DNA of 64,000 bases, from IMG/VR virus record IMGVR_UViG_3300049846_000628, positions 1-64,000 of that record. One strand, given 5' to 3'. Position 1 is the first letter of the stretch. Every line of letters begins with the position of its first letter. Below, in pieces: positions 1 to 64,000 of this stretch. Under the pieces are notes generated by a model. The model saw only the letters and a list, made by a program, of their open reading frames with translations. It was not told where the DNA came from and made no database searches. Both the position numbers and the translations under genes were made by a program.

Positions 1-135
1 TAAGTTGCTATACCAGCATAAGTAGCATAAGTTGCTACACCTGCCGTGGAAGCATAAGTAGCAATACCAGCATTAGTAGCATAAGTTGCTATACCAGCAT
101 AAGTAGCATAAGTTGCTATACCAGCATTATCAACA
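1..135. repeat. 27-bp tandem repeat x5 (TAAGTTGCTATACCAGCATAAGTAGCA-like), encoding a 9-aa fibre repeat
   Basis: Units start at 1, 28, 55, 82 and 109; units 1 and 4 are identical. Confidence 0.85.
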
Positions 136-1067
136 TAATTAACAGAAACAGTAATTGTAGAAATACCACCAACTGTATTTGAAGCAAAAATATTTGTTCC
201 TACAAAATTAAGTGTAGTGGCTGAAGAACCAACTACAACTCCTTCATCACTAACAGTAATACCTGAGATAATATTGGAAAGTTGAGAACCATCACCATAA
301 TAAGTAATTTCAATACCACCTACAGTTGCTCCTGTTCCTACTGGAGTAACTTTAAAGTTTCCTATAGTAGAAATACCAGAAACATTTAATGTTGTAACAG
401 ATGCTATACCACCAATAACATTTGTAGAAACTCCTGTAGTATCAGCATAAGTCGCAATACCAGCATTATTAGCATACCCAGAAAACGTAGAGAATCCTGC
501 TACATTAGCATAAGTTGCGCTTGTAGCATTACCGCTAAATGATGCAGCAGTAACTACACCAGTAAAATATCCATCACCAACAACGTATAATTTTGAAGTT
601 GGATTTGTGCTCCCAAGTCCAACATTATTATTCAGATTAATTCTGACCGCATCACCACCATTTGCACCAAGACCAAGTTGAACTGTTCCAGCAGCACGAA
701 TGTTAGATACTAAATTAGAATGACTAAAGATTAAGTCACCTTGACCACCACTTACAAATCGAACATCTCCACCACCATTACCACCACCATCAACCTCCAA
801 TTTATAATTTGGACTAATACCAGCAGGACCAAGACCAATCGCAACTCTACCATCAGTCGTAACTACAAATGGTGTTATATCTGGATTTTCACTATCCTCT
901 ACAAGGAAAGCAGGACCAGATCCAGTTTGAGTGATTCTTACAAGTTCTCCAGTAGTGCTCCCAATAAACGTAGCACCACCTATGACTTCAAGTGAGGTAA
1001 GATTTTCACTATATGATGATATACCTACCTTAAGATTTTTCTGTCTGCCGCTGGTATATTTTGCCAT
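1..1067 (-). CDS. Tail fibre/virion structural protein, N-terminal part (runs off the window start)
   Basis: ATG at 1067 (MAKYTSGRQKNLKVGISSYSENLTSLEVIG...), read manually as open; contains a VGLGSTNPTSKLYVVGDGYF fibre motif and 9-aa ATYAGIATY-like repeats; missing from ORF track because truncated. Confidence 0.75.
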   Translation of the reverse strand, partial: MAKYTSGRQKNLKVGISSYSENLTSLEVIGGATFIGSTTGELVRITQTGSGPAFLVEDSENPDITPFVVTTDGRVAIGLGPAGISPNYKLEVDGGGNGGGDVRFVSGGQGDLIFSHSNLVSNIRAAGTVQLGLGANGGDAVRINLNNNVGLGSTNPTSKLYVVGDGYFTGVVTAASFSGNATSATYANVAGFSTFSGYANNAGIATYADTTGVSTNVIGGIASVTTLNVSGISTIGNFKVTPVGTGATVGGIEITYYGDGSQLSNIISGITVSDEGVVVGSSATTLNFVGTNIFASNTVGGISTITVSVNYVDNAGIATYATYAGIATYATNAGIATYASTAGVATYATYAGIAT

Positions 1068-1068
1068 T

Positions 1069-1410
1069 TTAGTTGAGCGTCTCTAAGATACTTCCCAAAA
1101 ACTTAACATCAGTTGAACTACTTGCAGATAAAACAAGCACATCACCAGATTCAAGAACCAATTTTCCAGCAAGAAGATTTGCACTATCATTTGCTGAAAT
1201 CGGGAAGTTTTTTAAAACCTCAGTAGTAACTGCAATTCCAGACGTTGTTCTTTGATGTGAAAAGGAAACTGTTTGTGTTCCGTTTCCAATATTTACTGCC
1301 TGTGCTAAAAGAACAACACCAGTATATCCAACTGGTGCAGTATAAATTCCTACAGCACTTGTATCAGCAACTTTAGTAACGGTTTTAAATACGTTAAGTG
1401 CTAAAGCCAT
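1069..1410 (-). CDS. Virion structural protein (113 aa)
   Basis: Beta-rich ORF between two fibre genes, tightly packed. Confidence 0.6.
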   Translation of the reverse strand: MALALNVFKTVTKVADTSAVGIYTAPVGYTGVVLLAQAVNIGNGTQTVSFSHQRTTSGIAVTTEVLKNFPISANDSANLLAGKLVLESGDVLVLSASSSTDVKFLGSILETLN

Positions 1411-1414
1411 TCTT

Positions 1415-3268
1415 TTATTCTCCTCCTAACGCTAGGATAAATGGTGTCATTGTTGAGAACAAACTCTTCGAATAGAACGTTCCAGAAATTGTTCCGGTTG
1501 TTTGATTAATTACTACACCATCACCAATTCTAAAATTACCAGATTGATCTGTGCTTGTAAAAACAACTAGACCACCATTTCTCATATCAATTTCATTATC
1601 TTGAATTGGAACACCACCTTGAGCGGGAAGAGCAGAATTAATATTAGTTCCGGAACCAATGTATTCAAAAGAATGACCAGATGCTAATACTCTACTTTGC
1701 TTGAAGAATGGAACAGTAAATCCAATACCAACCACATAAGGAACATTATCATTCACTGTAATCGTACAAATTCCAGATGAAACTGGTGTTGAACTTAATA
1801 TTGAATAATATGTTGGAAGTAATTGTAAAGTAGCCGTTGCTATATTTATTCCAACATCAGGTCCAGCAATTGTAACTGTTGGAGGTACTGTATATCCTCT
1901 ACCACTAGATACAACTTCAATTGCTGTTACAGATCCATTTTTAACTTCTGCAACCGCTGTAGCTTGAATGCCCCAGTCAGTTGATGGTGCAGAAATTGTA
2001 ACGACTGGACTCGAATTATATCCACTTCCACCAGAAGTTACTTGAATTTTACCAAGAGTGTAGTAAAGATTATCAAAATAAACAACTTGCCCATCGAAAG
2101 GTCTTACAACATCAATCTTTACAGTTCCACCAGAGACATAAGTATGTGGAAGTGTTGATGGTCCAACATTCACAACAAATTGATTTGCTGCTGGAACTGA
2201 TTGAACTTCAAATACATATCCAAAATTTCCACTTGGATAAGTTACAAGCGTTGGACCTGAAGGGCAACTGAATTGCAGTCCAGCAATTGTAACTCCCATT
2301 CCAACTTGGAAGTTATGATTTGATGAAGTTGTAATTGTAGTTACACCACTTGCACTATCATAAACAGCATTTGAAACATTATAAGTCGGTACGTTTAAAT
2401 TAACAACAAACGTATCAGTATTTGCCGATGCCGTTTCTGTTATAATTCCAGTGTATTTTCTTGGACCAACACCATCAGCAACAAGACCATAATTACCAAA
2501 GGAAGCATTAGAGTTGGTTAAGTCACAAGCACCACCAGATCCACAGAAGACGGCAGTGTCTGGGCAGATTGTGAAGAGTGAAACTAATTGAGCGTATCCT
2601 TCGTTTGTAATCGAAACTCCAATACCACCCTGATTATATTGAGTGTAGGAATCAAGGACCATTGACTTGGTAGGTCCGATTGAATATTTTCCATCAACTT
2701 TCATTCCGACACTATTTGGAATAAAGTTAGTGCAGTTCTGAATATAAGGTGATTGATTATTGTAAACTGGTTTATTTGGATTAAATGCAAAGATAGCACC
2801 TGTGTTTGCCGAACCTACAAAAGACATTTCAGCAATGTAATTTCCATTACCAACATAAAAAAGGTCTCCTTGATTTTGTGGAGTAACGGAGACCTCTCTT
2901 AAACTATCACCAACAATACTAACTTGATTAGGAATTTGAATTGGATTATTTTCTACATAAGATCCAGCACTAACTCTAATAACGGAACCTGCTGTTGAGA
3001 TTGCGACTGCTCCTGCGATGGTTGCTTTGGCGTCTCCGAGTTTGAGTCCTGTGTTTGTATCTTTTCCGTCTTTTGTGACATAAATTACATTGGTTACAGT
3101 TACACCAGCAGCAACACGAACAACTTCCGATCCAATACCTACTCTATTTCTTACAGCATAGAGTTCAGCATCATTTAAGTTTAAAGCTAATTCACCGTAT
3201 TGTAGTGCGCCTGCTGCTGGTACTTTTCCAGGAACAGCAGATCTCTTAATCCTGATCGGAGTAGCCAT
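1415..3268 (-). CDS. Tail fibre/baseplate-associated protein (617 aa)
   Basis: N-terminal IRIKRSAVPGKVP..LQYGELALN fibre motif, beta-helix-like region, GSGY..P.VTI repeats. Confidence 0.7.
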   Translation of the reverse strand: MATPIRIKRSAVPGKVPAAGALQYGELALNLNDAELYAVRNRVGIGSEVVRVAAGVTVTNVIYVTKDGKDTNTGLKLGDAKATIAGAVAISTAGSVIRVSAGSYVENNPIQIPNQVSIVGDSLREVSVTPQNQGDLFYVGNGNYIAEMSFVGSANTGAIFAFNPNKPVYNNQSPYIQNCTNFIPNSVGMKVDGKYSIGPTKSMVLDSYTQYNQGGIGVSITNEGYAQLVSLFTICPDTAVFCGSGGACDLTNSNASFGNYGLVADGVGPRKYTGIITETASANTDTFVVNLNVPTYNVSNAVYDSASGVTTITTSSNHNFQVGMGVTIAGLQFSCPSGPTLVTYPSGNFGYVFEVQSVPAANQFVVNVGPSTLPHTYVSGGTVKIDVVRPFDGQVVYFDNLYYTLGKIQVTSGGSGYNSSPVVTISAPSTDWGIQATAVAEVKNGSVTAIEVVSSGRGYTVPPTVTIAGPDVGINIATATLQLLPTYYSILSSTPVSSGICTITVNDNVPYVVGIGFTVPFFKQSRVLASGHSFEYIGSGTNINSALPAQGGVPIQDNEIDMRNGGLVVFTSTDQSGNFRIGDGVVINQTTGTISGTFYSKSLFSTMTPFILALGGE

Positions 3269-3329
3269 CTATGATATTCGGTATTTACCAGAAGAAGCAG
3301 TATTTACTGCCTTTCATTTATTTATTTAT

Positions 3330-3701
3330 TCAAGATGCGTTATTGCGTCTTGGACGATAATTAAATAAATTCTTTGGTGGATCTGGTTTCATCCATTCTT
3401 CTATCTTATCAAATCTCTCTTCACTATAAAAGTCTTGTTGCACATACCATAGTTTCCAGTGCTCGTGACCCTTTGACTGGTTACAATCATGGCAGCAGCA
3501 TAATACGTTTTTTGTAACGTCTACACCTCCTTTTGACTGTGGAATAATGTGATCAATTGTGAGGTTCTCTTCAGACCCACAATAAGCACATTGATGATTC
3601 CACTGTTCTTTTATATGTTGCCTCCACATTCGTTTCGCCTCCCCAGAACTTGTTGCTTGTAAATGAAACAAGTATTCCTTCGGAGAATGTAGAGGTCCCA
3701 T
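3330..3701 (-). CDS. HNH endonuclease
   Basis: CAYCG...LTIDHIIPQSKGG...NVLCCCHDCN motif. Confidence 0.9.
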   Translation of the reverse strand: MGPLHSPKEYLFHLQATSSGEAKRMWRQHIKEQWNHQCAYCGSEENLTIDHIIPQSKGGVDVTKNVLCCCHDCNQSKGHEHWKLWYVQQDFYSEERFDKIEEWMKPDPPKNLFNYRPRRNNAS

Positions 3702-3724
3702 AAGTTACTGCGACTTATGATTAT

Positions 3725-4039
3725 TTATTTGATGATTACAGGTTCTCCTTGACCTTCTGGAAGTTTAATCTGAGGTAGTTGATTAATTTTATCAACCATC
3801 CATTCTTCCTGATGCTGCTTATAAGGTTCTGTATTGATTGCTATTTCATTTGATGGGAGTGCTTTGGGCATCTCAATATCAATCACTGGACTCATCAGTG
3901 TTTTGTTTTTTACAATTTCACGATTTGGTCCATCCAGATGCATCATCATTCTTGCATCTTCAAAACTACCACAATCACAAATTTTTTTATGAGTTCTTCT
4001 TTCTCTTACTATGAAATTCTCTTCGTTATACTTTTTCAT
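3725..4039 (-). CDS. Hypothetical protein
   Basis: ORF track 3725..4060; probable ATG at 4039 (MKKYNEENF). Confidence 0.6.
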   Translation of the reverse strand: MKKYNEENFIVRERRTHKKICDCGSFEDARMMMHLDGPNREIVKNKTLMSPVIDIEMPKALPSNEIAINTEPYKQHQEEWMVDKINQLPQIKLPEGQGEPVIIK

Positions 4040-4148
4040 CTTTTTGTTTCTTTTGTTCATTATAAGACACTTGGGGTTTTCTGTAAAGTTGTGGCCAAGT
4101 ATCTCTGATAATTTCTGTGAGTTTATATGGTGTTTCTGAAGTGATCAT
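4026..4148 (-). CDS. Small hypothetical protein (40 aa, MITSETPYKLTEIIRDTWPQLY...)
   Basis: Manual translation; ATGA overlap with upstream ORF. Confidence 0.5.
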   Translation of the reverse strand: MITSETPYKLTEIIRDTWPQLYRKPQVSYNEQKKQKDEKV

Positions 4149-4219
4149 AAATCTTGCAATATCGATAATATAAACATAAAGATTCCAAATGCTATGAATG
4201 AGAAGAGCATTAAGAACAT
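4145..4219 (-). CDS. Tiny hydrophobic peptide (24 aa, MFLMLFSFIAFGIFMFILSILQDL)
   Basis: Manual translation; single TM helix; coupled to next ORF. Confidence 0.4.
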   Translation of the reverse strand: MFLMLFSFIAFGIFMFILSILQDL

Positions 4220-4248
4220 AAAAAAAGGAGTTCGGAGAACTCCCTTAT
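4220..4248 (-). terminator. Intrinsic terminator downstream of psbD
   Basis: GGGAGTTC-TCC-GAACTCCT hairpin followed by a T run on the minus strand. Confidence 0.8.
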
Positions 4249-4253
4249 TTATT

Positions 4254-5315
4254 TTAGAGTGCGTTGCCTCGTGGAAGAACCTCCTCTGGGAACACAAAGT
4301 TCTCATGAGGTTGATCTACTGGAGCCATCCACGCTCTAAGACCCTCATTAAGGAGGATATTCTTCGTGTAGAACGTTTCAAACTCCGGATCCTCAGCGGC
4401 ACGGATCTCTTGACTTACAAAGTCGTAAGCACGAAGATTAAGGGCAAGACCAATGATACCAATGCTGGAAGTCCAAAGACCCATAACTGGTACAAAAAGC
4501 ATAAAGAAGTGCAACCAACGCTTGTTACTAAAAGCAATACCGAAGATCTGAGACCAGAATCTGTTAGCAGTAACCATTGAGTAGGTTTCTTCTTCTTGAG
4601 TTGGTTCAAAAGCCTTGAAAGTGTTCGCCTGCTCACTATCCTCATACAGTGTGTTTTCTACGGTTGCTCCGTGAATCGCACAGAGTAGTGCTCCACCCAG
4701 TATACCAGCAACTCCCATCATATGGAAGGGGTTGAGGGTCCAGTTGTGGAAACCTTGTAGGAACAGCAGAAACCTGAAGATAGCAGCAACACCAAATGAA
4801 GGTGCAAAGAACCAACTGGACTGACCCAGTGGATACATCAGGAACACGCTGACGAATACAGCGATGGGTCCAGAGAAAGCAATAGCGTTATAAGGACGAA
4901 TACCAACCAGTCGTGAAATCTCAAACTGGCGAAGCATAAATCCAATCAGGCTGAAAGCCCCGTGGAGCGCCACAAAAGTCCAGAGTCCCCCAAGTTGGCA
5001 CCACCTGACGAAATCCCCCTGAGACTCAGGACCCCAAAGTAGAAGAAGAGAATGACCCATAGAATCTGCGGGGGTTGATACTGCGGCTGTTAGCACATTA
5101 CAACCTTCTAAAAAACTTGAAGCAATACCGTGTGTATACCACGATGTCGTAAATGTAATGCCAGTCAACCAACCACCAAGAGCAAGATAGGCACAAGGTA
5201 TAAAAAGTAATCCAGACCATCCAATAAACACAAACCTATCTCGTTTCAACCAATCATCAACTAGGTCAAATAAACCTCGTCGTTGATTTTGTAAAGAAAT
5301 TGTAGATGAAACCAT
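4254..5315 (-). CDS. psbD: Photosystem II D2 protein
   Basis: DDWLKRDRF..., C-terminal [10 protein letters not shown]; true start ATG 5315 with GGAGG RBS (ORF track starts too early at 5372). Confidence 0.98.
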
Positions 5316-5381
5316 CAAACCTCCGTAATGATTTGTAATATTTATTTTATCACTTCTTAACAAAAGGGGCAATAGAGATTT

Positions 5382-6020
5382 CTACTTACTCTTCTTTTTC
5401 ATAGGAGTATCTGGGTCAAGTCCTCTTTCTATTCTATATTGTCTCCATCTTTCCTTTGCTCTTTCACTACATTTATTTTTACCTTCTTCTGTTTTAGGTC
5501 CTTGGACTTCTGGTTTTTTTCTATTTCCTTCATCCCAAGATTTCTTACAACCTTCACTTAATTTTTTCTTATGTTCTTCTGTTTTTGGAGCATAAGAAGC
5601 ACCAGGAATAAATGTCCCTTCTTGGAACTTTCTTTTTAGAGTTTCACTTCTTTTCTTATTACTTTCTTCTGTTTGAGGAACACCAGTTTTTGTTTTCCTC
5701 ATCTTTTCAACTGCTTCTGGTTTTTTAGGTTTTCCTAAATGAAGCAATCTTAATTTTTCCTTACTTTCTTCACTCATAGGTCCTCTATTTTCTCTTCCCC
5801 TTTCTTGTCCCAACTTCATAAGAAGAGAAATAACTTCTTCTTTACCTATCATACCAGATAGACCCATCCAAGCAATTCTATCCTCCTCCTTTCCATATTG
5901 TTCCCACAATTTTTTATGTGCCTCTGCGTGTTCCTCAATAGTCATTTCAACAAGATTAGAAGGGTCATCAGTTCCTCCCATATGTCTTGGAATAATATGA
6001 TGCTTGTGAGTAAGGGTCAT
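5382..6020 (-). CDS. HNH homing endonuclease with NUMOD3-like repeats
   Basis: HKHHIIPRHMGGTDDPSNLVEMTIEEHAEAH motif; basic MSEESKEKLR/KTEEHKKKLS repeats. Confidence 0.9.
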   Translation of the reverse strand: MTLTHKHHIIPRHMGGTDDPSNLVEMTIEEHAEAHKKLWEQYGKEEDRIAWMGLSGMIGKEEVISLLMKLGQERGRENRGPMSEESKEKLRLLHLGKPKKPEAVEKMRKTKTGVPQTEESNKKRSETLKRKFQEGTFIPGASYAPKTEEHKKKLSEGCKKSWDEGNRKKPEVQGPKTEEGKNKCSERAKERWRQYRIERGLDPDTPMKKKSK

Positions 6021-6127
6021 ATCAAGTATGTTTAACTAATACTATTTATACCAGTAGGTATACTAACAGGTATAAATGTTAAGAAATGCTGATACAAAAA
6101 AGAGACCTTCACAGGTCTCCTCTTTAC

Positions 6128-7521
6128 TCATTTTCTAAAAAGTCGTTCAAGGTTTTCTTTGTTCTTGAAGAGTTCATAGGATTTGATTTGCTCTCCATAA
6201 TACTTACTGATGTGCTTACACAAATCTTCTTCTTGTTTAGTAATATCCATATTATGTTTGTCTTTCAGGATAAGGATAGTTTCAATATCTTTGAGAGAAC
6301 TAAATGGAAGGTCTAAAAATTCTTCATAAGTCATTTTGCCCTCATAGCAGTAATCACAGCATCTCTTACTGTTTTTCCTTTTAGATGGTTCATACGAGAC
6401 CCACCATTCATAAAAACCCAATCACTTTCACCATTCATTTTGAGATTGTGTGCTTGGAACTGATTGAGTAGAAATTCAAGGATTTCTGTGTCTGTTGGTT
6501 GTTCAGTCATAGTTTATTCCTATAAGTGTATGTAATTTCTCCAGTTTCCTTATTCATCAGGTATGCCCAGTCAGTTGGAATTGTATCACAACAATCCCGA
6601 AACTTTTCAGTTGAAGATACTTCCATTACAATAGGAAGATTGTTAGAGTGATGATGAAAGATTGCTACAAGTTTCATTAGGTCACCTGATTTACGAAAGT
6701 TGGAACTTCACCACAAATCTTATTTGCCTCAGTATCATTCACACCATAAGATTTCCTACATTCTATCACAATCTCATAAGATTTCAAGAACATCTCTCTG
6801 TCCTTTTGAGTATTGTAAGTGTTTAGTAGTTCCATGGAAAGGAAATAACCAGTGACGATGAGAAGTGGAATGATGAGAGTAAAGATAAAGAGTTTCATTT
6901 CATTCATAGTAGGACATATCATAACTACCTTCATTATAACCCATTTGAAAGACTTCTTGGGCAAACTTCACAAAGGCATCAAAGTTTCCAGAATACTCCC
7001 AACCATCATTCTCATCCCAATCTTCTTCAAAGTGTTCTTTTACAAGTTTGAGGACTTCTTCATCTAAAATCATTTGAGTGCCTCCAATTCAGTAGCAATA
7101 CTCAAAATTGCCTCACGAATTTCGTCATTACGACCTTCCATTCCTGCGTCGTATTCTTTGTCCCCATAAAAACACCTATAATCGTCGGGGGCAACATTAT
7201 CAGCAAGAACACGAAGGGCAGAGGCAAATCCATCACGAATTCTTCCTCCGTGAGAAAATACTTCATCAGCAGCATCTATGATTGCTTGTGCTTTGGGAGA
7301 AAGGTCAGTCATCAGGCATCCTCCAAACGAATGTACTTTTCAAATAATCCTCTCATATCATAAAAATACGATCGTGCCCTATCAAGAACAGCAGTATCAT
7401 AATCTTCTTGTGTGGGTTCCTCTTCCATTTCCATATCCTTCCAAACTTCCAAGAAATCTTCAACAGACATATGGTATTCCAGAGGAATGTATGCGATTTT
7501 GGGAATGATTGAGTTAGTCAT
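6128..7521 (-). CDS. Run of ~7 small hypothetical early-type genes (cargo between psbD copies): 6128..6334, ~6331..6510, ~6507..6675, 6677..6907, ~6900..7072, 7070..7312, 7312..7521
   Basis: Abutting ORFs with ATGA/TAATG overlaps, from ORF track and manual reading; no recognisable families. Confidence 0.6.
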
Positions 7522-7699
7522 CGGTTTGGTTGCTTATGAGAATATTATACCATCAAAAAAGGCACCTGCGAAGTGCCCTTGTTCCAGTTTAGAAAGTGTC
7601 TTTTATATTTTTACCTATTATCAGTTTGTTCTCTGTATCTCTGTAAATCTCTAAACAATCCATTCACACCAATAAAGATTAGATACAATCCCAAAAAGG

Positions 7700-7807
7700 T
7701 CATACAGAAGTCCTCACGGAATCTAAGAGGTTTTGTTTAAGCCAGTCATCAAGGACATCGAACCAACCTCTCTGTGAAATGGGCGGTGAAAGTGTTGAAG
7801 AAGTCAT
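7700..7807 (-). pseudogene. psbD: Orphan 5' fragment of psbD (24 D2 codons, then 11 unrelated codons and a stop)
   Basis: MTSSTLSPPISQRGWFDVLDDWLK|QNLLDSVRTSV*; GGAGG RBS and own promoter. Confidence 0.9.
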
Positions 7808-7827
7808 AACCTCCAATCGTATTTCTC

Positions 7828-7862
7828 ATATTTATCTTAACATTCCTTAACAAAGAAGTCAA
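7828..7862 (-). promoter_or_regulatory. Original psbD promoter (sigma70-like plus late-like)
   Basis: TTGACT-17-TAAGAT overlapping GATAAATA; GTTAAGGA-AT-GTTAAGAT direct repeat. Confidence 0.7.
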
Positions 7863-7981
7863 CCCCAATAGATGACTCCAAGAGTGAAGAAAAGGAATAT
7901 AAGAATAGTGAATACCATAAGACCTACACCTAACCAGTTTACCCAGTTAGGCATAGGTTCGTGCTGAGGATTATGAGACAT
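7859..7981 (-). CDS. Small membrane protein (40 aa, MSHNPQHEPMPNWVNWLGVGLMVFTILIFLFFTLGVIYWG)
   Basis: Manual translation; start overlaps the end of the GIY-YIG gene. Confidence 0.6.
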   Translation of the reverse strand: MSHNPQHEPMPNWVNWLGVGLMVFTILIFLFFTLGVIYWG

Positions 7982-8645
7982 TGGTTTTGTGTTTTTGTTT
8001 TCTATATTTCCAATTTTGGTTTCCTTTTTTTGCTTCGCTTAATTTTTTTCTAGTTTCTTCTGATGGTGTTTTGCCTTTATGTGCTTCACTCATTTTCTTT
8101 TTGGTTTCATCGGATAATTTTTTACCTTTCATATTCTGATTACCTTTTTGTGCTTCACCAACTTTTTGTTTAGTTTCATCAGAAAGTTTTCTACCAAGAT
8201 TCCAAGTATTTCCCATCATTCTCTGCCTTATTTTATCTTTATGTTCCTCCGTTAATTTCATTCCTTTTCTTTTTTCACTTATTTTTTGTTTTTGTTCTTC
8301 CGTCATTTTTTTACCATAGTTGGGATTTTTTTCACCAACTCTCATTTCACTTAATTTTTTTCGTGTCTCTTCATTTACCAAAACACCAGAAGCACCTTCA
8401 CCACCATTAGTTCTGTTGCGAAGAATACCAGTTCCCAAATCCTTCCTACCAAATACATCAATCATATAGATTTCGTGTTTAAATGCTTCTTCTTCAGTTA
8501 AGTTTTTCTTCAAAAATATTATTCTAGATTTATCTTTTGGTGGTCTTATATCACCATTCATTTTATTATAAATTCTTTTTCCTTTTCCCTTTCCAATATA
8601 ATAAGGAGTTTTATCCTCTCGCAAATAAGCGTAAGTGTAATACAT
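7971..8645 (-). CDS. GIY-YIG homing endonuclease with NUMOD3 repeats
   Basis: YYTYAYLREDKTPYYIGKG..., repeated SDETKKKMSEAHKG. Confidence 0.92.
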   Translation of the reverse strand: MYYTYAYLREDKTPYYIGKGKGKRIYNKMNGDIRPPKDKSRIIFLKKNLTEEEAFKHEIYMIDVFGRKDLGTGILRNRTNGGEGASGVLVNEETRKKLSEMRVGEKNPNYGKKMTEEQKQKISEKRKGMKLTEEHKDKIRQRMMGNTWNLGRKLSDETKQKVGEAQKGNQNMKGKKLSDETKKKMSEAHKGKTPSEETRKKLSEAKKGNQNWKYRKQKHKTNVS

Positions 8646-8758
8646 TTCTACTCTGTTATGGTTCGCAATAATATTTATAATACATTATAGCAGAAAAGGT
8701 GCCCGAAGACACCTTTTCACCTGATAGATGCGAACCACACAGGTATTAGTATTTATAT

Positions 8759-8786
8759 AAAAAAAGGAACCCCGAAGAGTTCCTTA
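8759..8786 (-). terminator. psbA terminator
   Basis: AAGGAAC...GTTCCTT hairpin followed by a T run. Confidence 0.75.
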
Positions 8787-8798
8787 ACTTTATTGAAA

Positions 8799-10139
8799 TT
8801 ATCCTACAGTCGGTGCGGTGAGAGCAACAGGAGTGCTTTCAGCAGCAGCAAGGTCAAGAGGGAAATTGTGCAATTGTGTTATCGTAAAGACTCTTTATTC
8901 TTTACTTCTTACTGTCGCCAGTAAGTTCAGACTATCTCTTCATCCTTATGTTTATTAAGGAGTCGGGCATTCGTGGGTAGATTATTGTTGGGACTCACTA
9001 CCTAGTCGTTAGACCTTTCAGAAAACTTAAACCCTTTCTGACTTGGTACGGGATTGTCTCATAGAGAGTTTCCCCGTTTAACCCGATTTTTCTAATGCCT
9101 ATTACTAGGCAACAACACCAACAATTCTAGCGTTGCGCTCGTGCATTACCTCCATTCCCAGTCCAGCACGGTTGAGAACATCAGCCCAGGTGTTAATAAC
9201 TTTACCCTGACTATCAACGATAGACTGGTTGAAGTTGAAACCATTCAGGTTGAATGCCATCGTAGAAACACCAAGAGCGGTGAACCAGATGCCTACAACG
9301 GGCCAGGCAGCAAGGAAGAAGTGCAGCGAACGGGAGTTATTAAAGGAAGCATATTGAAAAATAAGGCGTCCGAAATAACCATGAGCAGCAACGATGTTAT
9401 AAGTCTCTTCTTCTTGACCGAACTTGTAACCATAGTTCTGTGACTCGTTCTCGGTGGTTTCACGAACCAGTGAGGAAGTAACCAGAGAACCGTGCATAGC
9501 ACTGAACAGAGAACCACCGAACACACCAGCAACTCCAAGCATATGGAAGGGGTGCATCAGGATGTTGTGCTCTGCCTGGAACACAAGCATGTAGTTGAAC
9601 GTACCAGAGATACCCAGAGGCATCGCATCAGAGAAAGAACCTTGACCGAAAGGATAGACAAGGAACACCGCACTCGCAGCGGCAACAGGTGCAGAGTAGG
9701 CAACGCAGATCCAAGGACGCATACCCAGACGGTAGGAAAGTTCCCACTCACGACCCATATAAGCATAGATGCCGATGAGGAAGTGGAAGACTACCAGTTG
9801 GAAAGGTCCACCGTTGTAAAGCCACTCATCTAGGGAAGCAGCTTCCCAGATGGGGTAAAAGTGCAGTCCAATAGCATTGGACGAAGGAATCACAGCACCA
9901 GAGATGATGTTGTTTCCGTACATGAGTGAACCAGCAACGGGTTCACGGATTCCATCGATGTCCACAGGAGGAGCAGCGATGAATGCAACGATAAAGCAGA
10001 TTGTTGCAGCGAGTAGACAAGGCACCATCAATACACCAAACCACCCGACATACAAACGATTATCGGTGCTGGTGATCCAGTTACAAAATTGATCCCAAAT
10101 ATTTGATTGTGATTGTTGACGTGAAAGTGTAGCAGTCAT
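8799..10139 (-). CDS. psbA: Photosystem II D1 protein, spliced: exon 1 10139..9129, exon 2 8870..8799 (360 aa)
   Basis: MTATLSRQQ...HERNA / [23 protein letters not shown]; E130-type (GREWELS). Confidence 0.97.
8871..9128 (-). mobile_element. Group I self-splicing intron (258 nt, no ORF) in psbA
   Basis: Exon ends in U, intron ends in G; P1 AACGCU/GGUGUU with U.G pair; P10 AAUUGU/ACAAUU; P7 GACUA/UAGUC; removal restores HERNA-HNFP. Confidence 0.95.
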
Positions 10140-10270
10140 TTGTTTAAAAAGGGTAAGTAAAAGTTCGGGGGAACGAACAGTTGTAAGTATCTCCCACAGC
10201 ACCCTCCACTGTGGGTATAAGAGACGTATTTTACATGGATAGTCTCGGTAAGGAGTATTAGTCCCTTTTC
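10140..10270 (-). ncRNA. Structured psbA 5' leader (possibly PhotoRC-II-like motif)
   Basis: Hairpins GAGAC...GTCTC and CCCACAG-TGGAGGGTG-CTGTGGG; motif name from recollection only. Confidence 0.5.
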
Positions 10271-10282
10271 TCCATGGTCAAT

Positions 10283-10353
10283 GTTACGAAACATTAAAGA
10301 TCCGTTACATTTGTTTACCTATTTATCATAGCACTTCATGAAGCAGAAGTCAA
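10283..10353 (-). promoter_or_regulatory. psbA promoter with HLR1-like boxes
   Basis: TTGACT(10353-10348)-17-TATGAT(10330-10325); GTTACATT-TG-TTTACCTA at 10304-10321 (+). Confidence 0.65.
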
Positions 10354-10835
10354 GTGGTGTATTGATTAATGCCTCTTATGTTTCCACCTCTTTGCTCACA
10401 CCCTTTCTTTGGTCCTGATTTGAGGTGTAGTTCATAACCAAACTTTGAGCATTCACGAATAGCTCTTTTGACTTGATGTTCTTTTAACCCAAGTAAGTCG
10501 GCAACTTCTTTTCTTGATAGTCCTGACTGACGATATTTAAGAATAGAAAGTTCTTGTTGTGTTGGTTCAGTTTTCTTTGGAGGTTTTCCTCTTTTTTCAG
10601 TTGAGTTTCCTTTACTTTTCTTTGCCCAGTTGATTGCTTGTTTATCGTGAATAATTTTGTGAGTTGCTGGATGATAAACATATAAGTGCTCTGGAATGTT
10701 TCTACCACCTTCACATCTTGGTGGATTATGGTGAACATCTATATTTTCCATTTGCTCATCAGTAAGTCCATAGTGCTGTTGAGCAACTTTACGATAGTTA
10801 TGTTTATCAGTAGAGAGAACAATAGCAGAACACAT
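10350..10835 (-). CDS. HNH homing endonuclease with C-terminal HTH
   Basis: IDVHHNPPRCEGGRNIPEHLYVYHPATHKIIH; probable ATG 10835 with GGAG RBS. Confidence 0.85.
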   Translation of the reverse strand: MCSAIVLSTDKHNYRKVAQQHYGLTDEQMENIDVHHNPPRCEGGRNIPEHLYVYHPATHKIIHDKQAINWAKKSKGNSTEKRGKPPKKTEPTQQELSILKYRQSGLSRKEVADLLGLKEHQVKRAIRECSKFGYELHLKSGPKKGCEQRGGNIRGINQYTT

Positions 10836-10892
10836 AAAAAACTCCAAACCTACTATTATTTAGGTAGGTTTGGAGTTGTAATGAAGTTTATG

Positions 10893-11132
10893 TTAGTGTT
10901 TTGTAACAATAAAAGACTCTCTCCAATTATATAAACTTTCTTCTTTCTTTTCAACTTCTATTTCATCATATATTTCTGGTAACTTATTTTCTTCTTGGAC
11001 AACAAAAACTTCAGAGTCACTTTCTCCTTCAAGGACTCCTGTGTTTTTAAGTTCTTCATCAAGTTTTTTTATCTTTTCATCCAAATCTTTTGAAGGTTTA
11101 GAATACTTGATAGTCTTTTTAAAAATTCCCAT
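10893..11132 (-). CDS. Hypothetical acidic protein, possibly truncated
   Basis: ORF track; late-promoter-like TAAATA upstream. Confidence 0.45.
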   Translation of the reverse strand: MGIFKKTIKYSKPSKDLDEKIKKLDEELKNTGVLEGESDSEVFVVQEENKLPEIYDEIEVEKKEESLYNWRESFIVTKH

Positions 11133-11168
11133 TAAGTATCAACGACTTTTTGCCTTATTAAGTATTTA

Positions 11169-11333
11169 TTATACCCTGTATTCCTCAATTTTGTCCAAGA
11201 CCTTATTCAGGTAATGATGCGCCAACCACTTTGGATCATACCCAGTTTTGTTCATCCATTCCTTATCCAAGTCTCTCTTTATCTTGAGAACTTCCATCTT
11301 GATGATATCCTTAGTCAACTGTCCTCTGGGCAT
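11169..11333 (-). CDS. Small hypothetical protein (54 aa, MPRGQLTKDIIKMEVLK...)
   Basis: Manual translation. Confidence 0.6.
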   Translation of the reverse strand: MPRGQLTKDIIKMEVLKIKRDLDKEWMNKTGYDPKWLAHHYLNKVLDKIEEYRV

Positions 11334-11393
11334 AATACAAAAAAAACTCTGCTCATTATTTAGAGCAGAGTTCTAATACTATTTCTTATTGTT

Positions 11394-11921
11394 TCAAACC
11401 TGTGCAGTTTCCCTCACAGTTGACTTCACATAGTCCAGAACAACTTCTGGAGTAGTCGCTTCGTAAGGGTCGGTGTCTGCATTGTCCCGTTGCCCCGCCT
11501 CAACGAATAGTTTTTCGATGACTCCGTTATCCACGACTGCAGCATAACGCCAAGAACGATCACCGAAACCTAGATTAGACTTGGTGACGAGCATACCCAT
11601 AGAACGTGTGAAATATGCATTACCGTCTGGAATGAGTTTTACCTTCTCAATGTTCTGGTCTTGTGCCCAGGCATTCATTACAAACCCATCATTAACAGAG
11701 ATGCAGTAAATAGCGTCGATGCCACTACCAATAAAGTCGTCGTATTTCTCTTCGAATCCAGGTAGCTGATAGGCACTGCAAGTAGGAGTGAAAGCACCAG
11801 GCAGGCTAAAAATGACAACACGCTTTCCATCAAAAAGTTCTGAAGTAGTACGGGTTACAAATTCACCAGACTCACGAAATACGAATTCAACTTGAGGAAC
11901 TTGATATTGTTCTTTACGCAT
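11394..11921 (-). CDS. Peroxiredoxin (Prx5-like)
   Basis: VVIFSLPGAFTPTCS motif; ATG 11921 with GGAGG RBS. Confidence 0.93.
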   Translation of the reverse strand: MRKEQYQVPQVEFVFRESGEFVTRTTSELFDGKRVVIFSLPGAFTPTCSAYQLPGFEEKYDDFIGSGIDAIYCISVNDGFVMNAWAQDQNIEKVKLIPDGNAYFTRSMGMLVTKSNLGFGDRSWRYAAVVDNGVIEKLFVEAGQRDNADTDPYEATTPEVVLDYVKSTVRETAQV

Positions 11922-11932
11922 TTTAACCTCCA

Positions 11933-12052
11933 TCACCATACACCAGGAATAACTTGTCCGCTAACCAGGTAAGAACCAGCAGCAGCGACGAACCCAATCA
12001 TTGCGAACCAACCATTAATGCGCTCACTGCGCTCGTTAAAAAGATTTTTCAT
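11933..12052 (-). CDS. hli: High-light-inducible protein (39 aa)
   Basis: ERSERINGWFAMIGFVAAAGSY...GQVIPG chlorophyll-binding motif; below ORF-track length cutoff. Confidence 0.93.
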   Translation of the reverse strand: MKNLFNERSERINGWFAMIGFVAAAGSYLVSGQVIPGVW

Positions 12053-12573
12053 TGTTTTTTCTCCTGTAATAATTGTTTAAAGTTGTAAGTAATTTTTTCT
12101 AATTCTTCAAGTGTGGCATCATTCTTTATTTGATTTGCTCTATGAGATATAACCCAAACATTTCCCTTAATATATCCAAGTTTTGGATTAATTCTATCAA
12201 GAGAGGGAGCAAACCCATCACCAGTTCCCATTGGAGAAAGTTTAATGTTTAAAAGAGGACAATACTCTGGAATAGAAATATCTTCTACTGAAATATTGAA
12301 CTCTATATTTCTTTCTCTTGCTCTTTTTTGAGCACACCTTAACATTCTATATTCGGGAACTTTCCAATTTCCACCAGATGTATTTCTAATACATCCGCAA
12401 CTTTTAACTGTCTTGAAATCGGAAGCAATTAAACTATGAAGTTTTCCACAGTCACATTTACATTGCAAAAATCTTCTTTTTCTTCCCGAATTTTCTATTT
12501 TTGTAAATTCAGAAATAACTGTAAGTTTATTAAGTTTTGTTCCTGGTGGATAATCAAGTTTGAGTTTTCCCAT
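12049..12573 (-). CDS. HNH/EndoVII-like homing endonuclease
   Basis: CKCDCG..SCGC; PSLDRINPKLGYIKGNVWVISHRANQIK. Confidence 0.85.
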   Translation of the reverse strand: MGKLKLDYPPGTKLNKLTVISEFTKIENSGRKRRFLQCKCDCGKLHSLIASDFKTVKSCGCIRNTSGGNWKVPEYRMLRCAQKRARERNIEFNISVEDISIPEYCPLLNIKLSPMGTGDGFAPSLDRINPKLGYIKGNVWVISHRANQIKNDATLEELEKITYNFKQLLQEKKQ

Positions 12574-12637
12574 AGAATATTGAAATGCTATAACTATTTA
12601 TACAGAAATAACTTTTCAATAAAAGTTATGCTTGGTT

Positions 12638-12913
12638 TTATGTTTCTCCTTGATAAGGGTGTTTTTGTTTGAGTTCAGGATTTGGTTGTGAAGGAACAAC
12701 TGGATTCCTTGATTTGTTTTTAATTACAATGAAAGCATCGTTTTGATAAGAAACCGTTCCAAAGGGTTTTGCCCATTTTGGATTTGCATTTGGACTGGTA
12801 GCAGTTCCTGTTACTGCTACTCCCCCAATTTCAACAGAAAGTTCATCATTTGCGTCCCATCCAAGTTCTTGGAGGGCAATAGCAAACTGCCCTAACATTC
12901 CAGCAGTGCTCAC
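12638..12913 (-). CDS. Conserved cyanophage hypothetical protein
   Basis: ORF track; GTGA overlap with petF. Confidence 0.65.
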
Positions 12914-13200
12914 AGATTTTCTTCCTGCTCGGTAAGGATCACACAGTCACTGGTGGGGTATGCTACGCAAGTCAGAACCCATCCTTCTGCTTGTTGCTCA
13001 TCGTCAAGGAACGATTGCTCCTCGTTGTCTACAGTGCCGCTGATCAGTTTACCAGCACAAGCGGAACAAGCACCTGCCTTACAGGAAGAAGGAAGGTCAA
13101 CACCTGCTTCTTCAGCAGCTTCAAGAATGTATTGATCGGGAGCACACTGAATAGTGGTTTCAGTGCCGTCAGGGGATTGAAGTGTAACGTTGAATGTCAT
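12910..13200 (-). CDS. petF: Plant-type [2Fe-2S] ferredoxin
   Basis: [13 protein letters not shown]...LTC motif; probable ATG 13200. Confidence 0.96.
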
Positions 13201-13211
13201 TGTGTTAAGAC

Positions 13212-13298
13212 TCAATAAGTTTCAGAGAGTTGATCTACAGCATAACCCAAAATCACGAAAAAAGCAATAGTCGTGATTGTCCAGAGTGCCTCAGTCAT
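13212..13298 (-). CDS. Tiny membrane peptide (28 aa, [28 protein letters not shown])
   Basis: Manual translation; TGATG overlap with hli stop. Confidence 0.5.
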
Positions 13299-13492
13299 CA
13301 GAAGATACCGAAGAAGAAGTTACCAGTGATAGAATAAGAAATAACGCCAGCAACAAAGCCGACCATTGCCCAACGTCCATTAGTACGCTCCTTTACTTGA
13401 TTAGGGGTGAGCATACCATAGTTTTCGTAGTACATAGTAGGCTCCTTGGCAAACATATTCTGCTGCCCAAGTTCGTTTGTCGTTACAGTCAT
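13298..13492 (-). CDS. hli: High-light-inducible protein (long form)
   Basis: MTVTTNELGQQNMFAKEP...KERTNGRWAMVG. Confidence 0.93.
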   Translation of the reverse strand: MTVTTNELGQQNMFAKEPTMYYENYGMLTPNQVKERTNGRWAMVGFVAGVISYSITGNFFFGIF

Positions 13493-13586
13493 TGTAAATT
13501 CGTTAAGAATTGTTACACAATTATATAGCAAAAATAAAGGGGCGTCAAGCCCCTTAAGTAAGTATTAATACTCAATTTGTTAGGAA

Positions 13587-14381
13587 TTACTGACTTTGAG
13601 GCACAGATGATTCGGTTATCCTACCAAGATAGGGATCGTAGTTCATCAGATCATCAATGTTCATCTCATAACCCTGCCTCTCCCAGAACTGAAGCAATCC
13701 ATCGTGACTACTACGATGAAAGACATCAATATGCTCTGGATGAATTGAAGATCCTAATTCAATTCTATAAAGAAAAAGTGGGATTGAAAATGTATTTCCA
13801 GAATTATAAATCAAATCATCAGCAACCGCTCTAGGTCTTACACCCTGATCTAACTTATACTTACCATCACGAACGTGAAATTTTAAAAGTTTTTCAGCGT
13901 GATGACGATTAATCAAATAACAAGCTGTTGAAAAATCATTTACAAATCTCTTATGAAGTTTAACGTGTAGATCTCCAGTACATATAATTGCAATCTGAAC
14001 TACATCCCAATCATAAGGAATTTTAGAAACAAAATCTGCCCAAGTAAAATTCCAAAATCTTACAATTTGAAGATCTACATCATCCTCCATGATGATTGCA
14101 TATGGAGAATCAGATGTATCATACCAATGTTTGATTGCCTTAAGGTGAGATGTGGTGCATCCAATCTCACCAGATGTCATGTTTTCTGGATAACGACCCT
14201 TAATAATATCGCTAAGATCATCAGTTCTACCATCAAACGCAGAGATGCGTTCGTAATTCTCAATCTCCCAATATTTAAACTGATCTTCCATATATTGTTT
14301 TCTTTCCGGTTGCCCATCTAGATTTAAATAATAAATTGGACCAATATTTTTGAGTTTGTAAGCAGATTTATTTTTGTCCAT
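13587..14381 (-). CDS. Glycosyltransferase family 25
   Basis: YYLNLD...RISAFDG...GEIGCTTSH...IIMEDD. Confidence 0.85.
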   Translation of the reverse strand: MDKNKSAYKLKNIGPIYYLNLDGQPERKQYMEDQFKYWEIENYERISAFDGRTDDLSDIIKGRYPENMTSGEIGCTTSHLKAIKHWYDTSDSPYAIIMEDDVDLQIVRFWNFTWADFVSKIPYDWDVVQIAIICTGDLHVKLHKRFVNDFSTACYLINRHHAEKLLKFHVRDGKYKLDQGVRPRAVADDLIYNSGNTFSIPLFLYRIELGSSIHPEHIDVFHRSSHDGLLQFWERQGYEMNIDDLMNYDPYLGRITESSVPQSQ

Positions 14382-15187
14382 TATAGTTTACTCCACCTTT
14401 CTGGAATTAAATCTTCTGTATTTTTATCTTGATTTCCTTCACCAAACCATTTGATAGGTGCAATTACATTATCAGAATTAGATAACCAAGCACCCCACCA
14501 CGAGAATGATGAGTTCGCAATAATATGATGAGAACATAGACTCATTAAACAAAGATCAACATAGTGGTCCTGTGACTCAGAGATCATAAACCGATCGCCA
14601 GAAAATAGTGGTTGCGAATTACACCATTCTGGATCATCCGAGAACACAACTACTGGAAGAGAAGAATCCATCTTAGAAAGAGCATTCTCATAATAATCAA
14701 GATCAAGAGCAGTATGATTTGGATTCTGTAGATAGTCTGTGCGACGAATATGAAGACTGATTGCTTTTCCAATAGATCCCATCATTTCTTTACAAGGATC
14801 TAAAATTTCATCCTTGAAAGAAAAATCTTCACGAATCTCATCTTCAATGTGTTTGAAATATTTTTCAGATTGAAAAAATCCAGCAAGAGTTATTTCATCT
14901 GGACACATATTAAACAGAGTTTGGTCAAAATGAAAATGCTTTTCCTCTGCTACAGGTGCATATCCCCTATCAAGAAGTTTGATATTATGTGGTAGTACAT
15001 ATATCATCTTGAAAGGGTAGAAAAGTTCAATCTTTAAGTCAAATCCATATGGGTCTTTGACTACTTGATTATGATTAGGAATACAAAAATCATATCCACG
15101 ATTTCGGGCAATGCCTCTCAATGAGGCATATTGGAACATTTGATTTCCAAGTCTTCCCAATTTTCCAAGATAATTAAACGCTAACAT
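14381..15187 (-). CDS. GT11 alpha-1,2-fucosyl/colitosyltransferase
   Basis: GRLGNQMFQYA, SLHIRRTDY, IIANSSFSWWGAWL. Confidence 0.9.
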   Translation of the reverse strand: MLAFNYLGKLGRLGNQMFQYASLRGIARNRGYDFCIPNHNQVVKDPYGFDLKIELFYPFKMIYVLPHNIKLLDRGYAPVAEEKHFHFDQTLFNMCPDEITLAGFFQSEKYFKHIEDEIREDFSFKDEILDPCKEMMGSIGKAISLHIRRTDYLQNPNHTALDLDYYENALSKMDSSLPVVVFSDDPEWCNSQPLFSGDRFMISESQDHYVDLCLMSLCSHHIIANSSFSWWGAWLSNSDNVIAPIKWFGEGNQDKNTEDLIPERWSKL

Positions 15188-16001
15188 TCAATTGACTCCT
15201 TCTCTCCTTAACATAGTTTTGATCCTCATAATACCTTATTATAGCATCTTTATCTAACTTTCTAATTGTCTGCCATAGATTATGATTATCCATAAACTTT
15301 GGATTATGATAATGTGAATTAAAGGTGCGAGCGTGATCAAAGTGGTAGACCATATCATTGACTCTACCAACACGATATCCTAAAGCTTGAAGACGATAAT
15401 AATATTCACAGTCTTCTGCACCCCAAGAAATGAAGTTCTCATTCCACATATAAGAGTCAATATAAACTTGACGCTTGATCATTTGACCCCATCCCATCAC
15501 AGATGGTTGCAATTTACAATTAGGTTGCAGAACATTCAAATCAAACTTTGATTGAATAAAAGCATCAAAGAGTGGAATAGGATAGTCAACTGCCCATTGA
15601 TAAACACCACAACCATAAGGATAAACTGCATCAAACTCACCCTGCATAATCATATTATATGCAGTCACATAACTTGATACTGGATAAACAACATCAACAT
15701 CGTAATTATAAACGACTTCAGTTTTTGATGCTAGAAGAAGGTCATTTAGAATACGAGTCTTATAAAAGAATTGATTGTTTGATTGCTCAAAAATATGATA
15801 CAGATTTGTTGGAATATCACCGAAGATCTTTTGAATGACTGGAAGTGCTTTATCTTGAAAGACTGACTGCGTATCATTTTCCTTAATGATAATTGGAGAC
15901 TGTGGAAAATGATGAGTGATGTAGCTGATAGATGTAATCACATTTTTGAGTCGGTCTTCACTCTCAATCCGACAAGGTATCAAGAATGTAAGATTATTCA
16001 T
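15174..16001 (-). CDS. GT2/GT7-like glycosyltransferase
   Basis: YDVD DxD motif; ENFISWGAED. Confidence 0.75.
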   Translation of the reverse strand: MNNLTFLIPCRIESEDRLKNVITSISYITHHFPQSPIIIKENDTQSVFQDKALPVIQKIFGDIPTNLYHIFEQSNNQFFYKTRILNDLLLASKTEVVYNYDVDVVYPVSSYVTAYNMIMQGEFDAVYPYGCGVYQWAVDYPIPLFDAFIQSKFDLNVLQPNCKLQPSVMGWGQMIKRQVYIDSYMWNENFISWGAEDCEYYYRLQALGYRVGRVNDMVYHFDHARTFNSHYHNPKFMDNHNLWQTIRKLDKDAIIRYYEDQNYVKERRSQLNVSV

Positions 16002-16845
16002 ACTGTACCTCAACCCAATTATCAGGCAGCAAGTCACTCATCGTATAGTGGTTGTACATAGATCCAAACCAAGGATTAGGAGCAACAATAGGTTGTGTTG
16101 GATTTTCAATCAACCAAGCACCCCACCAACTCATTGTACTATTAGCAATAATACCACCAGTGCAAAGAGACATCATACACAAATCAAAGTAAGGAATCAA
16201 TGATTGTTGTCTTCCTTGAAGGGTATCACAAGTTTGAGGATATCTCTCAGTATATTCAGAAAGCATAAAGCGATCATCTTGAAATAGATCCTGCTCCTTA
16301 CACCATTCAATATCATCAGAAAAGACTAGCACTGGAGATTCCTTATCAAAATGTGCTAGCGCCTTTTCATAATAAGAAATTGCACAAGCAGGATGTGCTT
16401 CTGGTTTGACTAGATAATCCCCACGACGAACGTGAAGAAAAATTGGATTCTCTAGATCATCCATAATTTCTTTACAAGGATTCAAGATATCATCCTTAAA
16501 AGTGTAATCTTTACGGATAACATCTTTCACATTTGAAAAATATTTTTCTGAAGTGAAGTAATCGTGAAGATTTACATTATCTGGACAATTATCAAAAAAC
16601 TCTTGAATGAAGTGAAACTCCCCTGTAGAAATACTTTGCGCGTTTAGAATTCCAAAGTTACTTTCTTGGACTGTCTCCATCTTAAAGCAATCAAACAGAC
16701 CATAGTTAGAATCACCATAACTGTCTGGACGGGGAATCAACCAATCAAACCCTCTGTTTGCAGCAATACCCCGCAGAGCGGCATATTGAAACATCTGGTT
16801 TCCCAGCCGCCCATTTGACCCTAAACGATTATAACTTATAGTCAT
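15994..16845 (-). CDS. GT11 alpha-1,2-fucosyl/colitosyltransferase (second copy)
   Basis: GRLGNQMFQYA, LHVRRGDY, IIANSTMSWWGAWL. Confidence 0.9.
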   Translation of the reverse strand: MTISYNRLGSNGRLGNQMFQYAALRGIAANRGFDWLIPRPDSYGDSNYGLFDCFKMETVQESNFGILNAQSISTGEFHFIQEFFDNCPDNVNLHDYFTSEKYFSNVKDVIRKDYTFKDDILNPCKEIMDDLENPIFLHVRRGDYLVKPEAHPACAISYYEKALAHFDKESPVLVFSDDIEWCKEQDLFQDDRFMLSEYTERYPQTCDTLQGRQQSLIPYFDLCMMSLCTGGIIANSTMSWWGAWLIENPTQPIVAPNPWFGSMYNHYTMSDLLPDNWVEVQYE

Positions 16846-16846
16846 T

Positions 16847-17464
16847 TCACTTCCTCACATAAAGAGCATCTCCCCAAAGAGTTCCTGCCCAATCAGTCTC
16901 TACTCTTTCCATATTATAATCAACAAGAAACTTATCAAGGTCTTCTACAAAAGCATTTCCTTCATAAAGTTCATCACGATTAATTTCACAATAAACATAA
17001 TCAACGTGCTTCAAAGTTTCGGCACCACCCTTAAGAACTTCAAGTTCATATCCCTGCACATCCATATTAATAAAGTTGAAGTTCTGAGTTTCTTCAGCAA
17101 AACTATCCAGTCTTTTCATTTCAACTTCTTCAAGTCCAGGAAATCCAACACCAGGATGAAGTTGAAGATGCACTTTGGGTTTCAACACAGAGCTGCTAAT
17201 GAGATCATTATCACTCAAATACATCGTAACATTTTTTTCCTCATTACCAAGAGCAACCTGATATGCAGTAATATTTGCATTCACATCAGACATTCTTTGC
17301 TCAAGAATATTAAAGTTTAGACTTACAGGTTCAAACATAATAATGTCTTGAATACCGTTGTCCACATACTCTTCAATTTCTTGTCCGCGATGAGCACCAA
17401 TATGGATGATTCCCTTGATATCCATATTGTATTTTTTCACCATATTGGTAAAACTTAAAATCAT
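16847..17464 (-). CDS. FkbM-family methyltransferase
   Basis: IHIGAHRG, FEP, NMDVQGYELEVLKG. Confidence 0.85.
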   Translation of the reverse strand: MILSFTNMVKKYNMDIKGIIHIGAHRGQEIEEYVDNGIQDIIMFEPVSLNFNILEQRMSDVNANITAYQVALGNEEKNVTMYLSDNDLISSSVLKPKVHLQLHPGVGFPGLEEVEMKRLDSFAEETQNFNFINMDVQGYELEVLKGGAETLKHVDYVYCEINRDELYEGNAFVEDLDKFLVDYNMERVETDWAGTLWGDALYVRK

Positions 17465-18282
17465 AGTTCTTGCAAGTAAGTTTTGTAAATGTAATCTTCG
17501 TTGATTAGAAAATCTTTGACTCTCTCTAAATTTTCTTTTACTGCATCCAGTTTATCATAATAAAGGTCTGGAGTCAATTGAGAGACATCAAAATCATCAG
17601 TAAGCGTAATAATTCCTTTGGGATTAAAAAACTTTCCAATATCAGGAGACCCATAATAAATTGGTATGGTTCCTGTAGAGAAACAATCTTGAATCTTTTC
17701 AGTAAAGTAAGATTCGTAGGAAGCGTTTTCAATAGCAACTGAAAACATATAATCTGCTAGACCTTCTTCCTTGGATTGAATCTCATTAAATCCTCTTCCA
17801 TAAAAATCAACTTTACCCTGAAGTCTTTGAGCCCAGGATAAGCGATATTGATGACCCTCACACATTACCTTATTAGAGCAAATCATAGAGACTAACTTAG
17901 TCTTATCATAAAGTTTTGGGTCAGTAATCCAACTCCCATATAAAGGAGCAAACTTAAATTTAGGATGTAGTTTAAGTAGGTCCTGATGATGAGTAAAAAT
18001 TGCATCATAAACACGGATATAGTGAAGATAATTTCTCTTCACATCCTCAATAACGTCTGGGCAAATATTTGCAGACTCTAGTAACCAAGCATACTTCTTT
18101 TTACTGTAATCATCATCAAAGGCAAGACCAATGTAGCGATCTACATAAAACGTTTCTTCTGCACCAGAGTCAACCCACTCTATAAACTTTGATTCCTGTT
18201 TGTGAATGGAAGATGCTTTGTTTCCATTATCGTAGTTGTTGAACCCACCACCGACTAAATTATATTGTTTTTTCTCAGTCAT
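17461..18282 (-). CDS. GT10-like fucosyltransferase
   Basis: YMFSVAIEN...YFTEKIQDCF..GTIPIYYG. Confidence 0.8.
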   Translation of the reverse strand: MTEKKQYNLVGGGFNNYDNGNKASSIHKQESKFIEWVDSGAEETFYVDRYIGLAFDDDYSKKKYAWLLESANICPDVIEDVKRNYLHYIRVYDAIFTHHQDLLKLHPKFKFAPLYGSWITDPKLYDKTKLVSMICSNKVMCEGHQYRLSWAQRLQGKVDFYGRGFNEIQSKEEGLADYMFSVAIENASYESYFTEKIQDCFSTGTIPIYYGSPDIGKFFNPKGIITLTDDFDVSQLTPDLYYDKLDAVKENLERVKDFLINEDYIYKTYLQEL

Positions 18283-18307
18283 ATATAATATAAAGAATGA
18301 TTTGAAT

Positions 18308-18988
18308 ATGAAAGTAATATCTTTTTCTTTATGGGGAGATAATCCCAAGTATACAATCGGAGCAATTAGAAACTCCGAACTTAAAGAAAAATTTTATCCC
18401 GATTGGGAAATGAGAGTCTATCATAATGACTCTGTACCTAATTATGTATTAGAGCAACTAGAGAGCAATGGTGTTGTTTTAGTCAACACTGGAGTAGATC
18501 AGGGAGTATGCAACGCTATGTGGCGTTTTGCTCCTGCATCAGAAAAAGTAGAGTGTTTTATTTCCAGAGATTGTGATTCACGTTTGTTTGAGCGTGATGT
18601 TGCAGCAGTTGAAGAATGGTTAGAATCTGGAAAATGTTTTCACATTATCAGAGACCATCCTGGAGGTCACGCTTGGGAAATTAGTGCTGGTATGTGGGGT
18701 GCTAGAGGATGTTTTGTTGAGGATATTCAAGAAAAAATAGACCAATATATTCAAACAAGTTCTTGGGTAAATGACCGCGCAGTAGACCAAAGATTTTTAC
18801 AGGAAATTATTTACCCAAGAGCTTTAGATAGTCTATTTCTTCACGATGAATATTTTAATTATGAGGGTATAGGTGTTCCAATTAAGAGAGATCGTAAGTT
18901 AGATGACTTTGCTTTTATTGGAGAACCCTTTGACGAAAATGATAATCAGTTATCTAATCACCGCGATATGATTATTCAAAGATACTGA
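18308..18988 (+). CDS. Glycosyltransferase-like hypothetical protein (opposite strand)
   Basis: MKVISFSLWG..KY, MWRF, FISRDCDSR, HIIRDHP, AGMWG. Confidence 0.75.
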   Translation: MKVISFSLWGDNPKYTIGAIRNSELKEKFYPDWEMRVYHNDSVPNYVLEQLESNGVVLVNTGVDQGVCNAMWRFAPASEKVECFISRDCDSRLFERDVAAVEEWLESGKCFHIIRDHPGGHAWEISAGMWGARGCFVEDIQEKIDQYIQTSSWVNDRAVDQRFLQEIIYPRALDSLFLHDEYFNYEGIGVPIKRDRKLDDFAFIGEPFDENDNQLSNHRDMIIQRY

Positions 18989-19683
18989 AGAGCATCTGGA
19001 AGAATTTTCTGCCGATACAAATCCATATTACGTTGATAAACTTCGTGATCCTTTGGATGAGATGTCGCTACTTTACCAGCTGGAAGAGAACACACTTTAA
19101 CGTGATGTAAGTCTTTTACCTTATAACCAAACTGATAGGCACGATAAGACATATCACCATCAGCACAATAGTATTCATATTCGGGGTTATACATTCCTAT
19201 TTCCCTGAATATTTTTTTACGATACAGACCATAATTCATTACAATTTCCCCACCACTGGCGGCAATGTTACACAAACACCACCCTTCAGTATGATCTCTA
19301 CCTTTCAACCACTCTGGATTTTTTGCATCTTCAAGAGATCCATACTTCCAATTAAAAAGATAGAAGTCGTGATTTGATTGAAGTTCTAGAAATACTTCAT
19401 TCCATTCATTACACAAAACCACATCATCATTCCACTGAGCAATGATTTCGTGAGTTGCATTTTGAATACCCAGATTCATAAAATGGGGATAAGAACTCCT
19501 ACCACCAACCTCAATCAATTTAATTTGTGGATGATTAAGTTGTTTAATATAATCTATAGTCCCATCAGTACTTCCACCATCAACTAAAACAAGCTCTAGT
19601 CTATCATCGGAAAGAACAGTATTAGCAATTAAGTTGGGGAGCATTCCCACACGATTTAATGTTCCAGTTACGATACTAATCAT
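18976..19683 (-). CDS. GT2 glycosyltransferase
   Basis: LVDGGSTDGT, WNDD, YCADGD. Confidence 0.85.
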   Translation of the reverse strand: MISIVTGTLNRVGMLPNLIANTVLSDDRLELVLVDGGSTDGTIDYIKQLNHPQIKLIEVGGRSSYPHFMNLGIQNATHEIIAQWNDDVVLCNEWNEVFLELQSNHDFYLFNWKYGSLEDAKNPEWLKGRDHTEGWCLCNIAASGGEIVMNYGLYRKKIFREIGMYNPEYEYYCADGDMSYRAYQFGYKVKDLHHVKVCSLPAGKVATSHPKDHEVYQRNMDLYRQKILPDALQYL

Positions 19684-20453
19684 TTGTTTAAGTAATCTAC
19701 AAATTGAAAATTATTTACGCCCATTATCAATGTTAATAAACTAACATTTGAAAAACTATACAAGAAGTGATTACATTTTGAAAGTAGGTAAACACTAGAC
19801 AATACTTCTTCATTTACCTGAGAGCGATTTGAGCAATTATGATGTATAGATTGCGATCCACTGCTAATTTGAAGAGAATGGTCATAAACTATTCTACTTC
19901 CATATCTATCCAACAAACAATCAAGATAATATTTGTCGTCTGTCGCTAAAAATATTTTTTCTTTACCTGTATTATCAATTAAATCAAATATTGTTTCAAT
20001 TTTTATTTCAGGTAGTTCTTCTTTTTTATCAGTACCTCTTACTTGTACTCCTAAAGTATCTTTATCAATTCCCAAATTTATTCTTTTTGCTTCAAACTTT
20101 TCCAGATATTCATCTTTAATCTTAAGAATATTACTATAGACTTTATTTTTTATTTTTATATTATCGATGTTTGCCGGAGTATGAGCATTATATTGACCTT
20201 GATAAATTTGATTTGAAAAATATCTTTCTAACCACCAAGACCCAACATTATAAGTCTTATTAGTTTTTGGCGAAATATTATCAAATAAACTTAGCGTTTG
20301 ATCCTCAACTACTTCAATATTAAAATTATCATTTATAACATAATGCTCTAGAGCCATATCAATAATTCCACATACAATAGAACAAAATCCTTTATAAGGA
20401 TAATTGAACCTTGGATCAGTATATGATATATGTCCAGTCTCAGTCAATTCCAA
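19680..20453 (-). CDS. NodZ/GT23-like fucosyltransferase
   Basis: GVQVRGTDK, IFLATDD, LLSKC..FSNVS. Confidence 0.65.
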   Translation of the reverse strand: MELTETGHISYTDPRFNYPYKGFCSIVCGIIDMALEHYVINDNFNIEVVEDQTLSLFDNISPKTNKTYNVGSWWLERYFSNQIYQGQYNAHTPANIDNIKIKNKVYSNILKIKDEYLEKFEAKRINLGIDKDTLGVQVRGTDKKEELPEIKIETIFDLIDNTGKEKIFLATDDKYYLDCLLDRYGSRIVYDHSLQISSGSQSIHHNCSNRSQVNEEVLSSVYLLSKCNHFLYSFSNVSLLTLIMGVNNFQFVDYLNK

Positions 20454-21132
20454 TTACCTCATTGAGACCTTTTGAGTGAATTGACTCTGGATAATTTCTA
20501 ACATAATTATGCCTATAAATTTTTGGTTTACTCATTTTATAAGAATTAACCATATCCAAAAATCCAGTTTGCATCATATGAATCTCTTCGGCATTTTCAA
20601 GTAGTTTAATATAATCAAACATCTTAAATTGATAGTCATTACGAATTACTTTATATTCACTTGTAATCTTACTCATATCAATAGTATATCCTCTTTTGGG
20701 ATCATCTAAAACAAAGATATACTTTTCACCATCAGGATTTAGAGTTTTGCAAACTTCATCTTCCTTTTCAAGATCTCTCTCAAAATAGAACTCATTAAAT
20801 CTAATTTGAAAATCAAGACCGGCAAGATAATAAAATGCTTCATCAAAAGTCATTCTATCCAGACAACTATCCAAATTCTCAAATCCAGGTTTGATTAGGT
20901 TAGTTTTAACAGTACTATTATTGTCAACAAATCTTATAGCATCTTCTTCAACATCAAAATTGAAAATTTCCAAATTACTTAAATCACGATACATATAACT
21001 CACATTATCATAATAATGTGTATAGCAAAAAATTACTATGTTATCGTATTTCTTACAAAAATGGCGGACCATACCATTACAAATGATATGATCACCTAGA
21101 CCCAAGTGATGATGAATATACTTGAGAGACAT
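20440..21132 (-). CDS. Putative glycosyltransferase (GT9-like N-terminus)
   Basis: HHHLGLGDHII motif. Confidence 0.5.
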   Translation of the reverse strand: MSLKYIHHHLGLGDHIICNGMVRHFCKKYDNIVIFCYTHYYDNVSYMYRDLSNLEIFNFDVEEDAIRFVDNNSTVKTNLIKPGFENLDSCLDRMTFDEAFYYLAGLDFQIRFNEFYFERDLEKEDEVCKTLNPDGEKYIFVLDDPKRGYTIDMSKITSEYKVIRNDYQFKMFDYIKLLENAEEIHMMQTGFLDMVNSYKMSKPKIYRHNYVRNYPESIHSKGLNEVIGID

Positions 21133-21133
21133 C

Positions 21134-21478
21134 TCACTCAACTCCCTTATAGAGTTTTACCGAATCCTCACGAAGAGTTCTTCCAGTAGCAATAGCATTA
21201 TCCACAAGAAGATTTACAGCCTGTACAAGACGTGGACGTTTTACTTTGAAGCAGATATCAATCTTGCGTTTCAATTCAGCAATTTCTGCATCAGTCTTTG
21301 CTTCTTGAATTGCATCTTCCAACATCCACATACGAGTATGAAGAATAGAAAGTTTCTCAATCACCTCACCAAGATTATCCGTCTCAATGTATTCAACATC
21401 TGGAATTTCTCTACGTGAAAGAACTTCATCAATAGTTTCTTCAATACACTGGTCAATTAAATCACCAAACTTACTCAT
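21134..21478 (-). CDS. Hypothetical helical protein (DUF4254-like)
   Basis: IEKLSILHTRMW...KIDICF..RPRLVQAVN; family from recollection. Confidence 0.5.
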   Translation of the reverse strand: MSKFGDLIDQCIEETIDEVLSRREIPDVEYIETDNLGEVIEKLSILHTRMWMLEDAIQEAKTDAEIAELKRKIDICFKVKRPRLVQAVNLLVDNAIATGRTLREDSVKLYKGVE

Positions 21479-22647
21479 AACTCTCCTAAAATAGTTTCCA
21501 ACAATTTTATATCTCTATCGGAAACAAACTGATTGTTTCCAATGTAGACTCCATTTTCATGGATAATATCCACATTCAGGTTTTCTGTTTTTCCTACAAT
21601 TGAATAGTCTTTTAAGTAAGGTTGTCTCAAAAGATTTCCACCAACAACAGGTCTATATTCAATTTTATATTTGTTTAATAGTGAAATAAGTTTGAACTTA
21701 ATTTTCTTTGTTTTACAAATAAAGGGGAAACAGAAACAACTGTTACCTTCATTATACACTATCGGGTAAAAATTGTCTTTATTTTTTTGGGAAGACATAA
21801 TTTCTACAAATCTAGAATACGCCCTGTCCCTATTATCAATAAACTTATCTAATCTATTAAGTTGGGATAGACCCAATACTGCACCAAATTCAGTATTTCT
21901 AAAATTATACCCATCACTTACAAACAGAAATGACTTTTCTATTTCTGGATTTTGATTCTGATAATATTTAAATTGATCTGAAACTCTTGCAAGTCCATGA
22001 GATCTTTTCATTTTCATCAGATCATACAATTCCCAACTATTAGTTGAAATCATACCACCCTCTACAGTGGACATATGGTGTCCAAAGTAAAAACTGAATG
22101 TAGCACCAAGACTATTTTTACCTATCTTATTTCCACTCTTATCAAGACATCCATGAGACTCACAAACATCATCAATAAACAAAGCATTTGGTAAAATCTG
22201 TTGGTATTTTTCAATCTCAGCAGGTATACCTAAAAGGTGAGTAACAAATACTAGTTTAATATCTGGATGTATCTGAGAAATAGTTTTAAGATTGTCCAAA
22301 TCAAAACTATAATTCTCAAGATTTACATCACAAAAAATAGGAGTGAGTCCTAGTTGAATAATTGGGTTAATATTAGTAACCCAAGTGCAAGAAGGAAGCA
22401 CTACCTTATCACCTTTTTTTAATCCATATTTTTCAATTATGGAAGAAACTAATAAAAAGTTTGCAGTGCTTCCAGAAGTTACAAATAAAGAATACTTACA
22501 TCCCAACCATTTTGACCACTCCTTTTCAAATCGCTCAACATTTTTACCCTGAGTAAATTTATCAGAAGTTAAAACAAACTTAGCAAGTTGAAATCTATCC
22601 CATAAAGAGATAGAATTTTTCATTAGTGGCCACCTATAGTCGGACAT
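21475..22647 (-). CDS. colD: PLP-dependent GDP-4-keto-6-deoxymannose 3-dehydratase (ColD-like; DegT fold)
   Basis: SFYFGHHMSTVEGG with His in place of the aminotransferase Lys; no E1-type Cys cluster. Confidence 0.75.
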   Translation of the reverse strand: MSDYRWPLMKNSISLWDRFQLAKFVLTSDKFTQGKNVERFEKEWSKWLGCKYSLFVTSGSTANFLLVSSIIEKYGLKKGDKVVLPSCTWVTNINPIIQLGLTPIFCDVNLENYSFDLDNLKTISQIHPDIKLVFVTHLLGIPAEIEKYQQILPNALFIDDVCESHGCLDKSGNKIGKNSLGATFSFYFGHHMSTVEGGMISTNSWELYDLMKMKRSHGLARVSDQFKYYQNQNPEIEKSFLFVSDGYNFRNTEFGAVLGLSQLNRLDKFIDNRDRAYSRFVEIMSSQKNKDNFYPIVYNEGNSCFCFPFICKTKKIKFKLISLLNKYKIEYRPVVGGNLLRQPYLKDYSIVGKTENLNVDIIHENGVYIGNNQFVSDRDIKLLETILGEL

Positions 22648-23578
22648 AATTACTCCTATTTTTCAGAAACCAATCAATAGTAATTTTTAAACCATCTTCA
22701 AGAGGTGTTTTTGATTTCCAACCAAGGGAACTCATTTTTGAAGTATCAAGTGCTCTACGGGGAGTTCCATTTGGTTTAGTTGTATCCCAAATTAATTCAC
22801 CATTATATCCAACAAGTGTTGCAACTATTTCAGAAAGTTCTTTGATACTTACTTCTCTCTCAGGACCAATATTAATGATTTCTGGATCTTCATAATTATT
22901 CATTAGAAAAACAAGTCCATCTGCAAGATCATCAGAAAAAAGAAATTCTCTAGTAGGACTTCCATCACCAAAACAAACAACACTTTCAGTATTAGAATCT
23001 TTTGCACTCACAAACTTATTAATAAAGCTTGGAATTACATGACATTGCTCAAGAATGAAATTATCATTAATACCATAAAGATTATTAGGCATTACAGACA
23101 CTGTTGGAAATCCATACTGTTCTGTATACTTTTTACACATCATATATCCAGCAATTTTTGCTAGAGAATATGAAATGTTAGTTTCTTCAAGAGGTCCAGT
23201 CATCAAGTATTCTTCTTTGATAGGAACTGGAGCGTGTTTTGGATAAATGCAAGCAGATCCTAAAAAGAGTAACTTTTTACACCCATTGCGATAGGCTGCA
23301 TCAATTACATTAGTTTGAATCTGTAAATTTTCACGAATAAAATCTGCAGGGATTGCCTTATTATATCCAATACCACCTACTTTTGCTGCTCCCAGGAAAA
23401 CATATTCAGGTCTCTCTTCAGCAAAAAAATCATCTACATCTTTCTGAATCCGCAAATCTAGTTGTGCCCTAGAGCGAGTTAACAGATTTGTATATCCATT
23501 AGATGATAAGTATCTAGAGATTGCAGATCCGACAAGACCACGATGTCCTGCAATAAAAATTTTAGAATTACTGTCCAT
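22634..23578 (-). CDS. fcl: GDP-L-fucose synthase/ColC-like epimerase-reductase
   Basis: [36 protein letters not shown]. Confidence 0.92.
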
Positions 23579-24569
23579 AAATGCACATATCCTCAACTAA
23601 TTGTTTAAAGGAAGTCTTTGGTGTCCAACCAAGTTTCTCCTTTGCCTTTGTGGCATCACCTAATAAAGTCTCTACTTCAGCAGGTCGGAAATATTTAGGG
23701 TTGACTCTGACGATGGTTCTACCCGTATTTTTATCAATACCAACCTCATCCAATCCTTCACCTTCCCAGACAATACTCATACCAAAGTAAGGTGCTGCCT
23801 CTTCAACAAACTCACGCACCGAATACTGCTCTCCAGTTGCAATTACAAAATCATCTGGAGTTTCTTGCTGCAACATCAACCACATCGCTTCCACAAAGTC
23901 TTTAGCGTGTCCCCAGTCTCGTTTTGCATTCAGATTTCCCAACTCAAGAATCTGTTGCTCTCCTGTAGAAATTCTTGAAAGAGCACGAGTAATCTTGCGA
24001 GTAACAAATGTCTCACCACGACGGGGAGATTCGTGATTGAAAAGAATACCTGTGCAAGCATACATTCCATACGATTCACGATAGTTCTTAGTGATCCAGT
24101 ATCCGTAAATCTTAGCTACACCATAAGGAGAACGGGGATAAAAAGGAGTAGTTTCGCGTTGAGGAACTTCTTGTACAAGACCGTAAAGTTCGCTTGTAGA
24201 TGCTTGGTAGATGCGTACACGATCTTCCATGCCCAGGAGACGCACTGCTTCAAGAACACGGAGAGTTCCCATACCATCGACATCAGCAGTGTATTCAGGC
24301 ATCTCAAAGGATACTTTGACGTGACTCTGAGCACCAAGATTATAAATTTCATCTGGCTGAACTAATTGAATAACTCTAACTATATTAGTCGAGTCTGTTA
24401 AGTCACCGTAATGTAATTTAATATTTTGATACAAATGATCAATACGTCCTGTATTAATTGATGAAGAACGACGAATAATACCGTGAACTTCATATCCTTT
24501 TTCCAAAAGAAACTCGGCAAGATAAGATCCATCCTGCCCAGTAATACCAGTGATTAATGCTTTTTTCAT
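23568..24569 (-). CDS. gmd: GDP-mannose 4,6-dehydratase
   Basis: [30 protein letters not shown]. Confidence 0.97.
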
Positions 24570-24572
24570 AAG

Positions 24573-24914
24573 TTAGATCCTTCCGTATGTGTCTTCAATC
24601 CTAACAATGTCTTCTTCATTGCAGATTTTTCCAAGTTGGACTTCTACAATCATTATACCATCATTTCCGCCAGTAATGCGATGTTTAGACAAAACTGGAA
24701 CAAAAATATAATCTCCAACTTTTAGTTTTTTAATGTCTTCGTTTAATTCTAATGTTCCGTCACCAGATACTACAACCCAATGCTCATCTCTTTGATTATG
24801 ATACTGCAAAGATATCTTTTGATTTGATTGCACATAGAGTCTCTTTACTTTATATCCAGTATCCTCTTTAAGGTTTTCATACCAACCCCAAGGTCTATCA
24901 AATCTTTCAGTCAT
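24573..24914 (-). CDS. Mannose-6-phosphate isomerase, type II cupin domain
   Basis: RPWGWY, ISLQYHNQRDEHWVVVSG, EVQLG..EEDIVR..D.YGR. Confidence 0.9.
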   Translation of the reverse strand: MTERFDRPWGWYENLKEDTGYKVKRLYVQSNQKISLQYHNQRDEHWVVVSGDGTLELNEDIKKLKVGDYIFVPVLSKHRITGGNDGIMIVEVQLGKICNEEDIVRIEDTYGRI

Positions 24915-25735
24915 ACCTCACAATTTGTAAAGTCTATTTGACCATTTCTAGTTGCCCAGATTGGATACTCTCTACCGTAGGTATTCCAAATTTGTGCTTG
25001 TTCTTGTCCAACAGGTACACCAGATATTCCTGCAGCATTCCAGACTGTTTCGTAAGTATCATCCTCGTGAAATGTAAAATCGTGAGTTTCTGCTTTTTTC
25101 TTCAAAAGTAAAGACCAGATAGATTGATCGTGCCTATTTTCTCTGAAGATATCATCATTTGGAAGAGTTGAAGGACTATCATCAAGATACTTTCCACCAT
25201 CTTCTACACATGCATCAATCCATTTTTGAACTAATTCACGAATCATAGATGTATTCTTCAGAAAGAAGATACCAGAGATAACCTGACGGGTCATTAGATA
25301 TTCATCACTATCACCAACAATATGACGATAAGTATCCATTTTAGTCCATTGAATTTCAGGAAGATCTAAAGTAAAGAAAACTCCCTCAGTTTCAAGACAC
25401 TCTTCATAATATTGTTTCAGTTTCTCTAGACCATTTTTATTCAACTCACAACCAGAATCCACATAAAGAAGGACATCATTCTCAGGAATATTTTCCAAAG
25501 CTTTGAGAATAAAGTAGGGTTTACAAGCATAGTATCCATAATATCTTCTGGACATTCCTACGCGAGGATTCATCATTGGTTTCGCATATTGTTCCCAGAA
25601 TAGATTATCCTCTAAATCAGATTCTCCAAACTCTTGAATAGATTCAAAGACTCCAAAATTTTCTGCTTGCTTTTTGATTCTATTCTTACCTATGAAGAAA
25701 TTACTGTCTCCAAAATAGGTCAAATGTAAATTCAT
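24911..25735 (-). CDS. Hypothetical glycosylation-related protein
   Basis: LLYVDSG DxD-like motif, ENRHDQSIWSLL. Confidence 0.55.
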   Translation of the reverse strand: MNLHLTYFGDSNFFIGKNRIKKQAENFGVFESIQEFGESDLEDNLFWEQYAKPMMNPRVGMSRRYYGYYACKPYFILKALENIPENDVLLYVDSGCELNKNGLEKLKQYYEECLETEGVFFTLDLPEIQWTKMDTYRHIVGDSDEYLMTRQVISGIFFLKNTSMIRELVQKWIDACVEDGGKYLDDSPSTLPNDDIFRENRHDQSIWSLLLKKKAETHDFTFHEDDTYETVWNAAGISGVPVGQEQAQIWNTYGREYPIWATRNGQIDFTNCEV

Positions 25736-25802
25736 AAGGTATGATTTGATATCTAGTTATTATACTAAAAAAGGTGGGTTTATGCAACCCACCTTTATGT
25801 GC

Positions 25803-26209
25803 TCAGGCTCGCCACCAATTCTTTTACTGGAAATTGGAAACCAGGCGGGGTAACCCCATCCGCACCACCAATCCTTTAAAGAGAGATTGGAAACTCAATG
25901 GGTCATTGACTCCACCACCTAGTTTACAAACAAACTAGGAAAGGATAGTTGGATTAATTTTGGAACTTCAATAGCACCATAAAAGGCACACAATACAAGA
26001 ATATCCCAAAACTTATACTTGATAGCAAAAGGAATGACGAAAACATTCCCAATACACTTTACAAGCAATCCAGTTTTTGGATCTCCCCATAGAAGGACAA
26101 AGTATCCTGAGAGGAGAAGAATGTTACCGATGTAACGCATTACATCGGTGTTTTTCATTAAGGGGGATTTCATCACCGACCAGGGCTTAGTTTTAAGTCA
26201 TAACCGAGA
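25803..26209 (-). ncRNA. Multi-hairpin structured RNA (manA-motif-like), interrupted by an ORF
   Basis: GACTTAAAACT..CCCTGGTCGG 5' part; three TTTCC-stem-GGTGG units; ends TGGCGAGCCTG before a terminator-like hairpin. Confidence 0.55.
25919..26176 (-). CDS. Small membrane protein (85 aa)
   Basis: Hydrophobic ORF; start and stop lie in the RNA structure elements. Confidence 0.6.
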   Translation of the reverse strand: MMKSPLMKNTDVMRYIGNILLLSGYFVLLWGDPKTGLLVKCIGNVFVIPFAIKYKFWDILVLCAFYGAIEVPKLIQLSFPSLFVN

Positions 26210-26446
26210 CTATTCATCATCTTTCACATAACAAGGAACTCTATCTGGATCTAACCATTTCGCATATTCAATATCTTCCATTGCAGTAGAACATTGTAAA
26301 ACATTATCAAAAAGATAAATGTCATTCCAGCGTTTGGTATAATAATTTTGCTTTTGCAAGCGATAATCAGGTTTACCGTTGATTTCTAGGATACCTGCTT
26401 CAACAAAGCGGTATCCTTCACGTTCCAGAAGAACTTTAGTTTTCAC
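26210..26446 (-). CDS. Conserved cyanophage hypothetical protein
   Basis: ORF track. Confidence 0.7.
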   Translation of the reverse strand: MKTKVLLEREGYRFVEAGILEINGKPDYRLQKQNYYTKRWNDIYLFDNVLQCSTAMEDIEYAKWLDPDRVPCYVKDDE

Positions 26447-26655
26447 GCTTCAACTGCCTCAAGATCTTGAGCGACATACTCCATAAGCATTTCGTAGTCA
26501 TCAAGGGGGTCACCAGAAAATACCACTCCTTCATTTTCGTAGAAGCGACGCACCTTTTTATAAAGTTTCGGACTCTTTACATCAAGATAGATTTCCCCGT
26601 TAGCAGCAAGACGAAGAGTGCTAACATCTTTTTTGAACTTTTGAATCAGAGACAT
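26443..26655 (-). CDS. Conserved cyanophage hypothetical protein
   Basis: Probable start MSLIQKFKKD at 26655. Confidence 0.7.
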   Translation of the reverse strand: MSLIQKFKKDVSTLRLAANGEIYLDVKSPKLYKKVRRFYENEGVVFSGDPLDDYEMLMEYVAQDLEAVEA

Positions 26656-26731
26656 TGTTTTGTTTTGTTGCCTTAGTATTATAAGGGTTGTTGAGTGTTT
26701 AGTCAAGTGTGCCAGTTGAGAAACTGGCAAG

Positions 26732-26807
26732 TCCGGATACTTGGATTTGAACCAAGATTTTTCCACTTCCCAAAAGTGGTGCCATGACCAAGTTAGGCGA
26801 TATCCGG
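26732..26807 (-). tRNA. tRNA-Pro(TGG)
   Basis: Cloverleaf; CCACT-TTTGGGA-AGTGG anticodon arm; GGTTCAAATCC T arm. Confidence 0.9.
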
Positions 26808-27296
26808 GAGTATTAGTTGGTTAGCGTGGACTGCTGAATGACAACAAGCACATAATAGCACACATCCTTTTATTTCGTCAAGTATTCTACTTTGATTCCA
26901 ACAGCGTATATTAGCAAATTTTGGATCTTTTTTTGAAGGGTCTAAATGATGGACATGTAGTGCTGATGAATATTTATCATATCCACAAGAAATACATTTT
27001 CCACCCATAGATTCAATAATAAAATCCCGTTTTTTCTTACCCAATTCAAGAGTATATGTATTATGACATTTACCACATACTCGTTTTTTGTGCCCATAAA
27101 ACTTTTCTGGATTTGTTTCTCCACACATTCCACACTTGTGTGTGGTTTTTGAATTGTTTATAGAAGTATATTTTGATTTTAGATTATATTTTTTACACCA
27201 ATGTCTAATAGATGAAAGAGATTTATTTTCTTGTTTGGAAATATCATTCATGGACATTCCACTTTCAAGCATTTTTTCCAACAATTGTTTATCCAT
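26793..27296 (-). CDS. HNH endonuclease with N-terminal HTH
   Basis: CISCGY...LHVHHLDP...CVLLCACCHSAVH. Confidence 0.88.
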   Translation of the reverse strand: MDKQLLEKMLESGMSMNDISKQENKSLSSIRHWCKKYNLKSKYTSINNSKTTHKCGMCGETNPEKFYGHKKRVCGKCHNTYTLELGKKKRDFIIESMGGKCISCGYDKYSSALHVHHLDPSKKDPKFANIRCWNQSRILDEIKGCVLLCACCHSAVHANQLILPDIA

Positions 27297-27455
27297 AATA
27301 GTTTAGATTAGGTATACTATTATTTATACCAACCTACACTAGTTATTTATTTCGGTGTATAAGCATTATACCCATAATCGGGGCAATCGTCAAGCCTGCT
27401 CCACAAAGTCCCAACCAGATCGGACTTGCTGCAAGTGTCTCTACAATATGGAAAA

Positions 27456-28187
27456 TCATCTTCCTCTCCAGTTTTTATGTTCATAGTAAAAGTATTGGTC
27501 TACTTCATCAAGACCTGATAGAGGGGCACTTATACCCCACTCAGACCACTCTATACAAAACTGCCTGATATCGTGATTATGGACTATATTGTGCCCATAT
27601 ATTCTCACAAAAGAAGACATTGCAAATTGATATCTTTTATTATTGATAGGCATTATTAAGACCCCAATAAATCCATATTGCAATCGTGGAAAAATATATT
27701 AGGCTTCCGATTAAAAGTGTTTTAGTCATCATCTTCATCCTCGTAAGTAGATGGCTCTTCAAATAATTCGTCTATCTTCTGTTGTAAAACTATTCTTTGT
27801 AATTCTTGTAAATCTTCTTCTGTTAAAGATACCATTAGTTTAATGTAATTTTAAGAAAAGGAAGTAGCGGTGGAATAACACCTACAAGTCTTAGAAGTCC
27901 CTCAGCAAATAAAGCAAGAACCACCCAACCGACGCACATACTAATGATAGAAGCATTACGGTTGTGTCGTCGTATTGCTGCATCGATCATCTCCTTAACT
28001 TCACTGCGAGTTACATAATCATCATCATATGGTTCCATCATTTCTCATCTCCAAGAAACTTCGCAAGAGGATCTCTCCTAGTTTTAACAATCTCAACTGC
28101 TCTCTTATAGAACATATTATCAATGTTCCCAGAGGCTTCAAAAGTCTCCTTGATCTTCACCCAATTATCGTAGGTGTGCTGATCCAT
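27456..28187 (-). CDS. Cluster of small hypothetical genes (27456..27683, 27835..28041 and others)
   Basis: ORF track and manual reading. Confidence 0.5.
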
Positions 28188-28300
28188 AGGGTTTAAGTTG
28201 AATACTACTAGTTATGCTAGTGAGTATTTGAAGAAAGTCAAGTTTGTGTTGATACAAAAATATAGATTAAGACAATCTAAATTTTTGTAATTTTTCTAAA

Positions 28301-28387
28301 CGGTAGCGGTTAGATTCGAACTAACGGAGGTGTTACCCTCACTTGTTTTCAAGACAAGCGCAATAAACCGGACTCTGCCACGCTACC
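28301..28387 (-). tRNA. tRNA-Ser(TGA)
   Basis: CTTGT-CTTGAAA-ACAAG; long variable arm. Confidence 0.95.
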
Positions 28388-28455
28388 AGTATTTACGGAA
28401 TGTTAAGGAACTGAAAATATAAATATTTAAAGACCCTTCCGTTATTTATACATCT

Positions 28456-29079
28456 ATGATTGATGTAACTTGTTTAAATTGTAGCACATCTTTTAAGAAA
28501 TTACCATATGAAGTTAAAAGAACAAAAGGTAAAAACTTTTGTTGTATGAATTGCTTTAATGACTATCAAAGAAAAGATAGAATAAATCAAATCAAAGAGT
28601 GTGCTAACTGTGGTAAAAGTTTTCACAAGCGTCCAGCAGAACAAAAGAAAACAAAAAACCATTTTTGTTCTAGAAGTTGTGCTGCGACTTATAATAATAC
28701 CCACAAAACAAATGGAACTAGAGTATCAAAACTCGAAGTATTTTTACAAGAACAGTTAAGTCAAGAATATAATTTTGACTTTCACTTCAATAGAAAAGAT
28801 ACTATTAATTCAGAGTTAGATATTTACATTCCAGAAATTAATTTAGCATTTGAATTGAATGGTATTTTTCATTACGAACCAATTTATGGTGAAGAAAAAT
28901 TAAAGCAAACACAAAATAACGATGAAAGAAAATTTCAAGCGTGTCTGGAAAAAAATATAGAACTTTGTATTATTGATACTTCTTGGATGAAGTATAACAA
29001 AATAGAAAACTTCAAAAAAGTTTTAACTATTATTAAAGATATAATAACCAAAAAGTCCTCAACGGACTTCAAAATCTAA
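28456..29079 (+). CDS. Zn-ribbon plus PD-(D/E)xK (DUF559/Vsr-like) endonuclease
   Basis: Two CxxC...FC repeats; ELDIYIPEINLAFELNGIFHY. Confidence 0.75.
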   Translation: MIDVTCLNCSTSFKKLPYEVKRTKGKNFCCMNCFNDYQRKDRINQIKECANCGKSFHKRPAEQKKTKNHFCSRSCAATYNNTHKTNGTRVSKLEVFLQEQLSQEYNFDFHFNRKDTINSELDIYIPEINLAFELNGIFHYEPIYGEEKLKQTQNNDERKFQACLEKNIELCIIDTSWMKYNKIENFKKVLTIIKDIITKKSSTDFKI

Positions 29080-29316
29080 GCGTCTAACTTTACGTTGGCG
29101 TCTTGCTTCCTGAAAAGCAAGATCTTCATTTGAAAGAACACCAGACTTTGATTTTGTATGATAAGAGTTTAGCATAACAATAGAGGATAAGTCAACTGCT
29201 GAGATCTTATCACCACGAATGGTAGCCATATTAGAGCAACCACAAGTCACAGTTTTACTATGATGCCCCTCTATCTCCCTACCACAGGAGCGGCATCTGA
29301 TTCTTAAGTTTTCCAT
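29059..29316 (-). CDS. Zn-ribbon hypothetical protein
   Basis: CRSC...CGC. Confidence 0.65.
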   Translation of the reverse strand: MENLRIRCRSCGREIEGHHSKTVTCGCSNMATIRGDKISAVDLSSIVMLNSYHTKSKSGVLSNEDLAFQEARRQRKVRRLDFEVR

Positions 29317-29335
29317 TGCATTATAAGTTTAATTT

Positions 29336-29770
29336 TTATTCAGTAAATGAACGTAGCATCCAAACAAACTTGCCGTGAGCCTCATTCAAATCATCAAGAA
29401 GATTAATTGTACCTCTTGACTTTTGATTTTCTGCTTCAGTTGCAGCAGAGTTCAACATAGTAATTACTTTTTTATGATCTTCTAAAAGATCTTTGATCAT
29501 TTCCATTGAGGAAATATTAGTCTTTGCTTCCGAAACCCCAGAAACTTCCAGAACTCTTGAGAGAGAACTAATAGGCTTAACACCTAAAAATCTCATATGT
29601 TCTGATAGCCTATCAATTTCTTCTTGAACTGCAAGATATTGCTCTCCAAACAAATCGTGAATTTGTTTAAAATCTTCACCAACAACATGCCAGTGATAGA
29701 CCCAAGTTTTTTGAAATAATAAAAAGAGAGATGCTTGCGTATCACTCAGAAGTTTATATAGAGTTTCCAT
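29336..29770 (-). CDS. dps: Dps/ferritin-like protein
   Basis: YHWHVVG..F..IH.LF.EQY...IDRLSEHMR. Confidence 0.9.
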   Translation of the reverse strand: METLYKLLSDTQASLFLLFQKTWVYHWHVVGEDFKQIHDLFGEQYLAVQEEIDRLSEHMRFLGVKPISSLSRVLEVSGVSEAKTNISSMEMIKDLLEDHKKVITMLNSAATEAENQKSRGTINLLDDLNEAHGKFVWMLRSFTE

Positions 29771-29799
29771 TATACTTCTTTTTTGAAGTATTTATAAAG

Positions 29800-29871
29800 T
29801 GGGCAATATCGGATTCGAACCAATGACCAACTGCGTGTAAAGCAGCTGCGCTACCGCTGCGCTAATCGCCC
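29800..29871 (-). tRNA. tRNA-Val(TAC)
   Basis: GCTGC-TTTACAC-GCAGT cloverleaf. Confidence 0.95.
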
Positions 29872-30254
29872 AATAAAAGTCAATACTGACTCATTAAATA
29901 TTCTACAGTATTTGCTACATCATTCATAGCATCACGAAGACTTTCTCTTTGACCAGACTCTTGTTTGATAATGGGTCTATGATCGTCAGTAAGAGTCCAA
30001 CGCCATTGATTCATATCCTTACAAAACCAGAGATTAATTTTCATTCTTTGAATATTCCAGTTTAATCCAATTAATTAGGGCATTTAATTCCATCTTTTTT
30101 TCTTCAGTAAAATCAAATTTTTTATTGAAAAGATAAAAATCAAGTGCTTCAAGAGCAACTTCTCTATCGCGTTGGGAAATAAGAGACATAAACCTCCTAA
30201 CTTGCTTCTTATTATAAGGTAAAAGGGGGGTTTCGTCAACCCCCCATATGTATA

Positions 30255-31217
30255 TTAGTTACCGATACGACCAACAGCAATACGTGCTTTGTTGAGAACA
30301 GAACCTGCGAGAGGAACATAACCCAAATCATCAGCAATCATTTGTGCTTTTGTACTCAGTGCATAGTTCAAAGCACCGCGAATATCAGATGTCTTTGCAC
30401 CGTTACCAGTCTTATAAGCAAGAATCCAAGTCAGAGTAGAGATTGGATATGCACCAGCACCAGAAGGATTAGGACTTTCACCAGCAAGATTGCTATCCAG
30501 GGTAATACTGTTCAGAGCAGCAGCACCAGAGGTTGCAGAAGGAAGAACAAACTTACCTGCCTTATTTTGGATTGCTGCTGCCTGGAGTTTGTTTGCTTTT
30601 ACAAATCCAGTATTCACATAACCGATCGCACCAGGAGTGTTACGAATGGTTCCAGAAACACCTTCATTACCTTTAGCACCAATACCAACAGGCCAATTTA
30701 GTGCCTTACCTACACCATAAGTCCAACCACCGAAAGCATCCAGAGAATTAGTGAATGCAAAAGTAGTTCCAGAACCATCAGAACGATGAACAACTTTGAT
30801 TGCACCAGCAGCACAACCAACTTGCTTATAATCTTTGATACGTCCAGCAAAAATATCCACAGTCTGTTTCTGAGTGAGTTTCAGATTACAACCAGGCTTA
30901 TTATAAGCAACAGCAATCGTTCCACCCACCATAGGAATTTGAACGACACCACGCTTTACTTTTGCTGCTTCCGATGCCTTGATAGGTTCATCAGACGCAC
31001 CAAAATCGACGGTCCCAGCGATGAACTGACGAACACCAGCACCAGAACCGACAGATTGGTAATTAACACGATTTCCAGAAAACGCAGCATAGTCTTGGAA
31101 CCATCGTTGATAAATTGGGGCAGGAAATGTAGCACCCGCACCATTCAAAGCAGGTCCAGCAAATGCAGCAGCAGGAGCAGCAACCAGACCAACAGCAATA
31201 AAGTTTTTGAGTTTCAT
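30255..31217 (-). CDS. pstS: Phosphate ABC transporter substrate-binding protein
   Basis: GAGATFPAPIY, YQSVGSGAG, HRSDGSGTT; start MKLKNFI 31217. Confidence 0.96.
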   Translation of the reverse strand: MKLKNFIAVGLVAAPAAAFAGPALNGAGATFPAPIYQRWFQDYAAFSGNRVNYQSVGSGAGVRQFIAGTVDFGASDEPIKASEAAKVKRGVVQIPMVGGTIAVAYNKPGCNLKLTQKQTVDIFAGRIKDYKQVGCAAGAIKVVHRSDGSGTTFAFTNSLDAFGGWTYGVGKALNWPVGIGAKGNEGVSGTIRNTPGAIGYVNTGFVKANKLQAAAIQNKAGKFVLPSATSGAAALNSITLDSNLAGESPNPSGAGAYPISTLTWILAYKTGNGAKTSDIRGALNYALSTKAQMIADDLGYVPLAGSVLNKARIAVGRIGN

Positions 31218-31269
31218 AAAAAGTGAATAACTTCGTGAATAATTGTACTCGAATAAAATATGAAAGTCC

Positions 31270-31286
31270 ACTAAGATTTAGTTAAG
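31270..31286 (-). promoter_or_regulatory. Putative Pho box upstream of pstS
   Basis: CTTAACT and CTTAGTG at 11-bp spacing; second repeat degenerate. Confidence 0.45.
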
Positions 31287-31349
31287 GTTTGGATTTCATA
31301 AAAAAGCACCCCATAAAGAGGTGCTTTCACTCATACTATGAGTTGTTTA

Positions 31350-32864
31350 TCAGAACGTAAACTTGGTCTGAATCACACCACCAAAGTTGGAAGATGTACC
31401 AGCAAATGCCTGGTTGTTAGAGGCATAGAACACTGCAGGAGTTACAGTGATATTATCGGACACCTTATACTTGTAGAATACTTCCCACATCGTTGCATCC
31501 TTATCCAGTCCTTCAGCATTACCAGGTTGACCGATGGCGAAACCAGCGGAATTACCCTTAGCAAACACATCAGACCACTGGAGACCAGCATACCAAGTCT
31601 GAGAATCAGTAGCACCAGCAGGAGTTGCCTGACCTGCTGCATCCAGGCTTACGGTGTTCCAACCATAACCACCACTCACAGAAGGAATAATACCAGACTT
31701 AGAGGGTTGCCAATAAGCACTCAGAGAATATCCATTTGAGGTTTGACCAGCAACAAGAGCACCAGACTTACCACCAACAGCATTGAAGGTACGAACACGG
31801 GTGCCTTCAGTACCATAACGGTAACCGAATGCAATACCATAGTTAGGAGCACGATAACCAATCTGAGCAAGAGTGTTCAGAGCACCAGCTTCATTGAACT
31901 CACCCTTAGTGGAATCAGAACCACTTTGAGCAACATAGTTCACGCCAGCGACGAAACCACCTTTACCTTTTTTGGTAGGTTGTACCCATTGAGCACCAAA
32001 ACCAGAACCAGTTGCCTTGTTATAGACACCAGGAGCACCAGCAAGTTGGAAGAAGTCCAGAATCTCCGACTTATATGCAGTAGGAATCCAAGTCATCTCA
32101 GTGTTACGAACCAGAGCACCAGCAGTCAGAGTCACACCCTTAGCAAGTGCAGGGAACTGATAGTAGAGACGGTCAAGAGTAACTGCGTTTGCAGTGCTCT
32201 CTGCCTTATCCAGTTTGAATAGGGAAGAAGATGAACCGAAAGGTTGACTGGAGAAGTTACCAGAACGCAGACGAGTGCGGAGCAGGTCTTTACCAGTGAA
32301 CGAAGTATCAAGGTTCAGACGGAGATCATAGTTGAATGCAGTGTTACCAACATTCGTGCTAGCAGGATTCTTGGAAGTACCAGGAGTCCAAGCATTATCT
32401 ACGCCACCCAGAACAAAGTTTGCTTCACCACGCAGTTTGGTAGTGGTGGAGAACTGGGTTGCTTCCAGTTGACCAACTTTGGTTTCCAGACTTGCAACCT
32501 TACCTTGAATAACGGTGAGTTCGTCACGGAACTCATTAGCAAGACGCTTGAGTTCATCAGTAACTTCAGTCACACGGTCAAGGCAAGCATTCAGGAGTGC
32601 TGCTGCCTCATAGCGAGTCATTGCCTTACCACCAGCAAAAGTGCCGTTGGGGTAACCAGCAACGCAACCATAACGCTCTACAAGGTTGCTGAGTGCCTGA
32701 TATGCCCAGTCAGTAGGTTGCACATCAGAGAATTGGGTGACGCTTGTAGCCTGTTGTGCAGAATATTGATTGACTGCCGCCATATTAAGGTCTGCAGCAT
32801 TCGCGGCAACAGGAGCAACCATTCCCAGAGCAACAGGTGCGAGCATCAGTTGTTTGAGTTTCAT
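31350..32864 (-). CDS. Cyanobacterial SLH-domain porin (Som/OprB family)
   Basis: Signal peptide; FSDVQPTDWAYQAL SLH; QFSTTTKLRGE; C-terminal KFTF. Confidence 0.93.
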   Translation of the reverse strand: MKLKQLMLAPVALGMVAPVAANAADLNMAAVNQYSAQQATSVTQFSDVQPTDWAYQALSNLVERYGCVAGYPNGTFAGGKAMTRYEAAALLNACLDRVTEVTDELKRLANEFRDELTVIQGKVASLETKVGQLEATQFSTTTKLRGEANFVLGGVDNAWTPGTSKNPASTNVGNTAFNYDLRLNLDTSFTGKDLLRTRLRSGNFSSQPFGSSSSLFKLDKAESTANAVTLDRLYYQFPALAKGVTLTAGALVRNTEMTWIPTAYKSEILDFFQLAGAPGVYNKATGSGFGAQWVQPTKKGKGGFVAGVNYVAQSGSDSTKGEFNEAGALNTLAQIGYRAPNYGIAFGYRYGTEGTRVRTFNAVGGKSGALVAGQTSNGYSLSAYWQPSKSGIIPSVSGGYGWNTVSLDAAGQATPAGATDSQTWYAGLQWSDVFAKGNSAGFAIGQPGNAEGLDKDATMWEVFYKYKVSDNITVTPAVFYASNNQAFAGTSSNFGGVIQTKFTF

Positions 32865-32986
32865 AAAGTTTGTTTTTTTAGTACTAAACGACATACTGAG
32901 TTTCCGTGCAAATAGTTGCGGCACGGTCACATCAGGAGTCTATCTTAACATTTTCTTTGGGATCAGTCAAGCTTTTTGGTCTTTTA

Positions 32987-33058
32987 AGCGGAGTATCGGA
33001 TTCGAACCGACGACATCTAACTTGGAAGGATAGCGTTCTACCACTGAACTAACTCCGC
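32987..33058 (-). tRNA. tRNA-Gly(TCC)
   Basis: CTATC-CTTCCAA-GTTAG cloverleaf. Confidence 0.93.
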
Positions 33059-33134
33059 AAAGTGGGAGATTTCTCTCCCAGCACATTCCTTCACACGGAC
33101 ATATGAAGTATAAGACATAATGAATATTATGTCA

Positions 33135-33206
33135 AGCCCCCGACTGGATTTGAACCAGCGACCAACGGTTTACAAAACCGTTGCTCTACCACTGAGCTAC
33201 AAGGGC
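33135..33206 (-). tRNA. tRNA-Thr(TGT)
   Basis: ACGGT-TTTGTAA-ACCGT cloverleaf. Confidence 0.95.
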
Positions 33207-33296
33207 GAAACAGGGGAGGCCATCCCCCTGGCCTAAGCGAACTTAGGTCTTAGTTGGAAGGAGAGCTCTTGGACGGAACCGCAGGATCACTTCCAA

Positions 33297-33368
33297 CTCC
33301 ACAACCTGGATTCGAACCAGGGACCAAATGATTAACAGTCATCTGCGCTACCGCTGCGCCATTGTGGA
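33297..33368 (-). tRNA. tRNA-Asn(GTT)
   Basis: GATGA-CTGTTAA-TCATT cloverleaf. Confidence 0.95.
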
Positions 33369-33478
33369 ATGATGGAGTAAGTATAATATATCTCATAAGG
33401 ATATAACAGTGACTTACTCTCTATCACTTTTATATATGGATCATCTTTCTAGGATATCTGCCTAGCGATTACTCCAAG

Positions 33479-33551
33479 CAGGCAAGGAGGGACTCGAACC
33501 CCCAATCGACATCTTAGAAGGATGCTGCATTATCCATTATGCTACTTGCCC
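33479..33551 (-). tRNA. tRNA-Arg(TCT)
   Basis: GCATC-CTTCTAA-GATGT cloverleaf. Confidence 0.95.
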
Positions 33552-33691
33552 GTAAGAGACCTCCTGGTTTGTGCATCGTTGATAGGCATAGGAGGGGCAG
33601 GTCTTATGCGGAGTTTGGACCCCCGCTGCCTATGAAAGTATTATAGGATAGAGAGGGGCTTACGTCAAGCCCCTCCAACTATTCTATTGTA

Positions 33692-33952
33692 TCAAACTTC
33701 TACCGTGATCAGTTTGGAAGCATACTCATGAGCATACGAAGTGCGAGCACCGTGATGCCCCCAACCAATCCAACTGTACGCATAGTCCATGTAACGATTG
33801 ATAGATTTACCAGGAGTCTTCATACGACTCTCAATCTCTTTCCATTGGACTTCATTCGTAAGATAACGAAGTTGCGTGTGAAGTTCTGACGGAGAACCAC
33901 CATACTTCTTAGCAAAATCACCCAATCCATAATAACGATTGGCAGATGTCCA
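33692..33952 (-). pseudogene. Orphan 3' fragment of the tail-lysozyme-like gene (86 codons, no start codon)
   Basis: WTSANRYYGLGDFAKK...KLITVEV*; 58/86 aa identical to the C-terminus of 35581..36276 by manual alignment. Confidence 0.9.
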
Positions 33953-33956
33953 TTCT

Positions 33957-34752
33957 AATTTTATTTACCAAGTTCTACTGGTAATTTGATGTCGTTTAGT
34001 TCGTCATAAAGAAGTTTAGCAAAAATAAGATGTGGTTTCTGTCTTGTTTCTATTGCTGAACTTGTAGCAACACTCCACATAATATCAAGTTGTAGTTTAT
34101 CAGGTAGTTTCTTCATCAGGTAGTTCCTTATTCAAATCAACACCATCTAAAACTTTATCTGCCCATTTTAGTGCTTCAATATTCTCAATAATAGATTTGA
34201 TTTGTTTGAGATTATCATAAAGTTGTTTATTGAAATCATAACATTCAGTCAAATGTTCTATGTTGTTGTCCTCAAAGTTAGTTTCCTCACGGATTTCCCA
34301 AGACAAACCATCCATATCTGCTGCGGTTTCTGTGATAAAGTATTCAAGTGTTTCAAGTAAAGTCATCAGTTTTCCCCATAGATACTTCTACTTCCATTTC
34401 ATTCATAATCATTTGAAGTTTTTTGACTATATTGGTTCGTGCTTCCTCTGTGGAAGAACCAGTCCAATAATCACCGTGACTTATGGAGTGTAGCACAGTA
34501 TCGGTGAGAATGTATAAATCTAATGATGTGAGTTTAGTCATCATCAGAACTCCATTTGGTGCTTACATTACTTCTTTCCCAACCTTCATCATAACCCACT
34601 TTGAAGCCTTCTGTGTAGATTAGAGCAGCAAACTTCAAGAGTTGTCGTTCCCAACACTCCCAGTAATCTGATTGTGTCCCATCATCTTTTTCACCCACGA
34701 ATGTATCAAACCCACAGGTTTTAGCAAGTTTTAGGATTTGTTCGTTAGTCAT
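33957..34752 (-). CDS. Run of small hypothetical cargo genes (34100..34366, 34353..34544, 34534..34752 and a short one near 33960-34100)
   Basis: Abutting ORFs downstream of an early promoter module. Confidence 0.6.
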
Positions 34753-34832
34753 CGGTTTGGTTGCTTATGAGAGTATTATAAGACATCAAGAGGCATCTTT
34801 AAAGTGTCTCTGTGCCAGTTCTTCAAGTGTCA

Positions 34833-35483
34833 TCAAACAACTCTACCATACCAAAAACCACTTGGAAGTTCATCAATAGAATTTATATATTTGTTTTCAT
34901 TTCCATTTGTAATCCACTTTTTACCATAACAAGGATTTTTCTCACCAAGTTTTGCCTGAATATGTTTTCTTTTTGTTTCTGGATTTTGATGAGATTTGAT
35001 TGCTGCCTGTCTATGTTTCTCAACTATTTCTGGACGATTATGTGCTAATTTTCCACTTCTACTTTTTTTATTTTTGATTTCTGGTTTATTCAAAGTTCTA
35101 ATCAAGTTTTTTCTTGCTTTCTCTTTAAGTTTTGGATTACTCATAGGATTGTATTCTGTTTTCATCAACTCACTTCTTTTCTTATTTGCTTCTTCACCAG
35201 CACCTTTATTACAATAAAATCCAGTAGAAGTTTGTTTTGCTCTATTAGCAAAGTGTGGATTTTTATCTACTTCATAAAAGTCGTGGAGAGCACATTCTGC
35301 TGCCAGGGCTTTCTCCACACTATCAAAAGTTTCTAATATTATTTTTTGAGTTGGATTGAAAGTTTTATCTTTGAAACTTCCAAAATAACTTACATCTTCT
35401 TCTGGAAGACATTTACATTCTCTTTTTCCAATATATCCCCTTCCATATTCCTCATAGGAATAATACACATAAAAGTGTTTCAT
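34833..35483 (-). CDS. GIY-YIG homing endonuclease
   Basis: FYVYYSYEEYGRGYIGKR...YFGS...ALAAE..LH..ANRA. Confidence 0.9.
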   Translation of the reverse strand: MKHFYVYYSYEEYGRGYIGKRECKCLPEEDVSYFGSFKDKTFNPTQKIILETFDSVEKALAAECALHDFYEVDKNPHFANRAKQTSTGFYCNKGAGEEANKKRSELMKTEYNPMSNPKLKEKARKNLIRTLNKPEIKNKKSRSGKLAHNRPEIVEKHRQAAIKSHQNPETKRKHIQAKLGEKNPCYGKKWITNGNENKYINSIDELPSGFWYGRVV

Positions 35484-35580
35484 ACTACTCTAACTTGCTG
35501 ACATTACTATTTATACAAGAAAGGAGTGCCGAAGCACTCCAATCTCACCTGAAAAGTGTCAGCAAGTCAGGTAAAGTTAT

Positions 35581-36276
35581 TTAGACATCAGCAAGAACCA
35601 ATCGTTTAGCATAGTCATAAGCATATTGTGTTCTTGCTCCATGGTGTCCCCATCCAATCCATTCATAGGCATAATTCATATACCTATCAATAGATTTTCC
35701 AGAAACTCTCATTCTGTTTTCAATACTCTTCCATTGTGGTTCAGTAGTAATATACCGAAGTTGAGTATCAGCAGTAGAAGGATTGCCTCCTATTTTTTTA
35801 GCAAAAGCACCCAGTCCATAATAACGAGAAGCAGAAGTAAATTGTATCAAACCATAACCTCTTCCACAATTATAGTATGAGGTTCTACTACCACCTTCGC
35901 AAATGTTAGGAATAAAAGTTGATTCCTGACGAATATTTCCCATAATGGTAGCAAGGGCGTTTCTGTCTTTAATTCCAATGTCCTGGAAATAATCCAGGGC
36001 AACATTTTCATTTTCATTACACCCTTTACAAATTAACCTTTTTTCTTTTGGCTTTGGTAATGCAACCTCTCGGATTGCTGTCTTCTTTTCATCTACAAGA
36101 TCAAACTCTTTGATAATAGCAAATGGTTTGGTTGTTGGTTCCACTGGTGGTGGAGGACCTTGCATCTTGTAGTTGACGAATGGCAGTGATGCCGTACTGG
36201 TTGTAACCGATGCCAGAAGAGGCAGGGCTACTGTAAAGAAATTTTGCACTAGTTTTAATTGAACTCTACATCCCAA
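35581..36276 (-). CDS. Phage tail-lysozyme-like cell-wall hydrolase
   Basis: ALATIMGNIRQES...GYGLIQFT; N-terminal signal-like segment. Confidence 0.75.
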   Translation of the reverse strand: MGCRVQLKLVQNFFTVALPLLASVTTSTASLPFVNYKMQGPPPPVEPTTKPFAIIKEFDLVDEKKTAIREVALPKPKEKRLICKGCNENENVALDYFQDIGIKDRNALATIMGNIRQESTFIPNICEGGSRTSYYNCGRGYGLIQFTSASRYYGLGAFAKKIGGNPSTADTQLRYITTEPQWKSIENRMRVSGKSIDRYMNYAYEWIGWGHHGARTQYAYDYAKRLVLADV

Positions 36277-36461
36277 TAGAGAAAGCGCACTTCCCCTCTC
36301 TCAAGGGGCAATCTCCTGGGCTCTAATTTCACATCAAAATCTCATGATGTAATCCCTGTAAAGGGATTTTTCATAATAAGTTTTTATTTAGGTTTTGTCA
36401 AGTAGTCCAGTTTGGAAACCGCCTTACTAAATACAAATGTATATTTACCACCACTAGAGCA

Positions 36462-36923
36462 ATGAAAAGATTAGCACTGGTCTTTTCGTTATTTTTTACT
36501 ACACCTGCTTTTGCTGCTGAAATTACAAACAAAATTGTTGACTCCGTACAATTAGGCGTTCAGGGTGCAGCGGTCCAATCAAATAGAGTAGGTGCTTCCT
36601 ACTCAGTCTCAGGAACAAATATCGACGTTACAACTCTTGGTGGAGTTGGCGGCGCAGGTTCCTACAACATCAATACAAACGGTGCGGCATTTAGTTTTGC
36701 CGAAACCTCCATTACTGCAGATACTGTCGTCACCACACAGTCGGCGGCTTCTGGAACAATTGCTTCACCAAATCTCTATAGCGATTCTACCACTCAATTA
36801 GGTGGTTCTGCTGGTTCTCTTGCAGGAACTTTAAGCCCAACTGGTGTTCCTACTGTTACTGCAGGTGGTCCTGGAACCACTGCAACTGCTCAAAGAACGG
36901 TTGAACTGAGCGTATTCAAGTGA
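36462..36923 (+). CDS. Secreted hypothetical protein
   Basis: Signal peptide MKRLALVFSLFFTTPAFA. Confidence 0.7.
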   Translation: MKRLALVFSLFFTTPAFAAEITNKIVDSVQLGVQGAAVQSNRVGASYSVSGTNIDVTTLGGVGGAGSYNINTNGAAFSFAETSITADTVVTTQSAASGTIASPNLYSDSTTQLGGSAGSLAGTLSPTGVPTVTAGGPGTTATAQRTVELSVFK

Positions 36924-37282
36924 AACATATAACTCCCGTTTTGCTGCTAGCAACGGGACTTATATCTCCTTGCATCGCAGCCCCAGTTACGCCCAACTTT
37001 ACGAGTGGGACAATTACTTCGGAAACAAGAACTCGTACCGAAGTAGTTGAGGTTATCAAACAAGTAGAATATTCAACCGGAAATTCTTATACTGTTACTG
37101 GTACAAACATCAATATTCCAGACCGTCCAGGTCCAGGGGCGAACTATAGCATTATCAATCAAGGTGCTCCATTCCAGTTTAGTGAAACTCAATTGACTCC
37201 TGGAATTGCTAAAGAGACATGGATAGACCGAAAAACAACAGAAGAATCTATAACAAATACTATATCGGTCTTTACGCAATAA
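36920..37282 (+). CDS. Secreted hypothetical protein
   Basis: Signal peptide; GTGA overlap. Confidence 0.7.
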   Translation: MKHITPVLLLATGLISPCIAAPVTPNFTSGTITSETRTRTEVVEVIKQVEYSTGNSYTVTGTNINIPDRPGPGANYSIINQGAPFQFSETQLTPGIAKETWIDRKTTEESITNTISVFTQ

Positions 37283-37836
37283 TGTTTGCTGGGTCAGCAA
37301 TGGCTCAGCAAGCACCATCAAACACCAATATAGCAGGACCCTCAGCATCTGCAACTGGTAACGTAACTAACCAGGCTGTTCAGGTGCTTCAGGGTCCTTT
37401 TGCTTTGAATACTTATGGTGCTGGTGTTTCATGTCAAGGTCCAACACTGAACTTACAAACATTTGGATACAACAGTCTTTCCAATAACACAGACCCAACA
37501 TCATATCAACAGAATTCAATCAACGCTGGTCTATCTGCAGGATTCTCCATACCTCTTGATGGTTCACTTCAAGAACTCTGCAAGCAAAGAGTTCGCACAG
37601 AAATTACAAGACAACAGGCAGAAGCAGACAAAGCAAGACTTGATTTTGAACTTGTAAGACTTCTCAAATGTGGAGAAGCAAAAAAAGCAGGTATTGACTT
37701 CCACCCAACTAGTCCTTATGCGAAAGTCTGTGCTGATGTAATTGTCCAACCACCCAAAATTGTTACAATTGACCCAGTGGGTTCAATAAATAATAAGTTA
37801 TCAGCAACACAAAACAATGTCCAAGTCACCAAATAA
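37219..37836 (+). CDS. Secreted hypothetical protein (start uncertain)
   Basis: ORF track; AMA signal-peptide cleavage site. Confidence 0.65.
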   Translation: MDRPKNNRRIYNKYYIGLYAIMFAGSAMAQQAPSNTNIAGPSASATGNVTNQAVQVLQGPFALNTYGAGVSCQGPTLNLQTFGYNSLSNNTDPTSYQQNSINAGLSAGFSIPLDGSLQELCKQRVRTEITRQQAEADKARLDFELVRLLKCGEAKKAGIDFHPTSPYAKVCADVIVQPPKIVTIDPVGSINNKLSATQNNVQVTK

Positions 37837-37976
37837 GGGCAAAAAGGGTTCTGGTGGAGCAGGTTCTGCTAATAATAAGAAACAGAATTCTGGAAACGCT
37901 AACGCCAAGAAGGCGAAAAACGGCGGCAAGAAAAAGTAAGGGTGGTTAAACCAAAAAGTTTTCAACTGGTAACACC

Positions 37977-38488
37977 ATGCCACGAGAATGGAACACTCCA
38001 AAGAGGGAGTGTTGGAATGGTCCAATCCATAACATACTCAAAGCAATAGATAATCATACTCGTCTATGGATGGAAACTGGAGATTCTTGGCATGAAGAAC
38101 AATCTCAAATATTGAGAAAGTATGTAAAAGACTTGAAGATTTGGATTCATAAACAAGAAGGAGTATGGGATGAATGAATTTCCTTGGGGTGTAATTACTA
38201 TACTTGGTTGTGGTCTTATCTTTACATTATATGTAATTTACTACATATTAAGGTTAGCTCATTTGGAGATGAAAGATGAAACATCTAGCACTCATTCTAT
38301 CCACGACAAGTCTTCTGATTAGTGGAGCACTTTGCTATGGTGCCTATGTTACTTATCAAAAAGCACAAAAGATTCTGGACAATCCAGAAGAGTTTGTTGG
38401 TGCTGTTGTAGAAAAGCAAGTTACTAAAGCATTTGAAAAACTTCCTATCCCCAAACTAAATACTCAGAAGTTCAGTTTACCTTTTTAA
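37977..38488 (+). CDS. Small hypothetical genes (37977..38177, ~38170..38279, 38276..38488)
   Basis: ORF track and manual reading. Confidence 0.55.
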
Positions 38489-38925
38489 TGGAAAAAGATC
38501 CTTATATCTACAGAATTAAATCTATTTTAAAAGTTGTGGATGGAGATACAATAGATGCGTCAATAGATTTAGGGTTTGATATAAGTTTAGAAAAAAGAAT
38601 TCGTCTTGCTGGGGTTGATACTCCTGAGTCACGAACTACAGATGCGAAGGAGAAGATACTTGGACTCGAAGTTAAAGAGTGGCTCAAGAAAAAGTTAGAA
38701 GGTCAAACTGATATTATCGTTAAAACAGAACTCCCAGATTCTACCGAAAAGTACGGAAGAATTCTGGGACATTTGTTTATTGGAGATAAAGAAGTATCTG
38801 CAGTTAATAAAAAGAAATCTGTAAATCAGCAGATGATTGATGAAGGATATGCTTGGGAATATGATGGTGGAACCAAGAAGAAAGATTTTGCTTTACTTGA
38901 ATCAAAAAGACAAGCGAGCAGATAA
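38488..38925 (+). CDS. Thermonuclease (SNase-like)
   Basis: VVDGDTID...IRLAGVDTPE...KYGRILG. Confidence 0.85.
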   Translation: MEKDPYIYRIKSILKVVDGDTIDASIDLGFDISLEKRIRLAGVDTPESRTTDAKEKILGLEVKEWLKKKLEGQTDIIVKTELPDSTEKYGRILGHLFIGDKEVSAVNKKKSVNQQMIDEGYAWEYDGGTKKKDFALLESKRQASR

Positions 38926-39789
38926 TTTCTTAGCAATTTTCTTTGGTGGGGCATAGAGAGGTTTGAATCTCTCTTGCCCCTCTTTTGTAAATTTAGTTTT
39001 GATTGGTTCATCAATAATCACTTTATTTTCAATCTCATAAAGAGTATTCTTTTCTATCTGATCACGGATATATTGTTCCACATTATCCGTCTGTGCAACA
39101 AGTCTTGTTCCCTCCGAAGAATACTCAAAAATATCAATGTGCCCTGCTTCCGCCATTACATAATGAAGCACGGGTTTGACTTGTTTGATTTTGATTTTGA
39201 ACTTATTCTTTGCTGCTTCCTTGATAAATGGTTCTGCAGCATTCTTTAGGGCATTGAAGATTGCTGTTGATGCTACGGTAGCAGCAGTTGTGACTACGGC
39301 GACAGCACCAGCCGTAGCAACAATAGAAGGATCAGGTAAATTAATATTGACTCCACCGACAGTAAAAGTTGGGGTAAGTGATGGTTTATCTGCTGGTATT
39401 TCAGCAACTGTATTGGTTGTTGGTGCCGCTTGAGCAACCTGCGGAGTAGGGTCAGGCAATGCTCTAGATTTATCTGGTTCTAGTTGCTCCTGACCCTTCT
39501 GCTGTGCTCTCACGGCAGCATCAAACTGCTCCTGAGTTGGAACATCAATAACAGGGTAATCCAAAGTGGGGTTATGTACTTCTATGATAGGAAGAGAAAG
39601 ACCCCTTATAACAGAAGATCCAGATTGATCAGGCTTCCCTAGACGCTCTACTATAGTCTGGGGAATCTCCCGAATCACAGTTTGGGCAACCTGCGTCTTG
39701 GGCAACTGCAGGGGCGATATCTGCTGGTGGTTCAGGTTCTGGAGTTGGCTCAACTGCAGTGACTGCAGGTTGGGTATCTGGTTTGGCAT
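38902..39789 (-). CDS. Hypothetical protein
   Basis: ORF track. Confidence 0.55.
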   Translation of the reverse strand: MPNQIPNLQSLQLSQLQNLNHQQISPLQLPKTQVAQTVIREIPQTIVERLGKPDQSGSSVIRGLSLPIIEVHNPTLDYPVIDVPTQEQFDAAVRAQQKGQEQLEPDKSRALPDPTPQVAQAAPTTNTVAEIPADKPSLTPTFTVGGVNINLPDPSIVATAGAVAVVTTAATVASTAIFNALKNAAEPFIKEAAKNKFKIKIKQVKPVLHYVMAEAGHIDIFEYSSEGTRLVAQTDNVEQYIRDQIEKNTLYEIENKVIIDEPIKTKFTKEGQERFKPLYAPPKKIAKKLSARLSF

Positions 39790-39991
39790 CGTCCTTTTCA
39801 GCGTCTTTCTTCATAGTGTTGACACCAAATGTTGCTGCTGAAGCAGTGAATACAGTAGCAATAAAAGTCGGGTCCATTTTAGGCAACAGACCCGCATAGC
39901 TAGCAGTAAGTAGTGCAGCACTCCAACTCAAAACAGCAACACGAATAACAGTACCCATACATTTTTCTCTTTTTTGTGCTTTATCGCTCAT
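39629..39991 (-). CDS. Hypothetical membrane protein (2 TM, possible holin)
   Basis: Two hydrophobic segments; lies in the lysis region. Confidence 0.45.
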   Translation of the reverse strand: MSDKAQKREKCMGTVIRVAVLSWSAALLTASYAGLLPKMDPTFIATVFTASAATFGVNTMKKDAEKDDAKPDTQPAVTAVEPTPEPEPPADIAPAVAQDAGCPNCDSGDSPDYSRASREA

Positions 39992-40025
39992 TGTCCGTGA
40001 GTGAAGTTTCTCCACTATTTATGAA

Positions 40026-42311
40026 TTAGAACCTAAACTTGACCTTACCAGAAACAGAATTTGTGGTTACACCATCAAATTTTCCGTGAGTTCCTTCAAC
40101 AAATAAGAACTGGTTGTAATCAAGAGATGCCTTCACCTGATAAGAAGAATCAGTTCTATAGAGACCCTCTACACCAAATCCAATCTTACCACTTCTTTCT
40201 TCAATCTTAAGTCCAATCTCACCAACATTAGTGGTTTGATTGAATGAACCAACCTTTCTAGCAGACTGAATTGAACCCGTTTCAGTATATCCATTTCTAG
40301 ATACATTCTGAATTATGTGTCCAATAAATGGTTTGACTGCCTTTGAAAGATGCCAATATAAACGATTAGAAACCCACCACTCAGAACCAGTAGTCTCTCC
40401 AGAATTATTAAAGACACCCTCTACGGTTCTATTGTAATTGTATCTGCTGTTTGCAATTGCAGCATTTGTATTCAGAGTAAATGTATTACCGTGAAGAGTA
40501 TTGAAGACTCCAATATGTTGTTTATTCTGAGTCGTCTTACTATCAGAACCATTCAGATTTACGTTGACTTGATTATACTGAGCACCAACGGTCCATCCTT
40601 TGGTTAGGTCAAGTTCAAATCCACCACCAAAGATTTTAGTATCAGCATTATATCCACCATCAGCATATGATTGAACAAAACGATTGTTCTCAAATACTCT
40701 AAACTTCTGTTTGGTTCTTGATGGTTCGTGATTCAGAAGAGAATTGATACCATCATTCAGTCCATCAAGAACTTGAAGTTGGTCTACACGACCTTGATAG
40801 TAATCGTAAGAGTCAGATACTGCGACAGATTCAGACAATGAATAAGTATTTGTTGGAGTTCCCTCAGTAACTACTGTGGTTCCATCAGCATAAACAGTCG
40901 TTGTTACTGGTGTAGTTGTTGTAGTAGTAACCATTGGTGTGGTTACTGTTGTGACTGTTTGCTTCGTGATTTTCTGTTTTGAACCACTTACTTTGGAATT
41001 GTAATTATATTCCTTTGTAGTGACTGATGGTAAAGTTTCAGATGCAGCAACTACAGAAGAAACTGCTGGAGCAATCGTAGATGTATAGTTCAGAACAGTT
41101 CCAGTAACTTGTGAAGTAGAAGAACCATTTGATGTAGAAGATGTTACAACTGGAGTTCCATTGGATGTTGTTGTAGAACCATCCGAATATGTGGTGGTTG
41201 TAACTGGAGTTGTGGTTGTAGTTGTTGTAGTAACTGGTGTTGTTGTTACCACAGTATCAGTATAATTTTGGATTGTTCCGTATCCATTTTCATCAAGAGT
41301 GTTTACATCATAAGTTACTTGTGCAGTTACAGAAACATCAGTTGTTGATGTTGTTGTTACAACTTGGTCAGTTGTTGTAGTTCCAGTAACTGTTGGAGTT
41401 GATGGAGTTGGATTTACTGTAGGAGCATTTGGATTGTTAGGAGCAACCGCACCAAATGGTTGTCCGTTAGCCAAAGTGGTTCCTGGTTGACTATCAACTA
41501 AAAGAACTGGTGAAAGTGATGTATCTCCAAGGTTGAATACTGCGAATCCTAATAAGTAATCGCCAGTTGTATCAACTTGATATGTGGATACTTGCCATCC
41601 AGTAGAACCATAAGTTCCTGTTGAATAATCGCCAGTTCCTGGATTGGTAAATCCAAGTAAAGCATAATTCTGGACATAGTTGTTTACAGTAACAACTGGT
41701 GTAGAACCTGTTCCTTGGAATACAAGAGATGTAATAGAACCATCATTAAATGGAACATAATCAGTTCCAATATAGTTCCAAGACATCGTATAGGTTGTTC
41801 CTGCGGTCAAGGATATATTCTTAGTAAACCAAGCAGCATTAGTAGGATTTGGATTTCCGAGACCTGATGCTTGTTGGTCTTGCTGAAGTTTTGTTTTGAT
41901 TGCTTGATTCTCTACAGATGTAAGTCCTAATGCAGATGTTGCGGCATCAAAAGTTACGTTTCCAGTTGGTTGTAATGCAGCACCATAAGTTCCATATGGG
42001 GCAAATGTCCAAGTGGTTGGTGATACCGATGGTTGATAATATGGGTTAGGAGAACCATCAGGCTTAGTTGGACTTCCTACTGCAGGGTGTGATGGGGCAC
42101 TGAATGTTACTGAACCGTTGATAAGAGTAACTCCAGTTCCGTTACCAGTAATGGTTCCATTCGTAAGAGTCCCTGTTTGAGAACCAATGTTCCAACCAGA
42201 TAAAGACCCTCCCTCAAAATCTGTACCAGAAATTGTATCTGCGTATGCTACTGTTGGCACTCCAAAAAGAAGCGCAGACGCTGCAGCAAGCGCCTTTTGC
42301 GTGTAAGACAT
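40026..42311 (-). CDS. Secreted Thr-rich protein with a C-terminal beta-barrel (autotransporter-like)
   Basis: Signal peptide; duplicated TTTTTPVTTT..DG..T..GTP stalk; amphipathic strands ending KFRF. Confidence 0.65.
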   Translation of the reverse strand: MSYTQKALAAASALLFGVPTVAYADTISGTDFEGGSLSGWNIGSQTGTLTNGTITGNGTGVTLINGSVTFSAPSHPAVGSPTKPDGSPNPYYQPSVSPTTWTFAPYGTYGAALQPTGNVTFDAATSALGLTSVENQAIKTKLQQDQQASGLGNPNPTNAAWFTKNISLTAGTTYTMSWNYIGTDYVPFNDGSITSLVFQGTGSTPVVTVNNYVQNYALLGFTNPGTGDYSTGTYGSTGWQVSTYQVDTTGDYLLGFAVFNLGDTSLSPVLLVDSQPGTTLANGQPFGAVAPNNPNAPTVNPTPSTPTVTGTTTTDQVVTTTSTTDVSVTAQVTYDVNTLDENGYGTIQNYTDTVVTTTPVTTTTTTTTPVTTTTYSDGSTTTSNGTPVVTSSTSNGSSTSQVTGTVLNYTSTIAPAVSSVVAASETLPSVTTKEYNYNSKVSGSKQKITKQTVTTVTTPMVTTTTTTPVTTTVYADGTTVVTEGTPTNTYSLSESVAVSDSYDYYQGRVDQLQVLDGLNDGINSLLNHEPSRTKQKFRVFENNRFVQSYADGGYNADTKIFGGGFELDLTKGWTVGAQYNQVNVNLNGSDSKTTQNKQHIGVFNTLHGNTFTLNTNAAIANSRYNYNRTVEGVFNNSGETTGSEWWVSNRLYWHLSKAVKPFIGHIIQNVSRNGYTETGSIQSARKVGSFNQTTNVGEIGLKIEERSGKIGFGVEGLYRTDSSYQVKASLDYNQFLFVEGTHGKFDGVTTNSVSGKVKFRF

Positions 42312-42419
42312 AAAAACAAGGTGAGTTGGTGTGGTAGTAATTTTCTAGAACTACCAAACACAACTCACCTTGGTGTGGGTTTGAGTTGCAGTTTCAACTC
42401 ACTGGTTGAAACTATTTAG

Positions 42420-43085
42420 TCATCCTTTCTTCCAGGCTTCACCTTCTGCCTTTCTTCTACGTGCAAGACCTGCTTCTACATTTGAACCAGGATTGCGATA
42501 GAGATATAAGGCATCGGGAACTAGATCCCACTCCTTATTCTTCAAGCGTTTAGTAATAGTATTAAAGTTATCACCACCGTAAAAACCGGCACCAAGATTA
42601 TAAGCAAAGCTGAGCAGAGCGCCTCTTTTTCCATCTGACATTTCATTCCAATGTGGGATTTTGCGAAGTGCAGGAAGGAACTGATTCTTACATTGACTGA
42701 TCAATAAATCATCTGCTTCCTGTTGAGTGATTGTATCACCAAGTTTAAATGGTGATCCATCTTTCTTTCTGGTTGATCCCCAACCGATTGTAATTGGAAG
42801 TCCACCAGTTAAAGGATCGGGATACGCTTTTAGGTGACATCCTTCAAACTCTTTAATTAACTTGATGCCCATCATAGGAACATCATCGCCACCAACTACA
42901 GGAGCTGCAGCAGCAGGTGCTGGTGCAGCATTACCCTTTTTTCCTCTATAAATCTCCGCCCAATCTACCGTATCATCAAGATACTTGACTGGGAGATTAT
43001 CTTCCAACCATTGAACTGCTTTAACGTGGTTAGGATTCTTCTCGTCATAAAACTTGAAGAAGTTGTGTAGATCAATTCTTGCCAT
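42420..43085 (-). CDS. Endolysin (GH24 lysozyme)
   Basis: IKEFEG..AYPDP...TIGWG..ALLSFAYNLG..GLARRRKAE. Confidence 0.92.
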   Translation of the reverse strand: MARIDLHNFFKFYDEKNPNHVKAVQWLEDNLPVKYLDDTVDWAEIYRGKKGNAAPAPAAAAPVVGGDDVPMMGIKLIKEFEGCHLKAYPDPLTGGLPITIGWGSTRKKDGSPFKLGDTITQQEADDLLISQCKNQFLPALRKIPHWNEMSDGKRGALLSFAYNLGAGFYGGDNFNTITKRLKNKEWDLVPDALYLYRNPGSNVEAGLARRRKAEGEAWKKG

Positions 43086-43183
43086 TTTTGTCTCCGAAAT
43101 AACGTTGATAAAGTTCGTTTGCCTCTAGATGCTTTCCGCTATTTGTAAGATCTCTAATGACCTTAAGCATCTTTCTTTTAAAA

Positions 43184-43855
43184 TTAGTCGAAGATTCTGC
43201 CCCATCCATCGTTGCCTCCTGGGCACCAACGGTGCTTAAGAACTGCTTTGGTGTAGATGGTTTTCTTACCGTTAGTCACAGGACCAGTGTAATTATCATT
43301 CAGAGAACCATATGGATCATTTACATAATATCCTTTACCATCTGGGGTCTTACCGATTACAACACACATATGCCCACCAGTAGGTGCAGAAAGAGAACCC
43401 CTGTGAAGGATACCAATAACGACAGGCTTCCCAGCATCGAGACTTTTATCAATATCAGCAAAAGAAAGATTGTAACTAAAGTGTGACTTAACTCCATAAC
43501 CAGCCAGAACTTTTGTCTGTACGGAGTGATCAGTTGTATCACCAATTGCGAATACTTTCTTAACGTATTCATCATCACCTTTGATGCTTCCTGGCTTGAG
43601 GAACGCAAGGCACATAGCGCACGATGAACTGTTGCAAGTTCTATGTGCATCTCTGTAGTTGTCTACTTGATTAAAGTATGGAACATTGAGAACTGCTGGA
43701 GTTGGTGGTTTAGTTCTGTAAATACCAATCCAGTCAGTTTCTGCATCGTCAAGAAATTGAGCAGGTAGGTTATCTTCTAACCATTGAACTGCTGCTACAT
43801 GATTTGAATTATTTTCGTCGTAAAACTTGAAAAAGTTATGAAGGTCAAGAGTCAT
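43184..43855 (-). CDS. Peptidase C39-like cell-wall protein
   Basis: VPYFNQ...CNSSSCAM...GHMCVVIG..YVNDPYG. Confidence 0.8.
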   Translation of the reverse strand: MTLDLHNFFKFYDENNSNHVAAVQWLEDNLPAQFLDDAETDWIGIYRTKPPTPAVLNVPYFNQVDNYRDAHRTCNSSSCAMCLAFLKPGSIKGDDEYVKKVFAIGDTTDHSVQTKVLAGYGVKSHFSYNLSFADIDKSLDAGKPVVIGILHRGSLSAPTGGHMCVVIGKTPDGKGYYVNDPYGSLNDNYTGPVTNGKKTIYTKAVLKHRWCPGGNDGWGRIFD

Positions 43856-44033
43856 CTTCTTCTCCTATAAACTCTAATGAGAAAATATTATGGTCTAAGA
43901 TATCTGGATTCAACCATTCACTGAACTCAGATTGAATCGCATGGGCATCTTCAATATTTTCTTCACATAGAGTATGAATCCGATCAATCGCCCAATCATG
44001 AGTTTCCTGAAGCGTCTCTTCCAAAGTTACCAT
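43845..44033 (-). CDS. Hypothetical protein
   Basis: ORF track. Confidence 0.6.
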   Translation of the reverse strand: MVTLEETLQETHDWAIDRIHTLCEENIEDAHAIQSEFSEWLNPDILDHNIFSLEFIGEEDDS

Positions 44034-44445
44034 AATCTTTTCGCATATAGCGTCCTAGAATATTGCTATTGTAGTACGCTGGACTTCCATCGTCAAGAGA
44101 CTCTTTCAACACATTATTTAGGAAAAGCTGTCTTGTTTCTTCATAATTACAATCCCCTTTTGTTTTATGAAGACTTATAATTTCTCTATTGAAAAACTCT
44201 TTACCATATTTTTTAATATCCTCCTTCAACTCAGGGCAAGAACCATAATACTTTTTCCAATCTGATTCTTGCTTTACTTTTCTCTTCTTTCCTGGAGGAG
44301 TTCTAAAAGACCAAAAATACTTTCTACCCCAATATTTACGGTCAGTTTTATTACAAGATATAAGATAAACAAAACCAAAATAATCTTGAATATCAGAAGA
44401 CTCAAAAATTTCCCCATTGAATCTCCAAGGGTTTTCATAACTCAT
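43996..44445 (-). CDS. GIY-YIG (Seg-like) nuclease
   Basis: GFVYLI...KYWGRK...YYGS. Confidence 0.8.
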   Translation of the reverse strand: MSYENPWRFNGEIFESSDIQDYFGFVYLISCNKTDRKYWGRKYFWSFRTPPGKKRKVKQESDWKKYYGSCPELKEDIKKYGKEFFNREIISLHKTKGDCNYEETRQLFLNNVLKESLDDGSPAYYNSNILGRYMRKDYGNFGRDASGNS

Positions 44446-44554
44446 ACTATAGAATCTTTATGAGCTATTATTTATCTTCAACGGAGACAAACCTAGTCTA
44501 GCAATAAAAAAGCACCCCTGTCAAGAGGTGCTTTATAAAATTTTAAAAGTAATA

Positions 44555-46801
44555 TCAGCGACCGAAATTTGGACCAGGATTTGCTTGTGATTTGTTCTTA
44601 TTTTCAACGTTCTTTGCACCTTGTCTCATAACTTGATCACGAGTTTGACCGCTTCTTTCTGCTGCTGCTCCGCCACCAGCACCATAGGTTGTTAATTTAC
44701 CACTATCAGTTCTACTTGCTGGTTTAGCAAATGGTGATGTATAAGAAGGAAGTGGTGCAGTTGGTCTGCTAAAAGGACTTGTATTTTGTGCTCTAGATGC
44801 AGCCGAATTGTTCGGGTTTAAAATACCACGGAACCACTCTCCAGGAGACTCAACAATGCCCTGAACAGTTTCAGAAGACATCTCCATCATTACATAAAGT
44901 GCCTCTTCTAAGGTGTCTACGTGCCCCTGAGATAAGAGATACTCAAGAACAAGATCAAAAGCATCATACTGCTCTTTAACACCTAAAACGTTTTTAGTTC
45001 TTTGCGACATTCTAGCAGTAGCAGCGGGAGAATAAGCACCACCAGAAAGTTTAGACTGTGCTTGTGGTTCTGGTGTTGAGGTTGTAGACTGTGGAGCAGC
45101 AGGTCTTAATGCACGAAGTTCATCAGCCTGCTTCGCCATTACACTTTGACCCGTACCCCTTTGAGTTCCAGCGGGAGTTACATTTTTAGCAAGAGTATTA
45201 GCATACTTTTTACGCCAAATATCTAAACCAGTGTCTCTTACCTTCGCCATTTGAGCAGCATCACCGCTCTTTCTAGCAGATGCTGCAGCCTTCATATATT
45301 CCCTTACCGCAGGTGACTCAGGAGCAGGTTGACGTGGAGGAGCAGGAGGGGCTGGTGGTCTTCTTGAACCTGCACCTGTTCCGCTGCCTCCTGCTGACGG
45401 GACTGGGGGTGCAGGTGGTCTTGAACCTACCTGATTTCCTCTTGGACCAGTTCCTGGTTGTGCGGCATAAGGTGGAAGACCTGGCATAGGGGGTCTTGAA
45501 GTAGATTGGTTTGGATACTCAGTAAATTTTCCTTTTCCAGATGTATCATAAACTACATATCCTCTCTTACCACCTTTAGTAATAGGATAACCTCTTCCAG
45601 GCATTACTTTTTGTAAGTTGCCTTGTCTGTTATAAATTTCAATAGGTTCTACTTTTTCTCTTATTGGGGCTGGTGCTCCTCTTCTTGGTCTTGATGGAGA
45701 TGTTGCTGGTGGTTGTGCTCGTAATTCTTTAGCACGTTTTACATCAACATCTTTTTGAATGTTACTACCAATATTTTTTAAAAATTGTCCTGTTTGTTGA
45801 AGTTCTCCTGGTGTGCCAGTATCTTTTATTCCTGGAGTAGCAGCCGCAACTGAAGCAGCAGTTTTAGACAAATCACCTATACCACCAACTGTAGCGCCAC
45901 CAAGTCTTTGAGTTACGCTTGATTGCCCTGATGCTGCTCGTTTAACATCAATAGCACCACCAATTAATCCACCAACTCCAGTAACTGCTGCAACAGTTGG
46001 AGCAACGCCATATTTCAAAAGACCTTTTGTAACACCTTTTACTCTAGGTCCAGGAGTAAGAGCTCGTGTAACTCTACCTACTGTATCCCTAAGACCAATG
46101 CTAGGCCAACCTTGCTGCCTCTGTGGAGTTCCTGATGGTTGTCTGGATGCTGGAGTAGTAGCAGTTGGTTTTGGTGATGGTGATTGTGTAGGTGCTGATG
46201 GTTTTGCTGCTTGTTGTGCTCTCCCCTTTGATGTAAAACTAGAAAGCCAATCTCCAAAACGTGCAAAAGACCCTTTATCTGCACCTGGAGGTGGAGTTAC
46301 CGATGGTCTTGTAGGTCTTCCACTTGAAACTCCGGGAGCATAAAGAGGATTAGAAGATGGTTTGGGAGATGGTGCAGTAGTTCCTAGTTTTACTGGTGCT
46401 GCTTGAATTATTGATGGTTTTGGTGCTCTCGTTGCTGTTTGAGTTGCTGTTTGAACCGCTTGACGACCTTTAAAAAGATTGCCGAGTCCAGATAAAAATC
46501 CTAATCTTTCTTGAAGTAAATTTTCAACTTGCTCTTCTGTTAGTTCTTCTGCTGATTCATTTAATTGAGTAATAAAAGATTCAACTTCATGAAGTTCTGG
46601 TGTAAGGACATTTTCTAGAAATGATTCATATATTTCATCCCAACTATAATCACTAAGATCATACCCCTCATTTACAAGTTCATTAACACTTTCTGCAACA
46701 GTATCTAACACACTGTTTAAAAATAATTCTATTTCATCAGTATAAACAGAATTATAGGCTTCGTATAAATCACGAATTGTTTCTGATGTAAATGAAGACA
46801 T
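44555..46801 (-). CDS. Large low-complexity Pro/Gly-rich protein (probable virion/internal protein)
   Basis: ORF track; late promoter TATAAA upstream. Confidence 0.6.
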   Translation of the reverse strand: MSSFTSETIRDLYEAYNSVYTDEIELFLNSVLDTVAESVNELVNEGYDLSDYSWDEIYESFLENVLTPELHEVESFITQLNESAEELTEEQVENLLQERLGFLSGLGNLFKGRQAVQTATQTATRAPKPSIIQAAPVKLGTTAPSPKPSSNPLYAPGVSSGRPTRPSVTPPPGADKGSFARFGDWLSSFTSKGRAQQAAKPSAPTQSPSPKPTATTPASRQPSGTPQRQQGWPSIGLRDTVGRVTRALTPGPRVKGVTKGLLKYGVAPTVAAVTGVGGLIGGAIDVKRAASGQSSVTQRLGGATVGGIGDLSKTAASVAAATPGIKDTGTPGELQQTGQFLKNIGSNIQKDVDVKRAKELRAQPPATSPSRPRRGAPAPIREKVEPIEIYNRQGNLQKVMPGRGYPITKGGKRGYVVYDTSGKGKFTEYPNQSTSRPPMPGLPPYAAQPGTGPRGNQVGSRPPAPPVPSAGGSGTGAGSRRPPAPPAPPRQPAPESPAVREYMKAAASARKSGDAAQMAKVRDTGLDIWRKKYANTLAKNVTPAGTQRGTGQSVMAKQADELRALRPAAPQSTTSTPEPQAQSKLSGGAYSPAATARMSQRTKNVLGVKEQYDAFDLVLEYLLSQGHVDTLEEALYVMMEMSSETVQGIVESPGEWFRGILNPNNSAASRAQNTSPFSRPTAPLPSYTSPFAKPASRTDSGKLTTYGAGGGAAAERSGQTRDQVMRQGAKNVENKNKSQANPGPNFGR

Positions 46802-46834
46802 TTTTACTATTCTTATATTCCTATACTTTATTTA

Positions 46835-47248
46835 TCAAAAAGATCTACCTAGCATTTGAGTATATGCTTGTGGATTTGCCTTATACGCTTTAGTATGTTG
46901 GGGAATAACTTGCTTATCAAACTTTCTAAATGCTGGATTCTCCATTGCCCAACTTGCTAATCCTAACGCTTGGCTTGGACCTGGTGGTGTGACCCCAGAC
47001 AATACTGCTGTAGTTCTTTCTAATGGTCCAAGACTACGCTTTCCTGCTTTGTCTATATTATAAAGTCTATTTGCTACTCCTAAAACTGGTCCAGCAATAT
47101 TTGCAGCAGTTCTGGTAACTGGATTATTAATAATCGGACTTCTACCTAAAGCACTAAGTCCACGCTGCAATGGATTTTGAGCAGTAGCAGTCGCTGCAAC
47201 TTCAGTTAATTGATAAGCATCTTCACAAAATTGCTGAAAGGTTTTCAT
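46835..47248 (-). CDS. Hypothetical late protein
   Basis: MKTFQQF..E N-terminus; TATAAATA upstream. Confidence 0.6.
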   Translation of the reverse strand: MKTFQQFCEDAYQLTEVAATATAQNPLQRGLSALGRSPIINNPVTRTAANIAGPVLGVANRLYNIDKAGKRSLGPLERTTAVLSGVTPPGPSQALGLASWAMENPAFRKFDKQVIPQHTKAYKANPQAYTQMLGRSF

Positions 47249-47284
47249 TTATTTTCGTTTTTAGATATTTATAAAAAAAGAGGG

Positions 47285-47440
47285 TCAGAGACCCTCAGTA
47301 TCTTTCAACCATTCTTTGCAGTAATCGTAATCACCAAACATAAACTCATCACACTCTGCTGCTTCTTTATAAGCATTCAGAATTTCCTGTTCACACCATT
47401 CATCATAGTTTGAATCCTGAGAAAGTATTTTTGGTAACAT
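47285..47440 (-). CDS. Small acidic protein (51 aa, MLPKILSQDSNYDEWCEQE...)
   Basis: Manual translation; its first codons overlap the duplicated nrdB tail. Confidence 0.65.
   Translation of the reverse strand: MLPKILSQDSNYDEWCEQEILNAYKEAAECDEFMFGDYDYCKEWLKDTEGL
47403..47440 (-). pseudogene. nrdB: Orphan copy of the last 12 codons of nrdB (VTKNTFSGFKL*)
   Basis: 33/38 nt identical to 48503..48540. Confidence 0.8.
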
Positions 47441-47892
47441 TAGATTATATTACACCCTGGTTCTAATAATTTATATCTCTTTCCATCATAAGCAACTCCA
47501 GAGTAATAATTTGCAGTATTCAAAACGGAGAATATATTGTATTCTCTTCCATCACCAAATGGCGTTATATCTATCAAGTTTCCATAAGTATTCTTCCAAA
47601 TACTATGATATATTGCACACCCGTAAGTTTCATCATCAACATCTGTGATTAGGTAATAACCACTTAGTTTTTCTCCACCATAAGTGCTTACATAATGATT
47701 TACATTATTGTGACAGTTTGCATCGGAACATAATGGTTTAGATACTACGGGAACTTTTAGCAGAGTACTTGAAAATTTACAATACTCTTGAAGTTTTATT
47801 ACACAATCATCTTCTGGTAGTGATATTCTAAACTTTCTCAATACTCCATCCATTTTTTCTTGGCCCTCTTCTATCGTACTTAATTGCGGCAC
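47440..47892 (-). CDS. Hypothetical protein (150 aa)
   Basis: ORF track. Confidence 0.65.
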   Translation of the reverse strand: MPQLSTIEEGQEKMDGVLRKFRISLPEDDCVIKLQEYCKFSSTLLKVPVVSKPLCSDANCHNNVNHYVSTYGGEKLSGYYLITDVDDETYGCAIYHSIWKNTYGNLIDITPFGDGREYNIFSVLNTANYYSGVAYDGKRYKLLEPGCNII

Positions 47893-48442
47893 TCATAGTA
47901 GCATATGAAATATTTTGAGACTTACAAAACTCTTTTAATGCTCCAATAATAATATACTCTTTATTTTCTGGAGAAACAATTCTCCAAGTTTTAGAGTTTG
48001 GATTATCTTTACCAAATTTTGGTGCTTTATTTTGACTTATTTTATTTCTTGTTTCTTGTGATAATTTAACACCATATCTTGGATTGTTCTTACCAGCAAC
48101 CTTTTCACTTATTCTTTTCTTTGCTTCTTCACTATGTTTTCTTCCGCTAAATCCCTTCGTTCTCTGTCCTCCAGGTTTTCCTTCTCCACCAAGATTTTGA
48201 TTTAACAGAACTCCACCATCACACTCTCTTTTCCAAAGTGCTATATGCTTTATCTCAAGTTCTATTGCTTCTTCTTTGGATAGTCCAGATTTTACAATCC
48301 ACCTTCTTTCTCTTGGAGGCAAAATTTCAGCACCATTTTTTCGGGAATGACTGGAATTAATTCTTCTTGGTCTTCCATAACCAACATAAAAGGGAGAACT
48401 AAAGTCCTCCCTTAAGTAATAATACAGAATATAGTTATTCAT
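47828..48442 (-). CDS. GIY-YIG homing endonuclease with NUMOD3
   Basis: YILYYYLRED..PFYVGYG.PRR; RKHSEEAKKRISE. Confidence 0.9.
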   Translation of the reverse strand: MNNYILYYYLREDFSSPFYVGYGRPRRINSSHSRKNGAEILPPRERRWIVKSGLSKEEAIELEIKHIALWKRECDGGVLLNQNLGGEGKPGGQRTKGFSGRKHSEEAKKRISEKVAGKNNPRYGVKLSQETRNKISQNKAPKFGKDNPNSKTWRIVSPENKEYIIIGALKEFCKSQNISYATMSAAIKYDRRGPRKNGWSIEKV

Positions 48443-48502
48443 TTTAAGACTGAACTTACCTATTACTATTTATATAATACACTATTTCAGTCTTAAAGTC
48501 AA

Positions 48503-49687
48503 TCATAATTGGAATCCAGAAAAAGTATCTTTGGTAACATCTTGCTTAATACCACCAACAATATATGACTGTACCTGCGTTTGCTGTGGTGCCACTTGAA
48601 GTCCCTTAGAACTGATCCAATGTTCGGTCCAGGGAAGTGGATTATTCTTCGCAGGAATATCATAAAGTGGTTTCAGTCCAATTGCCTTCATTCTACGATT
48701 TGCAATCCATTCAACATACTGTTGCAACAATTTGTCGTTCAGACCAATCATCGAACCATCCTTGAACAGATACTCTGCCCAAAGTTTTTCCTGATTTACA
48801 GCATTCTCAAAAGTCTTGTAGACCCACTGTTCTTCTTCTTTAGCAATACGTGCCATCTCAGGATCATCACCCTCTTTCCACTTATTCATAATGTTCTGAG
48901 TGATAACCAGATGCTGGTTCTCATCACGGGCAATTAGTGAGATGATTTTTGCACTTCCTTCCATAAGCTTGAGTTCGCCAAATGCAAAACTACAAGCGAA
49001 GCTGACGTAAAAGCGAATACCTTCAAGAATATTAACGTTTGCAACTGCTCTAAAGAGTTTGCGTTTGAGTTCATACCTTGCTTCTTGTGCGTAGGGTACT
49101 TGTTCTAATGCGTGAACCCACTCATTTGAATTATCATACTGATGAGCACTATTGATAAAGTCGTTGTATGCCTGAGTTACACTCACAGCACGTTCCATAA
49201 TACGATCATCTTTCAGAATAGTATCAAAAATTTCAGATGGGTCTGAATAAACATTTTTGATAATATAGGTGTATGAACGGGAATGGATCATCTCCATAAA
49301 CTCCCATACCTTCATACAAGCTTCCAGTTCGGGAAGGGAACAGTAAGGCGCGAACGCCATACCAGGACCACGACCCTGAACTGAGTCCAGCATCACCTGA
49401 TACTTGAGATTGCTGGTAAAGATGTGTTTTTGCTCTGGGCGTAGCATATGATAATCGCTACGATCTTTTTGAAGAGATACCTCTTCGGGTCTCCAGAAAT
49501 AACCCAATTGCTGTGTTGTTAATTTGTCGAAAATTGGATACTTGTAAGAATCGTATCTCTGTATTCCTAGTGGTTGCCCAAAAAACATTGGTTGCTTTTT
49601 GGTATCTACTTCATTGGAGTTAAAAACGGTCATAGACTCGACCACTTTTTTATCCTCCAAACCTGTTTTAAATCTTACAAGACTCAC
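48503..49687 (-). CDS. nrdB: Ribonucleotide reductase class Ia beta subunit
   Basis: FWRPEE, EMIHSRSY, ILEGIRFY, RDENQH. Confidence 0.97.
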   Translation of the reverse strand: MSLVRFKTGLEDKKVVESMTVFNSNEVDTKKQPMFFGQPLGIQRYDSYKYPIFDKLTTQQLGYFWRPEEVSLQKDRSDYHMLRPEQKHIFTSNLKYQVMLDSVQGRGPGMAFAPYCSLPELEACMKVWEFMEMIHSRSYTYIIKNVYSDPSEIFDTILKDDRIMERAVSVTQAYNDFINSAHQYDNSNEWVHALEQVPYAQEARYELKRKLFRAVANVNILEGIRFYVSFACSFAFGELKLMEGSAKIISLIARDENQHLVITQNIMNKWKEGDDPEMARIAKEEEQWVYKTFENAVNQEKLWAEYLFKDGSMIGLNDKLLQQYVEWIANRRMKAIGLKPLYDIPAKNNPLPWTEHWISSKGLQVAPQQTQVQSYIVGGIKQDVTKDTFSGFQL

Positions 49688-51965
49688 AATCTTCCTCCTC
49701 TGATTCTAGAATTTCGGACATTAAACTTTCAAGCGACTGTTTGGTTTCTTCAACTTCATCAGTCTTAGCATCATAAGTGTTTTGATAGTAGCTGGTTTTC
49801 CAGCCGTACTTATATGTAGTCAAAAGGTCTTGCGCCATTACTGAAGTAGGAACTTCATTATCGGGATAATGCTCTGGATTATAGGACCAGTTTCCAGAAA
49901 TCGCTTGATCAAAGAACTTCTGCATAACAGCGACAATATTAATGTAACCGCGATTGCTAGGCATATCCCAAAGCAACGTATAGTTGTTCTTAAGAGTTTG
50001 ATACTGGGGAACAATTTGCTTAAGTGGACCCTTCTTTGACTTCTTAATGGACAGATATCCGCGTGGTGGTTCGATTCCATTAGTTGCATTTGACACAACG
50101 GAACTGCTCTCCGATGGCATCTGTGCGGACAGTGTTGAGTTTCTAACCCCATACTGCTTAACCTGTACTCTAAGACCTTCCCAATCATATTTCAATTCAT
50201 TTGGAACGATTTCATCCACATCCTTTTTGTATGTATCAATCGGAAGAATCCCTTGACCATACTTGGTGCGATGAGAGTATTCACAAGCACCCTTTTCTTT
50301 AGCAAGGTTAACCGTTGCCTGAATGAGATAGTATTGGAATGCCTCAGTCAGATCATGTACTAGTTTCCAAGCACCAGGATCGTCATAATGCTCCCCGTTC
50401 TTAGCAAGATAGTGAGCAAGACCAATATAACCAATACCAAGAGAACGACGCGCTCTGGTGGCGATTTCCGCCGCTTTGACGGGGTATCCTTGGAAGTCAA
50501 TCAGTTCGTCCAGAGAACGCACTGAAAGGTCACAGAGAGCGTCTAGATCATCAAGAGACTTAAGTTTACCAACATTGATAGCACTCAAGATACAGAGGGC
50601 AATTTCACCCTCAGTATCATCAATATGTTGAATAGGTTTAGTAGGAAGAGTAATCTCTTGGCATAGATTACTCATCTCAACCTTATCAACAAAAGAAGAG
50701 TGAGAGTTGCAGTGATCGATGTTCATAATGTACAAACGACCAGTTTCTGCTCGCTCTTTTAGAAGGTCCAAAAAGAGTTCTTGAGCTCCGATAGTTTTTC
50801 TTGGAATAGACTCATCTCGTTCGTAACTAACATATAAGTCGTCAAATCCATCAGTGCCAAAAGCATCATACAGACCAGGAACGGAGTGAGGAGAGAAGAG
50901 GGAAATTTCTTCGTTGCGGATGAATCGTTCATAGAACAGTTTGCTGATTTGGATACTGTAGTCTAACTTACGAACACGGTTATCTTCGGTTCCTTTGTTA
51001 TTCTTTAATACTAGGATGTCTTCGATTTCTTGGTGCCAGATTGGAAAGTGGACCGTCGCGCTTCCTCCTCGTATACCATTTTGCGTACAGCAACGGACAG
51101 TGCTTTCAAACTTTTTGAGAAACGGTACAACGCCAGTGTGCTGGACTTCCCCACCTCTAATTTTACTGTTGATACCACGGATTCGACCTGCGTTGATACC
51201 GATTCCCGCCCTTTGTGCAACGTATCTACCAATAGCCATATCAGAGCTAAAGATAGAATCGAGGGTGTCATCAACATCAACAAGAACACAACTAGCATAT
51301 TGTCTAAGTGGCGTTCGCACTCCTGCCATGATGGGAGTTGGAATGTTGATTTTGTGCTTGGAGATTGCGTCATAGTACCTCTTAACGTAATCTAGACGGG
51401 TTTCTTTAGGATACTTGGAAAAGATTGTTGCAGCAATCAAAAGGTACATAAACTGTGGCGTTTCATAAAGTGCCCCAGTGCTTCTGTCCTGCACGAGGTA
51501 CTTATCAACGACCTGACGTAGACCTGCATAAGTAAACAGATAGTCACGGCTATGATCAATGAACGACTGAAGTTTATCAAACTCTTCATCAGTATAAAGA
51601 TCAAGAATTTCTGAGTCATAAACACCTCTACCAACACAAAGCTCTACGTGTTGCTTTACTGTTGGGCATTCGTGCATACGACCAAACAACTGCTTACGGA
51701 GAGCAAACAGAAGTAGGCGGGCTGCAACAAATTGATAGTTTGGGTGCTCTAAATCAATCAGGTCAGAAGCAGAACGAATCAGGATCTCCTGAATCTCTGC
51801 AGTTGTAATACCATCATAAAATTGAATACCAGACTGCATCTCTACCTGAGATGTAGATACATTAGCAAGATCTTTACAGGCTTCTTCCACCATAATGTGG
51901 AGTTTATTTAAATCAAGGGGTTCGGTTTTACCATTTCTTTTAACGACTTTCGTTCCGTTGCTCAT
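49668..51965 (-). CDS. nrdA: Ribonucleotide reductase class Ia alpha subunit
   Basis: ATP cone; SNLCQEI; KTSYYQ; C-terminal CESCKI. Confidence 0.98.
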   Translation of the reverse strand: MSNGTKVVKRNGKTEPLDLNKLHIMVEEACKDLANVSTSQVEMQSGIQFYDGITTAEIQEILIRSASDLIDLEHPNYQFVAARLLLFALRKQLFGRMHECPTVKQHVELCVGRGVYDSEILDLYTDEEFDKLQSFIDHSRDYLFTYAGLRQVVDKYLVQDRSTGALYETPQFMYLLIAATIFSKYPKETRLDYVKRYYDAISKHKINIPTPIMAGVRTPLRQYASCVLVDVDDTLDSIFSSDMAIGRYVAQRAGIGINAGRIRGINSKIRGGEVQHTGVVPFLKKFESTVRCCTQNGIRGGSATVHFPIWHQEIEDILVLKNNKGTEDNRVRKLDYSIQISKLFYERFIRNEEISLFSPHSVPGLYDAFGTDGFDDLYVSYERDESIPRKTIGAQELFLDLLKERAETGRLYIMNIDHCNSHSSFVDKVEMSNLCQEITLPTKPIQHIDDTEGEIALCILSAINVGKLKSLDDLDALCDLSVRSLDELIDFQGYPVKAAEIATRARRSLGIGYIGLAHYLAKNGEHYDDPGAWKLVHDLTEAFQYYLIQATVNLAKEKGACEYSHRTKYGQGILPIDTYKKDVDEIVPNELKYDWEGLRVQVKQYGVRNSTLSAQMPSESSSVVSNATNGIEPPRGYLSIKKSKKGPLKQIVPQYQTLKNNYTLLWDMPSNRGYINIVAVMQKFFDQAISGNWSYNPEHYPDNEVPTSVMAQDLLTTYKYGWKTSYYQNTYDAKTDEVEETKQSLESLMSEILESEEEDCESCKI

Positions 51966-52933
51966 ATTTTCTTCCAGTTGTTAAACTTAATTTTTGCTTC
52001 TAAACCTGAGTAGGTATTTGATTCTAACATATTCATAACATTAAGTCCAGCGAGCACCATATCATTGATATCTTTTTGCTCAATGGATGTTGGCCAGATA
52101 ATCACCTTGTCTCCTCTGTTGATGATTTTTGATATTCGGTTGACGATTTCTCGATTACGTGGTTCGTTATCAAAAACGTAAATATAATCGCACCAACCAA
52201 ACGACCCAATATCAAGGTCGGACCCACACATAGCAACAGAATTTTGTATAAACGTGGAATCGAAGGGTCCTTCAACGATGTAAATGGGTTTCGAAGAATC
52301 AACTTTGTCCATCCCATAGATTTTTGGTGCATCATCAGAAAGCATCACAGTAATATATTTAACAGGGTTAGGACCTAGTGCTCTTCCCTGAAAACCAATC
52401 AAGTTACTTTCAGTATCGTACATTGGTATAATAATGCGACTCTCATCCCTACCAATAGTGTCGAACGTAACTTTTTGAGTGTTTGCCCACTCTTTAAATT
52501 TGTGAGCAAAATAAAACTTTTCAGGATCAAGTCGTCTTTTTTCTAGATATTCTCTAGCGATTTGTACTTCTGATGCTTTAGGTAAATCCAGTTTCTTCTT
52601 AAAGACTGGTTTGGTGAATTCAAACTTAGGTTCTTCTGTAACGAAGTTCTTTCCAGTATGCCCTTCCTTAAACTTCTCCATCGTGTATTGTTTGTACAAT
52701 ACTGCATCTAATTCTTTGAGAAAGTTGTTGAAGGACATACTTGCACCACAATTATGGCACTTAAAGTTGGTATTGTTCTTCACGGGGTAAATATATCCCC
52801 TAGCCCTGTTCTTATTGCGCTGTGAGTCTCCACAGATAGGACAGCGGAAGTTGTAGAGATCCGCTTTAACCCTCTTAAATTTTTGCAGGCGTGATGAAAC
52901 TAATCCAATATACTTGGAATCAACCAAATCCAT
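51962..52933 (-). CDS. DNA primase (T4 gp61-like)
   Basis: RCPICGDS..CHNCG; IVEGPFDS. Confidence 0.95.
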   Translation of the reverse strand: MDLVDSKYIGLVSSRLQKFKRVKADLYNFRCPICGDSQRNKNRARGYIYPVKNNTNFKCHNCGASMSFNNFLKELDAVLYKQYTMEKFKEGHTGKNFVTEEPKFEFTKPVFKKKLDLPKASEVQIAREYLEKRRLDPEKFYFAHKFKEWANTQKVTFDTIGRDESRIIIPMYDTESNLIGFQGRALGPNPVKYITVMLSDDAPKIYGMDKVDSSKPIYIVEGPFDSTFIQNSVAMCGSDLDIGSFGWCDYIYVFDNEPRNREIVNRISKIINRGDKVIIWPTSIEQKDINDMVLAGLNVMNMLESNTYSGLEAKIKFNNWKKI

Positions 52934-52945
52934 TATGAAGGAGCA

Positions 52946-53302
52946 TTACTTCGTGCGTTCTAGTGTAGCAGGAGTTGAAATGAAAGTCAATAACCTTGGG
53001 ACAAATGCATTAATAGTCCCAATCACAACAACAGCTACGGCAAGAACCCCACCAACTTGCCATCTAAACTTATAAAGACCATCTAATTTAGTTTCTATAT
53101 CATCCACTTTTTTACAAAGTTCAGTATCATCTTTATTACACTGCTCTATACGTTCCTCGTGAACTGCTAACATTCGGCAAATATTTTGATTCGTCTCACT
53201 CAAAGTTTGTATTGCAGTATCAACCTTATCAATAATTTGTTCGTGTGCTTTGAATCTTTCTTGAAGCACAGCTAGTTCTACTTTAGAATCGTTGCCGAAC
53301 AT
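52946..53302 (-). CDS. Coiled-coil membrane-anchored hypothetical protein
   Basis: Probable start MFGNDSK. Confidence 0.6.
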   Translation of the reverse strand: MFGNDSKVELAVLQERFKAHEQIIDKVDTAIQTLSETNQNICRMLAVHEERIEQCNKDDTELCKKVDDIETKLDGLYKFRWQVGGVLAVAVVVIGTINAFVPRLLTFISTPATLERTK

Positions 53303-53306
53303 TTTC

Positions 53307-53519
53307 CTATTGCGGTGGTTTTCTTCTTTGCATCCAACGTTTGCGAGAACCTGCACCAAGATATGCGTTTTTCTTCTTCTTAGGAAACACTGGGGGTGTT
53401 TCTGTATTTGGATTAAAACCAAGACCAGCGGCATTTGCTGCGTTAGTGGGTCCAGAAACCATAGCAGCATCTTCTTTTAGATCACGGATGATTTGAATTA
53501 ATCTATCTAACTTATCCAT
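53307..53519 (-). CDS. Hypothetical protein
   Basis: Probable start MDKLDR. Confidence 0.55.
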   Translation of the reverse strand: MDKLDRLIQIIRDLKEDAAMVSGPTNAANAAGLGFNPNTETPPVFPKKKKNAYLGAGSRKRWMQRRKPPQ

Positions 53520-53890
53520 TAAATTGCTTGCAATTGTGAAAGACATTCAAGATCTTCTGGAATGTCGTGAATCTGAGTTCTTGGATATTCTGGAAAACGA
53601 TTCAAAAATAAAAGAAAACTTTTAATTGCTGGCCAAAGATCTTTGTCCAAATTATAAAATAATAAAGGGACGGCAGCATCATTAAAAACATTAAAAAGAA
53701 TTGTTAAATGATTTAGAATAAGGTGAGTTTTGATCTCACCCGTATTCTTATATCTTTTTAACAATCTTTTAACATAACGAATTCTTTTTAAGTCAGATTC
53801 GAAATCCTCCATAGTCACTGCCTGGGGATTATCATAGAATTTTATAGCAAATAACAAATAGTTATTTTCATTCAATTCATCAAATCTCAT
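53519..53890 (-). CDS. Conserved T4-like hypothetical protein
   Basis: FAIKFYDNP...KRIRY..RL...LILNH. Confidence 0.75.
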   Translation of the reverse strand: MRFDELNENNYLLFAIKFYDNPQAVTMEDFESDLKRIRYVKRLLKRYKNTGEIKTHLILNHLTILFNVFNDAAVPLLFYNLDKDLWPAIKSFLLFLNRFPEYPRTQIHDIPEDLECLSQLQAI

Positions 53891-53899
53891 ACCATATTA

Positions 53900-54454
53900 T
53901 CAGCTATCTGGGAATCTTGAGTCATCGTTTGCATCTGATGTTGTTGAAATTCCACCAGCAACTAATACCTCACTCTTGACTCTAAAGTTTCCATGAGTAT
54001 CAACATATGTAGTTACGCCAACCCAACCAGAGTGTGCAACTGCATATGCTGCATTTTTACCACCGACAGTTCTACCAGCAGCAACAGCAACCTCAAGTTG
54101 ATCTACACCAAATACAGATGAAAATCTATTTGCTTTTACATCTGGAGCAAAATATTGACCATCTTCAAGAGTGAATTTTGGTTTCTGAGTTACTGTGTAA
54201 GCAGCACCAACAATTCCACCATTGAGAGGAATTAAGAACTGAGTTGATCCAATTGAAAGTAAAGTTGCCGAAGTTATTCCAGTAACTACTGCTTGACCAT
54301 AAGTAGCACCAACACCAATTACAAGAATATCGCCTGTTGAAATTCCCGCAGTTACGAAAGTCGTTCCGCTTCCGGTTACTGTTTCGGTAGCAAGATTGAT
54401 TGTTATAGTTCCAGTTAGATTGCTTAAAGAATCTTTATTGCCCCAAAGAGCCAT
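53900..54454 (-). CDS. Probable virion structural protein
   Basis: MALWG start; late promoter upstream. Confidence 0.55.
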   Translation of the reverse strand: MALWGNKDSLSNLTGTITINLATETVTGSGTTFVTAGISTGDILVIGVGATYGQAVVTGITSATLLSIGSTQFLIPLNGGIVGAAYTVTQKPKFTLEDGQYFAPDVKANRFSSVFGVDQLEVAVAAGRTVGGKNAAYAVAHSGWVGVTTYVDTHGNFRVKSEVLVAGGISTTSDANDDSRFPDS

Positions 54455-54542
54455 GTTTTCTTACCTATAATTCTTTTATACTGATATTTATAAAAAAAGG
54501 AGACCTTTACTTTCGGTCTCCTATCTTCTGATTTTTTAGAAA

Positions 54543-56303
54543 TCAGTCAAACCTAGAACTTTGATTCTCTTCAGATCTACGAGCAGCAGCGCGACGCAGT
54601 GCTACTCTTTGTGCTGGTGATTGTGGAGCACCATACTGACCAGCAACTGGTGGTTTTTTACCAGGGACTTTTTTACGTTGTCCAGCAGGTTTTCCAGTTT
54701 GCTGACGCATAGCATCTTTTACAATCTCAACAGCTCTATTTCTTGGTGCTCTTGGAGTTCCTGCTTCCTTTTCTTCCCTTCTTCTTTCATCAATGACTTC
54801 ACCTTCTGGTTCATAAGACTGATTTACAACTTGCTGAGTTCTAGCGGCAACTTGTTTTTGTAAAGGAGTTTGTGGTCTGCGCTTATCGATAATCTGTTTA
54901 TTTTGATTTGATCCAGCACCAAGAGATTGACCAGCTTGACGAATAGCACCCTTAACTGCAAATCCTACAGGATCGGCCAAGTTTCTTTGAAAGTTTCTGG
55001 CACCTTGTTCTGCAGATGTTTTTGGATTTGCACCTATAGCACCAGCAAGTCTTGATAATCCAACACCAATACCCATCCCCTCATCAACGGTTTCTTCAGA
55101 AGCAACCATTACAATAGGGTTTTTAACACCCATTGCTCTCAACTTATTCTTAGCAAGATTGATTTTAGTTGGAAGTTCTCTAGCATCCCCGATTGAACCC
55201 TCACCCTTCTTAAGTTTTGGTTCATTATCACATCCACAATCTGCTTCCTCTTTATGAACTGGAAGACCTTTATGCTTGGTTTTAGCAAATTTCTTTGCCT
55301 CTTTCTTGCTCATTCCCGCTGCTGCTTTTGCAACTTCAGGAGATGCTGCTGGTTTACCTTGCTTTGCAGCATAAACCATTCCCATAAAGCGTTGCTGCGC
55401 TTGACTTACTGCCTTTTCAACAATAAATGGTCCTTCCATTTCGTGATGTGCGACCATTGTAGAAGATATTCTAGCACTTCCTGGTGCTTGAGGGGAAATA
55501 ACGACCTTGTTCTTACCCTTCATCACATCAATCTTTTTATCATTCGCATCAGGATTAGATGATTCACCTTCGTGAATAAAATCCTCACTTACACCTTTTC
55601 TTTTTGAAATTGCAGCACCACGAACTTTTCTACGATTCAGAAGATAAGAATCAGTCTTATCCTTATCTCCATTATTATCGATATCGCCATCTTCTTTACC
55701 AACAGGATCTAAACCTTTACCTGCTTTTGCTCTTGCAGTTTGCTCGCCCTTTTTCTTTTCACCCTCATAAGGTTCACCATATCCAGTCATTTCAACAGAT
55801 TCAATATTTGGATTTGCACGAAGATCATTAATTTTTTGACGATCGGCATATCTTACATATGAACGACCATCTTTTCCAGTAACTCTTACCTTATACTTTC
55901 TATGCTCAGCAGTATCTAACTTCTCCATATAAGTTAGACGAATTGGTTCTTCTTCTTTCTCAACACCCTCCACAAAAACCTTATAGAGTGCAGATGCAAT
56001 ACTATTGGAAGCAAGTTCTTCAATCTGATAGTCTTCTTTCATTTGACCACCCTTACCAAAGAGTTTTTGCTTTACCAGAGTCTTTTCTTGCTGACTCATA
56101 CTACTATTCGCCATATATTGGGAATACGCTTGCTGAAGAGGAAGTTCTTCTCTTCTAGCACGATAGCGAATATCATAAATCGCTTGCTTTACTCTTTTCT
56201 CAGGCGACTTTCCACCCTCTTCCTTTTTATCCTTACCACCACCAACGGCGGCAGCAGGAGCATGTTTTCTTGCTGGAAGCTCTTCAGCAATATGTTTTTT
56301 CAT
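54543..56303 (-). CDS. Large basic hypothetical (probable virion) protein
   Basis: ORF track. Confidence 0.6.
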   Translation of the reverse strand: MKKHIAEELPARKHAPAAAVGGGKDKKEEGGKSPEKRVKQAIYDIRYRARREELPLQQAYSQYMANSSMSQQEKTLVKQKLFGKGGQMKEDYQIEELASNSIASALYKVFVEGVEKEEEPIRLTYMEKLDTAEHRKYKVRVTGKDGRSYVRYADRQKINDLRANPNIESVEMTGYGEPYEGEKKKGEQTARAKAGKGLDPVGKEDGDIDNNGDKDKTDSYLLNRRKVRGAAISKRKGVSEDFIHEGESSNPDANDKKIDVMKGKNKVVISPQAPGSARISSTMVAHHEMEGPFIVEKAVSQAQQRFMGMVYAAKQGKPAASPEVAKAAAGMSKKEAKKFAKTKHKGLPVHKEEADCGCDNEPKLKKGEGSIGDARELPTKINLAKNKLRAMGVKNPIVMVASEETVDEGMGIGVGLSRLAGAIGANPKTSAEQGARNFQRNLADPVGFAVKGAIRQAGQSLGAGSNQNKQIIDKRRPQTPLQKQVAARTQQVVNQSYEPEGEVIDERRREEKEAGTPRAPRNRAVEIVKDAMRQQTGKPAGQRKKVPGKKPPVAGQYGAPQSPAQRVALRRAAARRSEENQSSRFD

Positions 56304-56314
56304 GAGAAAATTTA

Positions 56315-57619
56315 CTACTTACGCTTTTTTCTATACTTATTTATGAAATCAATTCCGTATGCTACACCACCAGGTTGTAAATTCTCTTTACCAGTTCCAA
56401 CAGCACCTGGAGTTTGCTTAGCAGCATACTTAAAATATCCTGTTGTTCCAATCAAAGTATTTGGTTTTCCAGGTTCACGATACATTCTGCTCATTTTTGT
56501 CTCAGTATATTCTCTCAAATCTTTAATCCAAGACTTGAACATCATACCAGACTCGCTTACACAAATCAGATAGTTAGTTCCTCTACGAATGATACGACCA
56601 ACCATACCAGTGTTGAGATTTTCTACTACCTCACCAATTCTAAAAATAGATTCTTGCAAGTAATTTTCACGAAGATTTTTAAAGTCAAACTTAGGTGCAA
56701 TCTCCCAAATATCCCATCCTTCTTTTACGCTCATCGCACCACGAAGAATATTGAATAATTCTTTTGCTTCTGCTGGTTTTACTTCAGGAGGAAGACCTGA
56801 TCTAAAAGTTTTAAAATCATTTTCAGCGGCAGCAAGTCTCATCCTTGATGCAGACATTCCTTCTACACCTTGAGCATCAGGATCTCTGTCTCCAGCAGAT
56901 ACAACTTCAATATTATCAAAATTATAAAGTTGACCATTATATTGGTTGGAAAGTTTTTCAAATTCTTTAACTCTATCACCACCACCAACAATTCTCACAC
57001 CAGCATAACCATTATTATGAGCCATCTTCAATACATCAAAGATAGTCTTTGTGTTTGCATCATTAACGATATTCCCAGCGTGATTGGGATAAAACTTTTG
57101 CATATAATTAATCTTAGTATCAGGATCAAGAGGATTCTTCTTCTTATCCTGACTACGTGATGGGAAGATTAAATATTGCCCATCTTTATCTTGTGATGCT
57201 GCTGCAGCCGCTACATCCATCAACTGCTGATGCCCAATCGTTGGTGGATTAAAACGACCAAAAGCAACTGTAAGAGTTCCTTTCGTTTTAGGAACTGGTA
57301 AATACTGAGCAGGTGGTTGTTCCTCTGCTGCTGCCTGTTGTTCAGGGGCAGGTGCTTGTTGTTGAACTTCTGGTTGTTGAACTAATGCTGGATCAGTATA
57401 TCCTGGAGAAGCAATTGTCTTTTCCTTCTCAGTTTGTGCTGGATCTTTTCCTCCAACTCTTTGGCGCTTATTATAAAACTTAAGTTTCCCACCTTCAGTT
57501 TTCGCTACAAACTCTCCCTGACGGTCATACCAACCGCCGTGACCATCACCAACAAGACCAAGACGCTGTGCTTGCTGAGAGGCAGATGCTTCTGCTATAA
57601 ATTGGAAAAAACTTTTCAT
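56315..57619 (-). CDS. Cytidyltransferase-like protein
   Basis: FGRFNPPTIGH; MSASRMR. Confidence 0.88.
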   Translation of the reverse strand: MKSFFQFIAEASASQQAQRLGLVGDGHGGWYDRQGEFVAKTEGGKLKFYNKRQRVGGKDPAQTEKEKTIASPGYTDPALVQQPEVQQQAPAPEQQAAAEEQPPAQYLPVPKTKGTLTVAFGRFNPPTIGHQQLMDVAAAAASQDKDGQYLIFPSRSQDKKKNPLDPDTKINYMQKFYPNHAGNIVNDANTKTIFDVLKMAHNNGYAGVRIVGGGDRVKEFEKLSNQYNGQLYNFDNIEVVSAGDRDPDAQGVEGMSASRMRLAAAENDFKTFRSGLPPEVKPAEAKELFNILRGAMSVKEGWDIWEIAPKFDFKNLRENYLQESIFRIGEVVENLNTGMVGRIIRRGTNYLICVSESGMMFKSWIKDLREYTETKMSRMYREPGKPNTLIGTTGYFKYAAKQTPGAVGTGKENLQPGGVAYGIDFINKYRKKRK

Positions 57620-57668
57620 TATTTACTTAATATTGTGTAACCAATTACTCCTTGTAATTATATTTATC

Positions 57669-58592
57669 CTACACAAATCTTGCTACTGTTCGTCCCCCAA
57701 GTGGATTTATAGTTATTCTAGCACCTTTTATGCCGTGATCACTTCTATCTCCCTTATAAACAGCCAATAATATTGGTTCGTACCCACCAGTTATCCTTTC
57801 ACCGTTGTTCATTTTGTGACCAGAAGATGTAAGTTCATAATATGTTCCTCTCTTTATAATATTCAATGTTCCCTGCATTGTTACATCTACATTATTTTCA
57901 CCAACAGGTCCACCATAATCTTTACCATAGACTGCTAGTTTTTTCAACATTTCATCTTGAATTTTTCTACCAACTGTCGTTGCTGGTGGAATTCCATTTG
58001 GAAACATTTCACGCAATGTGTTTATGAACGCTTGAGTTTCTGGGTGATTATAAATCGTGGGTTCAACTCTCAATGAAGTTCCTGCCCATTGTTGAAACCC
58101 TCTTGGTCCAGATCCTGCCTTATGAGATACGTGCCCAACATATCCATTCTGACCTAAGAAATGAAAATCACACTTTGGAGTTCCTGGAGTGCTTTCACAA
58201 AGTCCAGCCTGATATGTATTTTTTCCAACCTTTAAGGGTATAAAATCACTACCAGAAGAATCCATTATCTTCTTTAACTGCGTATTTAATCTTGCAATTT
58301 CAGCATCTTCTTGTGCCGTTGTTGCCTGTGTTCTACCAGAAAATTCAGAATCTTTGTATAGTTCTGTAAGTCTTATATTCTGACCATTTTCAGTAAGCAG
58401 AACAATAGATTGACCCTGCTTAAATTTATTAAAACTAGTAATATTGGTCAACTCTTTAAGAATTGATTTACTTAACTTTATACCCTTTCCATTTCCATTA
58501 TCTAATTTAAATTCTTTACCGTTACGGATTCTAGACAGAAAAATATTAAAATTATTTCTTTTCCCAAGTTCTGCTACTGATAAAGAAGCCAT
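57669..58592 (-). CDS. Hypothetical protein, possibly restriction-like PD-(D/E)xK nuclease
   Basis: PKCDF...VSHK..GFQQW motif. Confidence 0.45.
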   Translation of the reverse strand: MASLSVAELGKRNNFNIFLSRIRNGKEFKLDNGNGKGIKLSKSILKELTNITSFNKFKQGQSIVLLTENGQNIRLTELYKDSEFSGRTQATTAQEDAEIARLNTQLKKIMDSSGSDFIPLKVGKNTYQAGLCESTPGTPKCDFHFLGQNGYVGHVSHKAGSGPRGFQQWAGTSLRVEPTIYNHPETQAFINTLREMFPNGIPPATTVGRKIQDEMLKKLAVYGKDYGGPVGENNVDVTMQGTLNIIKRGTYYELTSSGHKMNNGERITGGYEPILLAVYKGDRSDHGIKGARITINPLGGRTVARFV

Positions 58593-58608
58593 TTTTATTT
58601 TTATTTAG

Positions 58609-58681
58609 TACCCGTGAGAAGATTCGAACTTCCACTGTATGGATTCTAAGTCCACCCTCTCTACCGTTGGAGTACACGGGC
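58609..58681 (-). tRNA. tRNA-Leu(TAG), short variable arm
   Basis: GTGGA-CTTAGAA-TCCAT; 73 nt. Confidence 0.85.
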
Positions 58682-58685
58682 AAAG

Positions 58686-58758
58686 TGGAGAATAGGAGAC
58701 TCGAACTCCTGACACCCGCCTTGCAAAGGCGATGCTCTACCAACTGAGCTAATTCCCC
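58686..58758 (-). tRNA. tRNA-Ala(TGC)
   Basis: G3.U70 pair; TCGCC-TTTGCAA-GGCGG. Confidence 0.95.
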
Positions 58759-58773
58759 AAGAAAAGAATTATA

Positions 58774-59178
58774 TCACCTAATGGGCATCAGGTCAAATAA
58801 TTCTGGATGAATTGATCCATATTTTCTCATAATTTCACCCGCCTTAGCATTCGCCTGATTTTCAGTAGGACTACCTGCTTTAGGACTTCTATCTACACCC
58901 TTCTCCATATGTTGTTTATAATGAACAAATTCGTGAGCAAGGGTTCTAAAAATGTCCATTGGATGACGATTAACAATGCTCAAATGAATTACATTTTCTT
59001 TTGAGATTACACCAAATGCTGCAATACTTTTAGCAAAGTCAACATCATCCATAAGAATGATTGGAATATCATAAGTAAGTTGAAGTTCCCGCTTAAGGAA
59101 GATCAAGAACCTTTTGAGCATTACTTCAAATTGAACTCTTGTAGTTGGTCTTCCTTTTCTTTTACCAATCAAAGACAT
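58774..59178 (-). CDS. HExxH metallopeptidase-like protein
   Basis: RTLAHEFVH...ENQANA. Confidence 0.6.
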   Translation of the reverse strand: MSLIGKRKGRPTTRVQFEVMLKRFLIFLKRELQLTYDIPIILMDDVDFAKSIAAFGVISKENVIHLSIVNRHPMDIFRTLAHEFVHYKQHMEKGVDRSPKAGSPTENQANAKAGEIMRKYGSIHPELFDLMPIR

Positions 59179-59193
59179 TTTTTAAAATATTTA

Positions 59194-59379
59194 TTATACA
59201 CCAAGAACGGCACCAAGATTATCATCAATATCTTGAATAACAGCACGAATATCAGTAATGCGAGGAGGTATACTCACTTCATCGTAAGTATATCCCCTTT
59301 GTGCTTCAAAAAGAATTTGACGAACTGCAGCAGCACTGCGGGCATTCATTTTAAGAGTTACTTGTTTTTCTTTAGTCAT
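59194..59379 (-). CDS. Hypothetical protein
   Basis: ORF track. Confidence 0.6.
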   Translation of the reverse strand: MTKEKQVTLKMNARSAAAVRQILFEAQRGYTYDEVSIPPRITDIRAVIQDIDDNLGAVLGV

Positions 59380-59792
59380 CGGTCATCAGCAGCACGGTTT
59401 TCAGAGAAGTAAACATCAAAGGCACCTTCAGGATAACGCTTGAGAAGTTTTTGCACATTACGGGCAACGACATCATCAAGAGTAACGTCCAGAGCCATAC
59501 AGGCTTGTGCAACATACCACATAATATCACCCAGTTCGATAATCAGGTGCTCACGATTATCTTCATTGTAAGGTTTGCCTTGGAACACCATCTTTTTGAC
59601 GATTTCCATAAACTCACCACCTTCGGCATTGATACCAACAGCAGCAGTCAGGAGTCGCTCAATGTTTGCACCTTTCTCATCAAGGGCAACCAGGCGATCA
59701 GACAGAGCAAGGAAGTCTTTGGATGCATCAGAAGTTACGGCATCCACAAACTCAGCATACTTATCAAAATCTACGTGTTTAGCAGTTTCCAT
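59376..59792 (-). CDS. mazG: MazG-like pyrophosphohydrolase
   Basis: EGGEFMEIVKK...ELGDIMWY. Confidence 0.9.
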   Translation of the reverse strand: METAKHVDFDKYAEFVDAVTSDASKDFLALSDRLVALDEKGANIERLLTAAVGINAEGGEFMEIVKKMVFQGKPYNEDNREHLIIELGDIMWYVAQACMALDVTLDDVVARNVQKLLKRYPEGAFDVYFSENRAADDR

Positions 59793-61171
59793 TAAAATTT
59801 AAATCCTTCGAACGACTTTTTAGGTTTTTTGTCTTCATAATCATTATACTCGTCATCTTGTCCAGAGTCAAGTATATCTTTTTGTGCAGACTGTTCACAA
59901 TCATACAGTCTCATTTTAGCACGGTCAATACCCACAATAAAACGCTTGTAAATCGTGGGATCATTATAGCGGTTCTTTAGTTGCTTCACCATAATCTGTC
60001 CCAACCCCTCAAGCTCTTCAGTGCTAATAAGGGCAAACATAAGATCAGCAGTAGCAGGGAGACCAAAGGATTCAGAAGTATCAGTAAGTTCAACATCGCT
60101 ATTGCCGTAACCTGAACGAGTGGTCTGAGTAGCGGAGACAATTGGGACATTAAACTCCACGGCGAGTCCTCTAAGTTCCTCCGCAATTGCTTTAATATAT
60201 GAATATGAATTGACAGAAAGGTTTGACTTATACCTGCTGGAAGCACATATATTAAGGTAATCAATGAAAATAATATCAGGTCTAAATGACTTCTTAAGTG
60301 AAAGTTCATTGAGAAGTGCCTTGAAATGTCCACTATGTGCTGATGCAGTAGGATACTCCTTAATTATAAGTGTGCCTTGAGTTTTTTTAGCAAGACTTGT
60401 AACCTTATTCTCAAACATCTGGCGAGGAAGATCTACCAATTGCTGAATGGGTACATTCAGAAGGTTTGCGTCAATTCTTTCAGCAATTCGCTCTTCCGCC
60501 ATTTCAAGCGTAATGTACAGAACGTTCCGTCCCTGGAGCAAGACGGAGCTAGCCACATGGCACATGAATAGAGACTTCCCGACACCCGTACCAGCAAGAG
60601 CGATGTTAAGAGTTTTGTTAGGGATCCCACCTTTCGTAATTTTATTAAAATACTCAAGATCAAATTCAATCTTGTCTTCTTGCCTGTGGTAAAACTCATA
60701 TCGTTCTTCATAGTTTTGTAAGTAGTCGTGTCCAATATTGTTATCAAAAGATACCGCTAGGGCATCAGAAAGAATGCTAGGAATCGCATCACGATTTTTC
60801 TTCTCACTATTTCCATCGGCAATATGGATAGATTCCATAAGAGCCAGGTAGATAGCACGATCCCTACACCACTTTTCAGTGGTATCAAGCAACCACTGTT
60901 TATCTACAGGAGAATCATTCAAAGAAGCACTGATAGATCTAATCTCTTTAATTTGATCTTCAGTTAGATCTGTACGATTCTCTACTTCAATGCTGAGTGC
61001 TTCAATTGTGATTGCCGAACCATATTTAACAATGAACTGTACAATCTCCTCAAAAATGATCTTTTCCGTCTTTTGCTCAAAATAATCTGGTTGAATGAAA
61101 GGTATGACCTTGCGCGAGTAGTCTTCATTGTAAATTAGATTCCTGAGAATAGTGGTTTCAATTCTTTCCAT
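59792..61171 (-). CDS. Replicative helicase (T4 gp41-like)
   Basis: AGTGVGKS; IFIDYL; SESFGLPATAD. Confidence 0.96.
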   Translation of the reverse strand: MERIETTILRNLIYNEDYSRKVIPFIQPDYFEQKTEKIIFEEIVQFIVKYGSAITIEALSIEVENRTDLTEDQIKEIRSISASLNDSPVDKQWLLDTTEKWCRDRAIYLALMESIHIADGNSEKKNRDAIPSILSDALAVSFDNNIGHDYLQNYEERYEFYHRQEDKIEFDLEYFNKITKGGIPNKTLNIALAGTGVGKSLFMCHVASSVLLQGRNVLYITLEMAEERIAERIDANLLNVPIQQLVDLPRQMFENKVTSLAKKTQGTLIIKEYPTASAHSGHFKALLNELSLKKSFRPDIIFIDYLNICASSRYKSNLSVNSYSYIKAIAEELRGLAVEFNVPIVSATQTTRSGYGNSDVELTDTSESFGLPATADLMFALISTEELEGLGQIMVKQLKNRYNDPTIYKRFIVGIDRAKMRLYDCEQSAQKDILDSGQDDEYNDYEDKKPKKSFEGFKF

Positions 61172-61728
61172 TACTTATAATGCAGGTAGGCACTCATAAT
61201 ATATTTTGGAGAACTTATAGGAGGCTCTCCATAATGCGGATACATCCAAAGAGGAGGGAACATTATAAGAGTTCCCTTCTTCGGTTTAATGATTAAATCT
61301 TTAAAGACAGTGTTTCCTCCAGAATCAACATCATTCAAATACCACATAAAGGATAAAAACCTTCTAGCAGAAGAGTAATCAACAACATCTACGTGCGTAT
61401 CAAAACGATCTTCACCACCAGGATTATACTTCTTTATGCGAAATTGTTCAAGGGCGTGTTCTTGAGGAAAAACTCTAGGGTCAATAAATTCATAATACTT
61501 ATCACGATATTCAAATATCTTACCGATAATGTGATTATGAACTTTGCTAACTTCTGAAGTTAATTCTCTATTTTCTGTTAAATTAAATTGAGTGAAATTT
61601 GGCTTTCCTTCATTATCATAACGTTCGTGTTTATCAGAAACTTGGTCAAACAAAGAAATTAAAAAGTCACAAATTTCTGGTTCCAATGAATTCTCATAAA
61701 CACGAATGAGATCATTTAATTCATCCAT
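61171..61728 (-). CDS. 2OG-Fe(II) oxygenase
   Basis: HVD..YLND..GG.T..FPP.W.YPH..KY. Confidence 0.88.
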   Translation of the reverse strand: MDELNDLIRVYENSLEPEICDFLISLFDQVSDKHERYDNEGKPNFTQFNLTENRELTSEVSKVHNHIIGKIFEYRDKYYEFIDPRVFPQEHALEQFRIKKYNPGGEDRFDTHVDVVDYSSARRFLSFMWYLNDVDSGGNTVFKDLIIKPKKGTLIMFPPLWMYPHYGEPPISSPKYIMSAYLHYK

Positions 61729-62722
61729 AAGAAAACTGTTCTTTTGCCGAAGCATCAAGTTGTTGCATTACTTCTTCAGTAAAATACTGATCGGGATTTT
61801 TTAAGATCTCTTTTGCGTAAAGTTTTTTACCATTGATCTCATAACGCCCCGCAACATTTTTCCAGAGTCCGCCGAGTTCCCCGAGTTCCAAAAGACCATA
61901 ATACCGATCAAGACCGCGCTCATCATAAAATAGACGGACTTCAACTTGTTGATTCTCCTTACTCAAACGCGACTTAGCAGTCTTTGCCTTAATAATGTTT
62001 CCGACAACTTCCTTTCCATCTTTTTCTTTTGACTTACTAAGATATATGATAGTAGAAGCGGCGTACTTAAGACCGCTACCACCACCCATCTCCTTTGTAG
62101 GAACATAAGCACCGATAACATCATAAGTATGGTTGGTAACAATCATAGGAATGTTTGCCTGCCCCAACTTCAAAGTGAGCATACGGAAAGCACCTTTCAC
62201 AAGTTGCGATTTAGTCATATCACGAACTTGCTTGTCGTTGAGTGCGTCAGTAATTTCTTTCTCAGTTGAAAGCATACCCAAAGAATCCAACACAAACATA
62301 CAAGGTTTGCGTTCACCTTCAGGTTTCTTAAGGTAAATATCCACCGCTTTGAGTGCCTTACCACGGAACTCTTCTACGGTGACAACATTAACCACGACAA
62401 GACGAGATGTGTCGATGCCGCGTGACTCCAAGAGTGATTTGGTAATAGCGGCTTCAGTATCAAAGTAGAGACAATACCCATCGGGGTTATTATCAAGAAA
62501 ATTCTTAACCACGGCGAGAGAGAAAAAAGTTTTTCCAGTAGAAGACTCTCCAGCAATAGCAGTAATCTTATTCCCAGATACGCCGCCAAATATGCTACCT
62601 GAAACCAGTGCATTAAAAATGTATGAACCCGTATCAACATAAGTCTCAGTCTCATCAATATCAGATGCTAGTTTGGTGTACTCTCCACCAACTTCTTTTA
62701 CAATTTCTTTAAGAAAATCCAT
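61721..62722 (-). CDS. uvsX: RecA-like recombinase
   Basis: AGESSTGKT; VLDSLG; MGGGSGLKYAAS. Confidence 0.95.
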   Translation of the reverse strand: MDFLKEIVKEVGGEYTKLASDIDETETYVDTGSYIFNALVSGSIFGGVSGNKITAIAGESSTGKTFFSLAVVKNFLDNNPDGYCLYFDTEAAITKSLLESRGIDTSRLVVVNVVTVEEFRGKALKAVDIYLKKPEGERKPCMFVLDSLGMLSTEKEITDALNDKQVRDMTKSQLVKGAFRMLTLKLGQANIPMIVTNHTYDVIGAYVPTKEMGGGSGLKYAASTIIYLSKSKEKDGKEVVGNIIKAKTAKSRLSKENQQVEVRLFYDERGLDRYYGLLELGELGGLWKNVAGRYEINGKKLYAKEILKNPDQYFTEEVMQQLDASAKEQFSYG

Positions 62723-64000
62723 TAGGCAAAAAATAAATCAAGGTTTACAGTTTTTTCTACGTTCCATCCAATTGAATCAAGAATTGATTTCAATGGATCC
62801 ACAAAACTCTTTTCAAATTGTAGTTCATAGTCAATGTATTTGTCAAGACCAAGTTCTTTTGGAAAATCTTGGATGAAAGAAATTACATTCTCCTGAATTA
62901 TATTTGGTTTTTTCAAGAAAATGAACTTGACTTTCTCGCCATTATTAATAAGTGAATATTTATTAGTCAGTTTTTTCTCCTTTATATAATGATTAAAGAG
63001 AAGTGCTCCACGAATATGAATGGGAGTTTTGGGGGCATAAATTGTTGATGATGCTTGATACTTCCTAACATCAGAAGCAGTTCTTGGAAAAGCAATTTGT
63101 TCTGGAGGAAGTGCTTTAAATTCTTTACGACATTTTTCAATAAAGTCAATTACATCTTCTTCAGTTCCACTCATCATAAGTTTTAACCCATCCTTAATCA
63201 TTTGGCGACAAGGAGCTGGGGTTGATGATTTGACTGCCTCAATACCCATCATCTTCAGTTTGGGTTCTTCATACCGAACACCTTCACTATCCCACACGTT
63301 CAGAATGTAACGCTTTTTAGCAGTCCAGATTCCACGCTCAGCAATATTCTCACGCTTCATCTGCATCTTCTGATCGTATGCATTCACATACTCAGCCAGT
63401 TCTTGGTAGCAACTCTCAATATACTTCTCAAGTTCCACCTGACAGATCTTATCAAGGAACGAAACAACGCCTTCAGTAGTTTTCTCTCTTCCTTCGTATA
63501 CACGGTCAACCAAAGGACCCATATTGAGGTAGATAGAATCAGTATCTGAAGCAATAACATAATCAACTCCATCAGTTTTGAGAATCTTGTTTAGATAGGC
63601 ATTCATCTTGTTCTCAATCCAACGAATAGAAACCTGACCAGACAAGGTGATTGCCTCAGCATTTGCTAGTTTGTAATAACGGAAATACTGATTGCCGATA
63701 GCACCATAAGCAGAGTTAAGTTGAATCTTCCTCGCCATTTGGATGTTGTTGCACCGAGCAATCTCTTTTTCCAATTCCTTTGTCTTTTTCTTTTCATACT
63801 CTTGCTTTGCTACAAGCATTTTCTTTTTGTAGATGGTGCGATCTTCATAAATTTTTTGCATTAGTTCTGGAAGGAATCCACGAACATCCTTTCGGAACAT
63901 TGCACCATTCGCACAAACTGCCTTATCCTTATACAGTTCAAATGTAATTTCTTGATTAAGAATCTTATCAACAGTTACATTTGGATGCCTTTCCTCCAGA
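62722..64000 (-). CDS. Family B DNA polymerase (T4 gp43-like), C-terminal part; start lies beyond the window
   Basis: KIQLNSAYG; SDTDS; frame open to the window end. Confidence 0.97.
   Translation of the reverse strand, partial: LEERHPNVTVDKILNQEITFELYKDKAVCANGAMFRKDVRGFLPELMQKIYEDRTIYKKKMLVAKQEYEKKKTKELEKEIARCNNIQMARKIQLNSAYGAIGNQYFRYYKLANAEAITLSGQVSIRWIENKMNAYLNKILKTDGVDYVIASDTDSIYLNMGPLVDRVYEGREKTTEGVVSFLDKICQVELEKYIESCYQELAEYVNAYDQKMQMKRENIAERGIWTAKKRYILNVWDSEGVRYEEPKLKMMGIEAVKSSTPAPCRQMIKDGLKLMMSGTEEDVIDFIEKCRKEFKALPPEQIAFPRTASDVRKYQASSTIYAPKTPIHIRGALLFNHYIKEKKLTNKYSLINNGEKVKFIFLKKPNIIQENVISFIQDFPKELGLDKYIDYELQFEKSFVDPLKSILDSIGWNVEKTVNLDLFFA

What the first reader, a model, noticed from the sequence alone, without database searches (positions are those of the whole stretch)
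33692..36276. Mirror-image case: lysozyme gene with a replacement 3' end, GIY-YIG+cargo, and the old 3' half left orphaned
Seen: the full gene ends ...FTSASRYYGLGAF...RLVLADV*. About 1.6 kb downstream, after a GIY-YIG gene, a promoter module and small ORFs, a start-less 86-codon paralogue (WTSANRYYGLGDF...KLITVEV*) begins abruptly at 33952, 58/86 aa identical. Inference: the same insert-and-restore strategy as at psbD, but replacing the 3' end, so this is a general behaviour and not a one-off.
Basis: partly seen in the sequence, partly recalled or inferred. Interest (0 to 1): 0.82.

Follow-up and report, generated by a model that had tools for sequence, protein, structure and literature searches.

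The report
Homing-endonuclease cassette with replacement lysozyme 3' end
A selfish endonuclease gene carrying a few small passenger genes has inserted into a cyanophage tail-lysozyme gene, bringing its own foreign copy of the gene's 3' end so the gene stays whole and leaving the original 3' end downstream as a dead remnant; comparison with other phages shows the cassette moving between phages.

Summary
The full gene (35581..36276, minus strand) and a start-less 86-codon fragment (33692..33952) share 58/86 residues (E 8e-45).

Three isolated freshwater cyanophages and about 100 IMG/VR contigs carry an uninterrupted gene, which joins the window's 5' part to an orphan-type 3' end. The orphan is 91.5% identical in DNA to DSL-LC02. 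The 3' end now in use is only about 66% identical.

That foreign 3' end, the spacer and the endonuclease gene are 94-100% identical in at least six otherwise divergent contigs, so they travel as a unit. Five contigs share the same junction between the last cargo gene and the orphan. Their cargo ends are 97-99% identical, yet their orphans come from different resident alleles. This looks like site-specific homing at the Q|W codon.

Other junction types, a swapped endonuclease and chimeric deletion products also occur. Empty alleles co-occur with the filled one in the same samples. No intron and no splicing were found.

The endonuclease is a homologue of S-PM2 ORF178, not of F-CphI. Its GIY-YIG assignment rests on motifs and language-model features, not on Pfam.

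The closest precedent is the fungal mitochondrial mobile endonuclease ORFs (mORFs) that carry duplicated gene C-termini. Cleavage itself is untested.

The parts
35881..36276 (-). Resident 5' part of the tail-lysozyme gene plus its upstream leader. The likely true start is the GTG at 36249.
   Evidence: 84-92% nt identity to DSL-LC02 and DSL-LC03. Homology with empty alleles ends at 35881 (joint). Pfam PF18013.
35581..35880 (-). Imported replacement 3' end of the lysozyme gene, in frame with the resident part, including the stop codon. It reads LIQ-F-TSAS where resident alleles read LIQ-W-TSAN.
   Evidence: Only 59-67% nt identity to LC02, LC03 and S-SRM01. It is 99.0-99.7% identical to L007-L012, whose 5' parts are 81-86% identical. 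All 9 endonuclease-linked allele types have F and all 56 unique endonuclease-less alleles of that set have W.
35523..35540 (-). Terminator-like hairpin just after the imported 3' end. It lies inside the 97-nt spacer that travels with the endonuclease gene.
   Evidence: The spacer is 99-100% identical in L007-L012 and 88-96% in L014, L015, L017-L019 and L083 (70% in L016). It is also homologous to the spacer upstream of the S-SRM01 paralogue.
35508..35515 (-). TATAAATA, the T4-type late-promoter consensus, about 25 nt upstream of the endonuclease ATG.
   Evidence: Read directly from the sequence. That it functions as a promoter is an inference from knowledge of T4-like phages.
34833..35483 (-). 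Free-standing homing-endonuclease gene, 216 aa. The conserved N-terminal domain is GIY-YIG-like (SegE-like). NUMOD3-type DNA-binding repeats follow, then a small C-terminal beta domain.
   Evidence: PHROG 314 'homing endonuclease', E 8.6e-13. NUMOD3 matches in 27 of 27 aligned proteins (25 members of this family plus the window's two other GIY-YIG/NUMOD3 endonucleases). Invariant Y5, Y7, Y8, Y17-I18-G19, E63, H67 and N80. ESM-Atlas neighbours are SegE_GIY-YIG/GIY-YIG clusters. 47% identical to S-PM2 ORF178 and 71% (N-terminal part) to S-SRM01 QPX47995. In every contig where the 78-94% identical copies have their upstream flank in view, they lie directly after a lysozyme gene.
34753..34832 (-). 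Repeated promoter module, with a sigma-70-like TTTAAA-17-TATAAT at 34775..34803. It recurs between small ORFs in S-SRM01-type arrays.
   Evidence: It matches four or more places in S-SRM01 locus L003 and many loci. Contigs of four runs break here (loose ends at 34744 and 34780).
34353..34752 (-). Variable cargo: small ORFs c1 (34534..34752, 72 aa) and c2 (34353..34544, 63 aa).
   Evidence: No Pfam or PHROG family. 85-92% nt identity to the S-SRM01 small-ORF array. Other carriers of the same cassette hold different ORFs here; L008 has about 2.8 kb.
33955..34366 (-). Conserved right end of the cassette: ORFs c3 (34100..34366, 88 aa) and c4 (33961..34116, 51 aa), up to the junction.
   Evidence: 97.1-98.8% nt identity in L008, L013, L024 and L225. 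Identity falls within about 40 nt past the junction. The junction sequence is shared (alignment A2).
33692..33952 (-). Orphaned native 3' end of the lysozyme gene: 86 codons plus stop, with no start codon.
   Evidence: 91.5% nt identity to LC02, 86% to LC03 and 87% to S-SRM01. Up to 98% aa identity to IMG/VR empty alleles, e.g. L132. It begins exactly at the W codon.
33640..33675 (-). Native downstream signals left with the orphan: a G+C-rich hairpin (about 33653..33675) overlapping a sigma-70-like promoter (33640..33668) that faces the tRNA cluster.
   Evidence: tRNA-Arg lies at 33478..33551.

Best explanation
Window 33955..35880 (1,926 nt) is a mobile homing-endonuclease cassette inserted in the tail-lysozyme gene of a freshwater T4-like cyanophage.

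**What the cassette holds, in gene order:**
1. a foreign, strongly diverged copy of the last ~100 codons of the lysozyme gene;
2. a 97-nt spacer with a hairpin and a late-promoter-like box;
3. a free-standing GIY-YIG-like/NUMOD3 endonuclease gene;
4. a promoter module;
5. small cargo ORFs.

**Shown here.**
- The incoming 3' end is fused in frame to the resident 5' part, so a complete lysozyme is still encoded.
- The resident 3' end is left 1.6 kb downstream without a start codon.
- The cassette is much more similar between phages than their flanks are.
- It sits at the same nucleotide position next to orphans from different resident alleles.
- Filled and empty alleles coexist in the same samples.

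**Inferred mechanism.**
- The endonuclease cuts endonuclease-less (W-type) alleles in the conserved block around GYGLIQ|WTSAN.
- The break is repaired from a co-infecting carrier. The left end recombines in the conserved middle of the gene. The right end recombines in the orphan, which starts at the break.
- Everything in between is copied in.
- The carried 3' end (F-type, about 66% nt identity) is not cut. It acts as a built-in rescue copy.

**Inferred origin.** The founding arrangement probably arose from an ordinary intergenic endonuclease gene (lysozyme - endonuclease - next gene, as in L018). One-sided homologous repair ended in an illegitimate join at the broken end. Four different orphan start points (codons 1, 6, 11 and about 60) fit variable resection. 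The orphan itself is most likely a non-functional remnant that is later eroded or removed.
For: **Polarity (which end is native).**
- The orphan is 91.5% identical to LC02; the new end is 66-67%.
- S-SRM01 also has the orphan type.
- 80 of 80 LC02-like loci are endonuclease-less with an orphan-type end, mostly followed directly by the next conserved gene, F3.

**Mobility.**
- New 3' end 99.0-99.7%, spacer 99-100% and endonuclease gene 94-97% identical in L007-L012, against 81-86% for the 5' parts. Left breakpoints vary between window ~35893 and ~35973.
- c3-c4 is 97-99% identical in L008, L013, L024 and L225, but the orphans are 83-85% or lower and of different allele types (WTSANR, WTSSDR). 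Downstream DNA is unrelated.
- L006 and L008 share no other detectable DNA around the locus.

**Site.**
- All orphans start at or after the W codon and none extends upstream of it.
- Two of the junctions (L052 and L017) show microhomology.
- There is an F/W split at that codon.
- The site lies in a ~70-nt conserved nucleotide block.

**Life cycle.**
- Carriers without an orphan: L018, L015, L011/L012.
- A different GIY-YIG gene at the same spot, with an orphan remnant: L177 (and L183).
- Chimeric endonuclease-less alleles whose last 30-60 nt switch to the orphan type: L182, L189, L186.

**Population.** Contigs of DNA run X2 and RNA-library runs X4 and X16 show the empty form. It carries 37 resident-type letters in place of the 1,926 nt.

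**Not an intron.** No Rfam intron is found, and the gene has its own in-frame stop.
Against: - No cleavage data exist. The cut site and the immunity of the F-type allele are inferred.
- The F/W association is confounded by shared ancestry of the endonuclease-linked 3' ends.
- The catalytic domain is not recognised by the Pfam or NCBIfam GIY-YIG models.
- The AlphaFold model (pLDDT 67.6) has no significant PDB match. The best is a UPF0213 protein at E = 1.
- Many carriers lack an orphan. An orphan is therefore not needed for mobility and may be incidental.
- The sequencing runs are assembled contigs. They show presence, not absence, and the RNA libraries may contain DNA.
Confidence: 0.8

Rival explanations
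1. The mosaic arose by ordinary recombination between co-infecting phages. The small-ORF arrays with repeated promoter modules are known shuffling substrates. The endonuclease gene is only a passenger, and no site-specific cleavage is involved.
For: The promoter module and the cargo ORFs are widely shuffled between unrelated loci. Contigs break at the module. The cargo between the endonuclease gene and c3 differs among carriers.
Against: Five contigs share one junction nucleotide next to orphans from different alleles. In every contig where the upstream flank of a 78-100% identical endonuclease copy is in view, the gene abuts a lysozyme gene. The sharp fall in identity at both cassette ends is the pattern of short co-conversion tracts around a break. 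All orphan starts cluster just after one codon.
Confidence: 0.1
2. The downstream fragment is kept because it is useful. Either it is expressed as a small protein from the internal TTG at 33925 (77 codons), or it is selected as the right-hand homology arm of the cassette.
For: The frame is open over 86 codons in all five type-A carriers. It does serve as the only right-hand homology in carriers whose downstream DNA differs. In L016 an upstream ATG opens a 93-codon frame through the orphan.
Against: The open frames are explained by recent insertion, since the cargo is 97-99% identical. Shortened orphans (from codon 11 in L052, from about codon 60 in L017, codons 64-86 in L177) and orphan-free carriers show that it erodes. 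No ribosome-binding site or start exists at the homologous position. The RNA-library contigs over the orphan belong mostly to other alleles.
Confidence: 0.06
3. The intervening 1.6 kb is an intron-like element that is spliced out, joining the 5' part to the downstream fragment in the mRNA. Alternatively the arrangement is an assembly artefact.
For: A joined form skipping 1,926 nt is seen in an RNA library (X16).
Against: The joined form carries 37 letters that are absent from this locus and match resident empty alleles. The same ends occur in a DNA run (X2), so it is a co-occurring DNA allele. The upstream gene has its own complete in-frame 3' end and stop. No group I or II intron appears in Rfam at E <= 1. 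The junction is assembled independently in five metagenomes and is bridged in run X16.
Confidence: 0.01

Closest known systems
Mobile endonuclease ORFs (mORFs) of fungal mitochondria that create 'gene hybrids': Allomyces macrogynus atp6; Glomus sp. atp6, atp9, cox2 and nad3; Rhizopus atp9; Mortierella cox2 (as described in PMC3630166, which cites Paquin et al. 1994)
   Same: The anatomy is the same: gene core, foreign inserted C-terminus in frame, endonuclease ORF, then the native C-terminus left downstream. The native copy is much closer to relatives (91-98% there, 91.5% here) than the inserted copy (64-81% there, 66% here). LAGLIDADG or GIY-YIG enzymes are involved.
   Different: The host is a bacteriophage, not an organelle. 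The endonuclease is a separate gene behind a 97-nt spacer with its own signals, not fused in frame. The cassette also carries unrelated cargo ORFs between the endonuclease gene and the native end. Many independent carriers here allow the boundaries, the turnover and the empty alleles to be seen directly.
Intronless homing by free-standing phage endonucleases (T4 SegF, SegG, SegE, MobE; the concept is summarised in PMC6083498; details of the T4 cases are from my own knowledge)
   Same: A free-standing GIY-YIG/NUMOD-type gene sits beside a conserved gene. Its distribution among relatives is patchy. The adjacent part of the neighbouring gene is co-converted, which gives mosaic genes.
   Different: In the classical cases both flanks recombine homologously and nothing is left behind. 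Here the replaced native segment persists as an orphan and then serves as the right-hand homology arm. In effect the element sits inside the gene at the presumed cut site.
HEG-islands (Barth et al. 2023, PMC10448857)
   Same: Accessory cargo genes travel with homing-endonuclease genes. Nuclease genes mark the boundaries of exchanged segments. The boundaries are not rigid.
   Different: Only one endonuclease gene flanks the cargo here. The other boundary is a fixed junction with a gene fragment. The island lies inside a coding sequence that it repairs.
S-PM2 psbA region: F-CphI (ORF177) 'collaborative homing', and the neighbouring ORF178
   Same: ORF178, next to F-CphI and just upstream of psbD, is the characterised-genome homologue of this endonuclease (47% identity over 183 aa). 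In both systems the carrier protects its own target gene.
   Different: F-CphI itself is an Endo VII-type enzyme (PMC6083498) and is unrelated to this protein. There protection comes from an intron in psbA; here it would come from a diverged replacement gene end. ORF178 has no reported activity.
Synthetic 'home-and-rescue' / recoded-rescue homing gene drives (my own knowledge; not checked in the paper library)
   Same: The logic is the same: a nuclease targets a needed gene, and the drive cassette inserts there while carrying a recoded, uncuttable copy of the downstream part of that gene.
   Different: Those drives are engineered CRISPR systems in insects. This is a natural protein endonuclease in a virus, and its cutting and its rescue function are untested.

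Membership tests
Free-standing homing endonuclease gene (intronless homing) | Encodes a nuclease of a recognised homing-endonuclease class (here a GIY-YIG catalytic domain) | tested here: inconclusive
   For: the motif pattern Y-V-Y-Y ... Y-I-G, with E63, H67 and N80 invariant in the 26-sequence family alignment; PHROG 314 at E 8.6e-13; ESM-Atlas top clusters SegE_GIY-YIG/GIY-YIG at 0.95. Against: no Pfam or NCBIfam GIY-YIG hit; Foldseek best hit a UPF0213 protein at E = 1.
Free-standing homing endonuclease gene (intronless homing) | Modular DNA-binding region of the NUMOD type | tested here: met
   NUMOD3 matches in 27 of 27 aligned proteins, best E 1.2e-27. The window protein itself scores E 0.0045, below the Pfam cut-off. 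A weak profile match to the I-TevI DNA-binding domain 1i3j, E 0.09.
Free-standing homing endonuclease gene (intronless homing) | Presence/absence polymorphism at one locus among otherwise syntenic relatives | tested here: met
   At least 20 contigs carry it after the lysozyme gene. About 100 contigs and three isolates lack it at the same place. Both forms occur in the same samples.
Free-standing homing endonuclease gene (intronless homing) | Co-conversion: flanks next to the gene are far more similar between carriers than the rest, with variable tract ends | tested here: met
   99-100% against 81-86% identity, with left breakpoints spread over about 80 nt.
Free-standing homing endonuclease gene (intronless homing) | Site-specific cleavage of the endonuclease-less allele, and resistance of the carrier allele | not testable with these tools
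   Only indirect evidence: the orphan starts cluster at one codon, the F/W difference and a conserved target block.
Fungal-mitochondrial-type mORF gene hybrid | Duplicated gene C-terminus: the inserted copy is in frame with the gene core and the native copy lies downstream of an endonuclease ORF | tested here: met
Fungal-mitochondrial-type mORF gene hybrid | The native copy is closer to relatives than the inserted copy (foreign origin of the inserted end) | tested here: met
   91.5% against 66-67% nt identity to DSL-LC02. The same holds with 80 IMG/VR loci.
Fungal-mitochondrial-type mORF gene hybrid | Endonuclease ORF fused in phase with the host gene (true of some members, e.g. atp6 and nad3 in PMC3630166) | tested here: not met
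   The lysozyme ends at a TAA at 35581-35583. A 97-nt spacer with a hairpin precedes the endonuclease ATG at 35483.
Group I/II intron or intein with homing endonuclease | A self-splicing RNA or protein element surrounds the endonuclease, and the flanking exons are joined after splicing | tested here: not met
   No intron family in Rfam at E <= 1. The upstream reading frame is complete. The only joined forms are DNA-encoded empty alleles with 37 extra letters.
HEG-island (Barth et al. 2023) | Cargo genes bracketed by homing-endonuclease genes | tested here: not met
   There is one endonuclease gene only, at the left. The right boundary is the c4|orphan junction.
Integrase-mediated island that restores the 3' end of its target gene | A tyrosine or serine recombinase, with attL/attR repeats flanking the insert | tested here: not met
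   None of the five cassette ORFs matches a recombinase in Pfam or PHROGs. The two gene-end copies are 66% identical homeologues, not att repeats.

The most novel reading that the evidence does not exclude
This may be a natural 'home-and-rescue' gene drive in a virus. The endonuclease would cut a conserved virion-lysozyme gene exactly where its own cassette sits. The cassette would carry a recoded, uncuttable replacement for the part of the gene it displaces, so it can live inside a coding sequence without an intron or intein. The displaced native end would double as the homology arm that lets arbitrary cargo genes ride along. If this is general (the psbD locus in the same window shows the mirror image), it is a third route, besides introns and inteins, by which selfish nucleases colonise essential phage genes and ferry accessory genes between phages.
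Probability: 0.45. Interest if true: 0.72.

Novelty: new variant of a known kind. Interest (0 to 1): 0.62.

Why it matters
Free-standing homing endonucleases are known to make phage genes mosaic. Usually the only trace they leave is a patch of foreign sequence.

Here the replaced native segment survives. The donor and recipient parts, the insertion point and the direction of the event can therefore be read directly from one genome. More than 100 related contigs then show the whole life cycle: empty sites, invasion, cargo turnover, replacement of the endonuclease, erosion of the orphan, and deletion to chimeric resistant alleles.

It extends an arrangement so far described for fungal mitochondria to bacteriophages. 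It gives a concrete, testable target site for an uncharacterised endonuclease family that includes S-PM2 ORF178. It also shows how small accessory ORFs can be carried into a conserved structural gene without destroying it.

For annotation, it warns that start-less gene fragments next to nuclease genes in phage genomes are footprints of such events, not sequencing errors.

Tried and rejected
- **F-CphI.** The tblastn hit in S-PM2 listed F-CphI. The annotation table shows the match lies in the neighbouring ORF178, and PMC6083498 shows F-CphI is an Endo VII-type enzyme. The F-CphI link was dropped.
- **HMM searches for a GIY-YIG domain.** Pfam and NCBIfam found none.
- **Structure.** Foldseek against the PDB was not significant. 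A sequence profile against the PDB gave only a weak match to the I-TevI DNA-binding domain.
- **Donor of the founding junction.** I looked for the donor by searching for c3/c4 elsewhere. The first part of c3 is widespread in small-ORF arrays. c4 and the junction occur only in the five type-A carriers. The sequence that originally followed c4, and so the microhomology used, could not be recovered.
- **F/W association scan.** It is perfect in the first set, but it is not independent of phylogeny, and later loci include F-type alleles without this endonuclease. I use it only as supporting evidence.
- **Literature.** Three full-text searches found no phage case with a retained orphan. That is absence in an incomplete library, not proof. 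Belle et al. 2002 (the SegF paper) is not held.
- **Rejected readings.** Tandem duplication with divergence was rejected on the 91.5% vs 66% asymmetry. Intron splicing and assembly artefact were also rejected (see the rival explanations).
Full report
**1. The observation**

- The window is part of IMG/VR contig IMGVR_UViG_3300049846_000628. This is a 211-kb freshwater T4-like cyanophage (family Kyanoviridae by its nearest isolates).
- On the minus strand, 35581..36276 is a 231-codon ORF. It matches Pfam PF18013, phage tail lysozyme, at E 4e-14, and PHROG 512. By homology its real start is probably the GTG at 36249.
- 1,629 nt further on, 33692..33952 is an 86-codon open frame that begins right after the TAA of the preceding small ORF and has no start of its own.
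- The two share 58/86 residues without gaps, E 8e-45.
- Between them lie:
  - a 216-aa endonuclease ORF (34833..35483);
  - a sigma-70-like promoter module (34775..34803);
  - four small ORFs with no family match.

The description is accurate.

**2. Which copy is native**

- Megablast against isolated phages found DSL-LC02 and DSL-LC03. In both, the two ends of my 3-kb query map onto one uninterrupted ~700-bp gene.
- Identity to LC02:

| Segment of the window | nt identity to LC02 |
|---|---|
| Upstream leader and start of the gene | 92% |
| Middle of the gene | 84% |
| 3' end now in use | 59-67% |
| Orphan | 91.5% |

- S-SRM01 likewise carries the orphan type, at 87%.
- Of 80 IMG/VR loci fetched with the LC02 protein, all 80 are endonuclease-less, with an orphan-type 3' end 79-98% identical in protein to the window's orphan. 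Most are followed within 45-90 nt by a conserved 135-aa gene (F3) and then tRNA genes.
- The orphan is therefore the original end of this phage's gene. The end in use is imported.

**3. The imported piece is a mobile unit**

- A search with the endonuclease protein returned 80 loci. In every locus where a copy 78-100% identical in protein has its upstream flank in view, the gene lies directly downstream of a lysozyme gene.
- Against the window, loci L007-L012 (from different metagenomes) compare as follows:

| Segment | nt identity to the window |
|---|---|
| New 3' end | 99.0-99.7% |
| 97-nt spacer | 99-100% |
| Endonuclease gene | 94-97% |
| 5' part of the lysozyme gene | 81-86% |

- The switch falls at different points between window ~35973 and ~35893 in different loci.
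- In more distant carriers (L014, L018, L019, L083) only the spacer and the endonuclease gene are highly similar, starting right at the lysozyme stop codon. The same spacer plus N-terminal domain occurs beside gene 32 in S-SRM01.
- The core element is thus spacer + endonuclease gene. In this lineage it drags about 300 nt of lysozyme sequence with it.

**4. The right-hand end**

- Five contigs (the window, L008, L013, L024, L225) share the junction sequence ...GGTAAATAAAATT(A/G)G|AATGGAC... (alignment A2).
- c3-c4 is 97.1-98.8% identical among them.
- Identity drops within about 40 nt after the junction:
  - the orphans of L008, L013 and L024 are 83-85% identical to the window's;
  - they belong to different resident allele types (WTSANR in the window and L013, WTSSDR in L225);
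  - the DNA beyond them is unrelated.
- Around the locus, L006 and L008 share nothing else detectable by blastn.
- The cargo between the endonuclease gene and c3 differs: two ORFs here, about eleven in L008.
- The picture is of a cassette with conserved ends and a variable middle, sitting at one nucleotide position in different resident genes. That is what homing into a specific site produces.

**5. Other states of the locus**

Gene maps, junction reads and a further search with the new 3' end show these states:

- L018: lysozyme - endonuclease - F3, with no orphan.
- L015, L011/L012: as L018, with one extra gene.
- L016: the orphan is joined directly to the end of the endonuclease gene, from codon 6.
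- L052: the orphan starts at codon 11, after another gene, with a TTGG/GTGA microhomology at the join.
- L017: the orphan starts at about codon 60.
- L177/L178 and L183: a different GIY-YIG gene sits in the same spot. It is a homologue of the window's 7971..8645. L177 keeps orphan codons 64-86.
- L182, L189, L186: endonuclease-less genes whose 3' end is new-type for the first ~180 nt and orphan-type (30/30 nt) at the very end. This is expected from recombination between the two homeologous copies, or from patch conversion.

No orphan extends upstream of the W codon. No W-type full gene has the endonuclease gene behind it.

**6. Sequencing runs**

- The sequence is held nearly complete (share of sampled words 0.94-0.98) by the probable source sample (X1) and by a second freshwater sample (X2/X3), and in part (0.27-0.78) by several RNA libraries.
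- I laid the assembled contigs of X2 and X6 (DNA) and of X4 and X16 (RNA libraries) on 33400-36400.
- X16 has two contigs that skip 33954 to 35881 (1,926 nt) but carry 37 other letters there.
- Those letters are the reverse complement of the resident-type AGTTGG..GGTTACGGACTGATTC block seen in LC02.
- X2 (DNA) and X4 have loose ends of the same kind at both positions.
- These are therefore co-occurring empty alleles, not spliced RNA.
- They fix the cassette limits at 33955..35880. They also show that 37 nt of resident sequence upstream of the W codon were replaced.
- X16 also has a contig that bridges the c4|orphan junction.
- In X4 the hybrid lysozyme has far higher contig depth (219-550) than the endonuclease gene (2-7). 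This is only suggestive: these are contigs, and DNA may be present in the library.
- Rfam finds no intron in the region.

**7. The endonuclease**

- The family has a highly conserved ~90-residue N-terminal domain. Y5, Y7, Y8, Y17-I18-G19, E63, H67 and N80 are invariant in the 26-sequence family alignment. It is followed by variable NUMOD3 repeats, which match in all 27 aligned proteins.
- PHROG 314 'homing endonuclease' matches at E 8.6e-13.
- ESM-Atlas neighbours of residues 1-95 are SegE_GIY-YIG/GIY-YIG phage clusters.
- Pfam and NCBIfam GIY-YIG models do not match, and the predicted structure gives no significant PDB hit.
- I therefore call it GIY-YIG-like, probable but not proven.
- Its homologue in S-PM2 is ORF178, next to F-CphI. 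It is not F-CphI itself, which is an Endo VII-type enzyme (PMC6083498).

**8. Mechanism**

*Shown:*
- the polarity of the event;
- the mobility of the cassette;
- the fixed insertion point;
- coexistence of filled and empty alleles;
- the derivative forms.

*Inferred:*
- The enzyme cuts W-type alleles in the conserved ~70-nt block around GYGLIQ|WTSAN.
- The broken ends are repaired from a carrier. The left end crosses over 0-80 nt upstream of the diverged segment. The right end crosses over in the orphan, which begins at the break.
- The F-type copy escapes cutting and keeps the gene functional.
- The first orphan probably arose when a canonical intergenic element (as in L018) homed into a genome without matching downstream DNA, and the right end was joined illegitimately. 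The four orphan start points (codons 1, 6, 11 and about 60) fit variable resection from one cut.

**9. Comparison with what is known**

- The anatomy matches the mobile endonuclease ORFs of fungal mitochondria, which carry a foreign gene C-terminus and leave the native one downstream: Allomyces atp6, and Glomus atp6, atp9, cox2 and nad3. The identity asymmetry there is similar (PMC3630166).
- The process matches intronless homing with co-conversion, known for T4 Seg and Mob enzymes (concept in PMC6083498; T4 details from my own knowledge).
- The cargo recalls HEG-islands (PMC10448857).
- I found no phage case with a retained orphan in three full-text searches. The library is incomplete, so this is not proof of absence.
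- I rate it a new variant of a known kind: the mitochondrial arrangement, in a virus, with cargo and a well-resolved life cycle.

**10. Generality**

In the same window a psbD 5' fragment (about 7730-7862) lies beside another GIY-YIG/NUMOD3 gene (7971..8645). It is 2.4 kb upstream of an HNH gene (5382..6020) and an intact psbD (4254..5372). The fragment is collinear with the 5' end of psbD in S-PM2 and DSL-LC02. I did not analyse it further.

Noticed in passing
window 4254-8645 (minus strand): The mirror case at psbD. An intact psbD (4254..5372) is preceded by an HNH endonuclease gene (5382..6020), small ORFs, and a degraded psbD 5' fragment (about 7730-7862, 52-56% aa identity, with a frame shift). 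The fragment lies next to a GIY-YIG/NUMOD3 gene (7971..8645). It maps collinearly onto the 5' end of psbD in S-PM2 and DSL-LC02.
   Followed up: partly
window 33559-33595 (minus strand): An Rfam abiF RNA motif (RF03085) scores 44.2 bits, above its gathering score of 37 (E 3.8e-6). It is a 37-nt hairpin between the orphan and tRNA-Arg. An RNA motif associated with abortive-infection genes inside a phage tRNA cluster could be a decoy, or it could be a chance hairpin.
   Followed up: no
L177:3429-4007, L183:1496-2071; window 7971-8645: Endonuclease swapping. In some contigs the slot behind the new-type lysozyme 3' end holds a different GIY-YIG gene (191-192 aa). That gene is a homologue of the one beside the psbD fragment in this window. 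It keeps a related upstream spacer, and L177 keeps an orphan remnant.
   Followed up: partly
window 42420-43855 (minus strand): Two adjacent genes (43184..43855 and 42420..43085) share an N-terminal ~50 residues at 65-72% identity but have different C-terminal domains. One looks like a T4-lysozyme-type muramidase. This may be a modular pair of lysins.
   Followed up: no
window 35034-35113 (L006 4371-4450): Inside the otherwise 98-100% identical endonuclease genes of L007-L012 there is an ~80-nt patch of only 78-90% identity. It falls in the NUMOD/DNA-binding region. This may be a swapped recognition module.
   Followed up: no
window 34741-34831; L003 (S-SRM01), several places: The promoter module between the endonuclease gene and c1 recurs many times between small ORFs in S-SRM01 and in dozens of IMG/VR loci. 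Assembled contigs of four runs end there. It behaves like the shuffling cassettes described for T4-type phages.
   Followed up: partly
window 31350-32930 (minus strand): A 526-aa porin-like ORF with an N-terminal SLH-type region lies just beyond the tRNA cluster. S-SRM01 has an annotated porin in the same neighbourhood downstream of its lysozyme gene. G+C here is 0.46-0.51, against 0.30-0.39 in the cassette.
   Followed up: no
window 47828-48442 (minus strand): A third GIY-YIG/NUMOD3-type gene in the window, 38% identical to 7971..8645. The window therefore holds at least four putative homing-endonuclease genes.
   Followed up: no
S-RIM8, S-RIM50, S-H25, S-T4 records: In several marine cyanophages the single tblastn match to this lysozyme lies under two annotated genes (for example gp214 | gp215). 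The gene may be split or mis-annotated there.
   Followed up: no

What the first reader, a model, noticed from the sequence alone, without database searches (positions are those of the whole stretch)
47285..48540. Third case: 1,100-bp GIY-YIG cassette in the nrdB tail bounded by a 38-bp diverged duplication
Seen: 48503-48540 (DVTKDTFSGFQL*) and 47403-47440 (VTKNTFSGFKL*) match at 33/38 nt, exactly 1,100 bp apart, and enclose a GIY-YIG gene plus a 150-aa ORF. The downstream copy also encodes the start of a 51-aa gene. Inference: the duplication preserves both nrdB's tail and the overlapping gene. The five mismatches argue against a fresh target-site duplication and for an imported replacement tail.
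Basis: partly seen in the sequence, partly recalled or inferred. Interest (0 to 1): 0.75.

Follow-up and report, generated by a model that had tools for sequence, protein, structure and literature searches.

The report
Homing-endonuclease cassette splitting nrdB overlap
A selfish, mobile endonuclease gene cassette sits at the end of a cyanophage's ribonucleotide-reductase gene. It is tolerated because the 38 bases that used to serve two overlapping genes at once are present twice, one copy for each gene. It is a well-preserved natural example of a known kind of mobile element, with some new details.

Summary
Window 48503-48540 and 47403-47440 match at 33/38 nt, exactly 1,100 bp apart. They bracket a 204-aa NUMOD3 endonuclease and a 137/150-aa ORF.

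In endonuclease-free relatives, including S-SKS1, one copy is both the nrdB tail and the first 38 nt of an overlapping small gene. The cassette occurs at this site in about 75 further metagenomic cyanophage contigs, in nrdB backgrounds of 77-98% identity. Three nuclease types and decayed forms are found, so it is a mobile free-standing homing-endonuclease cassette.

Across relatives, the upstream copies vary at nrdB wobble positions and the downstream copies at small-gene wobble positions. Each copy has kept one of the two jobs.

Two further findings:
- Cassette-bearing nrdB alleles carry Glu-to-Gln changes 63-78 nt before the stop (46/48 against 0/77). This is a candidate cleavage-immunity patch.
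- The cassette leader mimics the Glu-type site, carries a TATAAATA late promoter, and forms a hairpin ending at the endonuclease start codon, as in T4.

The "imported replacement tail" idea holds for some relatives. In this window it is the downstream copy and the small gene that travel with the cassette.

Verdict: a new variant of a known kind.

The parts
48503..49687 (-). nrdB (class Ia ribonucleotide reductase small subunit, 394 aa), complete, with its own stop codon at 48503-48505.
   Evidence: Pfam Ribonuc_red_sm 1.9e-55 and phrog_86 2.6e-166. It is 80-97% identical to 80 IMG/VR relatives.
48535..48650 (-). HEG-associated divergent tract inside the nrdB 3' end.
   Evidence: Identity to the nearest HEG-free alleles falls to 71-80% here, against about 90-98% on either side. 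Identity to HEG-bearing L092/L128/L144 stays at 87-93%.
48569..48583 (-). Gln codons 369, 371 and 373 (QTQVQ) where HEG-free alleles encode ETEVE. This is the candidate cleavage-immunity patch.
   Evidence: The codon 24 before the end is Gln in 46/48 distinct HEG-bearing alleles and in 0/77 HEG-free alleles, Fisher p = 3e-32.
48503..48540 (-). Repeat copy A: the functional last 12 codons plus stop of nrdB. In the other frame it is now only a 13-codon stub (MLPKILFLDSNYD*).
   Evidence: Its 3 differences from the HEG-free consensus are all synonymous in the nrdB frame. Across relatives, A copies vary at nrdB third codon positions.
48472..48491 (-). Leader segment resembling the Glu-type nrdB site of HEG-free alleles. 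It may be a homing-site mimic, a possible operator, or a relic of native nrdB.
   Evidence: 14/20 matches in the window and 17-18/20 in L121/L150/L147. All 36 leaders have their best match in the same part of nrdB (consensus offsets 47-58). The highest score in 1000 shuffles was 16.
48443..48497 (-). RNA hairpin with 12-bp arms at 48486-48497 and 48443-48454. The 3' arm ends directly at the endonuclease AUG.
   Evidence: MFE -19.1 kcal/mol, z = -2.4. Compensatory changes: GC to AU in 9 sequences and UA to CG in 1. 90.8% of cells are paired, against 15-55% when the partner is slid.
48467..48474 (-). TATAAATA, a T4-type late-promoter box, in the hairpin loop.
   Evidence: Invariant in 33 of the 36 leaders aligned. 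The motif occurs 12 times in the window against 4.8 expected, 11 of them on the gene strand.
47828..48442 (-). Free-standing homing endonuclease, 204 aa. It has a divergent GIY-YIG-like N-terminal domain, a NUMOD3 motif, and a C-terminal DNA-binding domain.
   Evidence: NUMOD3 1.7e-13 and phrog_314 'homing endonuclease'. hhalign probability 100% to the type-2 protein, which hits LEM-3_GIY-YIG. The C-terminal part of the model matches I-HmuI and the I-TevI DNA-binding domain. dN/dS is 0.11.
47440..47853 (-). orf150 (137 aa from the ATG at 47853), a conserved passenger protein of unknown function. It overlaps the endonuclease 3' end by 26 nt.
   Evidence: Over 100 close homologues, none with a Pfam domain. 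It lies next to a HEG after nrdB in all but one (L164) of the related loci where the upstream region is held. dN/dS is 0.145. In distant relatives the domain is fused to GIY-YIG endonucleases. The confident model has no solved structural relative.
47403..47440 (-). Repeat copy B: the first 38 nt of the small gene. The nrdB-frame relic VTKNTFSGFKL* is still open.
   Evidence: It is identical to HEG-free allele L085. Its 2 differences from the nearest HEG-free consensus are synonymous in the small-gene frame. Across relatives, B copies vary at small-gene third codon positions.
47285..47440 (-). Small conserved gene (51 aa) of unknown function. In HEG-free relatives it starts inside the nrdB tail.
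   Evidence: dN/dS is 0.086. It is co-inherited with the cassette in this window.
47280..47296 (-). Intrinsic terminator hairpin plus T-run that ends the nrd operon. It is followed by another TATAAATA at 47266-47273.
   Evidence: The same terminator module follows nrdB directly in small-gene-less relatives.

Best explanation
What it is. This is a free-standing homing-endonuclease (HEG) cassette lodged at the 3' end of nrdB in an uncultured T4-like cyanophage.

Ancestral state (shown). The last 38 nt of nrdB also encode the first 12 codons of a small downstream gene.

This genome (shown). Those 38 nt occur twice, flanking an insert made of a leader, the endonuclease and orf150.
- Copy A now serves only nrdB.
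- Copy B now serves only the small gene.
- So neither gene is damaged, and each copy has since evolved under a single reading frame.

The cassette is mobile (shown).
- It occupies the same site in many phage lineages.
- Its similarity pattern is discordant with that of nrdB.
- Different nuclease modules have been swapped in upstream of a constant orf150.
- Decayed copies exist.

Spread (inferred).
- In mixed infections the endonuclease recognises and cuts the conserved Glu-type sequence (PQETEVES coding region), about 63-78 nt before the nrdB stop, in cassette-free genomes.
- Double-strand-break repair then copies the cassette from the cassette-bearing genome.
- Crossovers fall in the short conserved sequences around it: the nrdB body or tail on the left, and copy B or the terminator module on the right. 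This is why relatives differ in which copy is the imported one.
- Cassette-bearing genomes are protected by Gln codons (G to C at first codon positions) in that patch.

Expression (inferred from the T4 precedent).
- Read-through nrd transcripts fold a hairpin that occludes the endonuclease start.
- Transcripts from the TATAAATA box in the hairpin loop lack the 5' arm and can be translated late in infection.
- The leader's resemblance to the Glu-type site may let the enzyme repress its own promoter.

orf150 (inferred). It is a hitch-hiking or accessory protein whose domain is elsewhere fused to GIY-YIG endonucleases.
For: Repeat and genes.

Single overlapping copy in HEG-free relatives: S-SKS1 is annotated with a 38-nt overlap, and most of the 80 IMG/VR loci show the same.

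Same cassette at the same site:
- About 75 further loci carry it, in nrdB backgrounds of 77-98% identity.
- Three endonuclease types all end in ...NGWSIE(K)V across the orf150 start.
- L163 has a truncated HEG and L164 has none.

Frame-specific variation, in mean bits per position:
- A copies: 1.08 at nrdB third codon positions, against 0.59 and 0.27 at the other two.
- B copies: 0.78 at small-gene third codon positions, against 0.20 and 0.26.
- Single overlapping copies: 0.27 or less at all three.

Mosaic boundaries.

Glu/Gln association: 46/48 against 0/77. It includes the matched pair L054 (ESE, no cassette) and L057 (QSQ, with cassette).

Leader mimic of the Glu-type site: up to 18/20 matches, always in the same part of nrdB.

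Hairpin, covariation and late-promoter box.

Purifying selection on the HEG and on orf150.

HEG-bearing and HEG-free alleles come from the same metagenomes, for example 3300043446, 3300047564 and 3300047510.

Precedents:
- T4 hairpin plus late-promoter control, operator mimicry by I-TevI, and co-conversion (PMC2988022).
- MobE acting on nrdB and trans-mobilising a neighbour (PMC2790892).
Against: - No cleavage, homing or expression has been measured.
- The N-terminal nuclease domain of this protein is not recognised by Pfam or by sequence search against PDB chains. Its structure model is poor there.
- Two cassette-bearing alleles keep Glu-type sequence (L090, L121).
- Relatedness among contigs inflates the Fisher test.
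- The window's own leader match, 14/20, is not significant alone: 58 of 200 shuffles reach it.
- A sigma-70-like TTGACT-17-TATTAT match also overlaps the leader. This could give early transcripts that lack the 5' arm of the hairpin.
- No clear Shine-Dalgarno sequence precedes the AUG.
- HEG-free loci with tail and head in tandem (L020, L054, L055, L059) leave open that a plain duplication came before the insertion.
Confidence: 0.8

Rival explanations
1. Duplication first, insertion second. A simple 38-nt tandem duplication uncoupled nrdB from the small gene and created an intergenic joint. Endonuclease cassettes later landed in that joint. On this view the cassette neither caused nor carried the duplication.
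For: - HEG-free loci L020, L054, L055 and L059 have a complete nrdB tail followed at once (GTGA overlap) by a small-gene head of the MxPKIL..D.NYDEW type.
- Their heads match copy B of HEG-bearing L117 and of L057/L159.
- L054 keeps Glu-type codons, as a never-invaded allele would.
Against: - In relatives that have no small gene at all (L089, L112), the cassette is still bracketed by a second nrdB tail, and the break falls at the same point. So the duplication goes with the cassette, not with the need to uncouple two genes.
- The tandem state is rare: 4 of about 80 HEG-free loci.
- It could equally be a footprint of cassette loss between the two TGA triplets.
Confidence: 0.2
2. The Glu-to-Gln patch is not the recognition or immunity site. 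It is either a neutral marker that hitch-hiked from the first donor, or a change that co-evolved with orf150 or the RNR. The true cleavage site lies elsewhere.
For: - Free-standing endonucleases often cut some distance from their insertion site (PMC2988022).
- L090 and L121 carry the cassette with Glu-type codons.
- Flanking sequence around the patch follows the local nrdB background in L088-type loci.
Against: - The patch is Gln-type in very different nrdB backgrounds and with different codon spellings. That fits repeated selection better than a single hitch-hiking event.
- The leader of every cassette mimics exactly this stretch, in its Glu-type form.
- No HEG-free allele among 77 has Gln there.
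Confidence: 0.25
3. The repeat is a fresh target-site duplication made by a transposase-like insertion, or the insert is an intron or intein that is removed from nrdB.
For: Only the bare fact that a direct repeat flanks an insert.
Against: - No transposase or integrase is present.
- GIY-YIG enzymes leave 2-nt overhangs, not 38 nt (established knowledge of the family).
- The copies are diverged, and the arrangement is shared by dozens of diverged phages.
- nrdB is complete with its own stop codon before the insert.
- Rfam finds no intron in the window.
- The insert is not in frame with nrdB.
Confidence: 0.02

Closest known systems
Free-standing homing endonucleases of T4-like phages (Seg and Mob proteins, 'intronless homing'), especially MobE at the nrdA-nrdB locus
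   Same: - A stand-alone endonuclease gene sits beside an RNR gene of a T4-like phage.
- It spreads by break repair, with co-conversion of flanking DNA and trans-mobilisation of neighbours (PMC2790892, PMC2988022).
- Here the evidence is mosaic boundaries at the cassette and a passenger ORF.
   Different: - MobE is an HNH enzyme lying between nrdA and nrdB, and it is promoterless.
- This cassette has a GIY-YIG-like/NUMOD3 enzyme after nrdB and its own late-promoter box.
- It sits inside a two-gene overlap that had to be duplicated.
- No activity has been tested here.
Hairpin plus late-promoter control, and operator mimicry, of T4 I-TevI, I-TevII, I-TevIII, SegB and Aeh1 MobE
   Same: - A late-promoter box lies inside a hairpin whose 3' arm covers the translation start.
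- A sequence overlapping the promoter resembles the homing site: 15/20 for I-TevI (PMC2988022).
- Here the resemblance is 14/20 in the window and up to 18/20 in relatives. The hairpin is supported by covariation.
   Different: - In T4 the hairpin sequesters a clear Shine-Dalgarno sequence. Here none is evident, and the arm abuts the AUG itself.
- Promoter use, repression and RNA folding are all untested.
Fungal mitochondrial mobile endonuclease ORFs that create 'gene hybrids' (Allomyces atp6; Glomus atp6, atp9, cox2, nad3)
   Same: - The architecture is gene body, then inserted C-terminal copy, then endonuclease ORF, then native C-terminal remnant. The native-like copy lies downstream (PMC3630166).
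- The same pattern is seen in type-2 relatives: upstream copy 15-16 mismatches, downstream copy 0-1.
   Different: - Those are in organelles, and the ORF is often in frame with the host gene. The downstream remnant is usually dead.
- Here the host is a phage and the endonuclease is a separate gene.
- The downstream copy stays alive as the start of another gene.
- In this window it is the downstream copy that came in with the cassette.
I-TevI / I-HmuI type modular endonucleases (nuclease domain, NUMOD3, helix-turn-helix DNA-binding domain)
   Same: - NUMOD3 motif.
- The C-terminal model matches I-HmuI (E = 7e-3) and the I-TevI DNA-binding domain.
- Type 1 and type 2 enzymes share the DNA-binding half but differ in the nuclease half, as expected for modular enzymes aimed at one site.
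   Different: - It is not intron-encoded.
- The nuclease domain is too diverged for Pfam.
- The target site and cut geometry are unknown.

Membership tests
GIY-YIG homing endonuclease (I-TevI / Seg type) | An N-terminal GIY-YIG catalytic domain recognisable by a family model. | tested here: inconclusive
   - Pfam GIY-YIG and LEM-3_GIY-YIG do not hit the window protein, even at E = 10.
- A profile search against PDB sequences finds nothing.
- The type-2 protein at the same site hits LEM-3_GIY-YIG at 1e-8.
- hhalign aligns the two families from residue 6 onward at probability 100%, but most of the score comes from the C-terminal half.
GIY-YIG homing endonuclease (I-TevI / Seg type) | Conserved catalytic pattern: GIY ... 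YIG about 10 residues apart, then Arg, then Glu, then Asn. | tested here: met
   The alignment of 15 type-1 proteins has these invariant residues: Y7-Y8-Y9, Y19-x-G21, R26/R27, H32, E63 and N81/N83, in that order. This is a pattern match only. The AF2 model gives a beta-beta-beta-alpha layout there, but at low confidence.
GIY-YIG homing endonuclease (I-TevI / Seg type) | A modular DNA-binding region (NUMOD3 plus a helix-turn-helix type domain). | tested here: met
   NUMOD3 scores 1.7e-13, above Pfam's cut-off. The C-terminal 55 residues are modelled at pLDDT about 80-87 and match I-HmuI and the I-TevI DNA-binding domain.
Mobile homing element (any family) | Presence/absence polymorphism at one precise site in otherwise homologous genomes, with phylogenetic discordance. 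| tested here: met
   - About 80 HEG-free and about 75 HEG-bearing loci share the same site.
- L088 has nrdB at 80% identity but the HEG at 95%. L117 has nrdB at 97% but the HEG at 91%.
- There is a sharp identity step at the nrdB stop.
Mobile homing element (any family) | Site-specific cleavage of the empty allele, and super-Mendelian inheritance. | not testable with these tools
   This needs enzyme assays and phage crosses. Only indirect evidence exists: the Glu/Gln association and the leader mimic.
Endonuclease 'gene hybrid' with C-terminal duplication (fungal mORF type) | An inserted gene 3' end, then an endonuclease ORF, then the native 3' end, with the downstream copy closer to empty alleles. 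| tested here: inconclusive
   - Across 27 distinct arrangements, the downstream copy is closer to the nearest empty allele in 16, the upstream copy in 8, with 3 ties.
- In this window the counts are upstream 3 mismatches and downstream 2.
- Here the downstream copy is the one linked to the cassette.
Group I intron or intein in nrdB | The insert interrupts the reading frame and is removed by splicing. | tested here: not met
   nrdB ends with its own stop codon before the insert. There is no Rfam intron in the window. The insert contains separate genes.

The most novel reading that the evidence does not exclude
The cassette leader may be one piece of sequence doing two jobs.
- As DNA, it is a copy of the enzyme's own Glu-type target. 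It overlaps the late promoter, so it could act as an autorepressor operator.
- As RNA, the same bases form the 5' arm of the hairpin that blocks translation of read-through transcripts.

Alongside it, orf150 may represent an undescribed partner domain of homing endonucleases, with no Pfam family and no solved fold. It is encoded separately here and fused to GIY-YIG nucleases elsewhere. Its role could be in target choice, in immunity, or in handling the RNR. That would explain why it stays constant while the nuclease modules turn over.
Probability: 0.25. Interest if true: 0.7.

Novelty: new variant of a known kind. Interest (0 to 1): 0.55.

Why it matters
It shows how a selfish endonuclease gene can settle inside a stretch of DNA that codes for two proteins at once. 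The stretch is duplicated, and each copy then specialises, giving a clean natural example of overlap resolution followed by subfunctionalisation.

The comparison of about 155 natural alleles yields specific, testable predictions:
- a roughly 20-30 bp recognition region in a conserved RNR gene;
- the three G-to-C changes that should confer immunity;
- a promoter/hairpin/operator module that parallels T4.

It flags a widespread, uncharacterised protein domain (orf150) that keeps company with homing endonucleases.

It marks the nrdB 3' end as a recombination boundary in marine and freshwater cyanophage populations. This matters when nrdB or neighbouring genes are used as phylogenetic markers.

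Tried and rejected
- **Other repeats.** I looked for similar flanking repeats around the genome's other four GIY-like genes. None reached 24/30.
- **Naming orf150.** Pfam, PHROGs, a PDB profile search, ESM Atlas, Foldseek against PDB, VIA wide search and AFDB clusters gave only uncharacterised relatives. The weak YunG, SEC-C and DUF551 leads were not pursued because their scores were below useful levels.
- **Cultured phages.** tblastn of orf150 against 50,697 GenBank phage records gave no match.
- **Nuclease domain.** Pfam at relaxed thresholds and PDB sequence profiles did not recognise the type-1 nuclease domain. Its AF2 model was too poor for fold assignment.
- **Rfam.** A scan of the whole window found no intron at nrdB.
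- **Leader match in the window alone.** It is not significant by itself. It became convincing only with relatives.
- **CNNNG motif.** I considered whether an I-TevI-type CNNNG cleavage motif distinguishes Glu-type from Gln-type alleles. By eye it does not, so I make no claim about the cut position.
- **Literature.** Searches for a prior description of this cassette in cyanophages found none in the held library.
Full report
**Setting**

The window is the first 64 kb of a 211-kb IMG/VR virus record. By nrdB similarity it is a T4-like cyanomyovirus. The nearest named relatives are Synechococcus phages S-SKS1 and S-SRM01, at about 80% nucleotide identity.

All genes in the region lie on the minus strand:
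- nrdA, 49668-51965
- nrdB, 48503-49687
- a 204-aa ORF, 47828-48442
- a 150-aa ORF, 47440-47892 (the likely ATG at 47853 gives 137 aa)
- a 51-aa ORF, 47285-47440
- an intrinsic terminator, 47280-47296

The repeat finder reports 47402-47440 and 48502-48540 as a direct repeat, 34/39 identical and exactly 1100 bp apart.
- The upstream copy (A) is the last 12 codons plus the stop of nrdB.
- The downstream copy (B) is the first 38 nt of the 51-aa gene. In the nrdB frame it still reads VTKNTFSGFKL*.

The 204-aa protein carries a NUMOD3 motif and hits a PHROG 'homing endonuclease' family. The 150-aa ORF has no Pfam family.

**What relatives show**

A search with NrdB returned 80 IMG/VR loci at 80-97% protein identity. 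tblastn mapping of all local genes gave the following:
- Most loci have no endonuclease.
- Where the small gene is present, it usually starts 38 nt before the nrdB stop.
- S-SKS1 is annotated the same way.

So the ancestral state is a single 38-nt stretch read in two frames.

A second search, with orf150, returned another 80 loci. In every one that holds the upstream region, the order is nrdB, endonuclease, orf150, then usually copy B and the small gene; the one exception, L164, lacks the endonuclease.
- The nrdB backgrounds range from 77 to 98% identity to the window's.
- The endonuclease is 72-96% identical (type 1), or belongs to one of two other types.
- Type 2 has a Pfam-recognised LEM-3-like GIY-YIG domain. 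Type 3 resembles the genome's four other GIY-like paralogues.
- All three types end with the same few residues across the orf150 start codon.
- L163 has a truncated endonuclease and L164 has none.

Similarity is discordant. L088 has nrdB at 80% but the endonuclease at 95% and the small gene at 100%. L117 has nrdB at 97% but the endonuclease at 91%. Cassette-bearing and cassette-free alleles come from the same metagenomes.

This is the expected picture of invasion, spread, module exchange and decay for a homing element. The endonuclease and orf150 are both under purifying selection, with median dN/dS of 0.11 and 0.145.

**The two copies have divided the labour**

Relative to the consensus of the nearest cassette-free alleles:
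- Copy A of the window differs at three positions. All three are synonymous for NrdB, and two would change the small protein.
- Copy B differs at two positions. Both are synonymous for the small protein, and both would change NrdB.

Across relatives, mean variability per position class is:

| Set | nrdB 3rd / small-gene 2nd | nrdB 1st / small-gene 3rd | nrdB 2nd / small-gene 1st |
|---|---|---|---|
| 19 distinct A copies | 1.08 bits | 0.59 | 0.27 |
| 13 distinct B copies | 0.20 | 0.78 | 0.26 |
| Single overlapping copies in cassette-free alleles | 0.12 | 0.27 | 0.0 |

This is direct evidence that the duplication released a dual-coding constraint.

**Which copy is 'imported'?**

By sequence alone the window is ambiguous. 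A is 35/38 and B is 36/38 to the nearest cassette-free alleles, and B is 38/38 to cassette-free L085.

Across 27 distinct arrangements, B is closer to the nearest empty allele in 16, A in 8, with 3 ties. The extreme cases are the type-2 cassettes L089, L118 and L137, where A has 15-16 mismatches and B has 0-1. These match the fungal mitochondrial 'gene hybrid' architecture: inserted C-terminus, endonuclease ORF, native C-terminus (PMC3630166).

In relatives with no small gene at all (L089, L112), a second nrdB tail still follows orf150, broken at the same point. So the duplication belongs to the cassette and is not only a rescue of the small gene.

Against L088, L103 and L106, which have distant nrdB backgrounds:
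- Identity is 75-82% through nrdB, including copy A.
- It jumps to 93-100% about 20 nt after the nrdB stop.
- It stays high through the endonuclease, orf150, copy B and most of the small gene.
- It collapses after the terminator.

So here copy B and the small gene came with the cassette, and copy A belongs to the resident nrdB.

The relatives therefore show crossovers at different places: in the nrdB body or tail on the left, and in copy B or the conserved terminator module on the right.

**A candidate target and immunity patch**

I aligned the last 70 codons of nrdB from all loci.
- Cassette-free alleles almost always encode PQETEVESY, 63-78 nt before the stop (68 of 77 distinct alleles). The rest keep the Glu positions.
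- Cassette-bearing alleles encode QQTQVQ or ETQVQ.
- The middle Glu codon is Gln in 46 of 48 distinct cassette-bearing alleles and in 0 of 77 cassette-free alleles (Fisher p = 3e-32, not corrected for relatedness).
- The change is G to C at first codon positions. It occurs in very different backgrounds and with different codon spellings.
- The close pair L054 (no cassette, ESE) and L057 (cassette, QSQ) shows it as well.

In the window the Gln codons are at 48569-48583. They lie in a roughly 110-nt tract (about 48535-48650) that is only 71-80% identical to the nearest empty alleles but 87-93% identical to several cassette-bearing ones.

I infer that the endonuclease recognises the Glu-type sequence and that the Gln-type sequence is resistant. 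L090 and L121 are exceptions.

**The leader**

Between the nrdB stop and the endonuclease AUG lie 60 nt.
- They fold into a hairpin with a 12-bp stem (48486-48497 pairing with 48443-48454). The 3' arm ends at the AUG. MFE is -19.1 kcal/mol, z = -2.4.
- Across 36 distinct leaders, 90.8% of cells pair, against 15-55% for slid controls. Compensatory changes are GC to AU in nine sequences and UA to CG in one.
- The loop holds TATAAATA (48467-48474), the T4-type late-promoter box. The motif occurs 12 times in the window against 4.8 expected, 11 of them on the gene strand.

This arrangement matches the one described for I-TevI, I-TevII, I-TevIII, SegB and Aeh1 MobE. There, read-through transcripts are translationally silent and late transcripts that start inside the hairpin are active (PMC2988022).

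Unexpectedly, the leader's 5' arm and loop resemble the Glu-type nrdB patch:
- 14/20 in the window, which is not significant alone
- 17-18/20 in L121, L150 and L147
- 16/20 in type-2 leaders, in a shifted register
- All 36 leaders have their best match in the same part of nrdB (consensus offsets 47-58).
- In 1000 shuffles the highest score was 16.

I-TevI has a 15/20 homing-site mimic over its own late promoter, which it uses for autorepression. The same may apply here. Alternatively, the mimic is a relic of the native nrdB 3' end. Either way it points independently to the patch as the sequence the enzyme reads.

**The proteins**

*Endonuclease.*
- Pfam sees only NUMOD3 in the window's endonuclease.
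- The invariant residues of 15 homologues follow the GIY-YIG catalytic order.
- hhalign links it to the Pfam-recognised type 2 at probability 100%.
- Its structure model is poor overall (pLDDT 58.5). The confident C-terminal domain matches I-HmuI and the I-TevI DNA-binding domain.
- Named-phage relatives are at most 45% identical. They are annotated as Seg-like, group I intron or GIY-YIG endonucleases.

*orf150.*
- It has over 100 close homologues, all unnamed, and no homologue in 50,697 GenBank phage records.
- It gives a confident model (pLDDT 83.5) with no solved structural relative and only uncharacterised AlphaFold DB neighbours.
- A profile search found 320 representative clusters. In several, the domain is fused to the N-terminus of LEM-3-like GIY-YIG/NUMOD3 endonucleases, or to the C-terminus of DUF723/treble-clef repeat proteins.
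- It is therefore an endonuclease-associated module of unknown role. A hitch-hiking role is also possible, as with the neighbour that MobE mobilises in trans (PMC2790892).

**Open points**

Four cassette-free loci (L020, L054, L055, L059) have the nrdB tail followed at once by a separate small-gene head. That head matches copy B of certain cassette-bearing loci and still carries the alternate-frame imprint of an nrdB tail. They may be footprints of cassette loss or the state before insertion. L054's Glu-type patch favours the second.

Other unresolved points:
- A sigma-70-like match overlaps the leader.
- No Shine-Dalgarno sequence is evident before the endonuclease AUG.
- Nothing here has been tested at the bench.

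**Verdict**

The finding is real, and its core interpretation is right: a duplication that keeps two overlapping genes intact around a mobile endonuclease cassette.

The 'imported tail' detail is true of some relatives but reversed in this window.

The element is a new variant of a known kind. It combines T4-style intronless homing, a gene-end duplication like that of fungal mitochondrial mobile ORFs, subfunctionalisation of a dual-coding segment, and an uncharacterised companion protein.

Noticed in passing
window 7971-10202 (minus strand): psbA (9105-10202) reads ...EVMHERNA and then runs into stop codons. About 215 nt further on, the frame resumes with [12 protein letters not shown].... This looks like the short psbA intron known from S-PM2-type cyanophages, but Rfam's gathering scan did not call a group I intron. 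A GIY-like/NUMOD3 endonuclease gene (7971-8645), with two TATAAATA boxes upstream, follows psbA.
   Followed up: partly
genome positions 142081-142680, 164389-164928, 176877-177536 (outside the window) and window 7971-8645: There are four further GIY-like endonuclease paralogues, 36-43% identical to the nrdB-linked one. They resemble the type-3 endonuclease found at the nrdB site in L125 and L165. None has a flanking repeat of 24/30 or better.
   Followed up: partly
L024/L104 (nrdA ends 3392, nrdB starts 4001), L046, L047, L050: Some relatives carry other insertions in the same operon. L024 has about 600 nt between nrdA and nrdB. L046 has about 970 nt there, with a GIY-like match. In L047 and L050 the nrdA matches stop at residue 435, which suggests an intein, an intron or a split gene.
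   Followed up: no
L091, L095, L102, L134, L140, L142, L158 (downstream of orf150): In these loci copy B is missing directly after orf150. About 600 nt holding another gene (starting MNAQDFRSLQEAY / MDAQ...) lie between orf150 and the small gene, where one is present. This may be a second insertion or a rearrangement.
   Followed up: no
window 25801-25898, 10179-10286, 33559-33595; tRNAs at 26732-33551 and 58609-58758: Rfam gathering-level hits: a wcaG RNA motif, PhotoRC-II RNA just upstream of psbA, an abiF RNA match next to a tRNA cluster, and nine tRNA genes, all on the minus strand.
   Followed up: no
window 44555-46801 (minus strand): A 748-aa Pro/Ser/Gly/Ala-rich low-complexity protein lies downstream of the operon. 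It is poorly conserved among relatives (22-69% over parts) and has only unknown-function PHROG hits.
   Followed up: no
window 47266-47273 and relatives' terminator regions: The terminator after the nrd operon is followed at once by another TATAAATA box. This terminator-plus-promoter module is conserved in relatives whether nrdB, the small gene or copy B precedes it. It probably serves as the right-hand homology for recombination.
   Followed up: partly

Follow-up and report, generated by a model that had tools for sequence, protein, structure and literature searches.

Free-standing GIY-YIG endonucleases of T4, such as SegF and SegG, spread by intronless homing: the gene sits between conserved genes of a T4-like phage, is present or absent among close relatives, and is accompanied by sequence differences near the presumed target and by import of flanking DNA. 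The ribonucleotide reductase (RNR) genes of T4-like phages are repeated targets of homing endonucleases, as illustrated by the T4 nrdB intron with I-TevIII, by mobE between nrdA and nrdB, and by the nrdA gene of Aeromonas phage Aeh1, which is split by mobE and stays functional. In these RNR cases the catalytic residues are left unchanged, either through splicing or through a split that reassembles. For I-TevI at the thymidylate synthase gene, the target sites appear to coincide with codons of critical residues; there, carriers are presumably immune because the intron splits the site and the protein stays wild type. Independently of mobile elements, E350 in the C-terminal tail of E. coli NrdB is described as essential, and its substitution disrupts radical transfer. 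The laboratory mutants at this position (Ravichandran et al. 2017) are reported as inactive, Gln probably being among the substitutions tested.

Herein, we describe a cyanophage locus in which a two-gene nuclease cassette lies directly after nrdB and the conserved glutamates of the NrdB tail are recoded to glutamine. The window analysed is a stretch of 64,000 nucleotides (positions 1 to 64,000 of IMG/VR record IMGVR_UViG_3300049846_000628), and its relevant features are collected in Table 1. As in the T4 Seg systems, a free-standing GIY-YIG gene with a presence/absence polymorphism is accompanied by imported flanking DNA. Conversely, the distinguishing changes are non-synonymous and fall on conserved functional residues of the target protein, and the unit also carries a second conserved gene and a recoded copy of the 3' end of the target gene. 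As in the other RNR cases the reductase genes stay intact, here by means of a 38-nt duplication, although it is the beta-tail residues themselves that are altered and the insertion lies at the 3' end of nrdB. The nuclease has the modular build of I-TevI (GIY-YIG, then NUMOD3, then a C-terminal binding domain), and the hairpin and late promoter in front of it seem to resemble the T4 control of such genes, but immunity appears to be bought with amino-acid changes.

Table 1 Features of the nrdA–nrdB–cassette region (window coordinates)
Coordinates	Strand	Feature	Observations
49668..51965	-	nrdA, class Ia RNR large subunit (765 aa)	phmmer E = 1e-281 to E. coli R1 and 2e-284 to N. gonorrhoeae alpha; K155 (E. 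coli K154), KSKKG hairpin (E. coli S647/K648) and YY pathway pair present
48503..49633	-	nrdB, class Ia RNR small subunit (376 aa from ATG 49633; longest ORF starts at GTG 49687)	Pfam PF00268, E = 1.6e-55; E = 1e-121 to E. coli R2
48563..48586	-	Codons for E. coli positions 349-356, Q Q T Q V Q S Y	Gln350 = 48581-48583, Gln352 = 48575-48577, Gln354 = 48569-48571, Tyr356 = 48563-48565; C at 48583, 48577 and 48571
48503..48540	-	Copy 1 of a 38-nt duplicated segment (last 12 codons plus stop of nrdB)	33 of 38 nt identical to copy 2
48443..48497	-	Hairpin (12-bp arms at 48486-48497 and 48443-48454) enclosing TATAAATA (48467-48474), ending 1 nt before the GIY-YIG ATG	RNA fold -17 kcal/mol, z = -4.1; 0 of 200 shuffles fold as well
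47828..48442	-	Free-standing GIY-YIG homing-endonuclease gene (204 aa): GIY-YIG domain, NUMOD3 and C-terminal DNA-binding region	NUMOD3, E = 1.7e-13; PHROG 314 'homing endonuclease'; dN/dS = 0.11
47440..47853	-	orf136 (137 aa from ATG 47853; overlaps the GIY-YIG ORF by 26 nt), conserved partner gene of unknown function	Family of about 179 clusters; AlphaFold model pLDDT 90; dN/dS = 0.14
47403..47440	-	Copy 2 of the 38-nt segment, now the 5' end of the downstream gene	
47285..47440	-	51-aa ORF that natively overlaps the end of nrdB	Followed by a terminator-like hairpin and T-run

The NrdB tail reads APQQTQVQSY, in agreement with the original prediction. Alignment of the whole protein to E. coli R2 with phmmer shows no gap in the tail, QVAPQQTQVQSYIVGG lying over QVAPQEVEVSSYLVGQ, and the three Gln residues thus occupy E. 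coli positions 350, 352 and 354, with the Tyr corresponding to Y356. No other acidic residue lies between WTEHW and KQD, so no alternative Glu can be assigned to position 350. The iron ligands (D84, E115, H118, E204, E238 and H241), the radical tyrosine Y122 and W48 (in FWRPEEV) are all conserved, and the alpha-binding tail (SY-IVGG...FSGFQL) aligns without gaps. The previously proposed cyanophage consensus, APQETEVESY, proved correct, as it was found in 65 of 73 distinct cassette-free relatives and in 56 of the 120 best protein hits. The first codon positions are G in 100%, 100% and 97% of the cassette-free relatives, so three C's are far beyond chance. As judged from assembled (Logan) contigs rather than raw reads, an assembly error is ruled out: a 1631-nt contig of sequencing run X1 (depth 277), a 976-nt contig of run X2 from another study (depth 770) and an 874-nt contig of metatranscriptome library X4 from a third study are all identical to the window across the site. 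The RNA-library contig carries C and gives no indication of RNA editing back to G, albeit contigs would miss rare variants. Neither a second nrdB, nor a separate Glu-type tail, nor a recoding tRNA was found in the window, whose nine tRNAs include no Gln or Glu. It should be noted that unique cassette DNA starts directly after the nrdB stop codon (48502), placing the Gln codons 69-81 nt upstream of the stop; the distance of 31-43 nt given in the original prediction measures to the start of the duplicated segment. In cassette-free relatives the downstream 51-aa gene starts 38 nt inside nrdB, so that insertion of a cassette between the two requires this duplication. The flanking 51-aa gene is 98% identical to that of the cassette-free locus L079 whereas nrdB is closest to L001-type loci, so the region is mosaic.

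The original prediction attributed the G-to-C changes at normally invariant Glu codons to escape from the adjacent GIY-YIG endonuclease. The inferred link to the cassette is supported by comparison and passed every comparative test that had been suggested for it. Among 168 distinct nrdB 3' junctions, a Gln at 350, 352 or 354 occurs in 85 of 87 that have orf136 and in 0 of 81 without it (Fisher p = 2e-46). Of 14 phylogenetically independent contrasts on the nrdB tree, 13 point the same way for Q352 and about 10 for Q350, with none opposite. An unbiased DNA scan for the Gln allele returned only NrdB tails, and every one with at least 900 nt of downstream sequence carries the cassette. In cellular genomes, the Gln-tail DNA pattern gave only 13 chance matches in 185,579 species genomes. 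The three changes are not equivalent, however. In orf136-bearing relatives the first codon position is C in 59% (codon 350), 94% (codon 352) and 80% (codon 354), i.e., E352Q and E354Q are near-constant whereas E350Q is facultative and the remaining carriers keep E350. Moreover, the best predictor of a Gln tail is orf136 and not the GIY-YIG gene: GIY-YIG-only junctions never have Gln (0 of 13), while orf136-only junctions all do (3 of 3).

The cassette is mobile together with the end of nrdB. Its presence changes at least 27 times, and Q350 at least 20 times, on a tree of 125 nrdB bodies, while the junction after the nrdB stop is the same in all carriers. Divergence from the closest cassette-free partner matches the control until about -120 nt and then rises to 0.33 per site in -90 to -61 (control 0.14), indicating an imported tract that starts at about -120 to -90 and includes the discriminating positions -81, -75 and -69. 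A second GIY-YIG lineage, which lacks orf136 and sits at the same place, carries other substitutions in the same 18 nt (QETEQETY, QETEIESY); none of its 12 junctions has the consensus, against 65 of 73 cassette-free loci (p = 1e-9). The nuclease looks active. Although the Pfam GIY-YIG models miss the window protein, it aligns over its full length with the proteins of loci L163, L236 and L237, of which L163 and L237 pass PF22945, and Y4, Y7, Y19, G21, G23, R27, E63 and N81 are invariant. The hairpin in front of its start codon encloses TATAAATA, which appears to match the T4-type late promoter consensus, and the same arrangement with different arm sequences is seen in other cassettes. The arrangement with Gln at 350, 352 or 354 in various combinations recurs in distant phages, and in locus L357 the displaced original tail QETEKESY lies next to the recoded QETQKQSY. 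No GenBank phage was found to carry orf136 or a close homologue of the nuclease.

Several lines of evidence suggest that the recoded tail is still needed. Only Gln or Glu is seen at codon 350, no stop or frameshift appears in 73 distinct Gln alleles, and Y356 and the C-terminal binding motif are kept. The dN/dS of nrdB is 0.054 in Q350 carriers and 0.061 in non-carriers, although frequent recombination unlinks the tail from the nrdB body and this measure was down-weighted accordingly. The carrier phage is abundant in two samples (depth 277 and 770), with the cassette at about the same depth as nrdB. Compensation in NrdA, one of the consequences proposed originally, was not found over the contact residues and the C-terminal two-thirds of the protein. 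The E350 partners are present in the window; the KSKKG hairpin is identical in carriers and non-carriers, whereas the K154 region could be read in only one Gln350 carrier. A column-by-column scan of NrdA and NrdB revealed no position associated with Gln350 beyond 350, 352 and 354, with the N-terminal third of NrdA poorly covered in carriers.

Taken together, the three G-to-C changes are best explained as part of a mobile unit comprising the last 90-120 nt of nrdB in recoded form, a late-promoter/hairpin control region, the free-standing GIY-YIG endonuclease, orf136, and the 38-nt duplication that keeps the overlapping downstream gene intact. In this model, for which we estimate a probability of roughly 55%, the unit spreads among related phages by intronless homing. 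In a mixed infection, its nuclease is inferred to cut cassette-free nrdB in or beside the codons Q-E-x-E-x-E-x-Y, a sequence that cannot drift because the protein needs it, and the break is repaired from the cassette-bearing genome, which copies in the cassette and the adjacent nrdB tail. The carrier would be protected by the change of the first base of each Glu codon. This base cannot be changed synonymously; G-to-T gives a stop codon and G-to-A gives Lys, so C, giving the near-isosteric Gln, is the least damaging option. E352Q and E354Q would represent the near-constant immunity changes and E350Q an optional third one, present in this window. We infer that the reductase still works in carriers, probably less well, with Gln350 keeping the hydrogen bonds that Glu350 makes to the alpha subunit. 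The cleavage site and the immunity are likewise inferred, in the absence of cleavage data, and the cut site cannot be derived from sequence; no conserved CNNNG motif of the I-TevI type was recognised in the Glu-type target. As the Gln tail tracks orf136 rather than the GIY-YIG gene, the nuclease-immunity explanation may be incomplete. Residual activity with Gln350 also goes against precedent, as NrdA and NrdB are close relatives of the E. coli enzyme and no compensating change was found in the regions covered.

Alternatively, the Gln tail could have the same origin but Gln350 could inactivate the reductase, the phage living on host-made and salvaged deoxynucleotides while the damaged allele hitch-hikes with the drive of the cassette and is repeatedly placed onto fresh nrdB genes. 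This reading is less likely but retains some support. Apart from the E. coli precedent and the lack of detected compensation, Gln350 never occurs without the cassette, as expected if it is costly, and the cassette was in only 3 of the 80 closest nrdB loci. About 40% of carriers have Glu at 350 while keeping Gln352 and Gln354, and the 350 state switches at least 9 times among carriers, as expected if selection favours restoring Glu whenever immunity allows. Decay of nrdB need not be visible when the tail is unlinked from the body, and T4 nrd mutants appear to be viable. Still, carriers show no relaxation of selection on nrdB, even though the cassette has diverged to a synonymous distance of about 0.5 among carriers, which would be ample time for decay. 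If the enzyme were dispensable, stop codons or Lys (the commoner G-to-A change) should also serve as immunity alleles, but only Gln is seen at 350 and 352. In addition, Gln350 persists in distant phage lineages and the carrier is abundant.

Two further readings, both doubtful, centre on orf136. In the first, the protein repairs or compensates at the protein level, most plausibly by deamidating the recoded Gln residues back to Glu. Besides predicting the Gln tail, orf136 stays with it where the nuclease gene is absent, fused or inverted (loci L234, L303, L326, L355 and L359), and all five closer family members looked up in other phages lie directly after an nrdB with Gln at 350/352/354. It is better conserved than the nuclease gene and under purifying selection. 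C46, H82 and D94 are invariant in 48 sequences; in the predicted structure the Cys starts helix 46-57 and the His and Asp lie on successive strands, an order that may be used by papain-fold deamidases and transglutaminases. The protein is acidic, which is unlike a DNA-binding module, in four lineages it ends in frame with an NrdB C-terminal tail that should dock on NrdA, and distant family members are stand-alone bacterial proteins unrelated to nucleases. However, the confident model matches no solved deamidase, papain-like or other fold (best Foldseek E = 0.14, TM below 0.3), and searches of Pfam, NCBIfam, PHROGs, PDB sequences and the ESM Atlas gave no useful hit, the only leads being weak (T4_MRH at E = 0.003 in 2 of 48 members, and YunG-like at score 0.87-0.89). 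In BFVD, only uncharacterised viral proteins and one GIY-YIG fusion match. Tight physical linkage within one mobile unit can by itself explain the association, repeated fusion of the domain to GIY-YIG domains in one polypeptide fits a nuclease accessory at least as well, and three orf136 junctions have no Gln (L100, L116 and L163). It remains an unlikely possibility that a selfish element recodes essential glutamates so that its own nuclease cannot cut the carrier genome, and also carries an enzyme that restores a wild-type protein from the immune gene after translation.

In the second reading, orf136 is the specificity subunit, or itself the nuclease, recognising the periodic G of the Glu codons, with the GIY-YIG proteins as interchangeable cutting modules or later invaders. 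In line with this notion, the Gln tail follows orf136 across swaps of the GIY-YIG catalytic domain, as two unrelated N-terminal types combine with the same C-terminal region and the same orf136. Fusions of orf136-like and GIY-YIG domains exist, orf136-only junctions still have Gln, and the conserved Cys, His, His and Asp could bind a metal. Conversely, the protein is acidic and small, shows no similarity to any nuclease or DNA-binding fold, has bacterial relatives in non-mobile contexts, and sometimes carries in-frame NrdB tails that this reading leaves unexplained. Finally, a sequencing artefact or a neutral lineage polymorphism is contradicted by the identical contigs of three independent runs, by the dozens of independent metagenome contigs that carry Gln tails, and by the scattering of the trait over the nrdB tree in association with the cassette.

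The locus provides a natural, widespread E350Q (plus E352Q and E354Q) class Ia beta subunit that is closely related to the E. coli enzyme, in which E350 is held to be essential for gating radical transfer. Either E350 is not universally required, or abundant phages carry a dead reductase. With regard to mobile elements, the cassette may show what happens when a homing nuclease targets codons that cannot change silently, the carrier paying with amino-acid changes in the target protein. The element ships a recoded gene end together with a conserved partner gene, which could be a compensator, a specificity factor or something else, and which defines an uncharacterised protein family with a functional link to RNR that can be tested. 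The recurrence in distant phages means that the arrangement is old and successful.

On the minus strand, the codons for the tail of NrdB read CAG CAA ACG CAG GTA CAG TCA TAT (Q Q T Q V Q S Y). The gene is a class Ia nrdB (PF00268, E = 1.6e-55), and its product aligns to E. coli R2 at E = 1e-121 with no gap in the tail. Thus, the three Gln occupy E. coli positions 350, 352 and 354, and the Tyr is Y356, whereas the iron ligands, Y122 and W48 are conserved and no other acidic residue is nearby. The original prediction that Glu350 is replaced by Gln is in this respect correct. The upstream gene is nrdA (E = 1e-281 to E. coli R1). The closest cultured phages are Synechococcus myoviruses, with S-SKS1 at 81% nucleotide identity, and a 211-kb IMG/VR contig is 100% identical across the cassette. 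As judged from assembled contigs, without read data, contigs from two DNA runs of different studies and one from a metatranscriptome library are identical to the window over the site.

Directly after the nrdB stop follow a hairpin, a GIY-YIG/NUMOD3 endonuclease gene, a gene here denoted orf136, and a copy of the last 38 nt of nrdB which forms the start of a 51-aa gene. The 12-bp-stem hairpin (-17 kcal/mol, z = -4.1) ends one base before an ATG, and the arrangement resembles the T4 late-promoter/hairpin control of homing-endonuclease genes. The RNA-library contig of nrdB ends at 48501, and no RNA contig covers 48224-48500. In cassette-free relatives the 51-aa gene starts 38 nt inside nrdB, and the duplication is what allows an insertion between two overlapping genes. 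The right flank resembles that of L079-type phages and the nrdB body that of L001-type phages (L numbers denote individual loci), so the region is mosaic.

Features of the nrdB region and its surroundings (window coordinates)
Feature	Coordinates	Strand	Remarks
NrdB tail codons, QQTQVQSY	48586-48563	-	C at 48583, 48577 and 48571
Hairpin region	48443-48502	-	encloses TATAAATA, immediately before the endonuclease start codon
GIY-YIG/NUMOD3 endonuclease gene	47828-48442		204 aa
orf136	47440-47853	-	137 aa; overlaps the endonuclease gene by 26 nt
Direct duplication of the nrdB / 51-aa-gene overlap	47403-47440 and 48503-48540	-	38 nt, 33 of 38 identical; brackets the cassette
ORF with a YENPW...GFVYLI...RKYWGRKY motif	43996-44445	-	149 aa
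ORF rich in Pro, Ala, Ser and Gly	44555-46801	-	748 aa; low complexity, acidic N- and C-terminal parts; function unknown
Nine tRNA genes	26731-33551 and 58608-58758	-	Pro, Ser, Val, Gly, Thr, Asn, Arg, Leu, Ala; none for Gln or Glu

The 149-aa ORF resembles a family also seen near the cassette in two other loci, L147 and L295, and may be another GIY-YIG-like (Seg-like) gene.

In order to test the association between the Gln tail and the cassette, relatives were fetched by NrdB, by each cassette protein, and by an unbiased DNA pattern for the Gln allele. Of the 80 closest nrdB loci, 77 have Glu and no cassette, while the other 3 have Gln at every Glu and carry the cassette. Among 136 distinct junctions, all 73 cassette-free ones keep Glu at 350 and 352, and 65 of these read APQETEVESY. 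Profile searches for both cassette genes were then performed over all 168 informative distinct junctions. At least one Gln at 350/352/354 was found in 0 of 68 junctions with neither gene, 0 of 13 with the GIY-YIG gene only, 3 of 3 with orf136 only, and 82 of 84 with both genes (Fisher's test for Gln tail against orf136, p = 2e-46). On the nrdB tree, 14 independent contrasts in orf136 presence are matched by Q352 in 13 and by Q350 in about 10, and none goes the other way. The unbiased scan returned 73 distinct Gln alleles, all of them NrdB tails, and every one with at least 900 nt of downstream sequence has the cassette. The same pattern gave only chance matches in 185,579 cellular genomes.

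The distribution of the cassette was subsequently analyzed on a tree of the nrdB body, from which the last 130 nt were excluded. Cassette presence changes at least 27 times and Q350 at least 20 times among 125 sequences. For carriers with a close cassette-free partner, divergence equals the control until about 120 nt before the stop and then rises to 0.33 per site in -90 to -61, against 0.14 in controls. The end of nrdB, including the Gln codons, was therefore imported together with the cassette.

Three nucleotide positions, numbered from the stop, discriminate carriers from non-carriers. At -75 (codon 352), orf136 carriers have C in 94% and cassette-free loci G in 100%; at -69 (codon 354), carriers have C in 80% and A in 12%, as compared to G in 97%; and at -81 (codon 350), carriers have C in 59%, as compared to G in 100%. 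Thirty of 51 cassette-ascertained junctions have Q350, 18 keep E350 with Q352, and 3 keep both Glu residues. As the 350 state moreover switches at least 9 times among carriers, E350Q, the point of the original prediction, is an optional member of the set. A second GIY-YIG lineage (58-78% identical, loci L143-L159), which lacks orf136, sits at the same junction and carries different substitutions in the same 18 nt (QETEQETY, QETEIESY) that are absent from cassette-free loci (p = 1e-9). This is the strongest indirect sign that nucleases at this site target this stretch. The catalytic GIY-YIG domain has been swapped in loci L056, L163, L174, L188, L210, L226 and L230-L232, where two unrelated N-terminal types (MNNYILYYYLRED... 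and MYYVYELIDPR...) are joined to the same C-terminal binding region and the same orf136.

The partner gene orf136 has no match in Pfam, NCBIfam or PDB sequences, whereas a full HMMER search finds about 179 clusters of small proteins. Cys46, His82 and Asp94 are invariant, and His47 and Asn49 nearly so (numbering of the 136-residue translation used as query). In the AlphaFold model, which is confident (pLDDT 90), Cys sits at the start of a helix, and His and Asp lie on the next strands. No solved structure matches the model, and the best viral match is a GIY-YIG fusion protein. Both cassette genes are under purifying selection (dN/dS 0.11 and 0.14).

The orf136 family is tied to nrdB also outside the close relatives. 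All five closer family members looked up in other, distant phages lie directly after nrdB, and the corresponding NrdB tails read QQVELSAY, QQTQITSY, QQSEIQNY, QETQKQSY and QQTEIQSY. The orf136-like proteins of four other phage lineages (loci L236, L237, L353 and L357) end, in frame, with a duplicated NrdB C-terminal tail, and such proteins should dock on NrdA like the beta subunit does. In L357 this is the complete original Glu-type tail from QETEKESY to the end, so that old and recoded versions sit side by side. The domain is fused to a GIY-YIG domain in several proteins, and it stands alone after a Gln-tail nrdB in L234, L303, L326 and L355. In the distant lineages the cassette or orf136 is followed by a glutaredoxin-like gene (CPFC/CPNC motif in L303 and L326, Pfam Glutaredoxin in L236 and L237), and the whole neighbourhood there is an RNR module. 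More distant members lie in unrelated, partly bacterial contexts.

With regard to the reductase, published work calls E350 conserved and essential. The phage NrdA keeps K155 and the KSKKG hairpin; the hairpin is the same in carriers and non-carriers, albeit the K154 region was readable in only one Gln350 carrier. No other column of NrdB, or of the C-terminal two-thirds of NrdA, is tied to Gln350. Still, the tail appears to matter in carriers. Only Gln or Glu occurs at 350, no stop codon or frameshift is seen in the 73 Gln alleles, and Y356 and the C-terminal motif are kept. Moreover, nrdB dN/dS is 0.054 in Q350 carriers against 0.061 in non-carriers, although it should be noted that recombination limits what dN/dS can show, and the carrier phage is abundant in two samples. 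Conversely, Gln350 never occurs without the cassette, and many carriers have restored Glu at 350, both of which indicate that Gln350 is costly.

In summary, the best-supported account is intronless homing with self-immunity through the first bases of the Glu codons, where C (Gln) is the least damaging option; the cleavage site and the immunity are inferred. We judge residual RNR activity more likely than a dead enzyme carried by drive, albeit this is an inference that runs against the E. coli precedent. As the Gln tail follows orf136 rather than the GIY-YIG gene, two further readings stay open, although we regard both as less likely. In one, orf136 is a specificity factor or nuclease; in the other, orf136 acts on the RNR, in the extreme case deamidating the tail glutamines.

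Homing endonucleases in and next to phage RNR genes, and intronless homing with co-conversion, are established. What is new here is immunity apparently bought with amino-acid changes at conserved tail residues including E350, an element-borne recoded gene end, and a conserved partner gene of unknown fold linked to nrdB across distant phages.
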